Part shown: positions 1-37,722 of the stretch, piece after piece
Numbering within the stretch: the first letter of the stretch is position 1
How the letters are laid out: the number at the start of each line of letters is the position of its first letter
DNA from: a virus
Length of the DNA stretch: 37,722 bases
Virus record (IMG/VR): IMGVR_UViG_3300045988_130501
Coordinates: 1-37,722 of that record
Strand: one strand, 5' to 3'
Translations under genes and position numbers: made by a program
The notes under the pieces: model-generated
The model's database searches: none
Seen by the model: the letters and a program-made list of their open reading frames with translations, nothing else
What the model was told of the DNA's origin: nothing

Positions 1-89
1 ATCTTTTTTTAAAGTGTGAACATCTCCATATTTGTCAAGTTTTTCTTCTTCAATTGTTATTGTGTACCCTAATGCTCTTTTTAGCAAGG
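1..89. repeat. Terminal direct repeat (identical to 37634-37722); assembly overlap of a circular or circularly permuted genome
   Basis: Both window ends read atctttttttaaagtgtgaacatctccatatttgtcaag...ctttttagcaagg. The terS reading frame is continuous across the junction. Confidence 0.95.
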
Positions 90-297
90 CATTTTCTACT
101 TCAAAGTCAATAACTTCTTTTCCTTTTTTTAAGGCGTCAAATATGTCAACTTCTTTTTTTTTCCATTCATACAAAGACGCTCTACTTATTCCTATATTTT
201 TGGCTATTTGTTCATCAGTTAAGCCATCTCTTGCCCAGCCTTCTAACAAGATTAACTTATCTCTTTCTAGCCACTCATTAATCTTGCCTAAAGCCAT
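1..297 (-). CDS. terS: Terminase small subunit, N-terminal 99 codons (gene wraps to 37633..37445)
   Basis: ATG at 297-295 behind an AAGGAAG SD. Translation MALGKINEWLERDKLILLEGWARDGLTDEQIAKNIGISRASLYEWKKK (HTH) runs off base 1 in frame and continues at 37633. Combined product is 161 aa. Confidence 0.85.
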   Translation of the reverse strand, partial: MALGKINEWLERDKLILLEGWARDGLTDEQIAKNIGISRASLYEWKKKEVDIFDALKKGKEVIDFEVENALLKRALGYTITIEEEKLDKYGDVHTLKKD

Positions 298-299
298 AA

Positions 300-506
300 T
301 TAATCTTCCTTATCTTCTCTAATTTCTTTTTTAAATAAAGACTTATCTTCTAAAATTTTTCCCTCAGCAACAAAACCTTTTGATAATAATTCTTCGTATC
401 TTGCACGTTCAAGTGTAATTGGTTCATCTTTTTCATAAGTTTTAAAGTTATCTTTGCTGTCATTAAAGCCTTTTAAAACTGTCGTTTTCACTTTGTAATT
501 TTTCAT
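300..506 (-). CDS. Hypothetical protein (68 aa)
   Basis: ORF track. Its ATG overlaps the upstream stop (ATGA), and its TAA stop lies 2 nt before the terS ATG. Confidence 0.55.
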   Translation of the reverse strand: MKNYKVKTTVLKGFNDSKDNFKTYEKDEPITLERARYEELLSKGFVAEGKILEDKSLFKKEIREDKED

Positions 507-712
507 TTAATATCATCTCCTAATTTTAATATTTTCTTAATTTCTTCCAAAGAAATATCATCCCAAATATACTCCCAAAATAAATCTAATTTCCACGCTT
601 TATAATTTTGAGGATAGAAATTGTTCTTGTATTTCTTCAAAGTTTCATTGTTTAATTTTATCACATTTTCTTTTTCTTTGCAAACAGCACTAACCAACAT
701 CTTAATATTCAT
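503..712 (-). CDS. Hypothetical protein (69 aa)
   Basis: ORF track; ATGA start/stop overlaps on both sides suggest translational coupling. Confidence 0.55.
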   Translation of the reverse strand: MNIKMLVSAVCKEKENVIKLNNETLKKYKNNFYPQNYKAWKLDLFWEYIWDDISLEEIKKILKLGDDIK

Positions 713-1128
713 AATTTGACCCTGCTTGTAACAAATTCCCGTTTAATAAGTAATTTGCCACTTTTTGTTATGTCATGGTCATGTTCTTTTTCAAAATAAA
801 TAAGTAAATCTTTTATTCTTTTTAAATTATCAATATCAATTTTTCTTTTTATATTTTCATCAATCATTTCGCTTGTAATTAAACAAAATATTTCTGGGTC
901 TATATTTTCTATGATATGTAAATAATTGTGGCTTGTATTCTGCCTTAAAATTGCTCCGTTCCAATATAAATATCCTTCGCCAAGTCCAGCACCTTTACAA
1001 TGCCGTCTTGGAATGATTAAATGATGATAGGACAGGTCTTTTTTTCGATTAACCTTATAACCTAGGAAGTCATACCCCAATTTCATGATTTTAAAATCAT
1101 TTACCATTATTTTTGTTATTTCTTTCAT
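709..1128 (-). CDS. Putative HNH (His-Me finger) nuclease associated with the terminase module
   Basis: SYHHLIIPRRHC...WNGAILRQNTSHNYLH resembles an H-N-H core. GGGAGG SD. Its position just upstream of terS is typical of such nucleases. Confidence 0.4.
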   Translation of the reverse strand: MKEITKIMVNDFKIMKLGYDFLGYKVNRKKDLSYHHLIIPRRHCKGAGLGEGYLYWNGAILRQNTSHNYLHIIENIDPEIFCLITSEMIDENIKRKIDIDNLKRIKDLLIYFEKEHDHDITKSGKLLIKREFVTSRVKL

Positions 1129-1171
1129 ATATTGCCTCCCAAAATTCTTTTTTATAAGAACTCAATAAAAC

Positions 1172-1209
1172 AAAAAAAAGAGCGACAAAAACCATAAAAG
1201 TTGTCGCTC
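1172..1209 (-). terminator. Rho-independent terminator closing the early/replication region
   Basis: In the minus sense: GAGCGACAA, 12-nt loop, TTGTCGCTC, followed by T8. Confidence 0.8.
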
Positions 1210-1265
1210 CAATTGATAATATTAAATTTAATAAATTGCTCATATTATCACCTAGTTAGATTATA

Positions 1266-1823
1266 TCACTTTTGGGATAAAAGTTCAAGTATCTTTTGTC
1301 CTGTTTCGGATTTAGAACAGAATTTAAAAGACACATCATAATCTTCTTTGTTATTTTCTATGGTATGTAATGCTTTTCTTAGTTGTTTGGGGCTTTGTGG
1401 GGGTCTATATGTTTGTAAACCCCTTTCTTTTGCTTGTTGGTAAAGTTCCCACTCGTTGTACTCGGCATGATAATTAAGTCCTAATTTCCATTTTAAAGTT
1501 CGTTTATATTGTTCTAACCGTGGGTTTTTCCATTGCGATATGTCATCTATGCAAGTAATATCTTTGCTGTGTTCTATAAGTACAATTAAATGTATTCCAG
1601 CCTTTTTGGCTCTAATAAGTTCATCTCTAAATCTCTTTTGCGTAACATTTTGCATAATTTCGGCAAGATTTTGTTTTCTGTCGATAATCACTTTGGGATT
1701 ATCTAGTGATTGATAATCCCCAACATAAAGTTTTGAAGTGTCATAATCAATATTGTTTTCTTCAAAACATTTAATTATTTTTGTTATTGCCTTTGGCTTT
1801 TCTCTACTATCTATTAAAATCAT
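1266..1823 (-). CDS. ERCC4/Mus81-type nuclease domain protein
   Basis: Motifs LIDSREK, VGDY and IIDRK match the ERCC4 pattern (D-x-RE, GDY, ERK-like). Confidence 0.6.
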   Translation of the reverse strand: MILIDSREKPKAITKIIKCFEENNIDYDTSKLYVGDYQSLDNPKVIIDRKQNLAEIMQNVTQKRFRDELIRAKKAGIHLIVLIEHSKDITCIDDISQWKNPRLEQYKRTLKWKLGLNYHAEYNEWELYQQAKERGLQTYRPPQSPKQLRKALHTIENNKEDYDVSFKFCSKSETGQKILELLSQK

Positions 1824-2524
1824 TTAATCATCTCCTCTTCATCAATTATGTATTGCCTAATAAATCTATTAGCATATTGTGGGTGTATCATACTTCTCAT
1901 TTTTTGATGTGATAAATTGCCACATTTTTTGGCATTATTTATTGTCTTTTTTTCTACATACTCTAATGGTTCAAATATAAAATTATTTTTAGGTTCACAA
2001 TTAATAAACCAATATTGAGTAGGTTTTTCGTAATAATCGCCATTTAAAAATCTATTTTTGTCTATAAATACAGGCTTAATGCACCAATATCTAGTTAAAT
2101 AGTGTTGACTTCCATAAGGGTTTTCAATTATCAATGGTATATTTTTTCTAGTGCATATAATCACTAATTTTGTGATATATGAATATAGGTTGTGTAATTC
2201 ATTGTGTAACTTTAAATCATATTCTAATTTTTGTTCTAAACTCCACTTTTTTTGTGTACTAGCCTCGCCTCTAAAATATAAAAGAATTTGTTCTTCAAAT
2301 CTAATACAAGGAAAAAAAGCAATTATAAAATCTTCTTTTTGTTTAAAATTGTCAAAGATACTAGGCTTGTTATCATAGCCTTTTTCTATTTCATCAAATA
2401 AATCTATAACATAATCAGTTTCGTTAAAATCATTTAGAATATCATAATCATAAGCCTTATAGCCAAGCTTTTTAAATTCATTTTTAAATGTTCCACTTTG
2501 TTCAAATAAACAATGATATTTCAT
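1820..2524 (-). CDS. DNA methyltransferase-like protein (compact C5-MTase-type motifs)
   Basis: LFEQSGTF (motif I-like), FFPCIRF (PC motif) and IIENPYG (ENV-like motif). At 234 aa it is short for a canonical C5-MTase. Confidence 0.4.
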   Translation of the reverse strand: MKYHCLFEQSGTFKNEFKKLGYKAYDYDILNDFNETDYVIDLFDEIEKGYDNKPSIFDNFKQKEDFIIAFFPCIRFEEQILLYFRGEASTQKKWSLEQKLEYDLKLHNELHNLYSYITKLVIICTRKNIPLIIENPYGSQHYLTRYWCIKPVFIDKNRFLNGDYYEKPTQYWFINCEPKNNFIFEPLEYVEKKTINNAKKCGNLSHQKMRSMIHPQYANRFIRQYIIDEEEMIK

Positions 2525-2863
2525 TTAATTTTCTCCCTTAAAATAATCTTCTACAATTTTGTGTATGATATCGTGACTGTTAGAACTTATATTGCATAAA
2601 TCTTCTTCTGTATATTCTTTTTCAGCATTAAATAAATAACAACCTATATAGCAGTGCATAAGTTCGTGTTTTAGTGTTTGTTTCTTTTGGTCCAAACATA
2701 AATCTTTATCAATGTAAATTTTACTATTGTCTAAATATGTTAATCCAAAATATCTTCCCTCTTTTGGTTCTCCATCATATTTATATTCTCTAATTTTTTC
2801 TCTTATTTCTTCTTGAGAAAGTTCTATTATTTCCCATTCTCTATTATTCATTTTAAATTTCAT
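2525..2863 (-). CDS. HExxH zinc metallopeptidase-like protein (ImmA/IrrE/SprT-like)
   Basis: HELMH motif preceded by KIYIDKDL...QTLK, typical of DUF955-like phage peptidases. Confidence 0.5.
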   Translation of the reverse strand: MKFKMNNREWEIIELSQEEIREKIREYKYDGEPKEGRYFGLTYLDNSKIYIDKDLCLDQKKQTLKHELMHCYIGCYLFNAEKEYTEEDLCNISSNSHDIIHKIVEDYFKGEN

Positions 2864-3226
2864 TTAATCAACCTCATTTTCATAAATATTTCCTATTACT
2901 TCAAAATCACTGATTTCGTATAAATCTTCACATACATTATCAAAAGTGCCTATAAACTTGCCATATTCATAAGATACTACCCAATCTTCAATTTCATTGC
3001 CATAGTCTCTTAAAATATCACCCTCATAAATATCTACACCATTTTTATCTTTTAGTCCTGTGTATTGCATTAATATAAAATCAGACTGATATGGAATACT
3101 CATTCCTATAAATTCTTTATCTTTTGGCTCATAATTTCAACTCCCTTTTTTAAGCGTTAATTGTCCAATTTTAAACATTTTTTTATATGTTTTATGCCAT
3201 GCTCTAAATTTTATTTCCCTATTCAT
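2864..3226 (-). pseudogene. YopX-family gene in one frame, interrupted by a single in-frame TGA (3139-3137)
   Basis: ATG 3226 gives MNREIKFRAWHKTYKKMFKIGQLTLKKGS, then TGA, then in the same frame NYEPKDKEFIGMSIPYQSDFILMQYTGLKDKNGVDIYEGDIL...VIGNIYENEVD. Both halves carry YopX hallmarks (EIKFRAW; QYTGLKDKNG; GNIYEN). Confidence 0.7.
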
Positions 3227-3549
3227 TATTCCTCCACCTTTACAGCTAAATCGGCTTTTATTAAGTCATATATTAAATCATAATCTTGGCTTTGCAAAAT
3301 ATTAAAATAATAACTTCTTTTACCGCCATAAGTCATTCTATTAATTATTCTAGTTTTTTTATCTACCATAAAATTTATTTGATTTTCATATATTTTATTG
3401 TGTCCTGTATCTTCTTCACTACATTCACACTCATAGCAATAACAGGGAACAACTACTGTCTTTTTAGTTGTATAATAATCGTAATAACCTGTTTCAAACC
3501 CATACTTTTCTAATTCTTTTAAATCTATGTTATCTCTTATTTTAAGCAT
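3226..3549 (-). CDS. Hypothetical protein (107 aa, Cys cluster PCYCYECEC)
   Basis: ORF track; its TAA overlaps the ATG of the YopX gene. Confidence 0.55.
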   Translation of the reverse strand: MLKIRDNIDLKELEKYGFETGYYDYYTTKKTVVVPCYCYECECSEEDTGHNKIYENQINFMVDKKTRIINRMTYGGKRSYYFNILQSQDYDLIYDLIKADLAVKVEE

Positions 3550-3565
3550 AATATCAGTCCTTTCT

Positions 3566-3862
3566 TTAATCTTTTGGCATTTGATATGGATAACCTAATC
3601 CTTTTATCTTTTCTTCCGTTAATGCGTTTTTATATGCAATTAAACTATCTCTATCTTTTACTATATTTATAGTATTAATTAGCATTATTCTTTCTTCTAT
3701 TTCATCTAATACTTCTAATGCTCTTTCTTTTGTTTTATATTCTGCTAGTGTCATAATATAACTGGCACTTTCTTTATAAACAATTTTATTATCATAAACA
3801 CATATAGGATTTTTTATTGGTATTAAATTTTCTTTATCCTGAGAACGCACCCATAAATTCAT
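3566..3862 (-). CDS. Hypothetical protein (98 aa)
   Basis: ORF track; co-oriented and tightly spaced. Confidence 0.55.
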   Translation of the reverse strand: MNLWVRSQDKENLIPIKNPICVYDNKIVYKESASYIMTLAEYKTKERALEVLDEIEERIMLINTINIVKDRDSLIAYKNALTEEKIKGLGYPYQMPKD

Positions 3863-3865
3863 ATT

Positions 3866-4261
3866 TTAATCATTCTCCTTTAAATTGTTAATTTCATCTA
3901 TTAGTTCATTTGTTTTATTCATTAAATATTCACAGTATGCATCAGTTTTATCTTTACTAATCCAAGTGTCTGTATAATCACAATAAAATTCATCTCCATT
4001 AGATTTTATTTTTTCTATCTTCTTTGGTTCTTCGATTATTTCTACATCTTCAAATAGCATATTGTAGAAACTACCATATCTATCAAAATTATCAAAAATA
4101 TCTCTAATCATTAAACAACTGTCCCAACCATCTTTTCTGTAATCTCCAATGTTGTTACACCATTTATAAATGTTCCCATTAAATAAAACTTCTTTTGGCA
4201 TTTCTTCACGATTTATTACTTTATTTACCAAATCACTTATTTTAATTTTCATTCTTAACAT
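3866..4261 (-). CDS. Hypothetical protein (131 aa)
   Basis: ORF track; co-oriented. Confidence 0.55.
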   Translation of the reverse strand: MLRMKIKISDLVNKVINREEMPKEVLFNGNIYKWCNNIGDYRKDGWDSCLMIRDIFDNFDRYGSFYNMLFEDVEIIEEPKKIEKIKSNGDEFYCDYTDTWISKDKTDAYCEYLMNKTNELIDEINNLKEND

Positions 4262-4469
4262 CTCCTTTATTTTTATTTATTTCTTCTTTCAATTTGTATT
4301 TAAATTTTGCTTTATCATTTTTATAAACATAATGGCCACACCAACTACATATTATTCTATCTTCTTTATTTGGAAATATAACTGAATGTCCGCATTTGCA
4401 TTTGATTGTATAATCTGCTATTTTATCCATATATTGGATTGGTTTCTCTTTTTTCACTGCCATAAACAT
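4242..4469 (-). CDS. Small zinc-ribbon-like protein
   Basis: CKCGH...CSWCGH cysteine pairs; GGAGGTG SD upstream. Confidence 0.5.
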   Translation of the reverse strand: MFMAVKKEKPIQYMDKIADYTIKCKCGHSVIFPNKEDRIICSWCGHYVYKNDKAKFKYKLKEEINKNKGDVKNEN

Positions 4470-4680
4470 ATTAACACCTCCATATTCCTTATTTTTAGCC
4501 CCATAGAACGACTTTTTAATACATTCTAGTACAATTACACTCTAAACATACTTTTGCTCGTTACAACAAGTTTTTGACTATATTTTAATTTTGTTAATCT
4601 TTTTCTAAACAAATACTCACTTTCGTATCGTTCTTCCCAACTTTTGTCGGTTGTTCTATCATATATGTTTATAAAGTACA

Positions 4681-5889
4681 TTACTTCACTTCCATTCTTT
4701 GTTTAGTCTTATCAAATATTACTGGAATTCTAACATTTCTTTTACCACCACGACATTTTGGAATTAAGAATCCTATTTCTTTAACATCAGCATTATCTTC
4801 TTTGTTTTCATCGTGTATAAGAATAATTGTGTCTGCTGTTTGCTCTATTTCTCCACTGTCTTTTAAATCTTGCATTGTTGGAGTATCACTACCATTTCTA
4901 TTTATTTGTGCTATTAAGAATATAGTGCAATCATAATCTTTGGTAATGTTGTTTAACTCTCTTACTGCCTCGCCAATTCTTTCTCTGTCATTTTGTCCCT
5001 GCTTACCAACTATGTAACCAGTGTAATCAATAAATACTATGCAATGCTCATCTCGTTGCTCTTTAATAATCTTATTTTTCATTGCATGAACTGTCTTACT
5101 ACCATTAATAACCTCATATTTATAATTGTAAATTTTATTAGCCACTTCCATTATTTTTTGGTCTTGATATTCTGTTTGTGGTTTATTAATATCGGCAATC
5201 GGAATATTTGCCTCAATTCCTAACATTCTTTCATAAACTTCTTCTTCGGTCATTTCCATATTGAAATAAATACATTTATATTCTTTTGCTAAGTCACAGA
5301 ACAAATTAAGTGCTAATGCTGACTTACCTTCACTTGGCCTTGCTCCAATAACATTGACAGTTTTCTTTTTTATTCTCAACTTTTCATTTAAAGCCCAGAA
5401 CCTTGGGAATTTTATTATCTTTTCTCTATTTCTAATCATTCTAATCATTTCTTCTGGAGTTACTTTGTTATTTTGCTTAATAACCATAACTTCGTTTGAA
5501 ATTTTATTAATGTTTTCTACAAGTTCATCAAGTTCAATTTGTTTATTGGAATATTTTTTTATCTCTTGCTTAATTAAATCATCTTTGTGTTGGTCGATTA
5601 ATTTTTGTTGATATTCATAAAACATTGCTGGAGTTGGTAACAAATTAATTTTATCAAGAAAATATTCTATAAATTGATTTTTTTCATAATCAGTTTTTAA
5701 TTCACTAACTATCAATGTTAAATCTAATTTTTTATATTTTTTATAAACTTCTTTTAAAAGCAATAGAACTCTTTTGTTGTATGTATTTTTAAAACAGTCT
5801 AAATCAATAAACAATTCTTCTATCAAACTGTCTTTCAAAAACAAACAACACATTAAGTTACTTTCAATTTCATAATCATATTGTTTCAT
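4681..5889 (-). CDS. Replicative DNA helicase, DnaB family
   Basis: Walker A GARPSEGKSALALN, Walker B IVFIDYTGY, and LIAQINRN. An N-terminal DnaB-N-like region is present. Confidence 0.85.
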   Translation of the reverse strand: MKQYDYEIESNLMCCLFLKDSLIEELFIDLDCFKNTYNKRVLLLLKEVYKKYKKLDLTLIVSELKTDYEKNQFIEYFLDKINLLPTPAMFYEYQQKLIDQHKDDLIKQEIKKYSNKQIELDELVENINKISNEVMVIKQNNKVTPEEMIRMIRNREKIIKFPRFWALNEKLRIKKKTVNVIGARPSEGKSALALNLFCDLAKEYKCIYFNMEMTEEEVYERMLGIEANIPIADINKPQTEYQDQKIMEVANKIYNYKYEVINGSKTVHAMKNKIIKEQRDEHCIVFIDYTGYIVGKQGQNDRERIGEAVRELNNITKDYDCTIFLIAQINRNGSDTPTMQDLKDSGEIEQTADTIILIHDENKEDNADVKEIGFLIPKCRGGKRNVRIPVIFDKTKQRMEVK

Positions 5890-6523
5890 AGACTACACTC
5901 TCTTTTTTATTATCATTTTCTTTTTTTGGTGGATAAAACTCTCTATAGCCATTTTTAATAGCTTTTTTTATAATTTGTTCTTGTTCTTTTTTGCTATATG
6001 GTTTTAAAAATAATATAAGTTCATCTATAACATTTTGATTATTAGGTATTCTTATACTTTTTCTATAATTAAAATATTCTAATAATAATTCTATTATATT
6101 ATTTAATTTATTATTATTTATATATTCTAATATATTATTTTTATTTATATTTTCATTTTCATTTTCCATATGTTTAACATATGAAAAACATATGTTTTCA
6201 AAAGTTATCTTATTTTTTCTGTTTTCACTTCTTGATTTTGAGTAATTTCTTCTCTTATCAATTTCCTTTTGAAGCCTTATATTATAATATTTTCCATCAT
6301 TATCTTTTGTAAATTTATCAAAGATATCTTTATCATATCTTTTACATATGTTTAACATATCTTTTTCTGATAAATGCCCTTTTTGATGTTGTATGCACAA
6401 TAATTTTATGTATTTTCCTAATTGAATATCACTCATAAACATCGTACCAGTAAGAAAATCACTTGAATAAAATAAGAATGCTGGGTCTTTATTTTCATAT
6501 TGTTCTTTGTTTGATTCTTCCAT
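5876..6523 (-). CDS. DUF1376 (YdaU-like) replication-associated protein; its gene contains candidate origin iterons
   Basis: PAFLFYSSDFLTGTMFMSDIQLGKYIKLLCIQHQKG matches the DUF1376 signature. It lies directly upstream of and overlaps the helicase gene. Confidence 0.65.
   Translation of the reverse strand: MEESNKEQYENKDPAFLFYSSDFLTGTMFMSDIQLGKYIKLLCIQHQKGHLSEKDMLNICKRYDKDIFDKFTKDNDGKYYNIRLQKEIDKRRNYSKSRSENRKNKITFENICFSYVKHMENENENINKNNILEYINNNKLNNIIELLLEYFNYRKSIRIPNNQNVIDELILFLKPYSKKEQEQIIKKAIKNGYREFYPPKKENDNKKESVVYETI
6167..6194. repeat. Iteron array A1: three CATATG units phased at 11 bp
   Basis: CATATG starts at 6167, 6178 and 6189. It adjoins an almost pure A/T tract inside the DUF1376 gene. 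Confidence 0.75.
6323..6361. repeat. Iteron array A2: four (G/C)ATAT(C/G) units phased at 11 bp
   Basis: GATATC at 6323, CATATC at 6334, CATATG at 6345 and CATATC at 6356. Confidence 0.7.
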
Positions 6524-6525
6524 TT

Positions 6526-6681
6526 TTATTCTCCTTTCTTAATTGGTATTAATTTTATGCAATCTTTATACATTTCCATATAAAACTTATTGCCCCATTT
6601 ATCAATTATTTGTTGTGGTATTCTTATTTTATTTGTTGTTGTTTCTGCGTTTTTTTGTAATCTTATAATTGGCTGTTCCAT
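6526..6681 (-). CDS. AbrB/SpoVT-like DNA-binding protein (51 aa; below the ORF-track cutoff)
   Basis: GGAGGTG SD then ATG 6681. MEQPIIRLQKNAETTTNKIRIPQQIIDKWGNKFYMEMYKDCIKLIPIKKGE has an IRIPQQI...IKLIP swapped-hairpin-type pattern. Confidence 0.55.
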   Translation of the reverse strand: MEQPIIRLQKNAETTTNKIRIPQQIIDKWGNKFYMEMYKDCIKLIPIKKGE

Positions 6682-6711
6682 TTTTTCACCTCCTATCTTT
6701 AACATAATTAA

Positions 6712-6740
6712 AGTATAGCACCTATTTTATACTATGTCAA
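6712..6740 (-). promoter_or_regulatory. Sigma-A-type promoter of the replication module
   Basis: In the minus sense: TTGACA, 17 nt, TATACT. Confidence 0.65.
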
Positions 6741-6753
6741 CACCTAAAAATAT

Positions 6754-6778
6754 AAAAAAAGAACTTTTTCAAGTTCTT
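6754..6778 (-). terminator. Rho-independent terminator after the SSB-like gene
   Basis: AAGAACTT-GAAA-AAGTTCTT followed by a T-run. Confidence 0.7.
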
Positions 6779-6786
6779 TAATTTTA

Positions 6787-7395
6787 TTAAAATGGGAAAT
6801 CGTTTTCACTAAATTCAACAGTATTCCCAAAGTCGCTAAATGGTTCATTATTTTTGCTATTAATATATTCCTCGTAATCTACGTAAGAATTATCAAGTTT
6901 TTTAACTTTAGGAATTTTAATATTATCAACTTTATCAATACTTCTAAATTCTCTTAATTTATTGACAGTTTTTAGCTCTCCTGCTTGGCTCTCATATTCT
7001 TCCATTCCAAATACTAATCCTATTTTTTTGCCTGTTAATTGTTCCCAATTTTTGTTCCAATCAAATTGGCAACCATTAGAATTTTCATAAGCTGTAATAA
7101 ATGCCTTAAGCATTTTAACTTGGTTTTCTTCTTCCCCTAGTGGAACATATTTAATTGCTGAATTGCTCCATTTTCTATCAATTCTAGTGTCATTTTTATA
7201 TTGTTCTTTAAAATATTCAGGTTGCTTGTCATCTTTAGCAGTATCTACGCTAACTTTTAAAGAAGTCTTGCCACTTTGTGGGCTAGTATATTCTTCTGCT
7301 TTCATTATTATTCCTTTGTGACCACCTAATTCAATTGGAGTAAAATCAAATTCCATTACTTCTACATTATCATAATTGCTTGGTTTCTTTATCAT
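6787..7395 (-). CDS. DUF669-type SSB-like protein with an SSB-like acidic C-terminal tip
   Basis: FTPIELGGHKGIIMKAEEYTS...SLKVSV pattern. The C-terminus SENDFPF resembles the DDDIPF tail of SSBs. Confidence 0.55.
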   Translation of the reverse strand: MIKKPSNYDNVEVMEFDFTPIELGGHKGIIMKAEEYTSPQSGKTSLKVSVDTAKDDKQPEYFKEQYKNDTRIDRKWSNSAIKYVPLGEEENQVKMLKAFITAYENSNGCQFDWNKNWEQLTGKKIGLVFGMEEYESQAGELKTVNKLREFRSIDKVDNIKIPKVKKLDNSYVDYEEYINSKNNEPFSDFGNTVEFSENDFPF

Positions 7396-8828
7396 TATTT
7401 TTCTTCCTCATCTTTCTTTTCTTCTTCTTTATTTATTTCATAATATTCACAGATAGTATCATCTACTAATTTTAAATCATTGTCAATTAATTCTTCTTCA
7501 AACATTCCCATAGGTGTTTTAACAATATCATTTCCAGCTGTTTTAGTTCTAAATTGGAACTTGCCATTTTCATTAATTGCTCTTAATACTATTGTATAGA
7601 GTCCCTCAACGCAACATTGATTTGACAACATTTTTCCAACGGTCTTAACTCCTATATTTCCAAATTCATCAATTTCTTCATGGCTCATAAGATAGACTCT
7701 TTTATCTCCGTCAAGATTTTTAATAAAATCAATCAATTTCCAATAATTTAAAGCGATATCTGTAAACTTGCCATAACCTGTTTCTTTTGCCTTTTTCATC
7801 ATTTCCATAGTTAATAAATAATTACTATCATCTATAACTATAATATCTTTTGGTGTTTCTTGAATAAACTTTTTAATTAATTCATAATCACAACTTTCAA
7901 GCCCTGCTTGTCCCCCTTTAAAAGGTAATCTTTTTGCAAGCGGATTTACTAAACTATATTCTTCTTTCTTTAAATTTCTTAAACTGGCACTCTTACCACT
8001 ACCAGAGTGTCCTATAATTAATACTGGAATACATTTTCCCATTTTTCTTTCCCTCCTCATTTCTAGCATTAATTCTGCTTTTTCTTTTTCATAAGGTATT
8101 TGAACAACCTCATAATTGTCTTTATTTTCGGTTAAATATACTATTTCAGTTCTTAACACTGGAATACCTAACAACTCTTGCAATATGTATTTATAAATGC
8201 TTAATTGTATTTTATAATGCTCATAAGAATTATCTAACGTATCTCGAAATGGTATCATCATATATTTTTTATAAACTTTCTTATCAGGATTATCATAATA
8301 GCCTTCCATGTATGAGTTAGTTTTATAATCAACTATTACAACACCTTTATCAACTTTATCATAAAATAAATGGTCGATAGCCGAACTAATATTTGCCCAC
8401 TCAACACCAATTAATAATTCATCTTTGATGTGTATATATCGGTCTTTATAATCATTATAATAATTCAATGAATGATGTTTTATTTTTTCAACTACTTCAA
8501 GATATTCTTTTGAGTTATCAAAAGGTCTTAAATACCATTCTTCACCACTAAATAATGACTGAGTGTATTCATGTATTGTTGTACCTTTTTCACAACTAAA
8601 ATCACGTTTATAATGCCATTCTTCAAGTATTTTAGAAACTTCCTTATTTTGTTTTTGTGCTACCATTTCAGCAACTTTTTGCTCATCAAATTTATTAGCA
8701 TAAAGTCCAATAAGTGTAGTAACGCCAATCCCAACTCTTTTGCCATTACAATAATAAGTATGAGTATCTTCTTCAAAAGTATATTTATCAAACGCCTTTA
8801 ATTTTTGCTTAACTTCTTCAAGTGTCAT
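7395..8828 (-). CDS. Fusion protein: N-terminal PD-(D/E)XK (RecB/Cas4-like) nuclease plus C-terminal Sak4-like P-loop ATPase
   Basis: Nuclease motifs IDHLF, VIVDYKT and QLSIYKY. Walker A IIGHSGSGKSA and Walker B IIVIDDSNY. The probable ATG is at 8828 (MTLEEVKQ); the track ORF begins at TTG 8849. Confidence 0.65.
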   Translation of the reverse strand: MTLEEVKQKLKAFDKYTFEEDTHTYYCNGKRVGIGVTTLIGLYANKFDEQKVAEMVAQKQNKEVSKILEEWHYKRDFSCEKGTTIHEYTQSLFSGEEWYLRPFDNSKEYLEVVEKIKHHSLNYYNDYKDRYIHIKDELLIGVEWANISSAIDHLFYDKVDKGVVIVDYKTNSYMEGYYDNPDKKVYKKYMMIPFRDTLDNSYEHYKIQLSIYKYILQELLGIPVLRTEIVYLTENKDNYEVVQIPYEKEKAELMLEMRRERKMGKCIPVLIIGHSGSGKSASLRNLKKEEYSLVNPLAKRLPFKGGQAGLESCDYELIKKFIQETPKDIIVIDDSNYLLTMEMMKKAKETGYGKFTDIALNYWKLIDFIKNLDGDKRVYLMSHEEIDEFGNIGVKTVGKMLSNQCCVEGLYTIVLRAINENGKFQFRTKTAGNDIVKTPMGMFEEELIDNDLKLVDDTICEYYEINKEEEKKDEEEK

Positions 8829-8829
8829 C

Positions 8830-8955
8830 TTATTTTTTCCTTTCAGCAATAATTGACTTTAAATAAGAACTTAGCGACATATCTCTTTCTTTTGCCTCTT
8901 TTTGTAATTGCTCTTTGAGTTCACAACTAACTTTAAAGATTATTGTGTCTTTCAT
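8830..8955 (-). CDS. Ribbon-helix-helix (CopG/Arc-like) protein, 41 aa
   Basis: AAGGAGG SD then ATG 8955. In MKDTIIFKVSCELKEQLQKEAKERDMSLSSYLKSIIAERKK a beta strand is followed by two helices. Confidence 0.55.
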   Translation of the reverse strand: MKDTIIFKVSCELKEQLQKEAKERDMSLSSYLKSIIAERKK

Positions 8956-8977
8956 TTTCTACCTCCTTACAATTAAA

Positions 8978-9006
8978 ATTGTAGCATATTTTATATACTT
9001 TTACAA
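8978..9006 (-). promoter_or_regulatory. Sigma-A-type promoter of the recombination module
   Basis: In the minus sense: TTGTAA, 17 nt, TGcTACAAT (extended -10). Confidence 0.55.
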
Positions 9007-9030
9007 TACTTTTTTAATATATTATATATA

Positions 9031-9213
9031 TTATTTTGCTGGATACCTAACTACGCAATTTTCATTTTGCCTTATTACTACTTCTTTATTTTCCAAACTC
9101 TTAACATAGTCTGTTATCCATTTTTTATACTCTTCTATATTTCTTTTATCTTCATATCCTAGCATTGAACCATTAACTAGATTTGCTAGCCCTATTAAAT
9201 ATTTATCTTTCAT
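9031..9213 (-). CDS. Hypothetical protein (60 aa)
   Basis: ORF track. Confidence 0.5.
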   Translation of the reverse strand: MKDKYLIGLANLVNGSMLGYEDKRNIEEYKKWITDYVKSLENKEVVIRQNENCVVRYPAK

Positions 9214-9216
9214 CTA

Positions 9217-9390
9217 TTATTTGCCTCCTCTATAAGGTTTACACGAAATGTTATTATAAAATTCGTTTAGTGGCAATTCGTAGCATTCTTTTTCATGTAG
9301 TGCGTCTAAAATGCCTATAAAAAAACTCAATATAATTAAAAAAAAACCAACATATAGCATTATAACTGCTAATTTTAACCAATTATTCAT
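9217..9390 (-). CDS. Small membrane protein (57 aa from ATG 9390)
   Basis: AAGGAG SD lies 9 nt before ATG 9390. Hydrophobic segment LAVIMLYVGFFLIILSFFIGIL. Confidence 0.5.
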   Translation of the reverse strand: MNNWLKLAVIMLYVGFFLIILSFFIGILDALHEKECYELPLNEFYNNISCKPYRGGK

Positions 9391-9580
9391 GTTTATTAAC
9401 TCCTTCTTTAACAATTTCCCAATTTTCAGGATGTTTAAATTTTTTTAATTGAATATTTGCTTGCTGTTTATCAAATTTTGTTGCGTCAAGTATATTTCGC
9501 ACATAATGATGGTAATTTAATGCTTTATATTTCTTTAAAAAAGCTCCATTTGTTTTATGCTTTAATATATATTTTACCAT
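9383..9580 (-). CDS. Hypothetical protein (65 aa)
   Basis: ORF track. Confidence 0.5.
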   Translation of the reverse strand: MVKYILKHKTNGAFLKKYKALNYHHYVRNILDATKFDKQQANIQLKKFKHPENWEIVKEGVNKHE

Positions 9581-9583
9581 TTC

Positions 9584-9841
9584 TTACTCCCTATAATCGT
9601 TTAAAATTCTTTTTACATCTTCATCAATAATTTGTTTTTCTAAATATCTGCTAATAAAATTAGATAATATTTTAATATCTTCAACTAAATATTTGTTTTT
9701 GTCAATCAATCTAATATTTGCTTTAACCATTTGACTATTTTCTCTTTTCATCTCTCTAAAAAAATCTTTTATTTTTTTATCATTATTTTTTAAGTTTATT
9801 GTGTTGGAACCATTTATCAGTTCTAATATTTCTTTTTCCAT
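9584..9841 (-). CDS. Hypothetical protein (85 aa)
   Basis: ORF track. Confidence 0.5.
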   Translation of the reverse strand: MEKEILELINGSNTINLKNNDKKIKDFFREMKRENSQMVKANIRLIDKNKYLVEDIKILSNFISRYLEKQIIDEDVKRILNDYRE

Positions 9842-9904
9842 ATTTTATATTAAAAGCTTTATTTCATTTTTTTGATTTTAGCTTTATTCCCCTTTCTGAA
9901 TAAA

Positions 9905-10120
9905 TTATTCTTTTGTTTCACATTCTTTTAGTATCCTTGACAATTCTCTGTCTTGACTGTCATTTCTTATGTAAAGAAATTTTGATAAAATTTTATAGGG
10001 CATTTGTCTTTTACCATACTCGTAATTTCTATATGCTCTCAGGGATATATTTAATAAATCAGCCATTTGCTGTTGTGTATATCTATTTTCAATCCTATAC
10101 TGTTTCAATTTACTAACCAT
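9905..10120 (-). CDS. XRE-family HTH transcriptional regulator (Cro-like)
   Basis: LKQYRIENRYTQQQMADLLNISLRAYRNYEYGKRQMP is a classic HTH_3 pattern. Confidence 0.8.
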   Translation of the reverse strand: MVSKLKQYRIENRYTQQQMADLLNISLRAYRNYEYGKRQMPYKILSKFLYIRNDSQDRELSRILKECETKE

Positions 10121-10123
10121 AAA

Positions 10124-10318
10124 TTACAAATCCTTTTCTATTTTGCATATTAATAAAATATTGCTAAACAATATTATAAATAAAATTAATATATTCTGCC
10201 TATAATCATTTATTGTGACTATTTTCTTCATTAAATTTGGCAAATTTAGTATTACTATTAAATCAATGATAAATAGCATTAAGTATTTCACCCATTTTTT
10301 TAGTCTTATTTTTTTCAT
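10124..10318 (-). CDS. Small membrane protein (64 aa)
   Basis: ORF track; two hydrophobic segments. Confidence 0.45.
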   Translation of the reverse strand: MKKIRLKKWVKYLMLFIIDLIVILNLPNLMKKIVTINDYRQNILILFIILFSNILLICKIEKDL

Positions 10319-10320
10319 TT

Positions 10321-10530
10321 TTATATCCTCCTATATTCAAATTCGTATCCTAAATTATATTCTGTTGTAATTCCATATTCTTCTAGTTCTTTAATTAACT
10401 CTTTAATGCCTTTATGGTATTCTTGACTCAACTTATAATGCCTTTCTTCCCATCTATCAACCATCTCGAGGTAAAAGTCTTTTTCAGCTAGAACATTTAA
10501 TTCTTGTTTTATCTTTTCTATTTCATTCAT
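10321..10530 (-). CDS. Hypothetical early protein (69 aa)
   Basis: GGAGGAG SD; first gene after the early promoter. Confidence 0.55.
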   Translation of the reverse strand: MNEIEKIKQELNVLAEKDFYLEMVDRWEERHYKLSQEYHKGIKELIKELEEYGITTEYNLGYEFEYRRI

Positions 10531-10552
10531 TTTATCTCCTCCTTACAATACT

Positions 10553-10581
10553 AATATAACCCATATTGAGTAACATGTCAA
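10553..10581 (-). promoter_or_regulatory. Sigma-A-type early promoter
   Basis: In the minus sense: TTGACA, 17 nt, TATATT. Confidence 0.65.
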
Positions 10582-10703
10582 GAAAAAAATAAAGAAAATT
10601 ATCTGAAAATGAAAACAAGAATAGGAGTAGATAATTTTCCTTAATCACTAGGGGTTTTCTAGTGTCTATTTGATTATAACATATTTATCATTAAAAATCA
10701 ATT

Positions 10704-10779
10704 TGGAGGGCGAAGTGAGATTTGAACTCACGATATGGAAGTTGCAGTTCCACTTCTTTAGCCACTTGAATATTCGCCC
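10704..10779 (-). tRNA. tRNA-Cys (anticodon GCA), CCA encoded
   Basis: Folds by hand into a cloverleaf. Acceptor GGGCGAA/UUCGCCC, anticodon arm UGGAA-CUGCAAC-UUCCA, T arm GUGAG-UUCAAAU-CUCAC. The U73 discriminator and A13-A22/G15-G48 features are typical of bacterial tRNA-Cys. Confidence 0.9.
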
Positions 10780-10793
10780 ATTTAAAGAAGAAA

Positions 10794-11243
10794 TTAATCT
10801 TCTTTTGGAATTTTAGTAAAGTAAATCCAAATTTTGTCTTTCTTTGCGTCGTCATCATTAATAAAGGCATTTGCCATTTTTACATAAGTTTCTGCATCTT
10901 CTTTGTCAATAATTTTGTTATAATCATTTACAAGGCTGTTCATAACTACATAAAAATCACAGTCAGTAGCATTTATATCATAATCTCTTTTGACTTTAGA
11001 AGTAGTCTCATAATCCCAATATTCTCCAAGTGGTTTCATATTATTAACAATTTCTATAGCCATATCTTCATCAAACTTATAATCATAAGCCATACCCATT
11101 AATTTCATCTTGTATTCTTTATATAATTTTGGCTGTTTTTCTTTTAAATCGCAAATAAGTTCGTCTAACATATCATTTAGCTTATACATATCTTCGGTTT
11201 TTCCTTTATCAATTATGACTTCAAGCATCTTTTTAATCTTCAT
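10794..11243 (-). CDS. Hypothetical protein (149 aa)
   Basis: AAGGAGG SD; ORF track. Confidence 0.55.
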   Translation of the reverse strand: MKIKKMLEVIIDKGKTEDMYKLNDMLDELICDLKEKQPKLYKEYKMKLMGMAYDYKFDEDMAIEIVNNMKPLGEYWDYETTSKVKRDYDINATDCDFYVVMNSLVNDYNKIIDKEDAETYVKMANAFINDDDAKKDKIWIYFTKIPKED

Positions 11244-11478
11244 TTTTACCTCCTTTCAGAAGCTTTATAATTTTCTCGTTTTGTTCAATTATTTTACTTA
11301 AATATTCTTCATTTTGCTTATGCAATATTTCATCTTGTTTTAATAAATGCTCTTCAAGATGATTGTTGGATAAGTCTTGCTGGTTTAGTTGCAAGTTTTG
11401 AATTGATAATAAATAACTTGCTATGGAAATGATATTTAAAATATCATAATTCCATGGCATTTTAGTTTCATTATTCAT
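11233..11478 (-). CDS. Hypothetical protein (81 aa, hydrophobic N-terminal region plus coiled coil)
   Basis: ORF track; its ATG abuts the upstream TAG. Confidence 0.5.
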   Translation of the reverse strand: MNNETKMPWNYDILNIISIASYLLSIQNLQLNQQDLSNNHLEEHLLKQDEILHKQNEEYLSKIIEQNEKIIKLLKGGKNED

Positions 11479-11913
11479 CTAGGCAATTTTTTTAATAATT
11501 AATGAAGCATTCTTAATAGCAGGTATTTGAGTTGCAGTAGCACCACTAGTAGGTAGAGAACCAACTGTAATAGTTACTGAACCATTACCACAAACTCTAT
11601 AAAGTCTATTAGCAGATACATTACCATATATATTGGCAGTAGTAACAGTATAATCCATTTCTGTTCCACTTAATAATTCGCCATTTGCTTTAATACCTAG
11701 AGCAGTAGCACCAACAGTAGCAGAAGTTACATTTGTGTTAAACATAATTTCGTAAATACCAGCATTCGTTATTTGATATTGAGTTCCTCCCACACTATGG
11801 TTAAGAAAACCACAGCAGTTAGCACTTCTTGTTCTAACAACATCACTAGCAAAAGGGATGTTAGAAGTGTTGCTATCTAAAGTTAAAGCAGTTTCTTGTA
11901 CACTATTTATCAT
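11479..11913 (-). CDS. BclA C-terminal-domain-like (C1q/TNF-like jelly-roll) protein without a collagen stalk
   Basis: NIPFAS...ITNAGIYEIMFNTNVTSA...GIKANGELLSGT...ASLIIKKIA resembles exosporium BclA C-terminal domains (IPFASG, G-x-Y, NG-x-x-x-G). Confidence 0.4.
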   Translation of the reverse strand: MINSVQETALTLDSNTSNIPFASDVVRTRSANCCGFLNHSVGGTQYQITNAGIYEIMFNTNVTSATVGATALGIKANGELLSGTEMDYTVTTANIYGNVSANRLYRVCGNGSVTITVGSLPTSGATATQIPAIKNASLIIKKIA

Positions 11914-11970
11914 ATATTTATCATTCCTTTCTAAAATTTTAAATAATTTTTTAATTATTTTTTGTGTTTT

Positions 11971-11984
11971 TGTGATTTCTCACA
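11971..11984. promoter_or_regulatory. Perfect palindrome TGTGA-N4-TCACA upstream of the BclA-C-like gene (candidate operator)
   Basis: tgtgatttctcaca, read directly. It lies in the 210-bp spacer between the terminators and the gene start. Confidence 0.35.
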
Positions 11985-12027
11985 TTTTTTTGGAAAAATA
12001 ACCAAATATTTCTCCATTATTTTTTTT

Positions 12028-12079
12028 AAAAAAGATAGGTTATTAGCCTATCTTCTATCATTTTCCTGTTATCAGGAAA
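12028..12079 (-). terminator. Tandem hairpins/terminator after the Cys/Gln-rich protein gene
   Basis: AAGATAGG-CTAATAA-CCTATCTT plus TTTT in the minus sense, and a second hairpin TTTCCTG-xxxx-CAGGAAA. Confidence 0.55.
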
Positions 12080-12123
12080 TTGGTTGCAATTCTCTTAAAA
12101 AGAGTTCCTAAATAGGCTTATGC

Positions 12124-12756
12124 TTAAATTATTGTAGTGTTTCCACAACCACATCCATTATATCCATAAGTTGATGGTACAAACGGACTACAGCTTGGGT
12201 AAGCAGGAGCTGGTCTTGGAATTATTGAATTAACGATTTGATTAGCCAAATTTGTGTTATTAAGTGCTTGATTAGTTGTAAATACTTGGTCACGTAATTG
12301 GTCAATTTTATCTTGTTGAATTAAATCAATTACTTTTTGAGTATTTGCTAAACTTTCTGCTCTTAAATCACAGCAACATTGTGCAATTTGGCTAGATAAT
12401 GTTTGAGTTTGTAAAGCATTATCATATCTGTTTTGTAAAACTTCTTTTTGAGTTTCACAAGCATTTTGACTACAATTAAATCTATTTTCTAGTACCTGTG
12501 TTCCTAAATCATATTTAGTTTCAAGAACATCTCTTTGAGTTTGACATCCAGTAGTAGAAACGTTTTGGTTAGTATTAAATACATCTCTTTCTAAGAAACG
12601 TGTATCTATATCAGTTTCTAATCCATTGTTTCTATTAAATCCATTTCCCCAAAAAGCAAAAAGTAAAATTACTATCCAAAACCATTCACTATCGCCATAT
12701 CCATTTCTTGAATAATCCATAGTAGGTACTATTCCAGCAGTTTGCATTGCTTCCAT
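12124..12756 (-). CDS. Membrane-anchored Gln/Asn/Cys-rich protein (210 aa from ATG 12756)
   Basis: AAGGAGGTG SD 6 nt before ATG 12756. TM segment WFWIVILLFAFWG. Internal repeat CQTQRDVLETKYD / CETQKEVLQNRYD. Nine Cys residues including CCC and a CGCG tail. Confidence 0.6.
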   Translation of the reverse strand: MEAMQTAGIVPTMDYSRNGYGDSEWFWIVILLFAFWGNGFNRNNGLETDIDTRFLERDVFNTNQNVSTTGCQTQRDVLETKYDLGTQVLENRFNCSQNACETQKEVLQNRYDNALQTQTLSSQIAQCCCDLRAESLANTQKVIDLIQQDKIDQLRDQVFTTNQALNNTNLANQIVNSIIPRPAPAYPSCSPFVPSTYGYNGCGCGNTTII

Positions 12757-12812
12757 ATATAACACCTCCTTTCAATAAATTGTTTATATAAACACTATTT
12801 TAGTGATTATAC

Positions 12813-13037
12813 CTATTTCATATTTTGAATTTGATTAAGAATATTATCAGGAACACCCATATTCTTTGCTTGTCCTAAAACTTGTTGCATTTGGGAATTA
12901 TCCATATTTCCCATCATCTGTCTCATTAACGCTTGGGGGTCAGTCCCACTATTCATTGCTTGATTTATTTGACTTGCCATTTGTGGATTTCTTGCTTGAA
13001 GTTGTCCCATTAGCATTTTCATTAACATATTGTTCAT
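12813..13037 (-). CDS. Met/Gln/Asn-rich small protein (74 aa)
   Basis: AAGGAG SD; low-complexity sequence MLMGQLQARNPQMASQ...MRQMMGNMDNSQMQQ. Confidence 0.55.
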   Translation of the reverse strand: MNNMLMKMLMGQLQARNPQMASQINQAMNSGTDPQALMRQMMGNMDNSQMQQVLGQAKNMGVPDNILNQIQNMK

Positions 13038-13404
13038 TTTCTTTCTCCTTTACTAGCATATTGATTTTAGCCTCTAAATCGGCTATTTTACGGTCTTTTT
13101 CATCTAACTCGATAATTCCCTTTAACTCGTATGTTTTCACTTCTCCTGAGGCGTTTTTGACCCATAATTGAGTGTATTCTTTATTTACAAATAATGTATC
13201 TGCAAAAACAAGCTCTTTTCGTACATCTTCTATTGAATTAACATATTTAATTCCGTTATTTTGATTTGGTGCAAGTTGGAAGTTTTGGGTGATGGGCGTT
13301 GCCTGTGGCTGATTTTGATTAGCCATTTGCATTTGTCTATCAATTCTATCTCTTAAACCTTGTAAATCTTGCATATACATTTGGTTGTTGTATGGATTAT
13401 ACAT
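12949..13404 (-). CDS. Gln/Asn-rich protein (151 aa); its 3' 89 nt overlap the next gene
   Basis: ORF track; N-terminal MYNPYNNQMYMQDLQ...QMANQNQPQ, C-terminal coiled coil. Confidence 0.55.
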   Translation of the reverse strand: MYNPYNNQMYMQDLQGLRDRIDRQMQMANQNQPQATPITQNFQLAPNQNNGIKYVNSIEDVRKELVFADTLFVNKEYTQLWVKNASGEVKTYELKGIIELDEKDRKIADLEAKINMLVKEKENEQYVNENANGTTSSKKSTNGKSNKSSNE

Positions 13405-13576
13405 TTACATCACTGCCCTCTAAATTAATATTTACAATTGTTTTTGGCTCTTTTTCTCTATTTTCAAAACCAAAATATAGTAAAAGTACAATAATTAAAA
13501 CCCAACCATCGTGTAGTTCATAATTTTCTTTGTTTTTTAAATCTTCAAATAATTTTTCATAATCTTTTTCTTTCAT
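13397..13576 (-). CDS. Small membrane protein (59 aa; below the track cutoff)
   Basis: ATG 13576 gives MKEKDYEKLFEDLKNKENYELHDGWVLIIVLLLYFGFENREKEPKTIVNINLEGSDVNV. The stop overlaps the next start. Confidence 0.4.
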   Translation of the reverse strand: MKEKDYEKLFEDLKNKENYELHDGWVLIIVLLLYFGFENREKEPKTIVNINLEGSDVNV

Positions 13577-13706
13577 ATTTTTGTTTCCTTTCTAGCAAAA
13601 TAAAAGGAGAATAATAAACAAATCGTGTTCTTTATCACTTTTCATTTAAAATTCTCCTCCTTTCGCAAATCAAGGTTATTCCTTGTTTACAATTTAATTT
13701 TACAAT

Positions 13707-13736
13707 AAAAAAAGAACTCGTTTTTATTGAGTTCTT
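13707..13736 (-). terminator. Rho-independent terminator after the HTH gene
   Basis: In the minus sense: AAGAACTC, 9-nt loop, GAGTTCTT, followed by a T-run. Confidence 0.7.
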
Positions 13737-13745
13737 TTACGATTT

Positions 13746-13940
13746 TTATAATATTTTTTTTATTTTTTTCTTAAGTTTTTTAATCATAACATCAAGTGTT
13801 GGTTCTGATACGTTAAGTTCCATAGCCATTTTAGTTCTTGTATACCCTTTTATTTTCATTTCAAGTAGTTTTGCATATTCTTCATTAAGCATTGCCTCAT
13901 CTACTATTTTAAGATAATCTGTTTTTGTTAGCTCAAACAT
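13746..13940 (-). CDS. Small sigma-70 region-4/LuxR-type HTH protein
   Basis: LLEMKIKGYTRTKMAMELNVSEPTLDVMIKKLKKKI resembles a region-4 HTH. Confidence 0.45.
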   Translation of the reverse strand: MFELTKTDYLKIVDEAMLNEEYAKLLEMKIKGYTRTKMAMELNVSEPTLDVMIKKLKKKIKKIL

Positions 13941-14045
13941 TATTTATGCCCCATGAATTTGCCACAAGTCTTACATCTTCTTCGACCTTTGCTATCTTTT
14001 TTTGTTTTAGATTTACGATATTTAATTTTGTATGTTTGCTTAATC

Positions 14046-14315
14046 TTACCCATTAATATCGCCTTTATTTACAATATTTCCATCAACACTATCAATATCT
14101 GTAACTTCTTGAGTTGTTGTTTCAGTGCCTATGTCATTAAGAACATACACCAAGTATCCAATAGTAGCAAACCACATTCCTAAAATGACTAATATTGTTA
14201 TAAATTGTCTTTTATTTTGTTTCTTTTGGTCTTTTAAAAGTTCCATTGCAAAACTTTGTTCTTGAATTTCTTGTACTTCCTTTTTCATTTCTAACACTTC
14301 CTCTTTAAGCCCCAT
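14046..14315 (-). CDS. Coiled-coil plus TM membrane protein (XhlA-like architecture)
   Basis: N-terminal coiled coil, TM segment FITILVILGMWFATIGYLVYVL; 89 aa, next to the lysis genes. Confidence 0.4.
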   Translation of the reverse strand: MGLKEEVLEMKKEVQEIQEQSFAMELLKDQKKQNKRQFITILVILGMWFATIGYLVYVLNDIGTETTTQEVTDIDSVDGNIVNKGDING

Positions 14316-14316
14316 G

Positions 14317-14583
14317 TTATTCTCCTTTATTATGATATTCTTTTACATGATGTTTTAAAGCAATTTCAATTTTTTCATCTATTTCTTTGTCATAAGTATC
14401 TAATTTAGCCTCTATTTTTTCAAGCTTACCTAGTATAGTTTTTAATTGCATATCAATTTGTCCTTGTCTATAACTAGTATCTCCACTATCCTTAGTTGAT
14501 TTATCTTTTCTATTCAGTGCAAAACTACATACTGATATCACAGAGCCAAGTATTGATAGCGCTAGTGCTATTGTTAATCCCAT
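14317..14583 (-). CDS. N-terminal-TM plus coiled-coil membrane protein
   Basis: TM segment LTIALALSILGSVISVCSFAL, then a coiled coil. Confidence 0.45.
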   Translation of the reverse strand: MGLTIALALSILGSVISVCSFALNRKDKSTKDSGDTSYRQGQIDMQLKTILGKLEKIEAKLDTYDKEIDEKIEIALKHHVKEYHNKGE

Positions 14584-14596
14584 AATAATTTCCTTA

Positions 14597-15571
14597 TTAA
14601 TAAATTTTTAATACTTGTCCTGGATAGATTTTATTAGGATTACTAATACCATTGTCTTTGGCAATTTTTTGATATGTAGTTCCATATCTAGCAGCTATTC
14701 CTGATAATGTATCTCCCTTTTTAACAGTATAAGTTATTACATTTGATGAAGAAGTAGCATTACCATTGATAGTCAAAACTTGTCCTGGATAAATTTTATT
14801 AGGGTCTGAAATACCGTTTATTTTTGCTAACTCTTGGTAAGTAGTTCCATATCTACTAGCAATACCACTTAAAGTATCACCTTTTTTTACTGTATATGTA
14901 ATTGTTGTTTGAGCTGGCTTACTAGGCACTGTTGTTGGTGTTGGTTGGCTTGGTGTAACACTTGGACTGCCTCCTGCATATTTATCCCAAGCTGAACTAT
15001 CACCATAGAAATAATTCATATCAATATCTCCGCTATATCCATTTACTCTTCCCTTTGAAGTATATTGCCATAAACAATAGAATGGCCATTTACCACATGA
15101 AGGTTTAACTCCTGCTTCTCCTGTATTTTTACCATAGCTTGCAATCCATAATCCATAATCTCCAGCTACAACTGGACTCCAATCATAACTATTAGCTGGG
15201 CTTGCACTCATATATACGACTGGCTTAACTCCTGTTTTAGAATAAACTCTATCACAAAAATCTTTTACCCATGCAGGATTATTTAAATTACCACTTTCCC
15301 AATCTAAAACCAACATAGCTTCTTTAATATAACCTTGTATTTGACTAACAAACCAATCAGCTTCTGCTTCTGCACTGTTTCCTAAATCTGGTCTAGCAAA
15401 GTGATATACTCCTAATTTTTTGCCACAACTTTTAGCAGCTTGATAAAATTTATCGCAGCATGGGTCTGTATATCCGATTCCTTCTGTTGCTTTACAAATA
15501 ACAAAGTCTACTTCAGTAGCTCCTATATCAATTCCGTTTTGCCATTTACTAATATCAATTCCTTTTAACAT
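14597..15571 (-). CDS. Endolysin: GH25 muramidase with two C-terminal LysM domains
   Basis: N-terminal GIDISKWQN...[10 protein letters not shown]...GVYHFA (GH25). Two copies of [21 protein letters not shown]...[14 protein letters not shown] (LysM). Confidence 0.9.
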
Positions 15572-15572
15572 A

Positions 15573-15770
15573 TTATTTCATCTCCTTTATAACTTTATTT
15601 CCTAATAAATATGTAGAAATTACTGCTATTACAACTGATATTGTGTTTGTAATTTTGTCAGCATTAACATTCCAAATTGGAGCAATTCCAATGATTAATG
15701 CGTTGACAATTGTAAGTATATTAAGCAAGTATTTTGATATGGTTTTTATTTTTTCTATTTTCTTCTTCAT
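15573..15770 (-). CDS. Holin (65 aa, two TM segments)
   Basis: Two hydrophobic helices and a charged C-terminus; lies immediately upstream of the endolysin. Confidence 0.7.
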
Positions 15771-15821
15771 ATTTTTGTCTCCTTTTTTATTATAATATCA
15801 TAGTTTTCATATTTTTTCAAT

Positions 15822-16337
15822 TTATGCAACTCTTTTCCAATAAGCCATAACAATATATGGTGGCATATTGTTATGTGCTAAAGGTGTATGCATTGCTGGA
15901 TTATTAGCAGTTAGTTTGGGACTATTGCTATTAGTTACTCCTGTTTTTAATGAGTAGTAATTAGTACCTGCAGTTGGTTCATAACCGCCAGTAATAGGAT
16001 CATTGTTACCCTCGTTTGGATATATATATGTCGGAGGCAATTCTTCTTTTGACAATTTATGTTTCTTTTCTCCGCCAATTTTACCAATCTCATTGAAGTC
16101 TGTATCGTTCGCATCCAATCCTATAGGTATGCGGCCTTGCGAAATTAATTCCCAAGTATACCCAAAATAATTAGAATGGTCTAAATCATCATAAAATAGT
16201 TCCACTTTATTTATTGGTAAAAGAGCATTTAATAATTCTCTATTTAAGTATATTCCATTTTCAATATTTTTCATATTTGTTTCATTTACAATTGTTTCAC
16301 CATCTTTCCATTCTGTTTTTTGATAATCTTTAGCCAT
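15822..16337 (-). CDS. Tail fibre protein with a tail-collar-like C-terminus
   Basis: N-terminal TEWKDGETIVNETNMKNIENGI. C-terminal GGEKKHKLSKEELP...HNNMPPYIVMAYWKR resembles the phage tail collar domain. Confidence 0.5.
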   Translation of the reverse strand: MAKDYQKTEWKDGETIVNETNMKNIENGIYLNRELLNALLPINKVELFYDDLDHSNYFGYTWELISQGRIPIGLDANDTDFNEIGKIGGEKKHKLSKEELPPTYIYPNEGNNDPITGGYEPTAGTNYYSLKTGVTNSNSPKLTANNPAMHTPLAHNNMPPYIVMAYWKRVA

Positions 16338-16358
16338 TTTTTCATTCCTCCTTTTGAC

Positions 16359-18761
16359 TTAATTTTCTTCTGTTTTCATATAACCAATTATATCTAGTAC
16401 CATTTTCCCAATCCCTGTGTTCAAGTATGGTTGCGTGGAATTTCCTGTCGATTCAGGTGAAGCAGGCCTGTCCAATGATGTGCGTAGAATAAATACATTT
16501 CTTCCAGCTAGCAAGGATTCTTTTAAATTAATTGTTTTTACTGTTGTAATATATCCTGGCATTATACTAGGTGTATATGAAGCCTGATTATTAATTGCGT
16601 TTACTATTTCTTCTCCTGATAGCGGCTCATAATGTTGTAATATTCCAGCACTAGGTGCAACATAATAATTTGTTATCTCATTATAATTACCTTTATACAA
16701 TTTTAATTGTTTAGGATAACCATTCCCAACAGACTCATTGTTAGCATTGAACACTTCTTCTGAACTAATATATATTGTAATATATGCACTTGTTACTGTG
16801 AAATTAGCTGGAATAAATGCGTCAACAATGCAATCTGCATAACCGTATTGTGAATAATAATCTATTTCCTTAAAACCCACAAAAGTAAAACCACTGTCTA
16901 GTTCTCCAACTGATATAAATTGTAAATTAGTCAGTAGTCCATCGCCACCGATTACTCTACCACCATCCAATAATCGCAAATCTTGTGCTGTTATTGAACC
17001 ATCCAAATTGAATTTAATCTTATCTCCTACAGTGGTAGTACCTTCCAACGCTATAGTATCACTTGCTTTAATTTTAACATTACCAGTTGATGTTGTGTTT
17101 ATACTAGCTATAAGTGCGTCACCATTATCCAATATTTCTGATTTACTTTGTATTAAAATTTCATCACTTGCTACTTTTATTTCGTTTGTTACCTCTACTT
17201 GAGTAGCAAGTTGATTGGTATATTCATTTTTGTTTAGATATGTTATTGATATATTTAAATTTCTTATTTTTAGTGTACTTTCTCCATCAGGTATTTCTAT
17301 GTCTATTTCACCTAAATCGTGTATAATAGGGCTTTCTAATACATATTTTGAGCCGCTATTGTCTACACCAATTTTTTCAATAAATGTGCATTTATTATAA
17401 TTAATTTGTAATTCATCTTTTTTACCATTATAACTATATAAATGATTTATTGGGAGACTGTAACTTTGTTTTAGTTCATCATTTATGTACAACTCTAAAA
17501 CAGGGCTATCAACTTTAAAATTACCAACTACTAAATTTTTTTTATTTTTTGTGCCAACAACTGGATAGTCGATATTTCCTGTTAATGTTATATTGTAAGG
17601 TTTGCTCAAACTTGCATTTATTATATTTACACTGCCATAACCCGTAACTGTAGTTGAAATGTCTACTACTTTTTTGTTTAAAAGCTCTATTTCTTTCTCA
17701 GCTTGGTCTACTTTAATTCCAACTTTATTAACTTTCTGTTCTGTAGTTTCTGGTAAAGTATAATCAATACTTGCATTTATTATGCTAGGAGCTTCAAACG
17801 TGATTTCATCATAGCTTGTCTCATACCTAAGTATTAGGCTATTTATTAGTTCTCCTTTTTTATTTCTAAATTGTATTTTATCGCCTAAACTCAAATATGG
17901 TAAAAATGAATATTCACTTTTAAAAGAACTATAAGCAAGTCCTTTTACTTGGTTAAATATTGCATTAACCAATTGCTGACACTTCTCAGTAGAATAAGCA
18001 AATCCATAAGAATATATTTTAAGCCAATGTTCTCCATATTGCGCTATTAAATTTTCGTCTTTCATAACTGCCCCAGCAGTCTCTAAATCTTCACTTGTTG
18101 CTACTAAAACACTTGTTATAGGCCATGTGTCTCTTTTATCATCTAATTCAACATAATCTTCTATAATTTCATTTGTCTCATTTGTAAATATAAACTCTAA
18201 CTTATCATTTGAATTTATTGTTGCAAACATTCCATTAATACCACTTGCTTGTGCTACTACATCTCCATATTGTTCTCCATTTACAAACTGATTGCTATCA
18301 ACTATAAATGTACCATTTGGAAGTGAAGTATTTTCTAATTCCACTTCACAATTCGTACATATTTCTTGAATTACTTGAAATAAAGTTGTATTTGAATAAT
18401 CTAATGAAGTTACATAAGGATTAGCAAATTTAAGTCCATAATCATAAGCAGTTACGTTTACACTTTCAAAAGTATCACTATCTTTCACTTCCGTTACAAT
18501 AAATGTACCTATTTTTAATGCCTCTCCATCAACTTCTTTATAATATATAAATTCTTTCTTTTTATAATCAATATCATTTTCGGTTTCAAACTTTAACATT
18601 TTAAGATTAAATTTGCCAAAAAAAGTAGTATCTTTATAAGCAGTATCACTTAAATCACCCTTAATATCAACTTCTTTATTATCAATTACAATATATTCTC
18701 TATATTTAACACTATCTTTTTTACAGTTAGCTTTAAAAGTGCTCGGTACATTTTTAATCAT
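16359..18761 (-). CDS. Tail-associated/baseplate structural protein (Tal-like, 800 aa)
   Basis: Size and position after the tape measure and a small tail component. Confidence 0.5.
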   Translation of the reverse strand: MIKNVPSTFKANCKKDSVKYREYIVIDNKEVDIKGDLSDTAYKDTTFFGKFNLKMLKFETENDIDYKKKEFIYYKEVDGEALKIGTFIVTEVKDSDTFESVNVTAYDYGLKFANPYVTSLDYSNTTLFQVIQEICTNCEVELENTSLPNGTFIVDSNQFVNGEQYGDVVAQASGINGMFATINSNDKLEFIFTNETNEIIEDYVELDDKRDTWPITSVLVATSEDLETAGAVMKDENLIAQYGEHWLKIYSYGFAYSTEKCQQLVNAIFNQVKGLAYSSFKSEYSFLPYLSLGDKIQFRNKKGELINSLILRYETSYDEITFEAPSIINASIDYTLPETTEQKVNKVGIKVDQAEKEIELLNKKVVDISTTVTGYGSVNIINASLSKPYNITLTGNIDYPVVGTKNKKNLVVGNFKVDSPVLELYINDELKQSYSLPINHLYSYNGKKDELQINYNKCTFIEKIGVDNSGSKYVLESPIIHDLGEIDIEIPDGESTLKIRNLNISITYLNKNEYTNQLATQVEVTNEIKVASDEILIQSKSEILDNGDALIASINTTSTGNVKIKASDTIALEGTTTVGDKIKFNLDGSITAQDLRLLDGGRVIGGDGLLTNLQFISVGELDSGFTFVGFKEIDYYSQYGYADCIVDAFIPANFTVTSAYITIYISSEEVFNANNESVGNGYPKQLKLYKGNYNEITNYYVAPSAGILQHYEPLSGEEIVNAINNQASYTPSIMPGYITTVKTINLKESLLAGRNVFILRTSLDRPASPESTGNSTQPYLNTGIGKMVLDIIGYMKTEEN

Positions 18762-19141
18762 GATACATCACTACTCTTTTCTAATTTAATAGATAAATCT
18801 TCAATTCCTATATCATTATCATAAGCATATTCAGTAGAAATTGGAGGCAATGTTATTATAAAATTAGCATTCTTCATTTTATTATCTCTATAACTCCAAT
18901 ATTGATATTCTCCATCATTTAAATATGGTTTATACTTTTGATAAGTTACATTATCCCACAAACCAATATTTATATTAATTTCACAATCGACATAAGATGT
19001 AACAATCTTTTTTCGTTTGCCATTTGCCATTTGCTTTTTAGCAATTTCATTCTCTTGTTCATCAATTTCATAACCTTTTCGCAAAATTTTATCAAAATCA
19101 AAATATGTCCCATCAGTTTTCTTTTTTCTTAATAAAGTCAT
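18758..19141 (-). CDS. Small tail component (distal-tail position)
   Basis: Directly follows the tape measure gene, with an ATGA overlap to the next gene. Confidence 0.4.
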   Translation of the reverse strand: MTLLRKKKTDGTYFDFDKILRKGYEIDEQENEIAKKQMANGKRKKIVTSYVDCEININIGLWDNVTYQKYKPYLNDGEYQYWSYRDNKMKNANFIITLPPISTEYAYDNDIGIEDLSIKLEKSSDVS

Positions 19142-19143
19142 AA

Positions 19144-20638
19144 CTAACCTCCAAATCCTGTTTGCAAATTCTTTTGTCTTGCAATTCTTTGCTGCGCCTC
19201 AAACAATGTTCCCTCTTCAACTTCTGCTTTAACTACAAAATTTCCATCAAAAGTTGCATTGCTTGATAATATTTGGCTAACGCTTCCAGCAGTACCACTA
19301 AATGCCATTTTGCCAGTTTCCATATTAACTGCTCCTCGCATTTTTTTGTAAACATCATCGCCAAAATCACTTATTTGTTTATCTATTAAATCATCATCTT
19401 TTTCAAATGCCACACCAACGCCTAAAATTAAATTTTTACCGATTTCATCACGCATAACTTTTGAAGGGCTATGTATTCCAAAAAAAGATTTTATATTATC
19501 TTTAATAGAATTAACAACTTTTTTAGCAGCATTTTTTATTGCACTTCCCATACTGGTTATACCACTTAAAATTCCATTTAAAACATTTTTGCCAAGTTGC
19601 AACCAATTTGTATTTGTTATTGTATTTCTAAATCCATTAAATAATCCTATTATTATTTTAGGAACAGCCATTATTAAATTTGGAATATTATTTATTAAAG
19701 CTTTTGCTAATGCAATCATTAATTTTGGACCTACGCTTGCCAATTTTAAAAGCATTTCTGGACTTAATAATTTTGTTACTAATGCAATTATTAAATCTGG
19801 AATTATTGCAATCAAGTCAGGCAAAGCATCTAATATTCCTTCTGCTAATGCTAACAATAAATCAATACCAGCCATTATTATATCTGGTAAATGTTCTATT
19901 AATGTTGTTAGCATAGTTTTTATACATTGTACAATCGCTGGTATTAAATTGGGAATAGCTTCTGTTATACCTTTTGCTAATTCTAATAATATTGTAATTC
20001 CTGCCTGTAATATAGTTGGTAAATTTTGAGTTATAAAGTTAACCAAACTTAATATTACTTGAATTACAATAGGCATTATTTGTGGTAAATATTGTATTAT
20101 GCCATTTAATAATGATTGTAATATTTGTGTCCCAGTTGTTATCAAAGTAGGCAATGCACTAACTATTGCTTGCATTAAACCATTTATAATATTTTGCCCT
20201 GCTTCCATTATTTCAGGTAAGTGTTCTAATAATATTTCTCCTAATTTTGGTATTAGTTCTCCAATACCTTCAATAGCGATTAAAATTCTGGGTAATAAAT
20301 TGTCAAACATTGCTCCAGCACTTTCAACAAAATTATCAATTAACTTATCAAAGTCAGCATTATCATCAGCAATTCCTGTTACAAGATTATCCCAAGATGC
20401 TTTCATCATATTAGTTGAACCTTCAATAGTTGTTGAAGCTTCTTTAGCAGAAGTGCCCGCAATATCTAAACTCTTTTGCATTACAGAAATAGCATTAACT
20501 ATATTTGCAAAAGATAAATTGCCATCTTCTACCGTTAAATTCAATTCTTCTTGTATATCAGTCATTTGTGAAGCGTCTGTTATTAAACGCTCCATTTCTT
20601 CTTTTGTACCACCATAACCAAGTTTTAAATTATCTAAC
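19144..20638 (-). CDS. Tape measure protein, exon 2
   Basis: The frame stays open upstream of the track ATG: (AT)G TTA GAT AAT TTA AAA CTT GGT TAT GGT GGT ACA AAA GAA GAA ATG GAG gives MLDNLKLGYGGTKEEMERL. It joins exon 1 in frame; 473 + 1495 nt = 656 codons. Confidence 0.85.
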
Positions 20639-21485
20639 CAATTTCTACCCCTAGTTTCCTAGTACTTTAACACTCATTTAAGAGTGGGTTTAGACTATAT
20701 CATTAACTCAAATTTCCAATTCTTTTTATTTCCTTTTTTATAATATTTTCCATAAACAATTTGGCTTTTATCACATTTGAAATGTTTTGCAGTTTCATTT
20801 CTTGAATTAAATATAATTGTTTCACCATTTTTATTGGTAGCAATTATTTTCTTTTTTCTATTTTCAATTCTTGAAGTATAACCATATGCTAAATCATTTT
20901 CACTAGCAGTTACCCATTCAAGATTTTCTACTCTATTATCACCTTTATTACCATTTATATGGTTTACCTGTGGCTTGTTTTCAATATTAGGAATAAATGC
21001 TATTGCTACTAATCTATGTATATATTGTGGAATTGTTTTTCTTCCTAATTGAACTTGTTTATAACCACTTGGCTTTATATAAGGTTTTAATATTCTGCCT
21101 GTTTTATCGTTTCTTACATTCCCTAAATTGCTTATTGAATAATTATTATAATTTTCTATCTTTATAAAAGTTTCCATATATTACCTCCTGTTAAAATTAT
21201 AACATATAAACGAAACTTTTACAAGTTAGACATTGTTAATTTGAGTTAGGATGCACTTCCAATATCGTACTAATAGATATTGTACTTGGTAACGAACCAA
21301 TAGTCGTTTGACCTTCCTATTTTCATAGGTTTGGCACTGGATAACCATACCTTTATGGCTTTAGGTTTCCCCAGTTAGCAAGATTATCTCAATAAGTCAT
21401 TTCCTACTTATATTTTAATCTCACACCCCTAGTAAGGTTCACATCCACTGACTTAATTATTACTAATTAAGCCGACATTAAATTT
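20639..21485 (-). mobile_element. Group I intron (847 nt) carrying an HNH homing endonuclease ORF
   Basis: Exon 1 ends in U (..ACGAU) and can pair with the intron GUCG (P1 with U-G). The intron ends in G (..AAAUUG). The G+C-richer flanks hold hairpins, two of them GAAA-capped: CUUAAUUA/UAAUUAAG, CCUAU-GAAA-AUAGG, CAAUAUC/GAUAUUG and CUAG-GAAA-CUAG. Confidence 0.8.
20695..21177 (-). CDS. Intron-encoded HNH homing endonuclease (NUMOD4 plus HNH_3-like)
   Basis: [11 protein letters not shown]...GYKQVQL...[12 protein letters not shown]...[24 protein letters not shown]; its own GGAGG SD. Confidence 0.85.
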
Positions 21486-21958
21486 ATCGTGTAATTTTGT
21501 TTAGCAAATCCTTGATATGCGTTTTGTATCATCTCCATTGATGTACCCATTTTATTAGCATTATCTGACATATCAATTATCGCTCTGTTAGCATAGTCGG
21601 CTGCTTTATCGGTATCTCCACCTAATGATTGCAACAAACTTGCACTAAATGAAGTAACTGTATTCATATATTCATTCGCACTTATTTGAGCTGTTTTGTA
21701 TGCTTCTGCAGCATATCCTTGCAATTTTTGTGAACTTTCTTTAAATAAAGTGTCTACGCCACCAACTAATTGTTCATATTCTGCATAATTATCAACAGCA
21801 CTTTTTACTAAAGCACTTAGTCCAGTTCCAATTGCTGTTATTGAAGCACCTACTCCAACCGCTACGCCTTTAGCAATTCCACCTATTTTATTTAAACCAC
21901 TTTGGAATCCTTTTGTATCTAATTTGGTATCGTATGTTAACGAACCTGCTATCGCCAT
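21486..21958 (-). CDS. Tape measure protein, exon 1
   Basis: MAIAGSLTYDTKLDTKGFQSGL...MEMIQNAYQGFAKQNYT. The conserved TMP motif QGFAKQNYTMLDNLKLGYGG is completed only after splicing. Confidence 0.85.
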
Positions 21959-21985
21959 TTTTTAACCTCTCTTTCTTTTGAGAGA

Positions 21986-22549
21986 TTATTTTAAAGCCTC
22001 GTATATTTCATTTCTTCTTATTTGGTCTTGTATTTCTTTTTTGTTTGGTGGCAATTTATAATGCTCTTTTAATTCTAATATGTCTTTATCTTTGCCATCA
22101 TAAGCCCTATATCCTTTTATTTTACTAAATTCAAAATTATCAGGTATAGTAAGCCATATTGCTCTAAATTCCCACCAATGGATATAATCTTTTGTTAAAT
22201 CATATCCTAGTTGTTTATAAGTCCCCCAAATGTACAAATCATCATAAGAATACCTAAAACTTTCTTTTTTTGCTTTCCCTTTTCCATTTTTAGATACCTC
22301 ATCAGTTTTGCCACATTTATAAAACCAAATAAACTTATCTACTGCCTCATTGATAAGGCCTTTTTGTATGATTAAATAAAAAGCAGGGTAGAAACTTTGT
22401 AAAGCATTGTTAACTGCCTTTTTCGTATCTATTCCCTGCGTCATTTCTTCTTCAAAGTTTATAAATATACGAAAGTCTGTATTTATAATAAATCTCTCAT
22501 TTTTTATTTTAATTGAACGAGGTAATTTACTATACATTCCTTTTAACAT
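21986..22549 (-). CDS. Gp15-family tail-assembly protein
   Basis: Position immediately upstream of the tape measure. The sequence style resembles A118-type Gp15 proteins. Confidence 0.45.
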   Translation of the reverse strand: MLKGMYSKLPRSIKIKNERFIINTDFRIFINFEEEMTQGIDTKKAVNNALQSFYPAFYLIIQKGLINEAVDKFIWFYKCGKTDEVSKNGKGKAKKESFRYSYDDLYIWGTYKQLGYDLTKDYIHWWEFRAIWLTIPDNFEFSKIKGYRAYDGKDKDILELKEHYKLPPNKKEIQDQIRRNEIYEALK

Positions 22550-22551
22550 TT

Positions 22552-22962
22552 CTAATATCTCCTATATTTATTTCCTCTATAATTATTTCTATTATTATTT
22601 CTTCTTTGCTCTCTGTTTTGTGGTCTTGTAAACATTCCATTTGTTTTATTTGTTAAATTATTCATCTCATTTGCATACTCATTGAATATAAACTCATAAA
22701 CTCTTATAAATGCTTGTAAGCCAAACTCTTTTCCCTTTTGTTCTTCATAACTTTTTGAAATTTTTTTATATGCTTCTTTATCATTTAAAATTAAATTCAT
22801 TAATTCTTTTAATTGTTCAAATACATTATTTTCTCTTATTTTATTAACATCTATACTTTTTAACTTATTTATATAATTCTCACTAAACTCTAATTCAAAT
22901 TCATTTCCAAATATCTCTATACTATTTTCTATATCATTAATATTTAATACTCTATTATTCAT
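22552..22962 (-). CDS. Tail assembly chaperone-position protein
   Basis: Lies between the major tail and Gp15-like genes; basic Arg/Asn-rich C-terminus. Confidence 0.4.
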   Translation of the reverse strand: MNNRVLNINDIENSIEIFGNEFELEFSENYINKLKSIDVNKIRENNVFEQLKELMNLILNDKEAYKKISKSYEEQKGKEFGLQAFIRVYEFIFNEYANEMNNLTNKTNGMFTRPQNREQRRNNNRNNYRGNKYRRY

Positions 22963-22985
22963 AAATTATCCTCGTTTTCTTTTAT

Positions 22986-23465
22986 TTAAGCATTAGGTGT
23001 AAATGTTTTTGTACTTGTATCGAAAGTACCATACACAAAGTCCCCACCTTTTAAAGAACCTGTGATTTGTTTTTGCTCTCCAGCAGCACCATTGCATTCA
23101 GTTATTGATACTGTTTGAGTTATTTTTCTTGCCTTATAAGTGTTCCCTGTTGTTTCTTTTTCCCATAAATTTACTATATAATGGTCAATGTTTAAATCAT
23201 TTCCAGTTTTTCTTTGATAAAATTTTTCATAAAAGTTTTCAAAAACTTTATCTCCTTTAACCATATCCATTGTTATTGGGAATTCATTTGAATAGCCAGT
23301 TGTTTTAGTTATCTTTGATTTTTGATGAATATATTGCTTTTCTTGTTCAGTGGGATTACTGCTTTCAGTCATTTCAGTAATAACACCACCTAGTTCAATA
23401 TCAGGTGCTTCACTTGTACCAACATCAAAATAATGGGCTTCATCATAAACCATAATATCTTGCAT
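22986..23465 (-). CDS. Major tail protein
   Basis: Gene order and size (159 aa). Confidence 0.55.
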   Translation of the reverse strand: MQDIMVYDEAHYFDVGTSEAPDIELGGVITEMTESSNPTEQEKQYIHQKSKITKTTGYSNEFPITMDMVKGDKVFENFYEKFYQRKTGNDLNIDHYIVNLWEKETTGNTYKARKITQTVSITECNGAAGEQKQITGSLKGGDFVYGTFDTSTKTFTPNA

Positions 23466-23467
23466 AA

Positions 23468-23911
23468 TTAATTCTCCTTTCTGATATCAACATATAATTG
23501 TAAATAATATACGCTAATCGAACCATCTTCACTTTGTTCATAATTCAAAGCATTGGCACAACTAACTTTTATTACTTTTTTATTATCTCCTAAAATAGGA
23601 AATTCCCTTTTAGAATTTTTAAGAGCCAACCAATCACTTAAACCATCTAGCCAGTCGTAATTAGTCAACTTTTGTTCATCTATTTCACTCTCACTTTTTA
23701 ATAAAAGCATATATTGATATTGTCTATACCATCCTTTATCGGTAATATATTTCATACCTAAATTTTCAAAGCCTGTTCTTTGTAATGCTAAATTTTTAAC
23801 TGTTTCACTAACACCCTCAATATGTATATCTTCAGTTTGAGCAATTTCGTTAATTGGCTCATATTCTTTTAACCATTGATTTATTATATAATCTTGACTT
23901 TTATTTATCAT
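23468..23911 (-). CDS. Tail completion/terminator-position protein
   Basis: Gene order. Confidence 0.45.
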   Translation of the reverse strand: MINKSQDYIINQWLKEYEPINEIAQTEDIHIEGVSETVKNLALQRTGFENLGMKYITDKGWYRQYQYMLLLKSESEIDEQKLTNYDWLDGLSDWLALKNSKREFPILGDNKKVIKVSCANALNYEQSEDGSISVYYLQLYVDIRKEN

Positions 23912-24306
23912 TTATTTAGCCTCCTAGAATATGCTTCAACTTGTTTTAAAATTGTATCTTTTTTATCGGCTTTCATTCTTTCAAAAGGATAAGTTCCTCT
24001 TTTACCAACACGTTTTTTAATTCGTTTAGAATACGCTTGTATTTCAGCATAAGGTACTCCAATAGTTACATATCCACTTCCTGCTTCACTTGCTAATCTT
24101 ATTGATTTTTCTTGCGTTCCACTTTTCTTTGATACATATTCTTGCAAATACATTATTACTTTATTATCTAAAAACACTTGTTCTTTATTTAAGTTAGTGT
24201 TAAATTTATTAACATAACTCTTATTGTATTCTATATAAGCCTTGCCATTTTTATCAGATACATAAATCTTTCCTTGTGGAAATTCTACTCTTAACTTATC
24301 AGCCAT
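23908..24306 (-). CDS. Head-tail joining protein (gp10-like position)
   Basis: Gene order; overlapping start and stop. Confidence 0.45.
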   Translation of the reverse strand: MADKLRVEFPQGKIYVSDKNGKAYIEYNKSYVNKFNTNLNKEQVFLDNKVIMYLQEYVSKKSGTQEKSIRLASEAGSGYVTIGVPYAEIQAYSKRIKKRVGKRGTYPFERMKADKKDTILKQVEAYSRRLNK

Positions 24307-24671
24307 TATCTAGCACCTATTTTTATGTGATTAAGTTCTTGTAAATCTTCATTATCAAAATCAAATATATCAATAGAACTAACCTCATATACATAATCTT
24401 TTCCGTACTTTTCTCTTAATTCAGTAAGTGGGGCTTTTATAATATCGTCTAAAATCTTTTTAGACACTATTATATCGCCTTTTTGACACTTCCAAGTATT
24501 ATTATACCCTTTTGTGTCAAATACCCTTATAAGAGCATTGTCTGTGGTTTGTACGCCTGTCTTATTTCTATTCAAATAAGATGTATTTCTAACACTAGCA
24601 ATTTTAGGATATCTAACATATTGAGTTCCCTCTTTATGATAAATTGTTATATCTTGTAATAAATCATCCAT
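24306..24671 (-). CDS. Head closure/adaptor-position protein
   Basis: Gene order. Confidence 0.45.
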   Translation of the reverse strand: MDDLLQDITIYHKEGTQYVRYPKIASVRNTSYLNRNKTGVQTTDNALIRVFDTKGYNNTWKCQKGDIIVSKKILDDIIKAPLTELREKYGKDYVYEVSSIDIFDFDNEDLQELNHIKIGAR

Positions 24672-25045
24672 TATAGATACCTTATCAAGCTTAAAGGAAG
24701 TTCTCCTAATATACTTTTTTTATCTTTGTTTATTTGGTTTTCACTCTTTATATTAGAACCTTTGCTAATACTAACACCATCTATTGAAATACTATCCGCA
24801 CCGAAACTATATTTGCCACTATTTCCACCACTATTTTTAAGAAAATCACAAAGTTCACAAGCAACATATTTTAGTTGCCATTGTTCTCTTTCAGTCAATC
24901 TTTTAATGTTAGTTTCAGTTAAATCTTTATTTACATTCTTATCAATTTCTCGGCTTGCTTTTATTATTAAAGAATTAAAGAGGTCAATAGACAAACTGCC
25001 CTTATATTCATTTGCGTAAAAATCATAATCGGCGTAATTTATCAT
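24671..25045 (-). CDS. Head-tail connector (gp6-like) protein
   Basis: Gene order. The N-terminal YADYDFYANEYKG...IIKASREID pattern is common in connector proteins. Confidence 0.5.
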   Translation of the reverse strand: MINYADYDFYANEYKGSLSIDLFNSLIIKASREIDKNVNKDLTETNIKRLTEREQWQLKYVACELCDFLKNSGGNSGKYSFGADSISIDGVSISKGSNIKSENQINKDKKSILGELPLSLIRYL

Positions 25046-25065
25046 ATTAAACCTCTCCTTTTATT

Positions 25066-25209
25066 TTATTTTTCTTTAGTTTCAGTTTTCTTTGGTTTTA
25101 CTTCTTCAACCAATTCAAATTTGTCAGGATATCCAAGTAATTTTTCAATTCTTTCTTTATCCTTGACTTCAATTATTTTATTATTGCTTAAATCTTTTAT
25201 CTTAGCCAT
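25066..25209 (-). CDS. Small protein (47 aa) between the capsid and connector genes
   Basis: GGGAGG SD then ATG 25209: MAKIKDLSNNKIIEVKDKERIEKLLGYPDKFELVEEVKPKKTETKEK. Below the track cutoff. Confidence 0.5.
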   Translation of the reverse strand: MAKIKDLSNNKIIEVKDKERIEKLLGYPDKFELVEEVKPKKTETKEK

Positions 25210-25221
25210 AATAACCTCCCA

Positions 25222-26217
25222 TTATGCAGTAGTTTTAGGACTAATCTTAATTCCTCTTAGAACTCCTGCTTTGTTAGTGTTCTTTAATGCAACACCAGCA
25301 ATAAGTTCTACTTCTCCATCTTTTACTGCTCCTGGTTCGTTTAAATCAGGCATATATGAATTGATTACTTTTGAACCAGTTGGGCTTACTCCGTGGAAAC
25401 CATCTAATCCAATTGTTACTGCATAAATATCAGTTTTTCCTTCTGCAGTTGTAGTTGCTGCAGTTTCAGGTATAATATCAACAGTACTAGTACCATTGTA
25501 ATATTTACCCATATCATACATAGGAATATCATTGTAAGTTTCAACCATTCTACCGAAATCATCTCTACTTCTACCATAATATCCTGCACGTCTTGCAGCA
25601 CTTCTCATTTTTGCAAGCATTTTATTGTTCATTAATAGCATTGTTGGTTTTCCATCTAATGCAGATAAGAAACCATCTACTTCATCAAGTAATGCGTTAT
25701 AATTAGAACCCATTAATGCGTCTGTTGATACATCAACTGCAGATGTAATCTCAGTTTCAGTACCAGTTAATAATTTATCTAGTCCATCAAATGTATTTAA
25801 TACACCTGTTCCAGCGCTTGCTTTATTACCGTTAATAACTAAATTATTAAAGTAATTTGAAGTTGCTTTTACTTTTTGCTCAGTTTGGAATGCTAATTCA
25901 TCAACTGCTCCAGATGTACCAATAAGTACACGGTCAATTTGAAATTTACCACCCATTACAACTGCCTTTGTAGTTTTTTCTTCTCTTTTTGCTTCTCCTG
26001 CAGTATATTCGCTATTTATTTCTCTTACTGCTGCAGTAGAAGGCGTTTTTAATTGGATATAACCATAAGTTAATGTAGAACCACCAGTTCCTGGAGAAAT
26101 TGCATTATCAAATACCATTTTGTCTAATAATAATGAACTTCTACGGAAAGTATCAACTACTTTTTGGTCTACCTTATCAGCCATACCAACTTTTGCTTCT
26201 GCTAATGTTATAGCCAT
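25222..26217 (-). CDS. Major capsid protein
   Basis: 331 aa, directly after the scaffold gene; the N-terminal MAITLAEAKVG...VVDTFRRSS style is typical of A118-type capsid proteins. Confidence 0.75.
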   Translation of the reverse strand: MAITLAEAKVGMADKVDQKVVDTFRRSSLLLDKMVFDNAISPGTGGSTLTYGYIQLKTPSTAAVREINSEYTAGEAKREEKTTKAVVMGGKFQIDRVLIGTSGAVDELAFQTEQKVKATSNYFNNLVINGNKASAGTGVLNTFDGLDKLLTGTETEITSAVDVSTDALMGSNYNALLDEVDGFLSALDGKPTMLLMNNKMLAKMRSAARRAGYYGRSRDDFGRMVETYNDIPMYDMGKYYNGTSTVDIIPETAATTTAEGKTDIYAVTIGLDGFHGVSPTGSKVINSYMPDLNEPGAVKDGEVELIAGVALKNTNKAGVLRGIKISPKTTA

Positions 26218-26233
26218 TTTTTATCGCTCCTTT

Positions 26234-26803
26234 TTAATTACCGTATTTTTCTCTTAAAGCACCTGCTAAATCTTGTGCTTCATTTTCAGGGGCTTTATTT
26301 TGATGGTCGCCACCTAAATTGAAACCATTTTGTTGCTTGTTTTCTTGTTCAAATAAATAATCATGAGTAGTTTTAATACTCTTTAATTGTTCATCTAAAC
26401 CGCCAACAACATAATTGCCATCTTTTTCTTCATAAGTTAGTTTTTCGCTATCTAGAAGTTTCTCTAGCAATTTAATATCTTTTGCTTTAGAGTTTGTTAA
26501 TGCTTTATCTAACGCAATAGACTTTTTGAAAGTTTCCACTTCCTTACTTCCCTCGGCTTTTCCTAAATCGTATTGCTCTTGCTTGATAGCCTCGACATCG
26601 ATTTCTTCTAACTCTTTTATCTTTTCGTTCAAATTATTAACGACACCATCTTTTACTTTTAAGTCGTTTTTCAGTGTGGCTACCTCAGTTTTATGGCTTT
26701 CAATTAGTTCACCATTTTTTGCCATTAAAGTATCGACAATTTCTTTTTTTTTTGTTTCATCTTCAACAACATTAAGTAATTCTTCTAAAAACTTTCTATT
26801 CAT
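26234..26803 (-). CDS. Scaffolding protein (GP20-like)
   Basis: Acidic coiled-coil protein directly upstream of the capsid gene. Confidence 0.7.
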   Translation of the reverse strand: MNRKFLEELLNVVEDETKKKEIVDTLMAKNGELIESHKTEVATLKNDLKVKDGVVNNLNEKIKELEEIDVEAIKQEQYDLGKAEGSKEVETFKKSIALDKALTNSKAKDIKLLEKLLDSEKLTYEEKDGNYVVGGLDEQLKSIKTTHDYLFEQENKQQNGFNLGGDHQNKAPENEAQDLAGALREKYGN

Positions 26804-26908
26804 TTTCTTCCCTCCATACGATTTTATACGAGTTTTTCATCTCTTTGAATTTTAGAAAAGTTTCACTTTTACGATGTGATAATCATGGTATATTATCTAC
26901 CTGAATAG

Positions 26909-26937
26909 AGTATACCATATTTACTAAAAAAAATCAA
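26909..26937 (-). promoter_or_regulatory. Candidate promoter for the scaffold/capsid/tail operon
   Basis: In the minus sense: TTGATT, 17 nt, TGgTATACT. It is overlapped by the inverted repeat GGTATA...TATACC (26887-26916). Confidence 0.4.
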
Positions 26938-27040
26938 ATACACAAAATTAAGAGTAATATAAGAATAATATAAATTATAATATAAATAATTAATAATAAT
27001 AAAATAATAATAAATAATATATATTTCTATTTTCATTTTC

Positions 27041-27079
27041 CATATGTTATTCATATGTTTTTCATATCTTTAACATATC
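27041..27079. repeat. Iteron array B: four CATAT(G/C) units phased at 11 bp
   Basis: Units start at 27041, 27052, 27063 and 27074. The 20-mer attttcattttccatatgtt (27029-27048) is identical to 6155-6174. Confidence 0.75.
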
Positions 27080-27194
27080 TTTTTTTTAATTCCTTGATTT
27101 TCCCTTGCTTTTCAACAAATCTTGATTTTTTAAATGGCTATTTTTTAATTTTATATTTTTAAGCAAAATTAAATTTTTTTTGCAAAAAAAACAC

Positions 27195-27218
27195 AAAAAA
27201 ACAACCATTTAAGGTTGC
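27195..27218 (-). terminator. Rho-independent terminator of the ORF-free unit
   Basis: In the minus sense: GCAACC-TTAAAT-GGTTGT followed by T7. Confidence 0.65.
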
Positions 27219-27780
27219 TTATAGTAAATATAAATAGGAATTGAACCTATTACAACTAGTTTTAAACGTTAGCACACCAGCTATATATTTACTTTGTATC
27301 TTTAATAGATACTATACTAATGATATAAAGGTTTCTAAATTAAACATCACGCTCAGTTTAATTCGTTGCGTTAGACCAAGTGTTTCAATTAACCTTTAAC
27401 TCGGTGTTATTGTTTATATATCATCAGTACACTACCTGTTAAAGGTAGTACCACTACTCTATATTATTCACTTAACACCAACGAAAGAAATTAAGTTTTC
27501 ATATATTTCGTGTAGACGACTTCGCTCGTTGTCTAGGGTATTAGTCGTTTTCCCTACCTCTAAAATAAGATTCAATACTTAACTTTGACATGTCAGCCAT
27601 TAATTCTTTACAAACACAGGATTTTATGTGTTTTCTTCACATTTCAGTGCCTTATAGACACCAACAGAACAAAATTTAAAGGCGTAAGAAAAGAAAAATA
27701 ATTAAAGCCAATAAATATTGCTATGTTGCTACCTATAAAGGTAACAAGCAAGGAAATTGTAAAAACACTTTTTCCACTAC
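27195..27780 (-). ncRNA. Candidate large structured ncRNA (~585 nt), family unassigned (ROOL/GOLLD-like?)
   Basis: Bounded by a near-consensus promoter and an intrinsic terminator. It has no plausible ORF, contains many hairpins and a 9-bp long-range helix, and is richer in G+C than its flanks. Confidence 0.55.
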
Positions 27781-27784
27781 ATTA

Positions 27785-27813
27785 ATTATATCACATTAAT
27801 TTAGTTTTTGCAA
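27785..27813 (-). promoter_or_regulatory. Sigma-A-type promoter of the ORF-free unit
   Basis: In the minus sense: TTGCAA, 17 nt, TGaTATAAT. It starts immediately after the stop codon of the minor capsid gene. Confidence 0.6.
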
Positions 27814-28893
27814 TTATTTATTGTATTTTGCAACCCAAGTTTTATCGTAATCAACTTCTAAACCTTTGCTTTTAGAATACTGCCTATATTTCATCTGACT
27901 ATTCCTTAGTTCTTTTTTCTTTTTGCCCAATATATCAGTATTATTTGTTCCTTTTAATGATAAGATTTCTTTCTTTTTACTTCTAACAGCTCTTGCATAA
28001 TAATTTTGTTGCTGTCGTTCATTATAATTTTTTGTTATTTCTTGAATAGTTCCATGTTCATTCCCAAATATAGTTTTTTGCTTTTTGTTGTCAAACTCAG
28101 GTCGCCAATCATAATTTACAATATGGTTGCAATTAAATTCTTCAGTAAGATATTCATACTTTTTAAATTCTTTTAAACTCATAATAACATCATCAATGGG
28201 ATGATGACTAGGACGACAGGTAGGACTATGCCCTATAACGACACAATTAGCCCCTATTTCATCGCCAACTTGCTTGGCAATATCATTAGCTGTTTGAGTT
28301 AAACTTGTCATTAGATTGCGTTTAACAGCCACTTCAAGAGATGTATTTCTTCCCACTTTATCTTTTAAAGTTATTCCTTTTTCAGCAAGTGCATTTATAG
28401 TGCTTTTCATTGCACTAGAATAATCAAAAGAACCACTTGCAACTTTAGTATATAAATCATCTAAAGCATTGATATAGGCTTTTTTGCTAAAAAATGCTAT
28501 TGATTTAGTCATATTCTTTAAATCTTTGTCGGTTCTTCTATAAATACTATCAACTAGAGTTTGCACTTCTTGACTTATTTCATAATCTAGTCCTTTAGCC
28601 TCGTAAGTGTCTTTATAGCCTTTCATTTGCTCGTTTTGTAATTCTTCAAATAATTGTAGTAATTGTTTCTTTCGCTCCCTAGAAAGCCCATTTGCCTTAT
28701 TTAAAGCCTCATTAAATACTTCTTTGCCACCTTGCCTAGCAAGAACTCTCATTTGTGCTTTAGTAAATGAAGATATATCCTCATTTTGTTGTAACTTCTT
28801 AATTATTGATGATGTTAAGTCCTGATTTAATTTGCTAAAAATTTCAACAACTTTGTTTTTTTCAAATTCACTCATTCTTTGTGGTGTTATCAT
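27814..28893 (-). CDS. Minor capsid protein 2 (head morphogenesis, SPP1 gp7/Mu F-like role)
   Basis: 359 aa. The central NLMTSLTQTANDIAKQVGDEIGANCVVIGHSPTCRPSHHPID pattern is typical of Phage_min_cap2-type proteins. Confidence 0.65.
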   Translation of the reverse strand: MITPQRMSEFEKNKVVEIFSKLNQDLTSSIIKKLQQNEDISSFTKAQMRVLARQGGKEVFNEALNKANGLSRERKKQLLQLFEELQNEQMKGYKDTYEAKGLDYEISQEVQTLVDSIYRRTDKDLKNMTKSIAFFSKKAYINALDDLYTKVASGSFDYSSAMKSTINALAEKGITLKDKVGRNTSLEVAVKRNLMTSLTQTANDIAKQVGDEIGANCVVIGHSPTCRPSHHPIDDVIMSLKEFKKYEYLTEEFNCNHIVNYDWRPEFDNKKQKTIFGNEHGTIQEITKNYNERQQQNYYARAVRSKKKEILSLKGTNNTDILGKKKKELRNSQMKYRQYSKSKGLEVDYDKTWVAKYNK

Positions 28894-28904
28894 TTAATCA
28901 CTCC

Positions 28905-28979
28905 TTATTTTTTTTCACTTATTGCAGTTATTATAATTAATGTTATACAAATTATTAATGTTATTATTATACTATTCAT
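28905..28979 (-). CDS. Micro-ORF 4: 24-aa hydrophobic peptide
   Basis: MNSIIITLIICITLIIITAISEKK; its ATG overlaps the upstream TAG (ATGAATAG). Confidence 0.4.
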   Translation of the reverse strand: MNSIIITLIICITLIIITAISEKK

Positions 28980-29094
28980 TTTCTTTCCTTTCTTTAATAA
29001 GCGTTATAATTACAACAACTATACTTATTAATAATATTGCCATAATAGGTAATATAAAATATTTTAAAATCATATACATTATTGCATTTATCAT
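28972..29094 (-). CDS. Micro-ORF 3: 40-aa single-TM peptide
   Basis: GGAGG SD; MINAIMYMILKYFILPIMAILLISIVVVIITLIKERKENE. Confidence 0.5.
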   Translation of the reverse strand: MINAIMYMILKYFILPIMAILLISIVVVIITLIKERKENE

Positions 29095-29171
29095 TCTTTA
29101 CCTCCTACAATAATTCCCATAAATAAAGCACCTGAAATAACTCCTACGATTAAGCCCAACAAGAAGTTCAT
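29091..29171 (-). CDS. Micro-ORF 2: 26-aa Gly-rich TM peptide
   Basis: MNFLLGLIVGVISGALFMGIIVGGKE; ATGA overlaps on both sides. Confidence 0.45.
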   Translation of the reverse strand: MNFLLGLIVGVISGALFMGIIVGGKE

Positions 29172-29278
29172 TTTTTATCACGACCTATTATTAATAAAAT
29201 TATATATAATATTGCTACACCTAATCCTATAAAAGCTCCTATAACTTCTATTTTTGCTCTTAGTTCTAACCAAAACAT
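29168..29278 (-). CDS. Micro-ORF 1: 36-aa single-TM peptide
   Basis: AGGAG SD; MFWLELRAKIEVIGAFIGLGVAILYIILLIIGRDKK. Confidence 0.5.
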   Translation of the reverse strand: MFWLELRAKIEVIGAFIGLGVAILYIILLIIGRDKK

Positions 29279-29291
29279 TATTTATCATCTC

Positions 29292-29573
29292 CTAACTTGT
29301 TTGTTGATAATAATCTTCTACACTTCCACTTAAATCATTAAATATAATCATTATTTTTGTTTCCCATTTTGAATTACTAGGAATAAAATTTTGTGATAAT
29401 ATATTTGCTAATTCATCCCAACTAATATATTGTAATTCTGGTGCTTTATAGCAATTGTTTTTCTTTACATTTTCAATTTGTTCTATAATGTTTGTTATTC
29501 TTCCTTCATCAAAATTACATTCTTCAACAATAACTTTAATTATTTTATTTGCTATTTTTTGAAAGTTTCTCAT
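29292..29573 (-). CDS. Hypothetical protein (93 aa)
   Basis: ORF track. Confidence 0.5.
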   Translation of the reverse strand: MRNFQKIANKIIKVIVEECNFDEGRITNIIEQIENVKKNNCYKAPELQYISWDELANILSQNFIPSNSKWETKIMIIFNDLSGSVEDYYQQTS

Positions 29574-29585
29574 CTTTATCTCCTA

Positions 29586-29951
29586 TTATTTCTTTATGAT
29601 ATTGTTTTCCCAATATCTAACTTTAGCATTTAATATTCTTTTTGCTTCTTTTCTTCTTTTGAAGTTTAAAAATCCATCTAAGCATCCATTAACTACTTCA
29701 CATCTAGAACCTTTATTATTTTCGATGTCAAAATCTTCAAAACAATCCCATATAATATAATGATTATTTTTTAAACATCTTATTAAAGACTTTATAGATG
29801 GCTTATCATAGTAAGTAACATAATAGAAATGATGATATTCTATTTGATAAATTCTATCTCCAACCAATTTATATATATAATGTCTTTTTAATAATTTTCT
29901 ATTAAGATAATTCCTAATTTTACTTTTACTATAATCTTTTCTATTTATCAT
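29586..29951 (-). CDS. Hypothetical protein (121 aa)
   Basis: ORF track. Confidence 0.5.
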   Translation of the reverse strand: MINRKDYSKSKIRNYLNRKLLKRHYIYKLVGDRIYQIEYHHFYYVTYYDKPSIKSLIRCLKNNHYIIWDCFEDFDIENNKGSRCEVVNGCLDGFLNFKRRKEAKRILNAKVRYWENNIIKK

Positions 29952-30394
29952 TTAATTTCTCCTATTATTTCTTTGTATTTTTGTAAAATACCACTACAAG
30001 CGCCTGCTAATCGTGGGTCTGCTCCATCAAATTGTTTTTCTTTTTCTTCTAAATACTTTATAAACTCTTTTTGTTGAGTAATTAACTTTGGTATATCTAC
30101 TATCGATATTCCACAACAAGTTGTTAAATGGTCTTGTTTTAATATTTTATCTTTTGTTAATTCTTGTGATAACACTTTATTTATTGCTTTATATTCTTCA
30201 AGTTGTTTTTTTAATTCTTGATTTTCTTTTATTAATAAATCAATACATCTAGCATTTTCACCATAACAATTACCTAAAAAATAAAGCTCACCATTTTCTA
30301 TTTTTACAACAGTCATACCAATTCCATCTTCACCGTTTGTGTCTACACCTATTGTGTATTTATCAATGTCGTAAGTATATTCTTTATCATCCAT
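29948..30394 (-). CDS. Hypothetical coiled-coil protein (148 aa)
   Basis: ORF track. Confidence 0.5.
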   Translation of the reverse strand: MDDKEYTYDIDKYTIGVDTNGEDGIGMTVVKIENGELYFLGNCYGENARCIDLLIKENQELKKQLEEYKAINKVLSQELTKDKILKQDHLTTCCGISIVDIPKLITQQKEFIKYLEEKEKQFDGADPRLAGACSGILQKYKEIIGEIK

Positions 30395-30586
30395 TTACTC
30401 ATCACTCTCTACTTTCTTTAATAAATCATTCAATTTAAAATAATATTCCAGTACATTTTTTAGTTCATCTCTATTTAATTTTATATTGCTTTGACTATGA
30501 AACATTACCTGATTATCTTTACGTATCACTACGTGATTATTGCTTGCTTGTGATATTTCGTAACCCTTATAATTAATCTTTAACAT
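30395..30586 (-). CDS. Hypothetical protein (63 aa from ATG 30586)
   Basis: The track ORF starts at GTG 30595. ATG 30586 has an AAGGTG SD. Confidence 0.5.
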   Translation of the reverse strand: MLKINYKGYEISQASNNHVVIRKDNQVMFHSQSNIKLNRDELKNVLEYYFKLNDLLKKVESDE

Positions 30587-30725
30587 TACTATCACCTTCT
30601 AATTTTTTTAGCATTTCATTATATTTTTCAAATAAATCTTCCAAATACATACCATAGTTATTAAATGCTGTCTTTTTTGTATAATAAAATTCTATTAATT
30701 TAAAGCATACTTCTTCTTTATTCAT
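30573..30725 (-). CDS. Hypothetical protein (50 aa; below the track cutoff)
   Basis: MNKEEVCFKLIEFYYTKKTAFNNYGMYLEDLFEKYNEMLKKLEGDSNVKD fills an otherwise empty gap. Confidence 0.4.
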   Translation of the reverse strand: MNKEEVCFKLIEFYYTKKTAFNNYGMYLEDLFEKYNEMLKKLEGDSNVKD

Positions 30726-30849
30726 TACTATCACTTCCTTGTTCTAAACTTTTTCTTATTTCGTAATTAGTTTTCAATTCGTCAATTAGCATACATACAA
30801 AGGAAATATCTATTATAATTAACAATATACAGCCACTTATTTCTATCAT
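30718..30849 (-). CDS. Small membrane protein (43 aa; below the track cutoff)
   Basis: ATGA overlap with the upstream gene; MIEISGCILLIIIDISFVCMLIDELKTNYEIRKSLEQGSDSNE. Confidence 0.4.
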   Translation of the reverse strand: MIEISGCILLIIIDISFVCMLIDELKTNYEIRKSLEQGSDSNE

Positions 30850-31172
30850 TGATTATCCCTTCCTTGCTCTAGTTCTTCTAACTTTTCTAAACATTGAGAG
30901 AATATTAATCTTTCTTTTGTTGCTTTTTCAAAATTACAAAATGGACTAGATAATCTATTATCACAAACTTCAATTCTTTCATTAAAATATTCTTTTAACT
31001 TATCCCAATTATCCTTTAGTTGTTTGTTCTCTTGCTGTAATTGCTTAATATATTTGTATAATATTTTTTGGTCTTTATATGTAAATTCACTTGAATAATC
31101 ATCATGTGGTTCTAAACTTGTCGTTTCTAGATAATTCAATATCATATCTAAATCAGTAATTTCTATATTCAT
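30846..31172 (-). CDS. Hypothetical coiled-coil protein (108 aa)
   Basis: ORF track; GGAGGTG SD. Confidence 0.5.
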   Translation of the reverse strand: MNIEITDLDMILNYLETTSLEPHDDYSSEFTYKDQKILYKYIKQLQQENKQLKDNWDKLKEYFNERIEVCDNRLSSPFCNFEKATKERLIFSQCLEKLEELEQGRDNQ

Positions 31173-31183
31173 TCTGACACCTC

Positions 31184-31348
31184 CTAAATTTCAAACCAAT
31201 TGCCTTGACTATCTTGTAAACATTTAGCCCCACAATATTTGCATATTCCATAATTACTGCAACCATCATTACCTAATATTTCACAGTTATGCCATTTCAA
31301 ATATTTATCACACCAAAATGCTATTTTTAAAATCAAATTTTTAATCAT
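31184..31348 (-). CDS. Cys-rich small protein (54 aa; below the track cutoff)
   Basis: ATGA overlap with the upstream gene; MIKNLILKIAFWCDKYLKWHNCEILGNDGCSNYGICKYCGAKCLQDSQGNWFEI has 6 Cys. Confidence 0.4.
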   Translation of the reverse strand: MIKNLILKIAFWCDKYLKWHNCEILGNDGCSNYGICKYCGAKCLQDSQGNWFEI

Positions 31349-31614
31349 TCTGATACCTCTTCTAATAAATCTTCAACAATTTCTAAATAAGATAATAAAC
31401 AACTTTTTGATAACATATTGTCATCTCGATTATTATTTAATATATTTCTTGTTTCTTTTGTTTCATTGAGTATTCTATCAATTACTTCTTTTTGCTTTTT
31501 GACTTGTTGTTCTAAAATTAAATTTTCACCACATAATTCCATAATTTGTAATGCTAATTCAGTTGTTGGTTTATTTGACAAATCATCGGCTATATCTAAC
31601 AGTTCTTTATTCAT
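31345..31614 (-). CDS. Hypothetical coiled-coil protein (89 aa), paralogous segment KKQKEVID
   Basis: ORF track. Confidence 0.5.
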   Translation of the reverse strand: MNKELLDIADDLSNKPTTELALQIMELCGENLILEQQVKKQKEVIDRILNETKETRNILNNNRDDNMLSKSCLLSYLEIVEDLLEEVSE

Positions 31615-31619
31615 TATTC

Positions 31620-31868
31620 TTATTTCTCCTTTAATATGTCTAATAACTTTTCATAATTGAATTTATAATCATTTAAGCAATATGTCTTTTTACCATCTAA
31701 AATACTTGATACAATTAAATTTTTATTCACATATTCTCTTGCTTTATCAATTACTTCTTTTTGTTTTTTACATTGTTGTTGCAAATTATTCAACCATCGG
31801 TGAGTATATCTTGATTGATAATATTTTCCATCTTTAACATTATAAAAATATATTATTTCTTCTTCCAT
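31620..31868 (-). CDS. Hypothetical protein (82 aa from ATG 31868), paralogous segment KKQKEVID
   Basis: GAGGAG SD before ATG 31868. The longer track ORF would overlap the upstream gene by 50 nt. Confidence 0.5.
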   Translation of the reverse strand: MEEEIIYFYNVKDGKYYQSRYTHRWLNNLQQQCKKQKEVIDKAREYVNKNLIVSSILDGKKTYCLNDYKFNYEKLLDILKEK

Positions 31869-31872
31869 ATTC

Positions 31873-32193
31873 TTATTTCTCCTCTTTAAAAATTTCTTTA
31901 ATCGGTACAACCTTTCCATCATAAATATATTTGTATTCTTTTACTTGTTTTATTGTTCCATCTTCTAACTCACACACAGGACTACCTTGCCCACCACTGC
32001 GTACTTCTTCAAATTTATATGAACATTCTTTAGCAGCGCCTTTATTATTATCTAAATCAATATATTCATAATGATATTGTTTCTTTGGAAAACAACTTAT
32101 TATTAACCCTAAAATTATTAAACATATAAAAGCTAAGAAAATTGAACCTAGCCATTTTAATATAGTTATATACCATTTTTCTTCATCCGTCAT
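31873..32193 (-). CDS. Membrane-anchored protein (106 aa)
   Basis: N-terminal TM segment ILKWLGSIFLAFICLIILGLIISCF. Confidence 0.5.
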   Translation of the reverse strand: MTDEEKWYITILKWLGSIFLAFICLIILGLIISCFPKKQYHYEYIDLDNNKGAAKECSYKFEEVRSGGQGSPVCELEDGTIKQVKEYKYIYDGKVVPIKEIFKEEK

Positions 32194-32195
32194 TC

Positions 32196-32450
32196 TTATT
32201 CCTCATTTCTTTTATCTAATTCATATTGTAATTCTGCTATTTTTTTATCTACTAAATATGAATTATCATCATAATTATAAAAAATTTCGCCATTATCATA
32301 ATTATAAAATTCATATTCTTCGCCATAAAAATCATGGTGTTTTTTTAAAAATTTAATTGTATTTTCTATATGTGAAGTTTCCATATCACTTATTTTAATT
32401 TTTTTATGGTCTTTAGTTTCCCACCAATCTTTTTTATAAGGATATTTCAT
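32196..32450 (-). CDS. Hypothetical protein (84 aa)
   Basis: ORF track. Confidence 0.5.
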   Translation of the reverse strand: MKYPYKKDWWETKDHKKIKISDMETSHIENTIKFLKKHHDFYGEEYEFYNYDNGEIFYNYDDNSYLVDKKIAELQYELDKRNEE

Positions 32451-32452
32451 GA

Positions 32453-32590
32453 TTATTTCTCCTTTTTCATTTTTTCTTCAATTGCCTTTAATATAAAATC
32501 TTTAATAGTCATATTTCTTTCATGTGCTTTTGTTTCAATCTCTTTTAAATATTCCTCTGTAAATTGTAAAGGATATGTTTTTATTTTCAT
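32453..32590 (-). CDS. Ribbon-helix-helix (CopG/Arc-like) protein, 45 aa
   Basis: GGAGGTG SD then ATG 32590: MKIKTYPLQFTEEYLKEIETKAHERNMTIKDFILKAIEEKMKKEK. Confidence 0.55.
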   Translation of the reverse strand: MKIKTYPLQFTEEYLKEIETKAHERNMTIKDFILKAIEEKMKKEK

Positions 32591-32627
32591 TTGTTCACCT
32601 CCTAAAAATATATAAGCAAGAGAAGTT

Positions 32628-32723
32628 TTATACTTCTCTTACATATTTTTTGTTTTCTTGTAGTTCTTTAAGTTTATTTATTATTTCACTTAATGAACCT
32701 TTAAGAATCAATCTTGTTTTCAT
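32628..32723 (-). CDS. Leader micro-ORF (31 aa) ending inside a 9-bp hairpin
   Basis: GAGGGAG SD; MKTRLILKGSLSEIINKLKELQENKKYVREV. Its last codons form the AAGAGAAGU/ACUUCUCUU stem (32618-32640). Confidence 0.35.
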   Translation of the reverse strand: MKTRLILKGSLSEIINKLKELQENKKYVREV

Positions 32724-32747
32724 ATCTCTCCCTCACTTTCTATATTA

Positions 32748-32776
32748 ATTATAGCATAAGTTAGTTAGTTAGTCAA
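32748..32776 (-). promoter_or_regulatory. Consensus sigma-A promoter of the accessory operon
   Basis: In the minus sense: TTGACT, 17 nt, TATAAT. Confidence 0.65.
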
Positions 32777-32786
32777 TAGTTTTTGA

Positions 32787-32813
32787 TAAAAAAAGAAAGA
32801 TTTTACTCTTTCT
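32787..32813 (-). terminator. Rho-independent terminator ending the packaging/portal transcription unit
   Basis: In the minus sense: AGAAAGA, 6-nt loop, TCTTTCT, followed by a T-run. It overlaps the last codons of the 66-aa ORF. Confidence 0.55.
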
Positions 32814-33003
32814 CACATAATTTTTTTTCAAGTTCTTTAAAATTGTATTCTTTTGGCTCTTTTAAACTTGAAACATAAACTCCTGTTCCTATTACAACAA
32901 GTACATTTTTCTTTTTAGAACTATTATATTTTATTTCTAAGTTCGCTATTTCATAATCATTTGCCTTTTTTAAATAGTAAACATTATTCGACTGGTATAT
33001 CAT
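32803..33003 (-). CDS. Hypothetical protein (66 aa from ATG 33003)
   Basis: GAGG SD before ATG 33003; overlaps the end of the 567-aa gene by 20 nt. Confidence 0.45.
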   Translation of the reverse strand: MIYQSNNVYYLKKANDYEIANLEIKYNSSKKKNVLVVIGTGVYVSSLKEPKEYNFKELEKKLCEKE

Positions 33004-34687
33004 TATTAACCTCGCTTTCACTTGCTTTTGCTGTTTCCAATGCTGTTAATCTGTTATTTATGTCTATAAGTTCCTGTTTTAATGCCTTTTCATTTATTTG
33101 TAAGTTTTGAACCGTTTTAGTAAAGTTTCTATAATATTTTGCATTAATTTGTGGTAGTAAATCACTATCAGTAAATATGTTTGTAATCTCATCATAAGAT
33201 AAAGGCATATCTACTATTCCTAAATCGACTTCGTATGGTTTTTCTAACGCATAATATACTTCTACAGGATGTGTTGATAGCCAATTGGTTAGCCCATTGC
33301 TTGAAACTTCTTCAAGTCTTGATTGTAAAATCTTTATTTGCAATAGATTGTTATTCGAACCACCAGTAGAAATATTTTCTGAATTACTTGTCCAACCATT
33401 AGGCTTATAAATAAATTTATCAGAAACCATTGTTGAACTTGACTTGATAGCAGTTCCTATATTAAATTGTGCAACAAATTTATCATCATTAATCACTCTT
33501 GAATAGCTAATTGGTTGAGTTCCATTTAAAACAGTCTTACTAATAATCTTGTTTAGTATTAAATGATGTTTTCCGTCCTCTTTATAAACTACCTTTAATG
33601 TATCTTTATAAGTGCCATCTATTTTGGCTACAAATTCTCCTTCTGGAAGGTTGGCAGTTATGACACTTTCAAGATAATTTTCTTCTGTTTCATCTTTTCC
33701 ATTATTACTAGTCACACTCAAACTATCCGTTATTGTTTTAATTTCTTGTGGATAATCAGGTGAAGGTGTTGCTTGTTGTTTGCAAACACCCTCAATACTT
33801 AATTCTTGTAATTCTGCCCAAGCACTATCTTGAACATTGATAAAACTGTCGCTTGCTGTTCCTGTTTCAAGAATATCATTTTTAACTCGTTCTAATTCGT
33901 TTCTTGTTTTTTTAGCCCTGCTGTCTACTTCATCTAGTTGTTCTTTTGTAACTTCGCCATTCGTAACATCAAAAGTTGTTTGAGTTCCGTCAGTATAATG
34001 AATAGCATAAGTATCTACGTTTTCTACTGTTGATACTTTTTCGATGTTTTTGATTCCGTTTCCTGTATCACCTTTTAATTCAACAAATTGATAAGCCGTT
34101 TCTTTAGAATTTTTAACACCTAGTTTAGTGCCATCCCATTTGTAATTAAAATCAGCACCGTCAAAGTCGCCATTGTCAACTTGTGCTTTTAAGTTGCTTA
34201 TGTATTCTTCCCTTGCATTTTCATTTTGTTGTCTAGTGGTTTCTTGATTTTGTCTGATTTCTTCATCTTTAGTAACTTGTTCATTTAATTCAGTTACTTT
34301 TTGAATTAATTCATCTAAAATTACAACTTTAGGCTCGTCTGGCTGGATATCATCATCACAAATAATAGCATTTTCAATATAAATTTTCAAAATTGATGTT
34401 CTAGCCACAATTTCATCTTCATTTTCAATTTTAAAAAAAGCAATAGACATTTCTAATTCATTATATTGTGTCATATCTCTTGTTAAAGTCAATGTGTTAT
34501 CTGTTATGTTGTCAAAGCTTTTTGCAAAAGTCTTGTCATTAGCTTTAAAACAAGCTTTTCTACCAAAGTCTTTGTATTCTTCAGGTATTTCAAATTGTAA
34601 TTTTTCAATTTTATTTTCTTCTAAGTATCCAACAACCAAACATGATACATTTAATTTCCTGCCATCTTCAATTTTAATTATCTTCAT
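32984..34687 (-). CDS. BppU-N-like / coiled-coil fibre or receptor-binding-type structural protein (567 aa)
   Basis: The N-terminal ~110 aa resemble the Ig-like BppU_N/tail-fibre N-domain pattern (..SILKIYIENAI). They are followed by a Gln/Glu-rich coiled coil, a globular region and a C-terminal coiled coil. GGAGG SD; overlaps the portal stop by 14 nt. Confidence 0.4.
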   Translation of the reverse strand: MKIIKIEDGRKLNVSCLVVGYLEENKIEKLQFEIPEEYKDFGRKACFKANDKTFAKSFDNITDNTLTLTRDMTQYNELEMSIAFFKIENEDEIVARTSILKIYIENAIICDDDIQPDEPKVVILDELIQKVTELNEQVTKDEEIRQNQETTRQQNENAREEYISNLKAQVDNGDFDGADFNYKWDGTKLGVKNSKETAYQFVELKGDTGNGIKNIEKVSTVENVDTYAIHYTDGTQTTFDVTNGEVTKEQLDEVDSRAKKTRNELERVKNDILETGTASDSFINVQDSAWAELQELSIEGVCKQQATPSPDYPQEIKTITDSLSVTSNNGKDETEENYLESVITANLPEGEFVAKIDGTYKDTLKVVYKEDGKHHLILNKIISKTVLNGTQPISYSRVINDDKFVAQFNIGTAIKSSSTMVSDKFIYKPNGWTSNSENISTGGSNNNLLQIKILQSRLEEVSSNGLTNWLSTHPVEVYYALEKPYEVDLGIVDMPLSYDEITNIFTDSDLLPQINAKYYRNFTKTVQNLQINEKALKQELIDINNRLTALETAKASESEVNNDIPVE

Positions 34688-36137
34688 TTCCTACCTCCAA
34701 TTTTGAACTTGTTAAACTATCTTCTTCATTGATTAAAGCAAGTTCTTTTTTTGCATCTTCTTCACTCATTCCATAGAATTTCATTAAGTAACCTACTTTG
34801 CTTCTTAGACCCATAGACATTTCGTTTCTATATTCTTCTTTTTGGTCTTCTTCGCTATTTAAGAAACCGTCTTTGTCAACTAAATTAATTGTATCGTTTT
34901 CATCTACATTTTCATTAAAGAATAATCTTCCAATCATTAAAATACTTCTAACAATTCCAACGGTATATTTATTTAAAGCCGAACGGTGTTTTTTAGCATT
35001 TCCAACAAGGTCTTTATTATCTAATATAGCTTGTGTTGCTGTAACAACTCCACCCTGCTCAAACTTATAATAAGCCTTCCCTAGCCCACTTTTGAAAGCA
35101 AGTATATTAAGTGCTAAGTTTATCCCGTTTTCATTCTCAGTTTCCCTTAAATCAGGGTTATATTCGTGTACTAGTGTTTCAGCATTGACATCAACTTCGT
35201 CTCCAACTATTTGGAATTGTTGCTTAGTAATATCATCTGGATATATTGGAACTTCTTGAACTACAACTTCGCCTGTTTCTTCATCTGTATATGTTTGCGT
35301 ATAATATTTCGTTAATTTCTTATTGTAAAATACTTTCTTACCACCTAAATAAAAGTCTTTCATAAAGTTGTTATAGACAATATCTACACCTTGCAATTGG
35401 TCTATTGCGTTTGCATAAACACTAATACCAAGCCCATTGTTTTCTTTAATGTTATTTACTATTCTAGGCATTAATAAATTGAATAAAGGAACACTTGAAC
35501 CTGTTTCATATTCTTCAACAATACCCTCGTTTTTAACCTCGTTGCCTTGTTCATCAATGTATTTATTGTGTATATGGTATCCATCTCTTTTTAATTCGTG
35601 AATTTCAATGTAAAAAGCATTTTTGTTATTAATAATACTTTTTGAAACAAAAGCAACATCAGTTATTACACCATCAATTATTTTCAAAGGTATTATTTGA
35701 CTAGCATTTACACTAACTAAATTCAAAGTAGTATTTTCATCAGCAATTATTTTTTTATTAACTATTTTAGCATTTTTAATTCTTACAATAGTTCCACAAG
35801 TACCACTCCAAAAAGCGGTTTCAATATTATCCGGTATTTTATCATTAAATTCTAGTTTTTCAAGCCACTTGTCAATAAAAACTTGATTTTGTTTGTTTTT
35901 ACAAACTATCCCATCTCTTTCAGTATAAAGAATACTGCTCCAGTCCTCACATAGCCTTTTAGCCATGCCAAGTTTAAACAATTCTCTTTTATCACCATTT
36001 TGGTCATGGTATTCATGAAATTTTTTTACATAATTTTCATACCATTCTTTCCATAATTCAACATAACCATAATAGCTTGTACTAGGATTGTAACCTAGCG
36101 TTCCTAAATATTTAATTACAACATTATTACTATCCAT
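34674..36137 (-). CDS. Portal protein (A118-type)
   Basis: 487 aa immediately after terL; AGGAGG SD. N-terminal region VELWKEWYENYVKKFHEYHD... Confidence 0.8.
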   Translation of the reverse strand: MDSNNVVIKYLGTLGYNPSTSYYGYVELWKEWYENYVKKFHEYHDQNGDKRELFKLGMAKRLCEDWSSILYTERDGIVCKNKQNQVFIDKWLEKLEFNDKIPDNIETAFWSGTCGTIVRIKNAKIVNKKIIADENTTLNLVSVNASQIIPLKIIDGVITDVAFVSKSIINNKNAFYIEIHELKRDGYHIHNKYIDEQGNEVKNEGIVEEYETGSSVPLFNLLMPRIVNNIKENNGLGISVYANAIDQLQGVDIVYNNFMKDFYLGGKKVFYNKKLTKYYTQTYTDEETGEVVVQEVPIYPDDITKQQFQIVGDEVDVNAETLVHEYNPDLRETENENGINLALNILAFKSGLGKAYYKFEQGGVVTATQAILDNKDLVGNAKKHRSALNKYTVGIVRSILMIGRLFFNENVDENDTINLVDKDGFLNSEEDQKEEYRNEMSMGLRSKVGYLMKFYGMSEEDAKKELALINEEDSLTSSKLEVGNEDN

Positions 36138-36138
36138 T

Positions 36139-37455
36139 TTATCCTCCTAAATTTGTTTTTAATAATATTTTATACCAATTTTCAACACTGTAATTGTAAG
36201 CGTCCAAAGTATCTACATCAAAAGTCCCGTCATCAACGTATCGGTCATCATCAGCATTTGGGTCTTGTACTGCCTCTTGTAATGAAGTAACAATCCCCTC
36301 TGTGTTATTTTCAACAAACTTAATCTTACTTAACATCATAAGCATATTTATAGCATAAATACGACTTGAAATAGGTGTCTTAATACTGTCTTTAATTGGT
36401 ATGTGTAAATGTAACTCGTCAAGTGCCTCTTGTAAAGCACTTATAAGTATCTGCTCGGCACAATCAGCCCATATATAGTCTATGTGTCCATACTTCTCAA
36501 TAATAAACAAAATATGCTCTTTAAATGCCTTTTTAAGTTGTTTCAATTTTTTGTGAATATCATCTATAATTTCAGTCCTATCGCTTCGCAAAACTGTTAT
36601 TCCTGTATAACTTCGTGGAATAGAGCTTGTTACAAATGAGTGAGCCGAGCCATTTCCACCAAAGTCAACTCCAGTAGAAATAATACCGCCACTACAACTA
36701 GGCACTAAAAAGTCTTTTTCTCGTTCTATTATTGGTGTGAATAAGAAACTCTCGTTTGCTACTCTTTTACCTAGAATATCTCGTTTGTACCAAATAGACG
36801 TCTTGTCATAAGTGCTTAACCTTTGTTTTAACTTTTCATCACTAATAGATAAATTATCAAATATATTAAACTCTTCATAATTAAAGCCATAATTAGGGTT
36901 TTCTCTCTGCTGTTCTTCGTGAAAAGCCAAGTATTCAGTATAATACCAATGCTTAGGACTTTTAGGGTTTAAATCGTGAAATATCTTTCTATCATCACTT
37001 GATAAAGTTCTATCTTCAACTTCTTTTAAAAATGATGGGTCACACTCGTTTGCTTCGGTAACATAAGCCATTCCGTAAGTATTACCTTTGATAGTCTTGT
37101 AAGAGTTAGCCTTGCCACCACCTGCAACTAATAAAATTTTTTCTTTTCCATCAGCGGTATTTATATAAATAGCGTCTCTGTTCTTATATTTTCCCTCTCG
37201 ACATCGTCCAGCAAAATAATTAAGTATCCCATATCCATCACAATCAATTATATTAAGCCTTGCCGACGTGCTATCATATCCAGCAATCAAAAATAATTTG
37301 TTTGGGTGGTTTTCTAGTGCTATGCAAAAGGCTAGCCCATTTGTAACGTTCTTGCCACCACGTTTGCCACCATGAGCAACATTAAACCAACTTGTTTGGC
37401 ATTTTCTAATATAATCAGCCTGTTTTTCACAAAGAGGTGCTAATTCATTGAACAT
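36139..37455 (-). CDS. terL: Terminase large subunit (PBSX-type)
   Basis: WFNVAHGGKRGGKNV (P-loop-like) ... AYVTEANEC ... C-terminal nuclease region. ATG 37455 has a GGAG SD; the track start 37464 is GTG. Confidence 0.85.
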   Translation of the reverse strand: MFNELAPLCEKQADYIRKCQTSWFNVAHGGKRGGKNVTNGLAFCIALENHPNKLFLIAGYDSTSARLNIIDCDGYGILNYFAGRCREGKYKNRDAIYINTADGKEKILLVAGGGKANSYKTIKGNTYGMAYVTEANECDPSFLKEVEDRTLSSDDRKIFHDLNPKSPKHWYYTEYLAFHEEQQRENPNYGFNYEEFNIFDNLSISDEKLKQRLSTYDKTSIWYKRDILGKRVANESFLFTPIIEREKDFLVPSCSGGIISTGVDFGGNGSAHSFVTSSIPRSYTGITVLRSDRTEIIDDIHKKLKQLKKAFKEHILFIIEKYGHIDYIWADCAEQILISALQEALDELHLHIPIKDSIKTPISSRIYAINMLMMLSKIKFVENNTEGIVTSLQEAVQDPNADDDRYVDDGTFDVDTLDAYNYSVENWYKILLKTNLGG

Positions 37456-37722
37456 TATCTTCACTCCTGTTTGGTTTAGGGTTGTTTAATAAATCAGCTA
37501 TGTTAGATACGTTTTTGTTTATTTTTTGTAAATCATCAGCAGTTTTAACAACTTCAACCTTTTCTCTCCATTGTTCTTTTCTCCTGTTCTTTAACCAGAA
37601 TATCATTGCTGCTGTATCTCCTGGAACGTGAACATCTTTTTTTAAAGTGTGAACATCTCCATATTTGTCAAGTTTTTCTTCTTCAATTGTTATTGTGTAC
37701 CCTAATGCTCTTTTTAGCAAGG
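37445..37722 (-). CDS. terS: Terminase small subunit, C-terminal part (continues from bases 297..1 across the circular junction)
   Basis: ALLKRALGYTITIEEEKLDKYGDVHTLKKDVHVPGDTAAMIFWLKNRRKEQWREK, in frame with the 5' part. Confidence 0.85.
   Translation of the reverse strand, partial: LLKRALGYTITIEEEKLDKYGDVHTLKKDVHVPGDTAAMIFWLKNRRKEQWREKVEVVKTADDLQKINKNVSNIADLLNNPKPNRSEDNVQ
37634..37722. repeat. Second copy of the 89-bp terminal overlap
   Basis: Identical to 1-89. Confidence 0.95.

Follow-up and report, generated by a model that had tools for sequence, protein, structure and literature searches.

The window, i.e., the whole 37,722-nt stretch of viral DNA analysed here, carries on its minus strand a tape measure protein (TMP) gene interrupted by an insert of 847 nt (positions 20639-21485), which in turn contains an ORF with the domains of an HNH endonuclease. 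The translation of the upstream TMP ORF (21467-21958, minus strand) ends with ...QGFAKQNYT followed by INLMSA and a stop codon, and the frame of the downstream TMP part is open 5′ of its first ATG (20595), where it reads LDNLKLGYGGTKEEMERL. Both features, the six residues being regarded as junk, had been seen in the original prediction, which proposed that a self-splicing group I intron separates two exons of one gene.

Joining base 21486 to base 20638 gives ACG AU/G UUA (the slash marks the junction) and keeps the frame. TMP exon 1 (21486-21958, minus strand; 473 nt, codons 1-157 plus 2 nt) and TMP exon 2 (19144-20638, minus strand; 1495 nt including the stop codon) sum to the predicted 1968 nt, which correspond to 655 aa and a stop codon. 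The joined product reads QGFAKQNYTMLDNLKLGYGG, with ...QGFAKQNYT/MLDNLKLGYGG... across the junction. In silico removal of the 847 nt leaves ...AAUUACACGAU/GUUAGAUAAU... as the ligated-exon sequence, and the sequence of the intron-less (empty) target site is ...AAYTAYACNATGYTNGAYAAY....

The comparison with intron-less homologues, suggested as a check of the prediction, confirms the proposed junction to the nucleotide, as well as the frame across it. The junction is uninterrupted in phages ul36.k1t1 and P738, and the region is devoid of the insert in 77 of the best 80 IMG/VR relatives, in which it reads exactly as the spliced TMP. Since the joined TMP had no match in Pfam-A at E ≤ 0.01, PHROGs were used for its assignment. 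Two tape-measure PHROGs match it without a break at the junction, phrog_58 from residue 16 to 616 (E = 1.7e-83) and phrog_6900 from residue 16 to 188.

Splice Sites and Guide Sequence

The last four nucleotides of exon 1, CGAU (21489-21486, minus strand), pair with the intron sequence GUCG (21473-21476) to form P1, in which a U.G pair marks the 5′ splice site. The intron runs from AAAUUU... to ...AAAUUG, its terminal G being at 20639, so that the predicted splice-site features are all in place. A U before the 5′ splice site and a terminal G are present in all loci in which both splice sites could be located (65/65, the window included). The GUCG is a part of the internal guide sequence UAAU-GUCG (21473-21480, minus strand), the UAAU of which pairs with the first four nucleotides of exon 2, GUUA, to form P10 (98.3% of cells paired in an alignment of 29 sequences). 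The U.G, A-U and G-C pairs of P1 (GAU/GUC) occur in 29/29 of these sequences and the fourth pair only in the lineage of the window (5/29), which makes P1 a short helix with three invariant exon pairs; coding constraint on the exon precludes covariation in it. The exon bases that contribute to P1 and P10 are fixed in occupied alleles, whereas the same synonymous positions vary in the empty ones.

Ribozyme Fold of the Insert

The non-coding parts of the insert fold into a conserved, covarying RNA structure of the group I type. Covariation was assessed in 29 sequences, each less than 95% identical to the others, with a model structure of 97 pairs. This structure is 93.8% paired in the 29 sequences vs. 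79.7% in shuffles, none of which (0/500) reached the observed value, and 33-44% paired in slid controls. Among these diverged relatives, 54 of the 97 pairs have changed on both sides, and covariation is present in P3, P4, P6, P6a and P8. In an unbiased mutual-information scan, almost all variable columns had the assigned partner as their best one. P7 and P9 do not vary across the 29 sequences and are for this reason silent on covariation, either way. The column definitions for P5a (33% paired) and outer Pf (76%) fit poorly, because the alignment is gappy there, and were not relied on. As to the window itself, the minimum free energy of the 5′ 258 nt of its intron is low (z = -3.9; 0/200 shuffles as stable), the minimum-free-energy fold of these 258 nt recovers the same (nested) helices, every helix is canonical, and all invariant core positions are retained.

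The search of 20639-21485 with the Rfam group I intron model RF00028, also suggested with the prediction, gave matches on both sides of the ORF, of 19.7 and 18.7 bits. Because the 483-nt ORF divides the model in two, both scores fall far short of the 50-bit gathering score. The window intron is visible in Rfam only when E-value thresholds are applied to a short region; at the gathering threshold, the search of the whole window found a tRNA alone, and the TMP-site intron went unflagged in nine loci with ORF-less copies. One ORF-less relative (L010) scores 48.6 bits (E = 1.6e-11), which is 1.4 bits under the gathering score, and another (L001) scores 35 bits (E = 7.6e-06). Two segments, CAAACGACUA and GAUAUAGUCU, can be aligned with the RF00028 consensus and show no variation among the 29 sequences. 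P7, J6/7 and J8/7 form the guanosine-binding core of group I introns.

The order of the elements, all on the minus strand, is as follows. Downstream of the guide sequence lies the P2 hairpin with a GUAA loop (21451-21472), with compensatory changes in 8/9 pairs. It is followed by the 5′ strand of P3, GGAUGUG (21440-21446), whose partner is the 3′ strand UGCAUCC (21249-21255); P3 is 100% paired, with three covarying pairs, and its strands are top mutual-information partners. Between the P3 5′ strand and J3/4, covariation, mutual information and folding reveal two extra peripheral domains of about 60 nt in all (21378-21437), namely a hairpin Pd (21427-21437) and a stem Pe with an inner hairpin Pf (21378-21424), the loop of which, AGGAAAUG, is nearly invariant. 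The P4-P5-P6 domain (21311-21375), supported by alignment to the Rfam consensus and by covariation, comprises P4 (ACUGGG/UCCAGU), P5 with a receptor-like motif CCUAAAG...UAUGG, and P6/P6a with a GAAA loop. J6/7 and the P7 5′ strand, CAAACGACUA, occupy 21301-21310, and the P7.1 and P7.2 hairpins (21260-21300) are 100% paired with seven covarying pairs. The P8 5′ strand UAACUCAAAUU (21238-21248) pairs with the 3′ strand AAUUUGAGUUA (20704-20714), which is inside the 3′ end of the endonuclease ORF, and 8/9 of the P8 pairs covary. The second Rfam match covers J8/7 and the invariant P7 3′ strand (AUGAUA-UAGUCU, 20692-20703). The P9 domain (20647-20689), in which ACCC/GGGU encloses P9a and P9b, is drawn from the helices in the alignment and from identity with a terL intron (see below). 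Both GAAA-capped hairpins that had been predicted are thus placed, CCUAU-GAAA-AUAGG in P6a and CUAG-GAAA-CUAG in P9b. The higher G+C content claimed for the non-coding parts is real and modest: 32% in the 5′ part and 36% in the 3′ part vs. 25% in the ORF and 28% in the window.

The presence of P7.1/P7.2 between P7 and the P3 3′ strand is a hallmark of subgroup IA in the Michel and Westhof classification. In the window intron, Pd and Pe/Pf intervene between the P3 5′ strand and J3/4. In the IA2 introns, such as those of T4 td and Twort, the P3 5′ strand leads straight into J3/4 and P4. As two covarying domains precede J3/4 here, the core is atypical, and we describe the intron as IA-like without placing it in IA2. 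A P3 drawn after Rfam and T4 td, in which AAUCUUGC beside J3/4 pairs with a downstream strand, was considered at first and rejected, because the partner with which AAUCUUGC covaries lies upstream (helix Pe) and because GGAUGUG, still farther upstream, is the covarying partner of the strand between P7.2 and P8. A literature search on 'P3.1' in group I introns returned nothing relevant.

Endonuclease Gene

The ORF in the P8 loop (20695-21177, minus strand) encodes 160 aa, and its stop codon UAG (20697-20695) falls within the P7 3′ strand. The predicted NUMOD4 and HNH_3 motifs both score above the Pfam cut-offs (NUMOD4: E = 1.3e-10, 41.8 bits vs. 23.4; HNH_3: E = 7e-14, 51.6 bits vs. 24.8), and the predicted Shine-Dalgarno sequence is AGGAGG, 7 nt upstream of the ATG. 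The product aligns over about 130 residues with I-HmuI (PDB 1U3E; E = 9e-13) and keeps the catalytic H...N...N (His/Asn) motif, a 19-residue segment of it being aligned to DHKDGNKDNNLSTNLRWVT of I-HmuI. It is an HNH homing endonuclease of the I-HmuI family, the activity of which is predicted. A promoter-like site, TTGTAA-17 nt-TATAAT with TG before the -10 element (21196-21224, minus strand; 10/12 matches), is located in the P8 loop upstream of the endonuclease gene, and a similar element occurs in 31/49 endonuclease-bearing relatives; as the region is A+T-rich and contains seven promoter-like sites vs. 8.6 expected by chance, the site is a weak candidate for a putative endonuclease promoter.

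Distribution of the Intron

The same intron occupies the same nucleotide in at least 64 other loci, one of which (L054, from IMG/VR) is near-identical to the window. The forms found at the TMP site are ORF-less (11 loci, about 314 nt), decayed (5 loci) and endonuclease-bearing (49 loci). Together with the empty alleles they show a presence/absence polymorphism at this single site. Between loci with 72-80% identity in the exons, identity in the intron is about 91%. When 24 kb were compared by megablast with deposited phages, only the 3′ end of the intron (about 70-90 nt) matched.

The gathering-threshold search of the nine loci revealed a second intron 22 nt downstream of the TMP site, and three intron sites are located within about 81 nt of the TMP gene. 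One may speculate that the intron represents an undescribed IA variant, marked by Pd and Pe/Pf, and that the conserved N-terminal block of about 81 nt in the TMP genes of Firmicutes phages is a three-site hotspot at which introns exchange ribozyme modules, an example being the P9 domain found also in a Staphylococcus terL intron; we consider this broader proposal rather unlikely.

Discussion

The results of our analysis indicate, with a probability of about 0.92, that the TMP gene of a siphovirus-like phage harbours a mobile IA-type group I intron at positions 20639-21485 (minus strand). The junction, the Rfam matches, the covariation and the endonuclease favour the original claim that a self-splicing intron would be needed to make the 655-aa TMP. 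From these data we infer splicing chemistry, endonuclease activity and homing. The late transcript would hold exon 1, the intron and exon 2, and the intron RNA would fold into P1-P10. An external guanosine bound in P7 would attack after the U of the P1 U.G pair (CGAU/GUCG), and the released exon 1 would then attack after the terminal G 20639, with P10 (GUUA/UAAU) positioning exon 2. The ligated mRNA (...ACG AUG UUA...) would be translated to the 655-aa TMP. The endonuclease, expressed from its own Shine-Dalgarno sequence and probably from its own promoter, may cut or nick intron-less TMP alleles in resident prophages or in phages that infect the same cell, and repair templated by the intron-bearing copy would spread the intron.

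Could the gene function in pieces instead? An endonuclease cassette would then have split TMP for good, and the products of 163 aa and 483 aa (the latter starting from ATG 20595) would cooperate unspliced. Both TMP ORFs are indeed intact, the downstream one with an in-frame ATG, the GenBank records of phages 38502 and Str-PAP-1 contain two separate TMP CDSs, and split yet functional phage genes are cited in a paper on another phage (PMC10448857). We nevertheless find this improbable, as it leaves unexplained a covarying group I fold over about 360 non-coding nucleotides, the persistence of ORF-less 314-nt copies at the identical nucleotide, and the fixation of P1/P10 exon bases in occupied alleles only. 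Additionally, the conserved MLDNLKLGYGGTKEE segment lies upstream of ATG 20595, and no Shine-Dalgarno sequence is evident before this codon. Slightly less probable still is a dead intron in a defective phage, i.e., a copy that descended from a group I intron and no longer splices, which would make the TMP gene effectively a pseudogene. The shortness of P1 would fit this, as would the probably metagenomic origin of the source contig, to judge from its near-identical IMG/VR relative; the canonical helices and fully kept core of the window copy, its open, full-length exons and its intact endonuclease ORF with the catalytic motif argue against it. An intein, a group II intron or a translational bypass, in favour of which there is the interruption of the gene and nothing further, appears effectively refuted, as the exon 1 frame meets a stop codon six codons past the junction and the endonuclease ORF comes with a separate ribosome-binding site (intein), the ORF encodes an HNH protein and no reverse transcriptase, there was no Rfam group II match at E ≤ 1 and the insert begins with AAAUU and not with GUGYG (group II introns have GUGYG...AY ends and a domain V), and 847 nt far exceeds any translational bypass known to us.

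Read as a mobile group I intron, the insert has consequences for annotation. TMP genes with such an intron are routinely mis-annotated as two genes and a free-standing HNH endonuclease (phages 38502 and Str-PAP-1 are examples), and recognition of the intron restores the true 655-aa TMP. The length of the TMP sets the length of the tail. More than 60 loci with one insertion site and with ORF-less, decayed and endonuclease-bearing forms constitute a clean comparative set for the homing cycle, and this intron family also displays hotspots and the exchange of modules between introns.

Comparison with Known Systems

Phage structural genes, TMP included, are already known to harbour group I introns with HNH endonucleases. 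As TMP introns of Bacillus cereus prophages have been published and the splicing of that of phage ICP1 has been shown, the window intron adds to a known type and leaves the current understanding unchanged. According to Tourasse and Kolsto (2008; PMC2504315), TMP genes of Bacillus cereus-group prophages carry the group I introns TMP-IVS1/2/3, which resemble the window intron in the host gene, in the IA class, in occurring with or without a homing-endonuclease gene and at several TMP sites, and in presence/absence polymorphism between related prophages. The phage and host lineages differ, and no Bacillus phage was among the matches of the 5′ ribozyme part in a blastn search at 'distant' sensitivity. 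In Vibrio phage ICP1, the TMP gene is likewise split by an intron with an HNH_3-type endonuclease, the splicing of which was demonstrated by RNA-seq and RT-PCR (Barth et al. 2023; PMC10448857) and for the window is inferred; ICP1 is an unrelated myovirus of a Gram-negative host. Four other papers (PMC4299906, PMC6195288, PMC3952083 and PMC6507118) mention introns in other genes only.

Homologues occur in Lactococcus phage 38502, Streptococcus phage Str-PAP-1 and prophage Javan271, the TMP genes of which are interrupted at precisely the same nucleotide by introns of this family; the HNH ORF in P8 is homologous as well, and the ribozyme part is 78-83% identical to that of the window. In their records, split TMP CDSs and an HNH gene are annotated and the intron RNA in none, although that of Javan271 bears the note 'Phage intron'. 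Str-PAP-1 and Javan271 each have a second intron nearby; a literature search on Str-PAP-1 yielded nothing relevant.

Two further systems resemble the window intron in part. The intron of the SPO1 DNA-polymerase gene, which encodes the nicking enzyme I-HmuI, is also a group I intron of a Firmicutes phage with a NUMOD4/HNH endonuclease; its host gene is not TMP, and the likeness is between the endonuclease proteins. In the terL intron of the Staphylococcus Silviavirus phages Romulus, Remus and phiRNIID, the last 65 nt are 95% identical to those of the window intron and comprise the P7 3′ strand, the P9 domain and the 3′ splice site, whereas the 5′ two-thirds have a different, T4 td-like core and the host gene encodes the terminase. 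The terL intron and the window intron have only the 3′ module in common.

Exon Junction of the Tape Measure Gene

The ORFs, the junction, the inner ORF and the base composition from which an intron-split tail tape measure protein (TMP) gene had been deduced in the original prediction were all found where it had placed them. A 163-aa ORF (21467-21958, minus strand) reads ...QGFAKQNYT and then INLMSA before its stop codon, while the long ORF ending at 19144 (minus strand) has a frame that stays open 5' of its first ATG, where the sequence is LDNLKLGYGGTKEEM; the gap between them holds a 160-aa ORF (20695-21177, minus strand). Excision of 847 nt (20639-21485, minus strand) joins 473 and 1495 nt into 1968 nt, which encode a protein of 655 aa. 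The G+C content is 32% and 36% in the non-coding parts of the insert, 25% in the inner ORF and 28% in the window. The joined TMP matches phrog_58 (E = 1.7e-83, residues 16-616) and phrog_6900 (residues 16-188), in each case in one stretch across the junction.

In ul36.k1t1 and P738, whose TMPs are uninterrupted, the sequence is QNAYQGFAK(Q/A)NYTMLDNLKLGYGGT, and the motif F[AS]K.N[YF]TMLDNLK[LI]GYGG continues unbroken and in frame across the junction in 77 of the 80 best IMG/VR loci encoding the spliced N-terminal region. At the DNA level, a single cut can give ACG AUG UUA, with exon 1 ending in ...ACGAU and exon 2 starting with GUUAGA. The intron-less homologues and this cut agree on the exon junction proposed earlier, which falls within the region's most conserved block.

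Relatives at the Same Insertion Site

In blastn comparisons with deposited phages, many relatives match in two pieces with the insert skipped, and three match through it: Lactococcus phage 38502, Streptococcus phage Str-PAP-1 and prophage Javan271. These three are also the only ones among 50,697 deposited phage records in which the ribozyme was found, and all three records are devoid of its RNA annotation. The records of 38502 (KX160204.1) and Str-PAP-1 (NC_028666.1) present the TMP as two separate CDSs and the HNH endonuclease as a gene of its own, and they lack any intron feature; probably, these are mis-annotated spliced genes.

A search with a 24-nt motif from the J6/7-P7-P7.1 core yielded 68 IMG/VR loci and 12 GTDB genome loci. 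In 64 loci besides the window, the insert is located exactly at AAYTAYACGAU/...G/GUUAGAYAA (slashes mark the intron borders), and 60 distinct intron sequences occupy this site, the window counted. Among these 65 loci, 49 have introns of 819-905 nt with an HNH ORF, five have introns of 340-388 nt with a 3' remnant of the ORF only, and 11 have ORF-less introns of 313-316 nt, a pattern expected of invasion followed by endonuclease decay and loss. One locus, IMGVR_UViG_3300045988_100786, is almost identical to the window.

Ribozyme Fold

The group I assignment was supported by the Rfam group I model (RF00028, gathering score 50). In the window, the two matches (21212-21478, 19.7 bits; 20672-20744, 18.7 bits) are below threshold and flank the ORF, as would be the case were the model interrupted by it; an ORF-less homologue (L010) scores 48.6 bits (E = 1.6e-11) and the intron of phage 38502 scores 35 bits (E = 7.6e-06). 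A structure of 97 pairs, canonical throughout in the window, was written on an alignment of 29 family members sharing less than 95% identity, in which NNNN stood in for the ORF. Canonical pairs fill 93.8% of the cells, as compared to 79.7% in shuffles (none of 500 equalled the observed value) and 33-44% with slid partners. Changes on both sides occur in 54 pairs (403 cells), and compensatory changes back P2, P3, P4, P6, P6a, P7.1, P7.2, P8 and P9b; P1 (GAU/GUC), P7 and P9 (CCC/GGG) are invariant and thus uninformative for covariation. For almost all variable columns, a mutual-information scan of the whole alignment ranked the assigned partner first, and these pairings were 100% canonical. RNAfold applied to the window's own 258 nt recovered P1, P2, the long-range P3, P4, P5, P6a, P7.1 and P7.2 (z = -3.9).

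The 5' strand of P3, GGAUGUG (21440-21446), pairs with UGCAUCC, which is P3 by its position between P7.2 and P8. Between this 5' strand and J3/4-P4, both the alignment and mutual information reveal covarying extra helices (21378-21437, minus strand): a small hairpin, Pd, and a long stem, Pe, enclosing hairpin Pf, the loop of which, AGGAAAUG, is almost invariant. P3 and Pe share an invariant starting triplet (G-C, U.G, G.U). In the T4 td and Twort introns, P3 adjoins J3/4 directly. Literature searches returned no published name for the Pd/Pe/Pf arrangement.

P5 (21345-21365, minus strand) contains CCUAAAG...UAUGG, resembling the 11-nt GAAA-tetraloop receptor, and the exact CCUAAG...UAUGG is found in four relatives (L008, L050, L065 and L071). 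All 29 aligned sequences have the GAAA loop of P9b (20651-20662, minus strand). Judging from sequence, an L9-P5 tertiary contact is likely.

The guide UAAU-GUCG (21480-21473) complements exon 2 GUUA (P10) and exon 1 CGAU (P1), with wobble pairs flanking the ligation point on both sides. Occupied alleles are fixed as ACG AU/G UUA GA, while empty ones are variable (ACN AU/G CUN GA), which indicates that the P1/P10 exon bases travel with the intron, through either selection for splicing or co-conversion.

The covarying fold, the ORF-less copies at the same nucleotide and the fixed P1/P10 exon bases all support the original group I reading. A TMP gene that is split and functions in pieces, without splicing, would leave each of these three observations unexplained and is very unlikely. 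The same observations would be left unexplained by an intron that is dead at the window site, which is more improbable still. An intein, a group II intron and translational bypass are ruled out by the sequence. With a probability of roughly 0.92, the insert appears to be a splicing-competent, mobile group I intron.

Endonuclease ORF

The inner ORF, located in the P8 loop, had been read as a NUMOD4/HNH_3 gene with its own Shine-Dalgarno sequence, and both features are present: its Pfam NUMOD4 and HNH_3 matches exceed the curated cut-offs, and AGGAGG lies upstream. The protein also matches HNH PHROGs and I-HmuI (PDB 1U3E, E = 9e-13), with the H...N...N motif intact. P8 of the window is formed by UAACUCAAAUU and AAUUUGAGUUA, with covariation at eight of nine pairs. 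Upstream of the ORF, within the P8 loop, there is a promoter-like element, TTGTAA-17 nt-TATAAT (21196-21224, minus strand); such a call alone is at chance level in this A+T-rich region, but 31 of the 49 relatives with an endonuclease have a similar element. TTGNNN-N16-18-TATAAT is found just upstream of the ORF in the P8 loop in 12 family members, including the window, and within a long extension of P6, about 130 nt before P8, in 19 members (L007, L009, L018 and similar loci).

The ORF extends over J8/7 and the 3' strand of P8, and the P7 3' strand starts with the three bases of its UAG stop codon (20692-20714, minus strand); in relatives of the 38502 type, the ORF continues through P7 to a UAA stop immediately after it. 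Given this overlap, translation and ribozyme folding would compete. By inference, ribosomes that reach the end of the ORF would undo the fold of the catalytic core; a given RNA molecule should therefore be either translated into the endonuclease or spliced, but not both.

Mobility and Host

Comparison of the window with its relatives gives about 91% identity over the intron's first 230 nt and 86-97% over its last 70 nt, but just 70-80% in exon sequence lying more than 60 nt away. This contrast is consistent with horizontal transfer of the intron between divergent TMP genes; tighter constraint on the ribozyme could also play a part. The last 65 nt (20639-20703, minus strand), comprising the P7 3' strand, the P9 domain and the 3' splice site, share 95% identity with the 3' end of the intron in the terminase gene (terL) of Staphylococcus Silviavirus phages (phiRNIID and Romulus), whereas the 5' core of the latter is td-like and unrelated. 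This points to past exchange of the P9 domain between introns.

Within about 81 nt, the conserved N-terminal block of the TMP gene contains three group I intron sites and is an intron hotspot. Site A (NKMG/TSME), about 59 nt upstream of the window's site, is filled in Str-PAP-1 (~1475-2510; RF00028, 82.1 bits). Site C (KLG/YGG), 22 nt downstream, is filled in L021 (8015-8205; 92.3 bits), L020 (4721-4984; 51 bits) and Javan271 (L005, ~2645-2960; 43.3 bits). In the window, sites A (~21545) and C (~20616) are both empty, and site B (NYTM/LDN) alone is filled.

In megablast searches, no deposited phage shared more with the window than about 70-90 nt of the intron 3' end. All long ORFs of the window are on the minus strand, as is a tRNA-Cys (GCA) gene (10704-10779; RF00005, 59.6 bits; also called by ARAGORN). 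The closest GTDB intron relatives (L075, L077 and L078) come from metagenome-assembled genomes labelled Staphylococcaceae and Bacilli. Given these relatives and the G+C content of the window, the host is probably a low-G+C member of Bacilli.

Comparison with Known TMP Introns

Three sites occupied by group I introns of subgroups IA1 and IA2 were described in the TMP genes of prophages of the B. cereus group (Tourasse & Kolsto 2008, PMC2504315). Homing-endonuclease genes often interrupt TMP genes, and splicing of the HNH-3 intron of the ICP1 TMP gene was demonstrated by RNA-seq and RT-PCR (Barth et al. 2023, PMC10448857). As TMP introns of B. cereus prophages and ICP1 are already published, the element of the window adds to a known kind and is an ordinary member of its class.

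What the first reader, a model, noticed from the sequence alone, without database searches (positions are those of the whole stretch)
26940..27130. Second copy of the iteron/AT-tract element in the intergenic region upstream of the late structural operon
Seen: four units (CATATG, CATATG, CATATC, CATATC) start at 27041, 27052, 27063 and 27074, again with exact 11-bp phasing. About 80 nt of pure A/T low-complexity sequence (about 26950-27030) precede them. The 20-mer attttcattttccatatgtt (27029-27048) is identical to 6155-6174. CTTGATTTT follows the array at both loci (6231; 27093 and 27121). A ~100-bp ori-like segment is therefore duplicated 21 kb away, between the terminator of the ORF-free RNA and the candidate scaffold/capsid promoter (26909-26937).

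Inference, three options: a second origin; a site where the iteron-binding protein couples replication to late transcription; or a recombination-derived module boundary.
Basis: partly seen in the sequence, partly recalled or inferred. Interest (0 to 1): 0.65.

Follow-up and report, generated by a model that had tools for sequence, protein, structure and literature searches.

The report
Second origin-like site in phage genome
This gut phage carries a second copy of the replication-origin signals that lie inside its replication-initiator gene. The copy sits between its head genes, an arrangement known so far mainly from Bacillus phage SPP1. Sister phages with a different initiator carry a matching different copy at the same spot, so the site is very likely a working target of the initiator.

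Summary
CATATS hexamers form 11-bp-phased arrays at only three places in the 37.6-kb circular genome. Two arrays (6167 x3, 6334 x3) lie inside a 215-aa replisome-organizer-like gene just upstream of dnaB. The third (27041 x4) lies in the gap between the minor-head and scaffold genes.

The two loci align colinearly over about 180 bp in the order iterons, shared 20-mer, A/T tract. Their A/T tracts are the two least stable duplex segments of the genome.

Sister phages give the key evidence. They have near-identical flanks but an unrelated initiator N-terminal domain, and they carry a different repeat (ATACCCTA/TAGGGTAT) at both loci. Six of six genomes are concordant, on two backbones.

The shared 20-mer falls in a 30-nt stretch that shows no synonymous variation across 55 initiator genes. 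One relative lacks the late element, so the element is accessory.

The best reading is an SPP1-oriR-like second origin or initiator-binding site. I could not decide whether it fires, blocks forks or modulates the adjacent late promoter. It is a new member of a known kind, of moderate interest.

The parts
27041..27084 (.). Late-region iteron array: four 11-bp units (CATATG, CATATG, CATATC, CATATC on +; GATATG x2, CATATG x2 read on the minus strand)
   Evidence: Invariant in 6 unique relatives except for a whole-unit 11-bp indel giving 3 or 4 units.
27029..27048 (-). Shared 20-mer. On the minus strand it reads AACATATGGAAAATGAAAAT, that is the last iteron plus GAAAAT repeats.
   Evidence: Identical to 6155-6174. 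It corresponds to the 30-nt stretch with zero synonymous variation in 55 initiator genes.
26945..27028 (.). A/T-rich tract, candidate DNA unwinding element; pure A/T run 26964-27026 (63 nt)
   Evidence: the two least stable 80-bp duplex segments of the window are this tract and 6064-6143 (z = 4.5 each; the next best is 2.95). The tract is shared at 94% identity with sister phages of the other iteron type.
27085..27173 (.). Type-specific spacer of the exchangeable cassette. The whole cassette is 27025-27173. The spacer contains the two CTTGATTTT copies.
   Evidence: Not alignable with L073. 31 of 106 spacer columns (terminator end to first iteron) vary among close relatives, against 3 of 89 in the iteron/core block.
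27199..27220 (-). Intrinsic terminator of the upstream ncRNA unit
   Evidence: Conserved in 10 IMG/VR contigs. Relatives show compensatory stem changes.
26909..26937 (-). Sigma-70-type promoter of the scaffold/capsid operon (TTGATT-17-TGgTATACT)
   Evidence: Retained in relatives with and without the element.
6167..6199 (.). Intragenic iteron array 2 (three CATATG, 11-bp phasing), inside the initiator gene at codons about 109-119
   Evidence: Conserved at the same gene position in most of 70 relatives.
6334..6366 (.). Intragenic iteron array 1 (CATATC, CATATG, CATATC; 11-bp phasing), codons about 54-63
6064..6154 (.). Intragenic A/T tract, which encodes the N/I/K-rich linker of the initiator
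   Evidence: The homology break with the other initiator type lies at 6147/6148.
5876..6523 (-). 215-aa replisome-organizer-like initiator. The N-terminal domain is DUF1376-like. The C-terminal ~75 aa are homologous to those of the other initiator type. The stop codon overlaps the dnaB start.
4681..5889 (-). DnaB-like replicative helicase
   Evidence: phrog_19, E = 5e-63.
27197..27813 (-). Context: promoter (27813..27785) plus a ~590-nt structured non-coding RNA unit that ends at the terminator just upstream of the element
   Evidence: fold z-score -5.0.

Best explanation
The element at 26945-27173 is an accessory second copy of the phage's replication-origin signals. It is the analogue of oriR of Bacillus phage SPP1.

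The primary origin lies inside the initiator gene (5876-6523). There, two phased CATATG arrays and an A/T tract sit at the junction between the N-terminal DNA-binding domain and the C-terminal domain.

The late element repeats the downstream half of that origin in the same orientation. It has four CATATG/GATATG sites one helical turn apart, then the invariant CATATG-GAAAAT-GAAAAT core, then a 63-85-bp A/T tract. It sits between the terminator of an ncRNA and the promoter of the scaffold/capsid operon.

Inferred mechanism:
1. The 215-aa initiator binds the palindromic hexamers on one face of the helix, probably as dimers.
2. The resulting nucleoprotein complex either melts the adjacent A/T tract and loads DnaB (a second origin), or stays as a tight roadblock that stalls forks arriving from the primary origin.
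3. A stalled fork would trigger the switch to recombination-dependent concatemer synthesis by the neighbouring Sak4-like/exonuclease protein and the candidate SSB. This is the role proposed for SPP1 oriR.

What is shown: the sequence architecture, its statistical reality, its conservation, and its co-variation with initiator type.

What is inferred: binding, melting, firing and fork arrest.

My split within this explanation: fires as an origin about 0.35, acts mainly as a bound barrier about 0.3. The two are not exclusive.
For: (1) The phased arrays occur only at the initiator gene and at this site: 7 phased pairs against 0.01 expected.

(2) The alignment is colinear over about 180 bp and scores 82 against at most 45 elsewhere.

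(3) The two adjacent A/T tracts are the two least stable duplex segments of the genome.

(4) The host gene is an initiator.
- It sits directly upstream of dnaB and overlaps it.
- It has DUF1376-like and weak replication-protein PHROG hits.
- Its C-terminal ~75 aa are homologous (E = 2e-5) to a 242-aa protein in the same position in a sister phage. That protein is a clear 'replisome organizer' (phrog_6251, E = 5e-41).

(5) Co-variation.
- Contig 3300032007_000244 has DnaB 98% and scaffold 96% identical to the window, but the unrelated 242-aa initiator.
- It carries TAGGGTAT/ATACCCTA repeats plus ATACATCTGTATCTGTAT both inside that gene and at the late site.
- Three genomes of each type are all concordant, on two different backbones.
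- The homology breaks fall at the iteron/A-T-tract junction at both loci: 6147/6148 and 27024/27025.
- The small gene upstream of the initiator is 98% identical in both types, so it is not the specificity determinant.

(6) Purifying selection. 3 of 89 columns vary in the iteron/core block, against 31 of 106 in the adjacent spacer. Unit number changes by exactly 11 bp.

(7) The shared 20-mer coincides with codons 118-129 of the initiator family. Third-position entropy there is 0 across 55 unique genes, against about 1.5 elsewhere.

(8) Iterons and A/T tract are present or absent together. Relatives without them keep the terminator and a promoter.

(9) Precedent in SPP1.
- oriL lies inside gene 38.
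- oriR lies in the late region after gene 7 (minor head protein) and before the scaffold gene.
- Both consist of repeats plus an A/T-rich unwinding element, and both are bound by gp38.
- oriR-bound gp38 is proposed to stall forks (PMC6316719, PMC3485210, PMC5737612).
- I confirmed the SPP1 layout in the sequence.
Against: - There is no experimental or read-depth evidence that the site is bound or fires.
- Contig 3300045988_100786 has a 100% identical initiator but lacks the whole element, so the element is not essential. That junction lies only about 50 nt from a contig end.
- The late copy lacks the upstream array 1 of the primary origin.
- In the second iteron type, repeat orientation differs between the two loci.
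- GC skew gives no information, because all genes are on one strand.
- The initiator has no detectable sequence similarity to SPP1 G38P. The structure model was too poor to use.
- Other genes also differ between the compared phages, for example downstream of dnaB. The co-variation is therefore not strictly exclusive to the initiator N-terminal domain.
Confidence: 0.65

Rival explanations
1. Transcriptional coupling. The initiator binds the array to activate or repress the scaffold/capsid promoter about 100 bp downstream. This would tie late expression to the amount of initiator or to replication. The A/T tract would act as an UP-like or bendable spacer.
For: The element lies immediately upstream of the -35 of the head-operon promoter, with the A/T tract abutting it. 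The position upstream of a head-gene promoter is kept even when the downstream gene differs (L123 and L236). Co-variation with initiator type fits this reading as well.
Against: - The promoter persists, with a good extended -10, in relatives lacking the element (100786, 102451, 149307, 153122).
- The copy includes the origin-specific features (the invariant GAAAAT core and the least stable A/T tract of the genome). A simple operator would not need these.
- The iterons are centred about 120-150 bp from the -35.
Confidence: 0.13
2. Initiator titration or handcuffing site. It would be an extra iteron cluster that sequesters initiator, or pairs with the primary origin, to limit re-initiation, as plasmid incA-type iterons do.
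For: These are cognate iterons outside the primary origin, in the same orientation, and dispensable in one relative.
Against: - Control iterons of plasmids do not carry their own unwinding element. Here the A/T tract always travels with the iterons.
- A lytic-type phage has little obvious need for copy-number restraint. This point is inference.
Confidence: 0.1
3. Non-functional relic: a fragment of the initiator gene copied into a module junction by illegitimate recombination and now drifting.
For: The site is a mosaic junction. The element is an indel polymorphism bounded by an 8-bp direct repeat, TTTTGTGT, in the window.
Against: - Two unrelated iteron types each have a matching copy at the same site.
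- The iteron cores and the 18-mer are invariant while the flanking spacer varies in 29% of columns.
- Spacer sequences, unit number and, in type 2, orientation differ from the intragenic copy. The late element is therefore not a recent verbatim duplicate.
Confidence: 0.06
4. Chance similarity of A/T-rich low-complexity DNA.
For: The genome is 72% A+T. The reverse-complement control alignment also scores 65, through the A/T tracts.
Against: 7 phased pairs against 0.01 expected. The 20-mer is unique to the two loci. The element is conserved and co-varies in relatives.
Confidence: 0.01

Closest known systems
Bacillus phage SPP1 oriL/oriR, bound by replisome organizer G38P (gp38)
   Same: - The primary origin is embedded in the initiator gene, in the segment that encodes an Asn-rich linker.
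- The second copy is intergenic in the late region, directly after the terminator that follows the minor-head-protein gene and upstream of the scaffold and major capsid genes.
- Both copies consist of direct repeats, then a nearly identical 20-30-nt stretch, then an A/T-rich unwinding tract.
- A DnaB-type helicase gene lies downstream, and SSB and single-strand-annealing/exonuclease genes lie nearby.
(PMC6316719, PMC5737612, PMC3485210.)
   Different: - There is no detectable sequence similarity between the initiators or the head proteins.
- The repeats here are palindromic CATATG hexamers at strict 11-bp phasing, not AB boxes.
- There is no separate helicase-loader gene between initiator and helicase.
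- The copies are 16.8/20.9 kb apart on a 37.6-kb circle, against 12-13 kb on 44 kb in SPP1.
- A structured ncRNA unit lies just upstream.
- The element is missing in one close relative and comes as exchangeable cassettes matched to two initiator types.
Phage lambda ori inside gene O (and the origins of lambdoid phages)
   Same: Iterons followed by an A/T-rich region lie inside the initiator gene, between the DNA-binding N-terminal domain and the C-terminal domain that recruits the helicase. Specificity is exchanged as a module made of the N-terminal domain plus its iterons. This rests on established knowledge. The same modular break is seen here at 6147/6148.
   Different: Lambda has a single origin and no distal second copy. 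The O protein is only weakly related (phrog_678 'replication initiation O-like', E = 0.011, C-terminal part only).
Iteron-type plasmid origins and their control iterons (for example P1 incC/incA, pPS10, R6K)
   Same: Helically phased direct repeats are bound by a cognate initiator next to an A/T-rich unwinding element. Extra iteron clusters lie outside the origin. This rests on established knowledge.
   Different: Here the distal cluster carries its own unwinding tract and sits in a phage late region. Plasmid repeats are typically 17-22 bp, not 6-bp palindromic cores in 11-bp units.

Membership tests
Iteron-type replication origin (initiator-binding repeats plus DNA unwinding element) | Three or more direct repeats with helical phasing | tested here: met
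   Four units at exactly 11 bp. Phased arrays occur only at three places in the genome.
Iteron-type replication origin (initiator-binding repeats plus DNA unwinding element) | Adjacent A/T-rich, easily melted tract | tested here: met
   26945-27024 and 6064-6143 are the two least stable 80-bp segments (z = 4.5 each). 26964-27026 is the longest pure A/T run in the window.
Iteron-type replication origin (initiator-binding repeats plus DNA unwinding element) | A cognate initiator encoded by the same genome whose specificity matches the repeats | tested here: met
   Indirect evidence from natural co-variation. Two initiator types each have a matching repeat type at both loci, in 6 of 6 genomes.
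Iteron-type replication origin (initiator-binding repeats plus DNA unwinding element) | Initiator binding and origin firing demonstrated | not testable with these tools
   This needs EMSA or footprinting, ChIP, 2D gels or marker-frequency data.
SPP1-type two-origin arrangement (oriL in the initiator gene, oriR in the late region) | Primary origin inside the replisome-organizer gene | tested here: met
   Arrays at 6167 and 6334 and an A/T tract lie inside ORF 5876-6523. They are conserved in 61 of 70 relatives.
SPP1-type two-origin arrangement (oriL in the initiator gene, oriR in the late region) | Second copy of similar organisation in a non-coding stretch among the virion-assembly genes | tested here: met
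   The element lies between the minor head gene (27814-28893) and the scaffold gene (26234-26803). SPP1 oriR lies between gene 7 and genes 8-11.
SPP1-type two-origin arrangement (oriL in the initiator gene, oriR in the late region) | Initiator homologous to G38P (Phage_rep_org_N) | tested here: not met
   BLASTP against SPP1 gene 38 gives E = 0.63 at best. Pfam gives only DUF1376-like hits. I therefore file this as an analogue, not as a member of the G38P family.
SPP1-type two-origin arrangement (oriL in the initiator gene, oriR in the late region) | Initiator bound at the second site stalls forks and triggers the theta-to-sigma switch | not testable with these tools
   This is only a proposed model, even for SPP1 (PMC3485210, PMC6316719).
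DUF1376 (PF07120) domain proteins | Score at or above the Pfam gathering threshold (30.1 bits) | tested here: inconclusive
   The window protein scores 18.7 bits. Diverse family members score 23.3-31.9 bits, one of them above threshold, and all cover nearly the whole model.
Operator / upstream activating site of the late promoter | The promoter depends on the element | tested here: not met
   Relatives without the element keep a consensus-like promoter directly after the terminator. Actual activity was not measured.

The most novel reading that the evidence does not exclude
The initiator's DNA-binding domain and a distal origin cassette are exchanged in concert. That would mean a two-site replication architecture is under selection in a group of gut phages. 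Natural variants with and without the element would then offer a direct test of the unproven SPP1 model, in which an initiator-bound second origin programmes the switch from circle to concatemer replication.

In addition, a 30-nt DNA core (CATATG followed by GAAAAT repeats) is invariant at synonymous sites. This holds across initiator genes from phages that were binned with very different bacteria. The core may be a previously unrecognised, universal melting or helicase-loading signal of this initiator family.
Probability: 0.3. Interest if true: 0.65.

Novelty: new member of a known kind. Interest (0 to 1): 0.5.

Why it matters
Two-origin phage genomes are known essentially from SPP1, and the role of its second origin is still only a model. 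This case shows the same layout arising with an unrelated initiator domain in uncultivated phages, one of which comes from a human-gut assembly.

It also adds evidence that SPP1 does not offer. There is a natural domain-swap series in which the distal site changes together with the initiator. There is a natural variant lacking the site. There is also an initiator family with over 2,000 detectable relatives, whose embedded origin could be located from sequence alone in many phage genomes.

This gives annotators a rule for finding origins. It gives experimenters a tractable pair of cassettes to test.

Tried and rejected
- **Rfam:** gathering and E-value modes found no known RNA or cis element covering the array.
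- **GC skew:** monotonic, because all genes are on one strand, so it says nothing about origin use.
- **Structure of the initiator:** the AlphaFold2 model had mean pLDDT 45, so I ran no fold search. A profile search of PDB sequences found nothing. NCBIfam found nothing useful.
- **Homology to SPP1:** BLASTP against G38P, gp7 and gp13 found no similarity.
- **Pattern CTATACCNNNNCTATACC in IMG/VR:** I reached the target contig through DnaB instead.
- **Search for a third cassette type:** a metagenome scan with the shared A/T tract recovered only the same two types.
- **Host:** the genome-collection scan gave only three MAG hits from unrelated taxa and no host assignment. The only cultured relatives are Clostridium perfringens phages, at about 80% identity over 187 bp.
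- **CTTGATTTT:** rejected as a meaningful shared motif.
- **Rejected readings:**
  - pac or attP site: the repeats co-vary with the initiator gene, I noticed no integrase gene (the genes were not all scanned), and the terminase genes are about 10 kb away.
  - Peptide-repeat artefact: an 11-bp period crosses all three reading frames.

Full report
**Context**

The window is a complete circular assembly. It has an 89-bp exact terminal overlap, which gives a genome of 37,633 bp. GC content is about 28%, and every gene is on the minus strand.

Read on the minus strand, the gene order is as follows:

| Feature | Coordinates |
|---|---|
| Large terminase | 36139-37464 |
| Portal | 34674-36137 |
| Minor head protein | 27814-28893 |
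| ORF-free gap (1,010 bp) | 26804-27813 |
| Scaffold | 26234-26803 |
| Major capsid | 25222-26217 |
| Tail and lysis genes | between capsid and tRNA |
| tRNA-Cys | 10704-10779 |
| Sak4-like / exonuclease protein | 7395-8849 |
| Candidate SSB (DUF669-like; weak SSB PHROG hit) | 6787-7395 |
| 59-aa ORF | 6526-6705 |
| 215-aa ORF | 5876-6523 |
| DnaB-like helicase | 4681-5889 |

The only cultured relatives are Clostridium perfringens phages, and they match weakly. One near-identical contig comes from a human-gut assembly.

Yes. The four hexamers start at 27041, 27052, 27063 and 27074.

Of the 36 CATATS in the window, ten fall in three 11-bp-phased arrays: 6167 x3, 6334 x3 and 27041 x4. No other pair anywhere is 11 bp apart. 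That gives 7 phased pairs, against a mean of 0.01 in 300 composition-matched simulations.

The 20-mer occurs only at 6155-6174 and 27029-48, even when up to three mismatches are allowed.

The similarity is not confined to the 20-mer. Positions 6067-6239 align colinearly with 26946-27129 at score 82. The rest of the genome scores 27.0 +/- 4.6, with a maximum of 45.

The A/T tracts next to the two arrays are the two least stable 60-100-bp duplex segments of the genome (z = 4.2-4.6; the next best is about 3.0). The late tract holds the longest pure A/T run, 63 nt.

CTTGATTTT is present as stated. It also occurs elsewhere and is not conserved in relatives, so I discount it.

**What is locus 1?**

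It lies inside the 215-aa ORF, whose stop codon overlaps the dnaB start.

Evidence that this ORF encodes an initiator:
- It gives a near-full-length but sub-threshold DUF1376 match.
- More diverged family members score 23-32 bits against a cut-off of 30.1.
- All its weak PHROG hits are replication proteins: primosomal, DnaD-like loader and O-like.

Sixty-one of 70 IMG/VR relatives have a phased ATAT-core array in the locus, and 41 have two. The arrays sit at the same two positions of the gene.

An 11-bp period crosses all three reading frames, so the repeats are a DNA signal and not a peptide repeat.

In a codon alignment of 55 unique genes, codons 118-129 (CATATGGAAAATGAAAATGAAAATATAAAT) have third-position entropy 0. 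The value is about 1.5 elsewhere, and 0.9-1.0 at other conserved Glu and Asn codons. The search pattern that found these loci was degenerate at synonymous sites, so this invariance is not an artefact of ascertainment.

**The decisive evidence: co-variation**

IMG/VR contig 3300032007_000244 has DnaB 98% and scaffold 96% identical to the window. In place of the 215-aa gene it has a 242-aa gene that is a clear replisome organizer (phrog_6251, E = 5e-41).

The N-terminal parts of the two proteins are unrelated. Their C-terminal ~75 residues are homologous (30% identity, E = 2e-5), including the VYETI end.

Inside the 242-aa gene, at the same relative place, lie TAGGGTATCAA x2, ATACCCTATGC, ATACATCTGTATCTGTAT and an A/T tract.

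The late intergenic region of the same contig has ATACCCTATCT x2, ATACCGTAGGT and ATACATCTGTATCTGTAT. These are followed by the same A/T tract and promoter as in the window.

The concordance across genomes is:

| Initiator type | Genomes | Late array |
|---|---|---|
| CATATG type | window, 118293, 150927 | CATATG |
| Second type | 000244, 110108, 153982 | ATACCCTA |

That is 6 of 6 concordant. The genomes sit on two backbones, each of which carries both types.

Homology between the window and the sister phage breaks and resumes sharply:
- Replication module: 7447-6521 is 92% identical, 6520-6148 is unalignable, and 6147-4490 is 89% identical.
- Late region: 27173-27025 is unalignable, and 27024-26235 is 94% identical.

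At both loci the type-specific block therefore ends exactly where the A/T tract begins.

The small ORF upstream of the initiator is 98% identical in both types. It therefore does not determine repeat specificity.

In type 2 the repeat orientation differs between the two loci. Both cores (CATATG and ATAsssTAT) are palindromic or nearly so, which fits a dimeric binder.

**Selection on the late element**

Among six unique CATATG-type late elements, 3 of 89 columns vary in the block made of iterons, 18-mer and the start of the A/T tract. In the spacer towards the terminator, 31 of 106 columns vary. The only length change in the array is one whole 11-bp unit, giving 3 or 4 units.

Fifteen assemblies carry the identical scaffold protein. 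The three shown have a late element identical to the window's and the same 1,010-bp gap.

**Presence and absence**

The ncRNA terminator is found in ten IMG/VR contigs. Five of them (102451, 149307, 153122, 169120 and 170415) have no iterons and no A/T tract after it. In three of these a promoter follows directly.

Contig 100786 has a 100% identical initiator. It joins the terminator tail directly to the promoter and lacks about 276 bp. In the window that stretch is flanked by TTTTGTGT direct repeats.

Iterons and A/T tract therefore behave as one accessory unit that is separable from the promoter.

One caveat applies. That junction lies about 50 nt from a contig end. An 8-bp overlap is nevertheless too short to create an assembly chimera; that last point is inference.

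**Comparison with what is known**

The SPP1 literature describes the following (PMC6316719, PMC5737612, PMC3485210):
- oriL is embedded in gene 38.
- oriR lies in a late segment that interrupts the virion-assembly genes.
- Both have direct repeats and an A/T-rich unwinding element, and gp38 binds both.
- oriR-bound gp38 is proposed to stall forks and trigger the switch to concatemeric replication.

In the SPP1 sequence I confirmed that oriR lies just after the gene 7 terminator and before genes 8-11. I also confirmed that oriL and oriR share AAAGACAC-type repeats, a nearly identical stretch of about 30 nt, and A/T-rich DNA.

The window shows the same logic and the same map position, between the minor head and scaffold genes. 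The proteins have no detectable similarity to their SPP1 counterparts. This is an analogue, not a homologue.

**Mechanism and verdict**

The element is most likely a working target of the phage initiator that is built like an origin. I put 0.65 on an oriR-type role. It would either be a second firing origin or a bound barrier that promotes recombination-dependent replication by the adjacent Sak4-like/exonuclease protein and the candidate SSB.

I give the rivals smaller shares:

| Rival | Confidence |
|---|---|
| Regulation of the late promoter | 0.13 |
| Titration or handcuffing of initiator | 0.10 |
| Neutral relic | 0.06 |
| Chance | 0.01 |

The finding is a new member of a known kind. Its value lies in the natural swap series and in the family-wide invariant origin core.

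Noticed in passing
window 27197-27813 (minus strand): This is a strongly promoted (TTGCAA-17-TGtTATAAT), terminated, ORF-free RNA unit of about 590 nt. Its fold z-score is -5.0. The same promoter and terminator bracket 496-656-nt versions in six other contigs. Three conserved motifs (for example ACTAyCTTTAACAGGTAGTGTACTGATGATATATAAA and CCTTTATATCATTAGTACAGTATCTATTAAAGATAC) alternate with variable inserts. No Rfam family matches. The unit also occurs in phages that lack the iteron element.
   Followed up: partly
window 27224-27292 (minus strand); L123 about 2470-2510: The ncRNA carries a tRNA-like 3' module, with a 7-bp acceptor-like stem AAATATA/TATATTT and a T-arm ATAGG-TTCAATT-CCTAT. It gives a weak tRNA-clan hit (19.5 bits) and ARAGORN does not call it. 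Relatives L123 and L236 carry a different tRNA-like piece (GGTGGTTCGAGTCCACC).
   Followed up: no
window 26817-26885 (minus strand): The 5' UTR of the scaffold gene gives a sub-threshold match to the GP20-b RNA motif (21.6 bits, E = 0.055, gathering score 36.2). The scaffold protein is PF06810 (Phage_scaffold). To my knowledge that is the former Phage_GP20 family, with whose genes this motif is associated.
   Followed up: no
window 6140-6174 (codons 118-129 of ORF 5876-6523); L001-L070: A 30-nt stretch (CATATG followed by GAAAAT repeats) shows no synonymous variation in 55 unique initiator genes that are otherwise 35-65% identical. The exact 18-mer occurs in more than 118 IMG/VR contigs. Three MAG hits fall in unrelated taxa (Fonsibacter, Ignavibacteriaceae, Bacteroidales).
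   Followed up: partly
L048, L050, L054, L058 (about 3278-3350): In some relatives the second array has a 12-bp period instead of 11 bp. The iterons are then in frame and produce HMxx peptide repeats, for example KHMPEHMQQHMPKHMENENEN.
   Followed up: no
L259 11500-11560 (IMG/VR contig 3300006147_000072): An unrelated temperate-looking phage has three 11-bp-phased CATATG plus the same 18-mer in non-coding DNA. The site lies between the terminase module and a LexA/CI-like repressor gene. No DUF1376-like gene lies within the 14-kb locus. It may be another extragenic origin copy.
   Followed up: partly
window 1-89 and 37634-37722: The window has an 89-bp exact terminal overlap, so it is a circular assembly of 37,633 bp. 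The two origin-like elements are 20.9 and 16.8 kb apart on the circle, roughly opposite each other.
   Followed up: yes
L237 / L071 (contig 3300045988_100786) versus window 26938-27213: A natural variant lacks the whole iteron/A-T element. The deletion ends fall in an 8-bp direct repeat, TTTTGTGT. The junction lies about 50 nt from the contig end.
   Followed up: partly
L072, L411, L421 versus window 27199-27220: The ncRNA terminator stem shows compensatory changes: GCAACC...GGTTG becomes ACAAAC...GTTTG.
   Followed up: no
L236 about 1050-1180: In contig 110108 the promoter after the element drives a small Cys-rich ORF (MKEYRCMCGKLLFKGKFKGIISIMCRHCKKLIEFHNLENQDK) instead of the scaffold gene. 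The ORF resembles Mu Com-type zinc-finger translational regulators. That resemblance is from memory and was not tested.
   Followed up: no
window 6526-6705 (minus strand): A 59-aa ORF upstream of the initiator contains IRIPQQII. This is reminiscent of AbrB/SpoVT-type looped-hinge-helix proteins, a resemblance from memory that I did not test. The ORF is 98% identical in phages with either initiator type.
   Followed up: partly

Follow-up and report, generated by a model that had tools for sequence, protein, structure and literature searches.

Large ornate RNAs of bacteria and their phages (ROOL, GOLLD, OLE, raiA) are rare, and with each of them RNA biology has gained a new field that still awaits explanation. 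ROOL and GOLLD, which reportedly go back to the Weinberg studies of 2009 and 2017, are large (0.5-0.8 kb) structured RNAs of unexplained function that occur in phages and prophages of Bacillota, often beside tRNA genes. The covariance model for ROOL describes a conserved multi-junction fold with pseudoknots, that for GOLLD a conserved 3' domain. Bacterial Y RNAs of the YrlA type, said to be the subject of the work of Chen et al. in 2014 and to associate with Ro60/Rsr, carry a tRNA-like domain (D- and T-arms with a degenerate anticodon arm) on a long stem built from its 5' and 3' flanking sequences; they are often present in multiple tandem copies, and some are phage-encoded. Enclosing helices are also familiar from rRNA operons, where leader-trailer processing helices surround a functional RNA within a polycistronic precursor, while in clusters of the phage T4 type tRNAs are mixed with small stable RNAs and homing endonuclease genes invade. 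The pRNA of phi29 (~120-174 nt), typical of phi29-like podoviruses with protein-primed genomes, multimerises hand in hand through two complementary loops that covary between relatives. Finally, phage morons, a concept of Hendrix and colleagues, encode proteins in their classical form. For GOLLD, tRNAs have been reported in the linker, and both ROOL and GOLLD form homo-oligomeric cages according to cryo-EM (PMC12286853).

The window analyzed here is a whole stretch of 37,722 nt of viral DNA, an IMG/VR record of a human-gut siphophage. An earlier note, made from its letters alone, had singled out a gap flanked by the minor-capsid gene (Phage_min_cap2 in Pfam, E = 6e-39) and the scaffold gene (Phage_scaffold, E = 2e-21) as ORF-free and had proposed that it encodes a large structured RNA. 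The first of these claims is borne out. In the minus sense the three frames of 26804-27813 contain 31, 22 and 33 stop codons, and since all three stop types occur in every frame, no alternative genetic code opens the interval; independent public gene calls for the same phage place no gene between the two. The longest minus-sense ATG ORF is indeed a 19-codon one (MADMSKLSIESYFRGREND) without a Shine-Dalgarno sequence, and among its 16 homologues the ATG is missing in four, the N-terminus differs in two more and the tail is frameshifted in two. The stops and this behaviour of the ORF in homologues together led us to reject a hidden ORF or an alternative code.

Consensus scanning located both of the transcription signals that had been noticed by eye. 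The sigma-70-type promoter (27785-27813, minus strand; 10 of 12 matches plus TG) combines a -35 element TTGCAA (27813-27808), a 17-nt spacer and an extended -10 element TGaTATAAT (27793-27785), with transcription predicted to start near 27778. It is kept in three related loci (L001, L002 and L003), although the minor-capsid gene of L003 is just 79% identical. At the other end, at 27195-27218 on the same strand, an intrinsic terminator GCAACC-UUAAAU-GGUUGU plus U-run was recognized (scanned as AAGCAACC-TTAAAT-GGTTGTTT followed by a T-run, 27220-27199); three terminator-like sites were found in 3 kb versus 0.7 expected. Its stem carries a compensatory change in L001 (CAACC/GGTTG to CAAAC/GTTTG) and, in L002, a G.U that is able to pair in the minus sense only. 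A terminator follows the last repeated unit (see below) at 38 of 89 family loci as opposed to one of 76 controls. The scaffold gene has a separate extended -10 promoter, 260 nt beyond the RNA terminator. The interval had also been described as less A+T-rich than its flanks, and this holds clearly for the 3' side (GC of 0.28-0.35 in the interval versus 0.14-0.16 in the downstream spacer) but not for the upstream gene (about 0.26-0.27). The minus strand folds with an MFE of -147.7 kcal/mol as compared to -117.3 ± 5.9 for dinucleotide shuffles (z = -5.15); the corresponding value for the plus strand is z = -3.82.

Two short anchors derived from the window RNA led to about 95 phage contigs in IMG/VR and to some 12 contigs with prophages of uncultured low-GC gut Bacilli, the host group of the family. 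Two of the loci, L243 and L142, lie in genomes of Clostridium sp. CAG:1000 and UMGS900. Common to them is a unit in which hairpin A (consensus CUAYC-loop-GGUAG) is directly followed by a 13-17-bp helix around a variable insert, with hairpin B (GURYY-UAUAA/UAUUAAA-RRYAC) directly after the 3' strand of this helix. We refer to the helix as the clamp (P) and to the insert as its cargo. The RNAs of the family are arrays of one to five such clamp units of ~60 nt each, with cargos of 7-160 nt. When a genome collection was scanned with the bare 16-mer, about 116 chance matches and just four true ones were obtained, many of the former in one conserved flanking context of Rhodobacteraceae and other marine Alphaproteobacteria; with a longer pattern, nine of nine matches fell in gut Bacilli. 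Elsewhere in the window no further units were found (allowing one mismatch added only noise outside the locus), and its other ORF-poor gaps hold small genes and terminators, with no structured RNA.

Several lines of comparative evidence point to selection on the clamp at the RNA level. In 43 of the 47 anchor-defined loci, the 14 nt preceding hairpin B pair at 13-14 of 14 positions with the 14 nt that follow a GGUAGC-type hairpin, and at least nine different covarying strand pairs are represented. Across 102 distinct units, all 13 tested P-helix pairs change on both sides, and the covariation score of 1.02 (versus 0.26 ± 0.014) was reached by none of 500 shuffles. Because these 102 units were chosen by a pairing requirement, the percentage paired is circular, and the independent supports are the pairing at anchor-defined loci, the shuffle and strand counts, and RNAalifold, which recovers the clamp helix without being given it. 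Against 171 units on the gene strand, the unit finder returned 0, 5 and 3 in dinucleotide shuffles and just 12 when the opposite strand was read, an asymmetry of the kind that G.U pairs are expected to cause in an RNA. Covariation extends to the stems of both hairpins. As an alternative, RNAalifold pairs the 3' arm of hairpin A with the 5' arm of hairpin B, and the three-hairpin form may therefore not be the sole fold. The A and B loops are complementary in a class-specific manner (3.98 versus 3.27 ± 0.065, a difference owed largely to two clamp classes and AU-rich palindromic loops), and this complementarity could mediate loop-loop contacts, of which the loop-loop covariation is only suggestive. 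Overall, the non-coding status, the conserved signals and the strong strand-specific covariation over about 100 related loci support the earlier note in its reading of a phage-encoded large structured RNA. The comparisons show ~27778-27195 (minus strand) to be a gene for a non-coding RNA of ~584 nt, equipped with a dedicated sigma-70-type promoter and intrinsic terminator; the predicted product is an array of clamp units with exchangeable inserts from a family uncatalogued in Rfam 15. Taken jointly with the account of cargo and mechanism given below, we consider this explanation probable.

Read from its 5' end, the window RNA begins with a hairpin, continues with unit 1, a pseudoknot module that covaries, and unit 2, and closes with a tRNA-like element and the terminator (all coordinates refer to the minus strand). 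The 5' leader hairpin GGAAA...UUUCC (27752-27775) appears in both the MFE and centroid folds, and its sequence is conserved in L001 and L003. Both units show hairpin A followed by a helix of at least 13 bp, with hairpin B immediately 3' of it. In unit 1, hairpin A (GUUACC-UUUAUA-GGUAGC, 27728-27745) is of a type common to about 45 loci, across which its arms covary (GCAGUC/GGCUGC, GCAAUC/GGUUGC and others). The clamp helix P1 (27663-27727), present in the MFE fold, joins AACAUAGCAAUAUUUA (27727-27712) to UAAAUUUUGUUCUGUU (27678-27663) around a 33-nt insert (27711-27679) and is paired at 14 of 16 positions in the window, with two mismatches; in L047 and L142 it reads AACAGAGCAAUAUU/AAUUUUGUUCUGUU, paired at 13 of 14. 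Hairpin B of this unit (GGUGUC-UAUAA-GGCAC, 27647-27662) is the exact 16-mer GGUGUCUAUAAGGCAC that served as the first anchor and was found in 47 IMG/VR stretches, 44 of them in family context; its variants (GACAC, GGUGC, GGUGCU..GGCAC) retain the stem.

The linker between the units, module X (27450-27646), has homologs in 16 loci and comprises a hairpin at 27633-27612, an H-type pseudoknot and a hairpin at 27511-27481. Stem S1 of the pseudoknot pairs 27556-27552 with 27538-27534 and stem S2 pairs 27548-27544 with 27520-27516; the latter is paired in 100% of cases, with compensatory changes at three of its five pairs (ACGAC/GUCGU, GCAAC/GUUGC, GCUGC/GUAGC, ACUGC/GCAGU). As the matches of a module X motif scan lie almost exclusively within family loci, we rejected the idea of an independent riboswitch-like element. 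Unit 2 starts with a class II hairpin A (ACUACC-UUUAACA-GGUAGU, 27431-27449) whose stem covaries across units, followed by P2 (27314-27430), identified by the unit finder, in which 27430-27417 and 27327-27314 form 14 bp (two of them G.U) around a structured 89-nt cargo (27416-27328). A helix within this cargo changes from ACCGAGU/ACUUGGU to GUCGAGU/ACUUGAC in L023. The sequence CUGAUGA in P2 had suggested a hammerhead, an idea dropped by eye because the motif is not conserved (relatives read CUAGUGA or CUGAAUA) and Rfam finds no ribozyme. The covarying hairpin B (GUAUC-UAUUAAA-GAUAC, 27296-27312) together with its preceding A makes up the second anchor (AGUAUCUAUUAAAGAUAC, 27313-27296), exact in 77 IMG/VR stretches.

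All helices listed in the earlier note exist at their positions, with conservation that differs from helix to helix. ACTACC/GGTAGT and GTATC/GATAC, which correspond to hairpins A and B of unit 2, are supported by covariation, and AAACACA/TGTGTTT and ACGAAA/TTTCGT are conserved in the comparative data. On the other hand, TAGAC/GTCTA is not conserved and competes with covarying helices; the same is true of the proposed 9-bp long-range helix (27401-27409 with 27473-27481) when the window is compared with L023. The 10-nt palindrome TGACATGTCA, put forward as a possible dimerization site, is replaced by TGACATCTCA in most homologs. The RNA is structured, as had been proposed, but instead of forming a monolithic fold it strings together repeated clamp units whose inserts can be exchanged.

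Among closely related phages, conservation is higher in the RNA than in the genes on either side. The window and L001 are identical over 401 of 401 nt from the promoter to the 5' strand of P2 (95.7% and 97.5% identity in the flanking genes), and at the exact position of the P2 cargo L001 has an unrelated one. The cargo of window unit 2 reappears in L023, there within a class I clamp. L002 shares the cargo (100%) and the 3' part (98.5%) with the window and differs in the 5' half of the RNA locus, which carries a NUMOD4/HNH_3 gene for an HNH homing endonuclease. Such exact swaps at clamp-helix boundaries between near-identical phages, a collection of 152 cargos that reduces to 128 distinct sequences and 78 clusters, and the occurrence of one cargo cluster in both clamp classes indicate that the clamps are conserved, whereas the structured domains that serve as cargos are hypervariable and change places as cassettes. 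Minimal, nearly cargo-less units are also maintained (e.g. L025 with a 7-nt insert). The presence of the HNH gene in L002 led us to consider a group I or group II intron, which was rejected, as no intron family was detected at E ≤ 10 and the minor-capsid gene has an uninterrupted ORF, covering Pfam positions 2-364 of 366, whose end lies ahead of the promoter. In relatives with minor-capsid proteins of 21-35% identity, the corresponding position is a gap of 62-586 nt with no unit, which identifies the RNA as an insertion. In this ~37.7-kb genome the RNA gene forms a self-contained moron, with the minor-capsid gene on one side and the scaffold gene on the other. Like other phage morons, it is a promoter-to-terminator unit placed between two genes of a conserved module and absent from distant relatives; unlike the classical ones, it encodes a structured RNA.

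The link to tRNA takes several forms. The tRNA-like element of the window (27223-27293), detected as a weak match to the tRNA clan (best score 19.5 bits, E = 0.61), has an acceptor-like helix AGUAAAUAUA/UAUAUUUACU, a D-arm UAGC-UGGUGU-GCUA with GG in the loop, and a canonical T-arm AUAGG-UUCAAUU-CCUAU with a 5-bp stem and a UUCRANY loop; its anticodon region is degenerate and lacks a canonical arm, for which a 5-bp stem and a 7-nt loop would be required. ARAGORN did not call it, the sole call in the window being a tRNA-Cys at 10704-10779. The element recurs as the cargo of a class I clamp in L057, and is also found in L001 and L018. About 12 cargos (about a tenth) resemble tRNAs whose acceptor stem is extended by the clamp helix, while most of the 78 clusters show no tRNA features. 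Callable tRNAs are enclosed in just two to three of about 150 units, and the role of a tRNA carrier therefore cannot be general; beside the arrays, at distances of up to 400 nt, there are 28 tRNAs on the same strand. The tRNA-like domain on a flank-formed stem and the tandem copies are reminiscent of YrlA RNAs. However, most clamp cargos are not tRNA-like, hairpins A and B are foreign to Y RNAs, and the Rfam Y-RNA models gave no match in the window at gathering score or in the region at E ≤ 10. Neither the ORF sizes in the window nor a Pfam scan of six of its proteins pointed to a Ro60 gene. With rRNA leader-trailer helices and the T4 cluster the arrays share an enclosing flank helix, tRNA neighbors and a homing endonuclease gene; in contrast to the rRNA helices, the clamps are of 13-17 bp and capped by conserved hairpins on both sides, and the cargos are not rRNA and mostly not tRNA.

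These affinities leave room for other readings of the locus. Its size (~0.58 kb), phage location, tRNA neighbors and occasional embedded tRNAs would suit a divergent ROOL or GOLLD member, and GOLLD sometimes holds covalent tRNAs in a variable region, being likewise, with ROOL, large, structured, phage- or prophage-encoded and tRNA-adjacent. However, the covariance models of Rfam 15, those for ROOL, GOLLD and other large ncRNAs included, assigned the unit to no family, with the window searched at gathering score and the 1.1-kb region 26800-27900 at E ≤ 10; here and in related loci (20 at gathering score, 10 at E ≤ 0.5) they returned only tRNAs and chance matches. The window RNA is thus not ROOL or GOLLD by homology, and its tandem clamp units with swappable inserts differ from the single conserved folds of those two RNAs, which makes the chance of such membership vanishingly small. 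The earlier note had left a choice between a ROOL/GOLLD-like RNA and a new class, and it is the new class that survives. BLASTN against GenBank phages gave nothing relevant with the region or with a two-class synthetic clamp consensus (E ≤ 1), so that no carrier is known among cultured phages, and no description of the clamp-unit family was found in the literature, including the IMG/VR structured-RNA catalogue paper. It is highly improbable that the product is instead the 19-aa micropeptide: the ORF is retained in 10 of the 16 module X homologs, but it covers 60 of about 584 nt, and the six homologs with a lost ATG or a broken frame keep the RNA core. The comparison for a conserved small ORF accordingly came out against coding, since substitutions are mostly non-synonymous, and an ND-to-SN change is at the same time a compensated change of the pseudoknot.

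The tRNA connection could be explained by a decaying gene cluster. Each unit would then be a tRNA gene or pseudogene whose leader and trailer pair, transcribed together with real tRNAs, and the non-tRNA remainder would lack a function of its own. The tRNA-like cargos with the clamp as acceptor stem, the few real tRNAs within units and the many beside arrays, and the canonical T-arm of the window element all fit. We nevertheless regard decay as unlikely, given the mostly non-tRNA cargos, the strong structural selection on clamps and the pseudoknot module, the upkeep of cargo-less minimal units and a conservation among close relatives that exceeds that of the flanking genes. A role at the DNA level, with the repeats serving in recombination or cassette exchange, in packaging or as a structure of single-stranded DNA and the RNA being incidental, would agree with cassettes swapping exactly at repeat boundaries, with the homing endonuclease in L002 and with the position of the array just upstream of the terminase genes in most phages. 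The window array, though, is about 9 kb from the terminase genes, no recombinase is associated, and G.U-based strand specificity, a dedicated promoter and covariation of both terminator and pseudoknot speak for RNA, so that we hold this role to be very unlikely. Equally little credit can be given to a cis-acting leader of the late genes, such as a put-like antitermination RNA or another 5' regulator. The usual site, between a gene for a sigma-70-region-4-type regulator or a DUF1064 gene and the terminase genes, and the place of the window copy upstream of the scaffold and major-capsid genes would favor a leader; yet the window RNA closes with a strong terminator, terminators are frequent at the arrays, the scaffold gene has its own promoter, and hypervariable cargos are unexpected for a cis-regulator.

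We return to the array of clamp units, which we infer to be most likely a stable scaffold that would present or release structured RNA domains tied to tRNA biology. Host RNA polymerase would make a stable, highly structured transcript in which each clamp allows its cargo to fold independently, while the terminal hairpins would shield the RNA from 5' and 3' exonucleases. The leader-trailer-type helix, which resembles the one flanking rRNA, is a possible site of double-strand-specific cleavage. By independent cargo folding, end protection and possible helix cleavage, one transcript could present or release several structured domains, tRNA mimics among them, which would act on host tRNA or RNA-processing functions. 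For a classical substrate of RNase III, the clamp helix P is too short unless it stacks on a hairpin. An antisense or guide RNA was rejected, as complementarity to the phage's own genome is no greater than that of shuffles; within 1.28 Mb of related phage DNA, cargos matched other arrays only.

More tentatively, the family may represent a new RNA device, a conserved clamp scaffold, possibly self-associating, that displays rapidly exchanged cartridges of structured RNA and may distract or soak up, as a multi-decoy or sponge, those defenses and processing enzymes of the host that are directed at tRNA or other RNA. Among the cartridges would be real tRNAs and tRNA mimics along with dozens of folds of unknown type. 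The A and B loops, paired and matched by class, may drive assembly in the manner of pRNA or ROOL. Like phi29 pRNA, the array is an RNA of a phage structural module with two mutually complementary loops; the two show no homology, however, the terminase and portal of the window phage are of siphovirus type, and the covariation between the loops is suggestive only.

The clamp family embodies a different design principle among large phage RNAs, one of a small repeated motif and cassette exchange of the enclosed RNA domains between near-identical phages. Its arrays offer a natural scaffold for the presentation of arbitrary structured RNAs, and the cargos add up to some 80 unknown RNA folds, a catalogue whose entries are evidently of use to the phages that carry them. 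They also provide a fresh angle on the attraction of large RNAs to phage tRNA regions, in a host group, uncultured gut Bacilli with reduced genomes, that is almost wholly uncharacterized.

In the window, whose coordinates follow the plus strand 5' to 3', the genes at the RNA locus lie on the minus strand, and a gap of 1,010 nt separates the stop codon of the upstream gene (27814-28893; Phage_min_cap2 in Pfam, E = 6e-39) from the start codon of the downstream one (26234-26803; Phage_scaffold, E = 2e-21). Stop codons of all three kinds occur in every minus-sense frame of the gap (31, 22 and 33 per frame), so recoding opens no frame, and the longest ATG ORF has 19 codons, as had been read. The same phage is present on 11 public contigs (e.g. 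a 37,688-nt human-gut scaffold), and independent gene calls on that scaffold leave the same 1 kb without genes. Consensus scans also recovered the claimed promoter (TTGCAA-17-TATAAT with a preceding TG, 27813-27785, minus strand) and terminator (an 8-bp hairpin with a T-run, 27220-27199, minus strand), both of which are conserved by sequence comparison. The minimum free energy of the 591-nt interval on the minus strand is -147.7 kcal/mol vs -117.3 ± 5.9 in dinucleotide shuffles (z = -5.15); the fold z of the plus strand is -3.82. Stop counts, gene calls, signal scan and folding thus confirm the basic observation of the earlier note, an ORF-free promoter-to-terminator unit. Its claim of a lower A+T content is borne out on the 3' side only (GC 0.28-0.35 vs 0.14-0.16 in the following spacer), the preceding gene being at ∼0.26-0.27. 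That spacer (26900-27100, 14-16% GC), located past the RNA terminator and ahead of the scaffold promoter, is of low complexity with TTATTA-like repeat runs, and a 53-codon low-complexity frame listed within it probably does not represent a gene. An extended -10 promoter of its own, TTGATT-17-TGGTATACT (26937-26909, minus strand), precedes the scaffold gene (PF06810, formerly Phage_GP20), whose 5' UTR (26817-26885, minus strand) weakly matches the Rfam GP20-b cis-regulatory model (21.6 bits, E = 0.057; the gathering score is 36.2) and may represent a divergent GP20-b leader.

The window minor-capsid protein, used as a query, identified three close relatives in IMG/VR. The entire RNA region is present in L001 (96% amino acid identity in the minor capsid); in L002 (95%) the promoter is retained along with 300 nt at the 3' end, the 5' half being different, and in L003 (79%) conservation is limited to patches. 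Two conserved patches served as exact search anchors, GGTGTCTATAAGGCAC (47 IMG/VR stretches, 44 of them with a recognisable common context) and AGTATCTATTAAAGATAC (77 stretches). A side-by-side comparison of these loci showed that all are built from one repeated unit, which starts with a hairpin A (e.g. GCUACC-UUUAUA-GGUAGC), followed without a spacer by 13-17 nt that pair with 13-17 nt located 7-160 nt downstream, and ends, again without a spacer, with a hairpin B (GGUGUC-UAUAA-GGCAC or GUAUC-UAUUAAA-GAUAC).

The clamp helix was assessed in several ways. When the 14 nt preceding hairpin B were compared, with no pairing filter, to the 600 nt upstream, in 43 of 47 cases the best ungapped partner paired at 13-14 of 14 positions and abutted the 3' end of a GGUAGC-type hairpin, with at least 9 different strand pairs (such as AUAGAGUAGAUAUA/UAUAUCUAUUCUAU, AUAUUGAGUAAAUA/UAUUUACUUGAUAU, AUAGAAUAAAUAAA/UUUAUUUAUUCUAU and ACAGAAUAGGUAUA/UAUAUCUAUUCUGU). 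A generic finder (hairpin, helix of 13 bp or more containing no more than 3 G.U pairs, second hairpin) returned 171 units in 102 loci (195 kb) vs 0, 5 and 3 in dinucleotide shuffles and 12 on the opposite strand, an asymmetry expected if G.U pairs matter, i.e. if the structure resides in the gene-strand RNA. When 102 distinct units are aligned with N6 in place of the insert, each of the 13 clamp pairs varies on both sides, and the covariation score of 1.02 (vs 0.26 ± 0.014; reached in none of 500 shuffles) collapses on sliding the partner by 1-3 columns. The 99.8% pairing of these units is circular, because they were chosen for pairing; the pair-type diversity, the anchor-based comparison and the generic finder are not. 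Both hairpin stems covary as well (third pair C-G, U-G, A-U or U-A in A; U-A, G-C or C-G in B).

Given the alignment as its sole input, RNAalifold predicted the same clamp helix and, in 97% of the units (drawn from about 95 loci), lengthened it by 5 bp at the cost of both hairpins, AGGUA on the 3' side of the hairpin A stem pairing with URUCU on the 5' side of the hairpin B stem; in the window these arms are 27733-27729 with 27661-27657 and 27436-27432 with 27311-27307. This would be an alternative fold, mutually exclusive with hairpins A and B, and may reflect either a conformational switch or a mere by-product of hairpin similarity. A and B resemble each other as if diverged from a single hairpin. 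Loops of the same unit are more complementary (3.98) than with permuted B loops (3.27 ± 0.065; maximum 3.53 in 1,000 permutations). We keep a loop-loop contact as a lead only, since the signal comes mostly from two clamp classes (UUAU:AUAA and UUAA:UUAA or UAGU:AUUA) and AU-rich palindromes.

The window RNA (all features on the minus strand) has a predicted start at about 27778, a 5' hairpin (27775-27752) and unit 1, composed of hairpin A (27745-27728), helix P1 (27727-27712 with 27678-27663, 14 of 16 paired, around a 33-nt insert) and hairpin B (27662-27647). A 197-nt linker, module X (27646-27450), leads to unit 2, with hairpin A (27449-27431), helix P2 (27430-27417 with 27327-27314, around an 89-nt cargo) and hairpin B (27312-27296); a tRNA-like element (27293-27223) and the terminator (27218-27195) follow. 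Module X, common to the window and 16 other loci, contains the AAACACA/UGUGUUU helix of the earlier note as an invariant hairpin, as well as an H-type pseudoknot whose second stem (27548-44 with 27520-16) shows 100% pairing, with 3 of 5 pairs compensatory (ACGAC/GUCGU, GCAAC/GUUGC, GCUGC/GUAGC, ACUGC/GCAGU). Other pairings proposed from the single sequence did not survive comparison: the TAGAC/GUCUA helix competes with both pseudoknot stems and is broken in 4 of 11 sequences with zero covariation; the complementarity behind a 9-bp long-range helix between a linker segment and the start of the unit-2 cargo is lost in L023, a locus with the same linker and cargo; and most homologues have UGACAUCUCA in place of the palindrome UGACAUGUCA. 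A local cargo helix does covary between the window and L023 (ACCGAGU/ACUUGGU to GUCGAGU/ACUUGAC). The 19-codon ORF sits in module X and has no Shine-Dalgarno sequence; among 16 homologues, 4 lack its ATG, another 2 have a different N-terminus and in 2 a frameshift alters the tail, while an ND-to-SN change is exactly the compensated change in the pseudoknot stem. In agreement with the earlier reading, the RNA region is non-coding.

The enclosed cargo is highly diverse: 152 inserts (up to 200 nt) reduce to 128 distinct sequences, which BLAST groups into 78 clusters, some of them found in both clamp classes. Roughly 12 of the inserts resemble tRNAs: they have a D- and a T-arm, and the clamp helix takes the place of the acceptor stem in lengthened form (L051, L236, L057, L036 and L208). 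The window element at 27224-27292 gives a weak Rfam tRNA-clan match (E ≤ 10) because of its canonical T-arm, ARAGORN calls no tRNA there, and the same element is clamp cargo in L057. ARAGORN finds only 2-3 tRNAs inside units, and 28 same-strand tRNAs no more than 400 nt away from an array (Arg-CCU, Leu-UAA, Cys, Trp, Gln). On this sequence evidence, the clamp architecture is strand-specific, covarying and repeated, its cargo hypervariable but structured, and the family linked to tRNA. Unlike other family members, where tRNAs usually flank the array, the window has its only canonical tRNA, tRNA-Cys(GCA) (10704-10779, minus strand), far from the RNA locus, in a ∼950-nt region (9842-10793) without ORFs of at least 75 aa. 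Downstream of first-unit hairpin B, four other loci (L033, L021, L037, L017) carry UAGGG...CCCUA, then a hairpin rich in GC, and lastly a tRNA-Arg(CCU) whose CCA is encoded; the gene for the terminase large subunit comes directly next. The arrangement may be a modified pseudoknot module that has become joined to a true tRNA.

Comparison with L001 shows recent and precise cassette exchange. From promoter through P2 5' strand the two sequences agree at 401 of 401 positions, and they are 97% identical from the P2 3' strand through the terminator, with flanking genes at 95.7% and 97.5%; the enclosed unit-2 cargo is unrelated. L002 displays the converse pattern. There, with flanking genes 95% identical to those of the window, a NUMOD4 + HNH_3 (Pfam) homing-endonuclease gene (7174-7515, plus strand) lies inside the RNA gene, replacing its 5' 366 nt, and is predicted to be driven by the RNA's upstream promoter, reminiscent of phage tRNA clusters invaded by endonuclease genes.

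In most family members, early/late-regulator genes (DUF1064, a sigma-70 region-4 protein) border the array on one side and terminase genes (Terminase_2, terminase large subunit) on the other; an array inside the capsid module, as in the window lineage, is unusual. In 38 of 89 family loci an intrinsic terminator comes after the last unit, vs 1 of 76 control windows. Of the related phages, to which the earlier note had looked, L001 has the entire region and L002 and L003 have parts of it, but phages with 21-35% identical minor-capsid proteins have no unit and only 62-586 nt at the same position; the RNA gene is therefore an inserted promoter-to-terminator moron. Three other stretches between the portal and minor-capsid genes (28894-29291, 30395-30845 and 32451-32983, minus strand; fold z -0.7, +1.8 and -3.2) have no ORFs of at least 75 aa and are probably small protein morons, given their small ORFs with Shine-Dalgarno sequences, intrinsic terminators and a TTGACT-17-TATAAT promoter. 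A scan of genome contigs with a 25-nt specific pattern gave 9, all from gut MAGs or draft genomes. Five bear names of Bacilli (Candidatus Onthocola and four uncultured Bacilli MAGs); the others are Clostridium sp. CAG:1000, "Tenericutes" UMGS900 and two with no name beyond "bacterium". These organisms are the likely hosts.

Of the two identities suggested by the earlier note, a ROOL/GOLLD-like RNA or a new class, the comparisons favor the latter. GOLLD and ROOL are of similar size and likewise occur in phages near tRNAs, but the clamp-array RNA fails both defining models: Rfam 15 (4,227 models) matched only the tRNA-Cys (10707-10779) in the whole window, and at E ≤ 10 the 26800-27900 region gave sub-threshold chance matches with no ROOL, GOLLD, intron, tmRNA, Y RNA or ribozyme. 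YrlA-type Y RNAs likewise set a tRNA-like domain on a long stem, and pRNA pairs complementary loops; however, neither shares homology or a common gene context with the clamp arrays. Nothing points to a guide or antisense role, as complementarity between the RNA and its own genome does not exceed chance, and cargo matches in 1.28 Mb of related phage DNA are confined to other arrays. BLASTN against 50,697 GenBank phage records gave no match to the RNA, and our literature searches found no description of a clamp-unit array, albeit fragments may be among the short candidate structured RNAs of the IMG/VR catalogue (PMC10690425). We regard the predicted RNA as very probably a genuine structured RNA of a new family.

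How such an array might work is a far more tentative matter. The clamp would act as a frame in which each enclosed domain folds independently, protected by one 5' and one 3' hairpin, and its helix, of leader-trailer type, could be cut to free that domain in the manner of rRNA operons. The matched A/B loops and the alternative extended helix would leave room for intra- or intermolecular switching. This scheme of scaffolding, stabilisation and processing is one we consider possible though rather doubtful; combined with the well-supported new family, it makes the overall explanation only somewhat favored. Under it, the array would provide the phage with a means to express several structured RNAs, tRNA mimics included, from one late or constitutive transcript.

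Follow-up and report, generated by a model that had tools for sequence, protein, structure and literature searches.

Four tandem micro-genes lie on the minus strand directly upstream of the minor-capsid gene of a gut phage, and we estimate at about 0.6 the probability that they are real, modular, membrane-inserted genes whose products act as accessory host-interaction factors. They occupy positions 28905-29278 of the window, the whole 37,722-nucleotide stretch of DNA that was analyzed (IMG/VR record IMGVR_UViG_3300045988_130501). The source is a human-gut, siphophage-like genome of ~38 kb and 27% GC, with a Clostridium as the probable host. Re-reading of the DNA confirmed that the interval is fully tiled by four minus-strand ORFs of 36, 26, 40 and 24 codons.

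ORF1 (29168-29278, 36 aa: MFWLELRAKIEVIGAFIGLGVAILYIILLIIGRDKK) is followed by ORF2 (29091-29171, 26 aa: MNFLLGLIVGVISGALFMGIIVGGKE), ORF3 (28972-29094, 40 aa: MINAIMYMILKYFILPIMAILLISIVVVIITLIKERKENE) and ORF4 (28905-28979, 24 aa: MNSIIITLIICITLIIITAISEKK). Stops and starts overlap at every junction, as ATGA between ORF1 and ORF2 and between ORF2 and ORF3, and as ATGAATAG between ORF3 and ORF4. On the same strand, an AGGAG SD (29289-29293) lies 10 nt ahead of ORF1, where it overlaps the TAG stop of the upstream 93-aa ORF (29292-29573, minus strand), and a GGAGG SD (29101-29105) lies 6 nt ahead of ORF3. The SD of ORF4 is the weaker AAGGA; ORF2 has no SD of its own and would depend on coupling. 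Each peptide contains one strongly hydrophobic stretch (Kyte-Doolittle 17-residue maxima of 2.5-3.4) and ends in a charged tail (GRDKK, GGKE, KERKENE and SEKK for ORF1 to ORF4, respectively). A preliminary description of this DNA had reported the four ORFs with overlapping stops and starts, GGAGG/AGGAG SDs at two of them, and one hydrophobic helix with a charged C-terminus in each peptide. All of this is present as it was written, and the quoted peptides agree letter for letter with ours.

The downstream anchor of the slot is the minor capsid or head-morphogenesis gene (27814-28893, minus strand; Phage_min_cap2, PF06152, E=6e-39). On the other side, an accessory ('hyperplastic') region of small ORFan genes (29292-32590, minus strand) separates the micro-ORFs from the portal and 567-aa genes. 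This region encodes further membrane proteins of 43 aa (30718-30849) and 106 aa (31873-32193), the latter with a sub-threshold match to SieB (13.7 bits vs 26). Public assemblies call only ORF1 and ORF3 at this locus and leave ORF2 and ORF4 as 'gaps'.

To assess how readily such an arrangement arises, we compared the 374 nt with 5000 dinucleotide-preserving shuffles. ORFs of at least 20 aa that begin with ATG cover all of the observed sequence (1.0) and on average 0.13 of the shuffled ones. None of the 5000 shuffles reached a coverage of at least 0.90, and none contained three or more TM-like ORFs. A chance origin of hydrophobic ORFs in AT-rich DNA, which the preliminary description had raised as a caveat, is ruled out by this test, as no shuffle reproduces the arrangement. 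Codon-usage frame scores in the proposed frames were 0.42, 0.38, 0.25 and 0.20 for ORF1 to ORF4, on a scale where in-frame windows of the phage's own genes score 0.40±0.16 and off-frame windows -0.55±0.25. The alternative frames of the 374-bp DNA scored 0 or less, and the micro-ORFs scored at least as high as the membrane-spanning parts of this phage's holin. Antisense coding was rejected because ORFs on the opposite strand have poor scores and lack conservation.

Relatives were drawn from IMG/VR, metagenomes, ENA and Logan using the minor-capsid gene as an anchor, and homologues of the short peptides were sought with a concatenated query, degenerate DNA patterns and alignments. A blastn search of 2.6 kb against curated phage genomes gave no match, and pattern scans of IMG/VR for ORF2 and ORF3 returned nothing beyond the one contig already known. 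Scanning of genome contigs gave a single relative, a MAG (Clostridium sp.) that has no micro-ORFs. Start, stop and overlaps are retained in every homologue, and indel lengths are always multiples of 3 (+3 in ORF1 variants of 37 aa; +6 nt and -18 nt in ORF4). The reading frames are thus preserved in homologues, which upholds the preliminary description on a check that it had itself proposed. The comparison shows genuine coding micro-genes, each for one hydrophobic α-helix long enough to span a membrane and a short charged tail at its C-terminus. Because most copies of the cassette are >93% identical in DNA, frame conservation among them is only weakly informative; the weight falls on the copies in other contexts and on the ORF1 family.

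The pN/pS ratio was 0.14-0.86 for ORF1, 0.13-0.65 for ORF4 and 0.31 for ORF2 (4 synonymous and 4 nonsynonymous differences). For ORF3 it was 1.33 when pooled and ranged pairwise from ~0.5 to >1, so that purifying selection was not detectable by pN/pS, with small substitution counts. By comparison with the neighboring capsid gene (0.09-0.17), purifying selection on the micro-ORFs is weak, again on small counts. Within the TM cores of ORF1 and ORF3, only 2/28 distinct substitutions lead to a charged or strongly polar residue, against ~0.3 expected under neutrality. Since NG86 dN/dS is under-powered here (it does not discriminate the ORF1 frame and finds ORF3 without constraint), we placed weight on cross-context conservation, module borders, indel phase, frame scores and this TM-compatibility test. 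Judged by such features of the DNA, translation seems nearly certain for ORF1, very likely for ORF3, likely for ORF2 and for the set of four as a whole, and probable, to a slightly lesser degree, for ORF4.

ORF1 belongs to a widespread, previously undescribed family of micro-proteins, defined by this analysis. Its close variants number 29, and clustering at 50% identity gives 32 clusters, with lengths of 33-65 aa throughout. An N-terminal motif, MxW[LI]ELWAK[IM][EQ]VI[GS]xxIG, is followed by a TM helix and a basic tail. W3 is invariant, conservation reaches 90% or more at M1, E5, L6 and A8, and a small-xxx-small pair (G/S14-G18) is also conserved, while the TM sequence is variable yet hydrophobic throughout. 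The ORF1 of the window falls within the family profile; its sole deviation from the consensus, R7 in place of W7, is common to its 36-aa subfamily. An AF2 model predicts a single continuous helix spanning residues 2-35 (pLDDT 93). Divergent members (44-53% identity) occupy the same slot in two contigs, L002 and L037. With its sharply conserved 14-residue motif, ORF1 offers a concrete, testable family.

As a unit of DNA, ORF1 is a module of ~130 nt that occurs in unrelated phages and brings its own SD and the ATG of the next gene. The block is 92-98% identical in nucleotides across otherwise unrelated contigs, with homology extending from the SD to the ATGA. The string TAGGAG[A/G]TGATAAATAATG is conserved at ORF1 in eight unrelated contexts, the sequence farther upstream is unrelated, and the module ends in AAAAAATGA, the start of the next gene. 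In all, seven different genes follow ORF1 through an ATGA coupling. In another phage type, an ORF1 homologue adjoins a lipoprotein gene and another 37-aa TM micro-protein, and this neighborhood is an envelope-directed accessory cluster.

ORF2 encodes a glycine-zipper TM peptide (G6xxxG10xxxG14 and G19xxxG23G24). Its start overlaps the ORF1 stop, and the GGAGG codons of Gly23-Gly24 are at the same time the SD of the next gene. Two independent homologues from another phage context (P0072, 29 aa; P0073, 36 aa, on contig L067) keep 6/6 of the glycines. The homology block on L067 begins a few nt ahead of the ORF2 ATG, and ORF2 was also found alone elsewhere. The 12 variants of ORF3 (85-93% identity) are all 40 aa long; I5 and Y7-P16 are fixed in a largely conserved N-terminal part that differs at residues 3, 4 and 6, and a variable TM helix leads into a mixed-charge tail. 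Most variants contain S24-xxx-G28, and the AF2 model of ORF3 is a single continuous helix over residues 2-39 (pLDDT 94.5). ORF4 always comes directly after ORF3, with the ATGAATAG overlap, and the pair was seen in two different phage backbones. In these two phage types the shared block runs from the ORF3 ATG to TAAGGAG, which contains the TAA stop of ORF4 and serves as the SD of the minor-capsid gene. Residues 1-21 of ORF4 are almost invariant across eight CDS variants (only T18S), and the tails (EKK, KKK, HKKEK, NKKDK and NKKEK) are always net positive or neutral-basic. A 6-codon deletion (leaving 18 aa) is tolerated in two contigs (L060 and L062), where the remaining hydrophobic stretch is too short for a normal TM span.

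The preliminary description had treated the four micro-ORFs as one cassette. Their distribution shows instead a stack of three to four independently mobile modules that do not form one evolutionary unit, because ORF1, ORF2 and the fixed ORF3-ORF4 pair each occur elsewhere without the others. Module borders coincide with ORF borders, and the modules recombine exactly there; on contig L065 the cassette is 97% identical to that of the window and the adjacent minor-capsid gene only 80.6%. Since each module carries its neighbor's translation signals, whatever is stacked gets translated in series with the operon. The slot upstream of the minor-capsid gene holds 0, 1 or 4 micro-ORFs in close relatives, among which the gene content of the accessory region (29292-32590) differs as well; where micro-ORFs are missing, the minor-capsid gene is coupled directly to the preceding gene. 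Natural relatives such as L003 and L032 indicate that a phage can do without the cassette. It had also been claimed that a run of four is unusual in this position. We found the run to be locally exceptional, since a scan of all ORF-free gaps of the window returned a single other TM-like micro-ORF (30718-30849), but its position is accounted for by the hypervariable slot. The locus neatly illustrates phage mosaicism on the level of single genes of 80-200 nt that bring their own translational coupling signals.

Could the act of translation matter and the peptides not? Every module contains the start or the SD of whichever gene comes next, and the coupling of ORF1 to seven different genes would suit ORFs that merely relay ribosomes and set downstream expression, with the peptides as irrelevant by-products. 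We consider this very improbable. The motif, hydrophobic helix and basic tail of the ORF1 family, kept over 32 clusters below 50% identity, would be needless for a pure relay, ORF2 retains all its glycines with a synonymous:nonsynonymous count of 4:4, and relatives couple the minor-capsid gene straight to the preceding gene with no micro-ORF between them. Slightly less credible still is that the locus is non-functional, either as fortuitous hydrophobic ORFs in an AT-rich spacer or as the frameshifted wreck, or programmed-frameshift gene, of a larger multi-pass membrane protein. Ile/Leu/Phe-rich ORFs do come readily from AT-rich DNA, two antisense ORFs (50 and 57 aa) are open here too, ORF3 lacks detectable purifying selection, a truncated ORF4 is tolerated, and the successive frame shifts of -1, -1 and +1 resemble a broken gene. 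However, the shuffles never reproduced the arrangement, the frame scores favor the four frames over the alternatives and the antisense ORFs, and each piece occurs alone in other phages with its own start and stop. A pseudogene of a larger membrane protein was rejected because no long homologue was found: every database relative of ORF1, ORF2 and ORF3 is 29-65 aa long.

The remaining rival accepts the peptides as functional and makes them membrane-permeabilizing, as type-I-toxin-like or holin/antiholin-like depolarizers that would serve in lysis timing, in late shutdown of host energy metabolism or as addiction/abortive modules. We regard it as unlikely, although the architecture invites it. 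Type I toxins are generally described as peptides of <60 aa that have a single TM domain and a charged C-terminus and are often prophage-borne (PMC6563280); our peptides share these features (24-40 aa, the hydrophobicity maxima and tails given above). Likeness extends to the toxins of Firmicute prophages and related families (C. difficile phiCD630-1/2, B. subtilis TxpA/BsrG/YonT, Fst/Ldr and Hok/Gef), which are small, start with a hydrophobic helix, end in a charged, often Lys-rich, C-terminus and lie on phage DNA (PMC6563280). ORF4 weakly matches the TM part of Hok/Gef (PF01848, 16.1 bits; NF007279, 15.4 bits), but these scores are under threshold (GA 22; cutoff 73) and reflect the hydrophobic helix only. 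The PF01848 match covers only profile positions 3-19 of 42, and ORF4 ends right after the helix, which leaves it outside that family. The antisense RNA of a type I system also finds no support. A consensus scan for plus-strand promoters gave only weak matches (9/12), with 49 sites vs 42.9±6.6 in shuffles and hence no excess; on the plus strand, no terminator-like site is closer than one at 32321, 3 kb off; and an Rfam search gave no match. Unlike a stand-alone, tightly repressed toxin unit, the genes are translationally coupled inside a long co-directional operon, and they have no significant sequence match to known toxins. The toxin-like role proposed in the preliminary description, taken as a type I arrangement, has no antisense promoter or terminator signals to support it. 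Prophage maintenance is likewise an unlikely role, since we infer that no integrase-sized gene lies outside the assigned modules.

ORF2 carries the canonical GxxxGxxxG glycine zipper, a motif that membrane-damaging effectors such as TelE need in order to be toxic (PMC10434224), and ORF3 plus ORF4 would look like a class II holin whose two TM helices are split between two peptides. Holins, antiholins and the zipper toxins TelE (PMC10434224) and CdzC/D (PMC5380434) thus resemble the peptides in having a hydrophobic helix and a charged C-terminus and, for ORF2, in the zipper. The zipper toxins, however, are domains of much larger secreted proteins (PMC10434224, PMC5380434), and the TM helices here consist almost entirely of aliphatic residues and lack a polar face that could line a pore. 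None of the four peptides matched a holin family in Pfam or PHROG at E<0.1. The micro-genes are not adjacent to the endolysin gene (14597-15571), which lies 13 kb away in a canonical cassette with a two-TM holin of 65 aa (15573-15770; phrog_263, E=1.9e-5) and two more TM proteins (14046-14583). The main holin function was rejected for the micro-ORFs on this ground, and the earlier suggestion of holin/antiholin-like timing factors is disfavored because this lysis cassette is complete. Class IIb two-peptide bacteriocins come with an N-terminal double-glycine leader, a dedicated ABC transporter/C39 peptidase and an immunity gene. We rejected this class too, since the peptides start straight with the hydrophobic helix, without a leader, and the window has no transporter-sized gene. 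The GxxxG motifs are the only feature that those bacteriocins and the peptides have in common.

Searches of Pfam, PHROGs, NCBIfam, PADLOC, PDB and Rfam with the single sequences and with a 38-member ORF1 alignment returned nothing significant. Among gut microbes, ~4,500 small-protein families have been described, of which 28% are predicted to be transmembrane (Sberro et al., bioRxiv 10.1101/494179), and surveys of small phage proteins have been reviewed (PMC11323111). The four micro-genes are further members of this known class of small phage membrane proteins. They resemble its uncharacterized TM families in size (24-40 aa), single TM helix, lack of a known domain, gut origin, presence on mobile elements, fast evolution and absence from standard annotation. 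They differ in that four are stacked and serially coupled, and in that modules move as one ORF or ORF pair between unrelated phages. Regulatory small membrane proteins such as MgrB, SafA, UgtS, AcrZ, CydX and KdpF are also single TM helices, of 29-49 aa, that pack against a larger membrane protein (PMC12648545), which is the mechanism that we propose for the micro-peptides. Those proteins are chromosomal and encoded beside, or co-regulated with, their targets, whereas the micro-genes are carried as phage cargo, have no target gene in their vicinity and show no sequence similarity to them.

Superinfection-exclusion (Sie) proteins offer another comparison. T4 Imm and Sp, lactococcal Sie2009 and the streptococcal Ltp lipoprotein are membrane-anchored products of variable accessory regions. 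The micro-genes share the variable region and, by prediction, the membrane anchoring, and one ORF1 homologue has a phage lipoprotein gene as its neighbor. Known Sie proteins are larger (80-170 aa), have extramembrane domains and show no homology to the micro-peptides, which had no Pfam or PHROG match to the known families (Sie2009, Ltp, Imm, Sp and SieB).

We do not think that the peptides are virion parts or lysis machinery. They are likely to be membrane-inserted. They would enter the host cytoplasmic membrane with the basic C-terminal tail inside and the short N-terminus outside, an orientation that follows from the positive-inside rule. YidC-type insertion is typical of small phage proteins and may apply here too. 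Once inserted, the peptides may act by helix-helix packing, through G/S14-G18 in ORF1, the GxxxGxxxG zipper in ORF2 and S24-xxx-G28 in ORF3, with the N-terminal motifs that ORF1 and ORF3 conserve next to the membrane as putative specificity determinants. As accessory host-interaction factors they would bind or perturb host membrane proteins, for instance to exclude competing phages or to block or modulate a membrane-bound host system. That the role is exclusion or modulation of a host membrane complex, rather than membrane permeabilization, is a tentative proposal to which we give somewhat less than even odds. This functional guess draws on the architecture and on one contextual association.

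Genes of 24-40 codons are at or under the limit of gene callers, and the locus illustrates that gaps of this kind can hold conserved, horizontally exchanged genes. If a target were found, the peptides would be minimal tools to probe or inhibit membrane proteins of gut Clostridia. Even if they were inert, the locus would still help to benchmark the prediction of small ORFs in AT-rich phage DNA. A bolder scenario, which we view as a long shot, is that the ORF1 family is a widespread phage 'plug-in' whose outward juxtamembrane motif docks on a conserved Firmicute membrane machine, such as a phage DNA-entry channel or a membrane-bound defense or sensor protein. The stack with the glycine-zipper peptide and the ORF3-ORF4 pair would then be a set of multi-target, serially translated membrane counter-measures. 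If true, these would represent a new class of modular anti-competitor or anti-defense micro-genes, passed among unrelated phages in cassettes of ~100-200 nt with their own coupling signals.

The window holds a phage genome of ~27% GC with all genes on the minus strand. Reading positions 28600-29600 on that strand, together with a six-frame ORF list, exactly reproduced the preliminary description of four back-to-back micro-ORFs: ORF1 (29168-29278, 36 aa), ORF2 (29091-29171, 26 aa), ORF3 (28972-29094, 40 aa) and ORF4 (28905-28979, 24 aa). Neighboring ORFs overlap by ATGA (ORF1/2 and ORF2/3) or ATGAATAG (ORF3/4). Shine-Dalgarno (SD) sequences lie 10 nt before ORF1 (AGGAG) and 6 nt before ORF3 (GGAGG), and the TAA stop of ORF4 is contained in the TAAGGAG SD of its downstream neighbor, the Phage_min_cap2 head-morphogenesis (minor-capsid) gene (27814-28893, PF06152, E=6e-39). 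We compared the 374 nt with 5000 dinucleotide-preserving shuffles, scoring ATG-initiated ORFs of at least 20 aa. Mean ORF coverage was 0.13, and none of the 5000 shuffles reached 0.9 or contained three transmembrane (TM)-like ORFs. The four-ORF arrangement is thus far from a chance origin.

The gene order begins with the large terminase (36139-37464), the portal (34674-36137, phrog_533) and a 567-aa gene (32984-34687) that shows weak tail-fibre similarity in its C-terminal third (phrog_6782, E=2.7e-12) and no Pfam match; this is an odd location for a fibre-like protein. Positions 32616-32776 contain the region's best promoter-like site (TTGACT-17-TATAAT with TG, 11/12), then a 31-aa ORF and a bidirectional terminator-like hairpin. 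Beyond the hairpin, a 45-aa RHH/MobA-like ORF (32453-32590) opens the accessory region, ~3.5 kb of small ORFan genes that precede the four micro-ORFs. Two of the accessory products are small predicted membrane proteins (31873-32193, 106 aa, with a sub-threshold SieB match; 30718-30849, 43 aa). The micro-ORFs are followed by the minor-capsid, scaffold (PF06810), major-capsid and then tail genes, and we found no terminator separating the micro-ORFs from either the accessory or the head genes. The lysis region encodes a holin (15573-15770, phrog_263), a GH25/LysM endolysin (14597-15571) and, directly after it, two TM or coiled-coil proteins of 88 and 89 aa with weak holin PHROG matches (14046-14583), after which comes a very basic 37-aa CxxC micro-ORF (13940-14053). 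Replication genes follow, including a DnaB-like helicase and a Sak4-like protein, and no integrase-sized gene is left unassigned in the window. Between the lysis and early genes lies a cluster of unusual low-complexity proteins (11479-13404), among them Q/N/M-rich proteins of 74 and 151 aa and a 213-aa protein with a Cys-rich C-terminus; its 144-aa and 213-aa members have only weak matches, to PHROGs of unknown function. The early region also carries a tRNA-Cys (GCA, 10704-10779) and small predicted membrane proteins of 65, 64 and 59 aa (9217-9414, 10124-10318 and 13397-13576).

A separate feature is a 1010-nt ORF-free stretch between the minor-capsid and scaffold genes (26804-27813, minus strand, core 27195-27780), which looks like an independent structured RNA. 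It has an extended -10 promoter-like site (TTGCAA-17-TATAAT with TG, 27813-27785) and a 586-nt body whose minimum free energy is -147 kcal/mol, against -116±5.8 for shuffled sequence (z=-5.4). Near 27245 it contains GGTTCAATTCC, which resembles a tRNA T-arm and goes with a weak tRNA-Sec match (19.5 bits), and near 27200 a terminator made of a stem and a T-run. Relatives conserve the promoter and both the 5' and the 3' part, with variation in the middle. No Rfam match to the stretch reached threshold. Directly before the scaffold gene, a member of the GP20 family (PF06810), there is a match to the GP20-b RNA motif that stays below threshold (RF03003, 26817-26885, minus strand, 21.6 bits vs 36.2, E=0.054); this position fits the known association of the motif. 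This stretch may merit separate attention.

We then compared the slot just upstream of the minor-capsid gene among relatives, anchoring the comparison on the minor-capsid protein. The relatives come from human-gut metagenomes, and the sole genome-collection match is a Clostridium sp. MAG. Close relatives (L001, L027/28/33, L034, L060-62 and L065/66) carry all four ORFs behind differing upstream genes. Others have only an ORF1-type gene, of 40 aa in L002 and of 35 aa (44% identical to ORF1) in L037. Micro-ORFs are absent from the slot in L003/L036, L032, L035, L038, L039 and L044/45, where the minor-capsid SD directly adjoins the gene before it. Because the micro-ORF sets differ in this way, the slot is hypervariable, and a set of four is just one of the states it takes. 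A run of four was earlier called unusual in this position, which the variability of the slot explains; a scan of all ORF-free gaps of the window turned up just one other TM-like micro-ORF (30718-30849). In L065 the cassette DNA is 97% identical and the adjacent minor-capsid gene only 80.6%, so the cassette has moved between diverged backbones. In many relatives, a recurrent ORFan family of ~110-130 aa (MKLEV..YVRT...NIIDLIEVGDYVNG...TKEQFEQMAYKVGE), absent from the window itself, adjoins ORF1-type or ORF3/4 micro-genes or directly precedes the minor-capsid gene (L016 1850-2212, L002 3499-3861, L037 417-773, L029 2602-2997, L030 2614-2997, L003 118-483, L039 295-657 and L063 2878-3258).

ORF1 also occurs at 92-98% nucleotide identity in unrelated contigs (L016-L018, L026, L056-59 and L063), surrounded by early or accessory genes. 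The homology block runs from TAGGAG[A/G]TGATAAATAATG to ...GATAAAAAATGA with unrelated flanks on both sides, and each copy's terminal ATGA starts a different gene downstream. A profile search retrieved 29 close variants, and an exhaustive HMM search extended the family to 32 clusters at 50% identity, all of 33-65 aa. The 38-sequence alignment defines the motif MxW[LI]ELWAK[IM][EQ]VI[GS]xxIG (W3 invariant; M1, E5, L6 and A8 at least 90% conserved), ahead of a hydrophobic helix of variable sequence and a basic tail. A phage of a different type, with an SPP1-type portal and a Mu-F head protein (L056-59), has its ORF1 homologue in a set of accessory genes directed at the envelope, immediately ahead of the terminase genes (L056 5188-5577, and L057-L059). 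Downstream of the homologue come an 85-aa lipoprotein (DUF6440, lipobox LTGC) and a 37-aa TM micro-protein, MLNLLIFSAELLGIIVCWILTILVVFAFIGAIVKIDD.

The other micro-ORFs have their own distributions. A protein search with ORF2 and ORF4 as query returned two ORF2 homologues, P0072 (29 aa) and P0073 (36 aa), the latter on a 46-kb contig with nearby methylase and SNF2 genes and no ORF1, ORF3 or ORF4 around it. The six zipper glycines of ORF2 are all kept in the homologues, with four synonymous and four nonsynonymous differences from a homologue (pN/pS 0.31), and the GGAGG of the homologue's Gly-Gly codons serves as the SD of the next gene, as in the window. ORF3 has 12 variants (85-93% identity, all 40 aa), and wherever it occurs ORF4 comes next, overlapping it by ATGAATAG. 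This pair, whose homology block extends from the ORF3 ATG to TAAGGAG, is also found in a different phage type (L029-31 and L064), between early genes and a 111-aa gene, near HNH, holin_Dp1 and endolysin genes.

As the preliminary description would predict, the reading frames and overlaps are kept across these contexts and indels (+6 nt and -18 nt in ORF4) are in frame. Together with the match between module and ORF borders and the depth of the ORF1 family, this argues that the micro-ORFs are probably coding. Codon-usage frame scores were 0.42, 0.38, 0.25 and 0.20 for ORF1 to ORF4 and at most 0 in alternative frames; in the phage's own genes, in-frame windows score 0.40±0.16 and off-frame windows -0.55±0.25, with -0.04 to 0.20 for the TM regions of its holin and membrane proteins. 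Charged or strongly polar residues arise through only 2 of the 28 distinct substitutions seen in the ORF1 and ORF3 TM cores, where a fraction of ~0.3 is expected (~0.25 discounting stops; P ~0.02 by our own binomial estimate). Classical pN/pS (ORF1 0.14-0.86, ORF4 0.13-0.65, ORF3 about 0.5 to >1; minor-capsid gene 0.09-0.17) counts against coding or as weak support, as does the 18-aa ORF4 of L060 and L062. Antisense ORFs of 50 and 57 aa had poor frame scores and no conservation, and searches with the micro-ORFs found no longer homologue of which they could be broken remnants.

AlphaFold2 (AF2) modeled ORF1 (residues 2-35, pLDDT 93) and ORF3 (residues 2-39, pLDDT 94.5) each as one continuous helix. 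All four peptides have charged tails, consistently basic in the ORF1 family, and by the positive-inside rule the C-terminus would be cytoplasmic and the short N-terminus outside. The first ~14 residues of ORF1 and residues 7-16 of ORF3 (YMILKYFILP, invariant; positions 3, 4 and 6 vary) are conserved while the membrane cores drift, a pattern suggesting that the juxtamembrane N-terminus makes a specific contact. ORF1 (G/S14-G18) and ORF2 (GxxxGxxxG) have conserved small-xxx-small motifs, and most ORF3 variants have S24-G28 (V28 in the window copy).

The four peptides and the 38-member ORF1 alignment had no family matches in Pfam, PHROGs, NCBIfam, PADLOC, PDB or Rfam. The main alternative, toxin- or holin-like peptides that permeabilise the membrane, seems to us rather unlikely. 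The peptides share their architecture with type I toxins (PMC6563280), and ORF4 gave sub-threshold matches to Hok/Gef, in the TM helix only; no antisense-RNA signals were suggested at the micro-ORFs. The holin/antiholin role raised earlier is disfavored by the complete lysis cassette, with holin and endolysin, elsewhere in the genome. Given this lysis cassette, the lack of antisense-RNA signals and the envelope cluster of L056-59, we favor small helix-packing membrane peptides that would act on host membrane proteins, for instance in exclusion or host-system modulation. Regulatory small membrane proteins offer a mechanistic model for such peptides (PMC12648545).

Gut microbes and phages are known to encode many small TM proteins (bioRxiv 10.1101/494179; review PMC11323111), and ~28% of ~4,500 families of small proteins are predicted to be transmembrane (bioRxiv 10.1101/494179). 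What is new here is the well-defined and previously undescribed ORF1 family, the way three or four independent micro-gene modules are stacked, and the coupling signal for its neighbor that each module carries.
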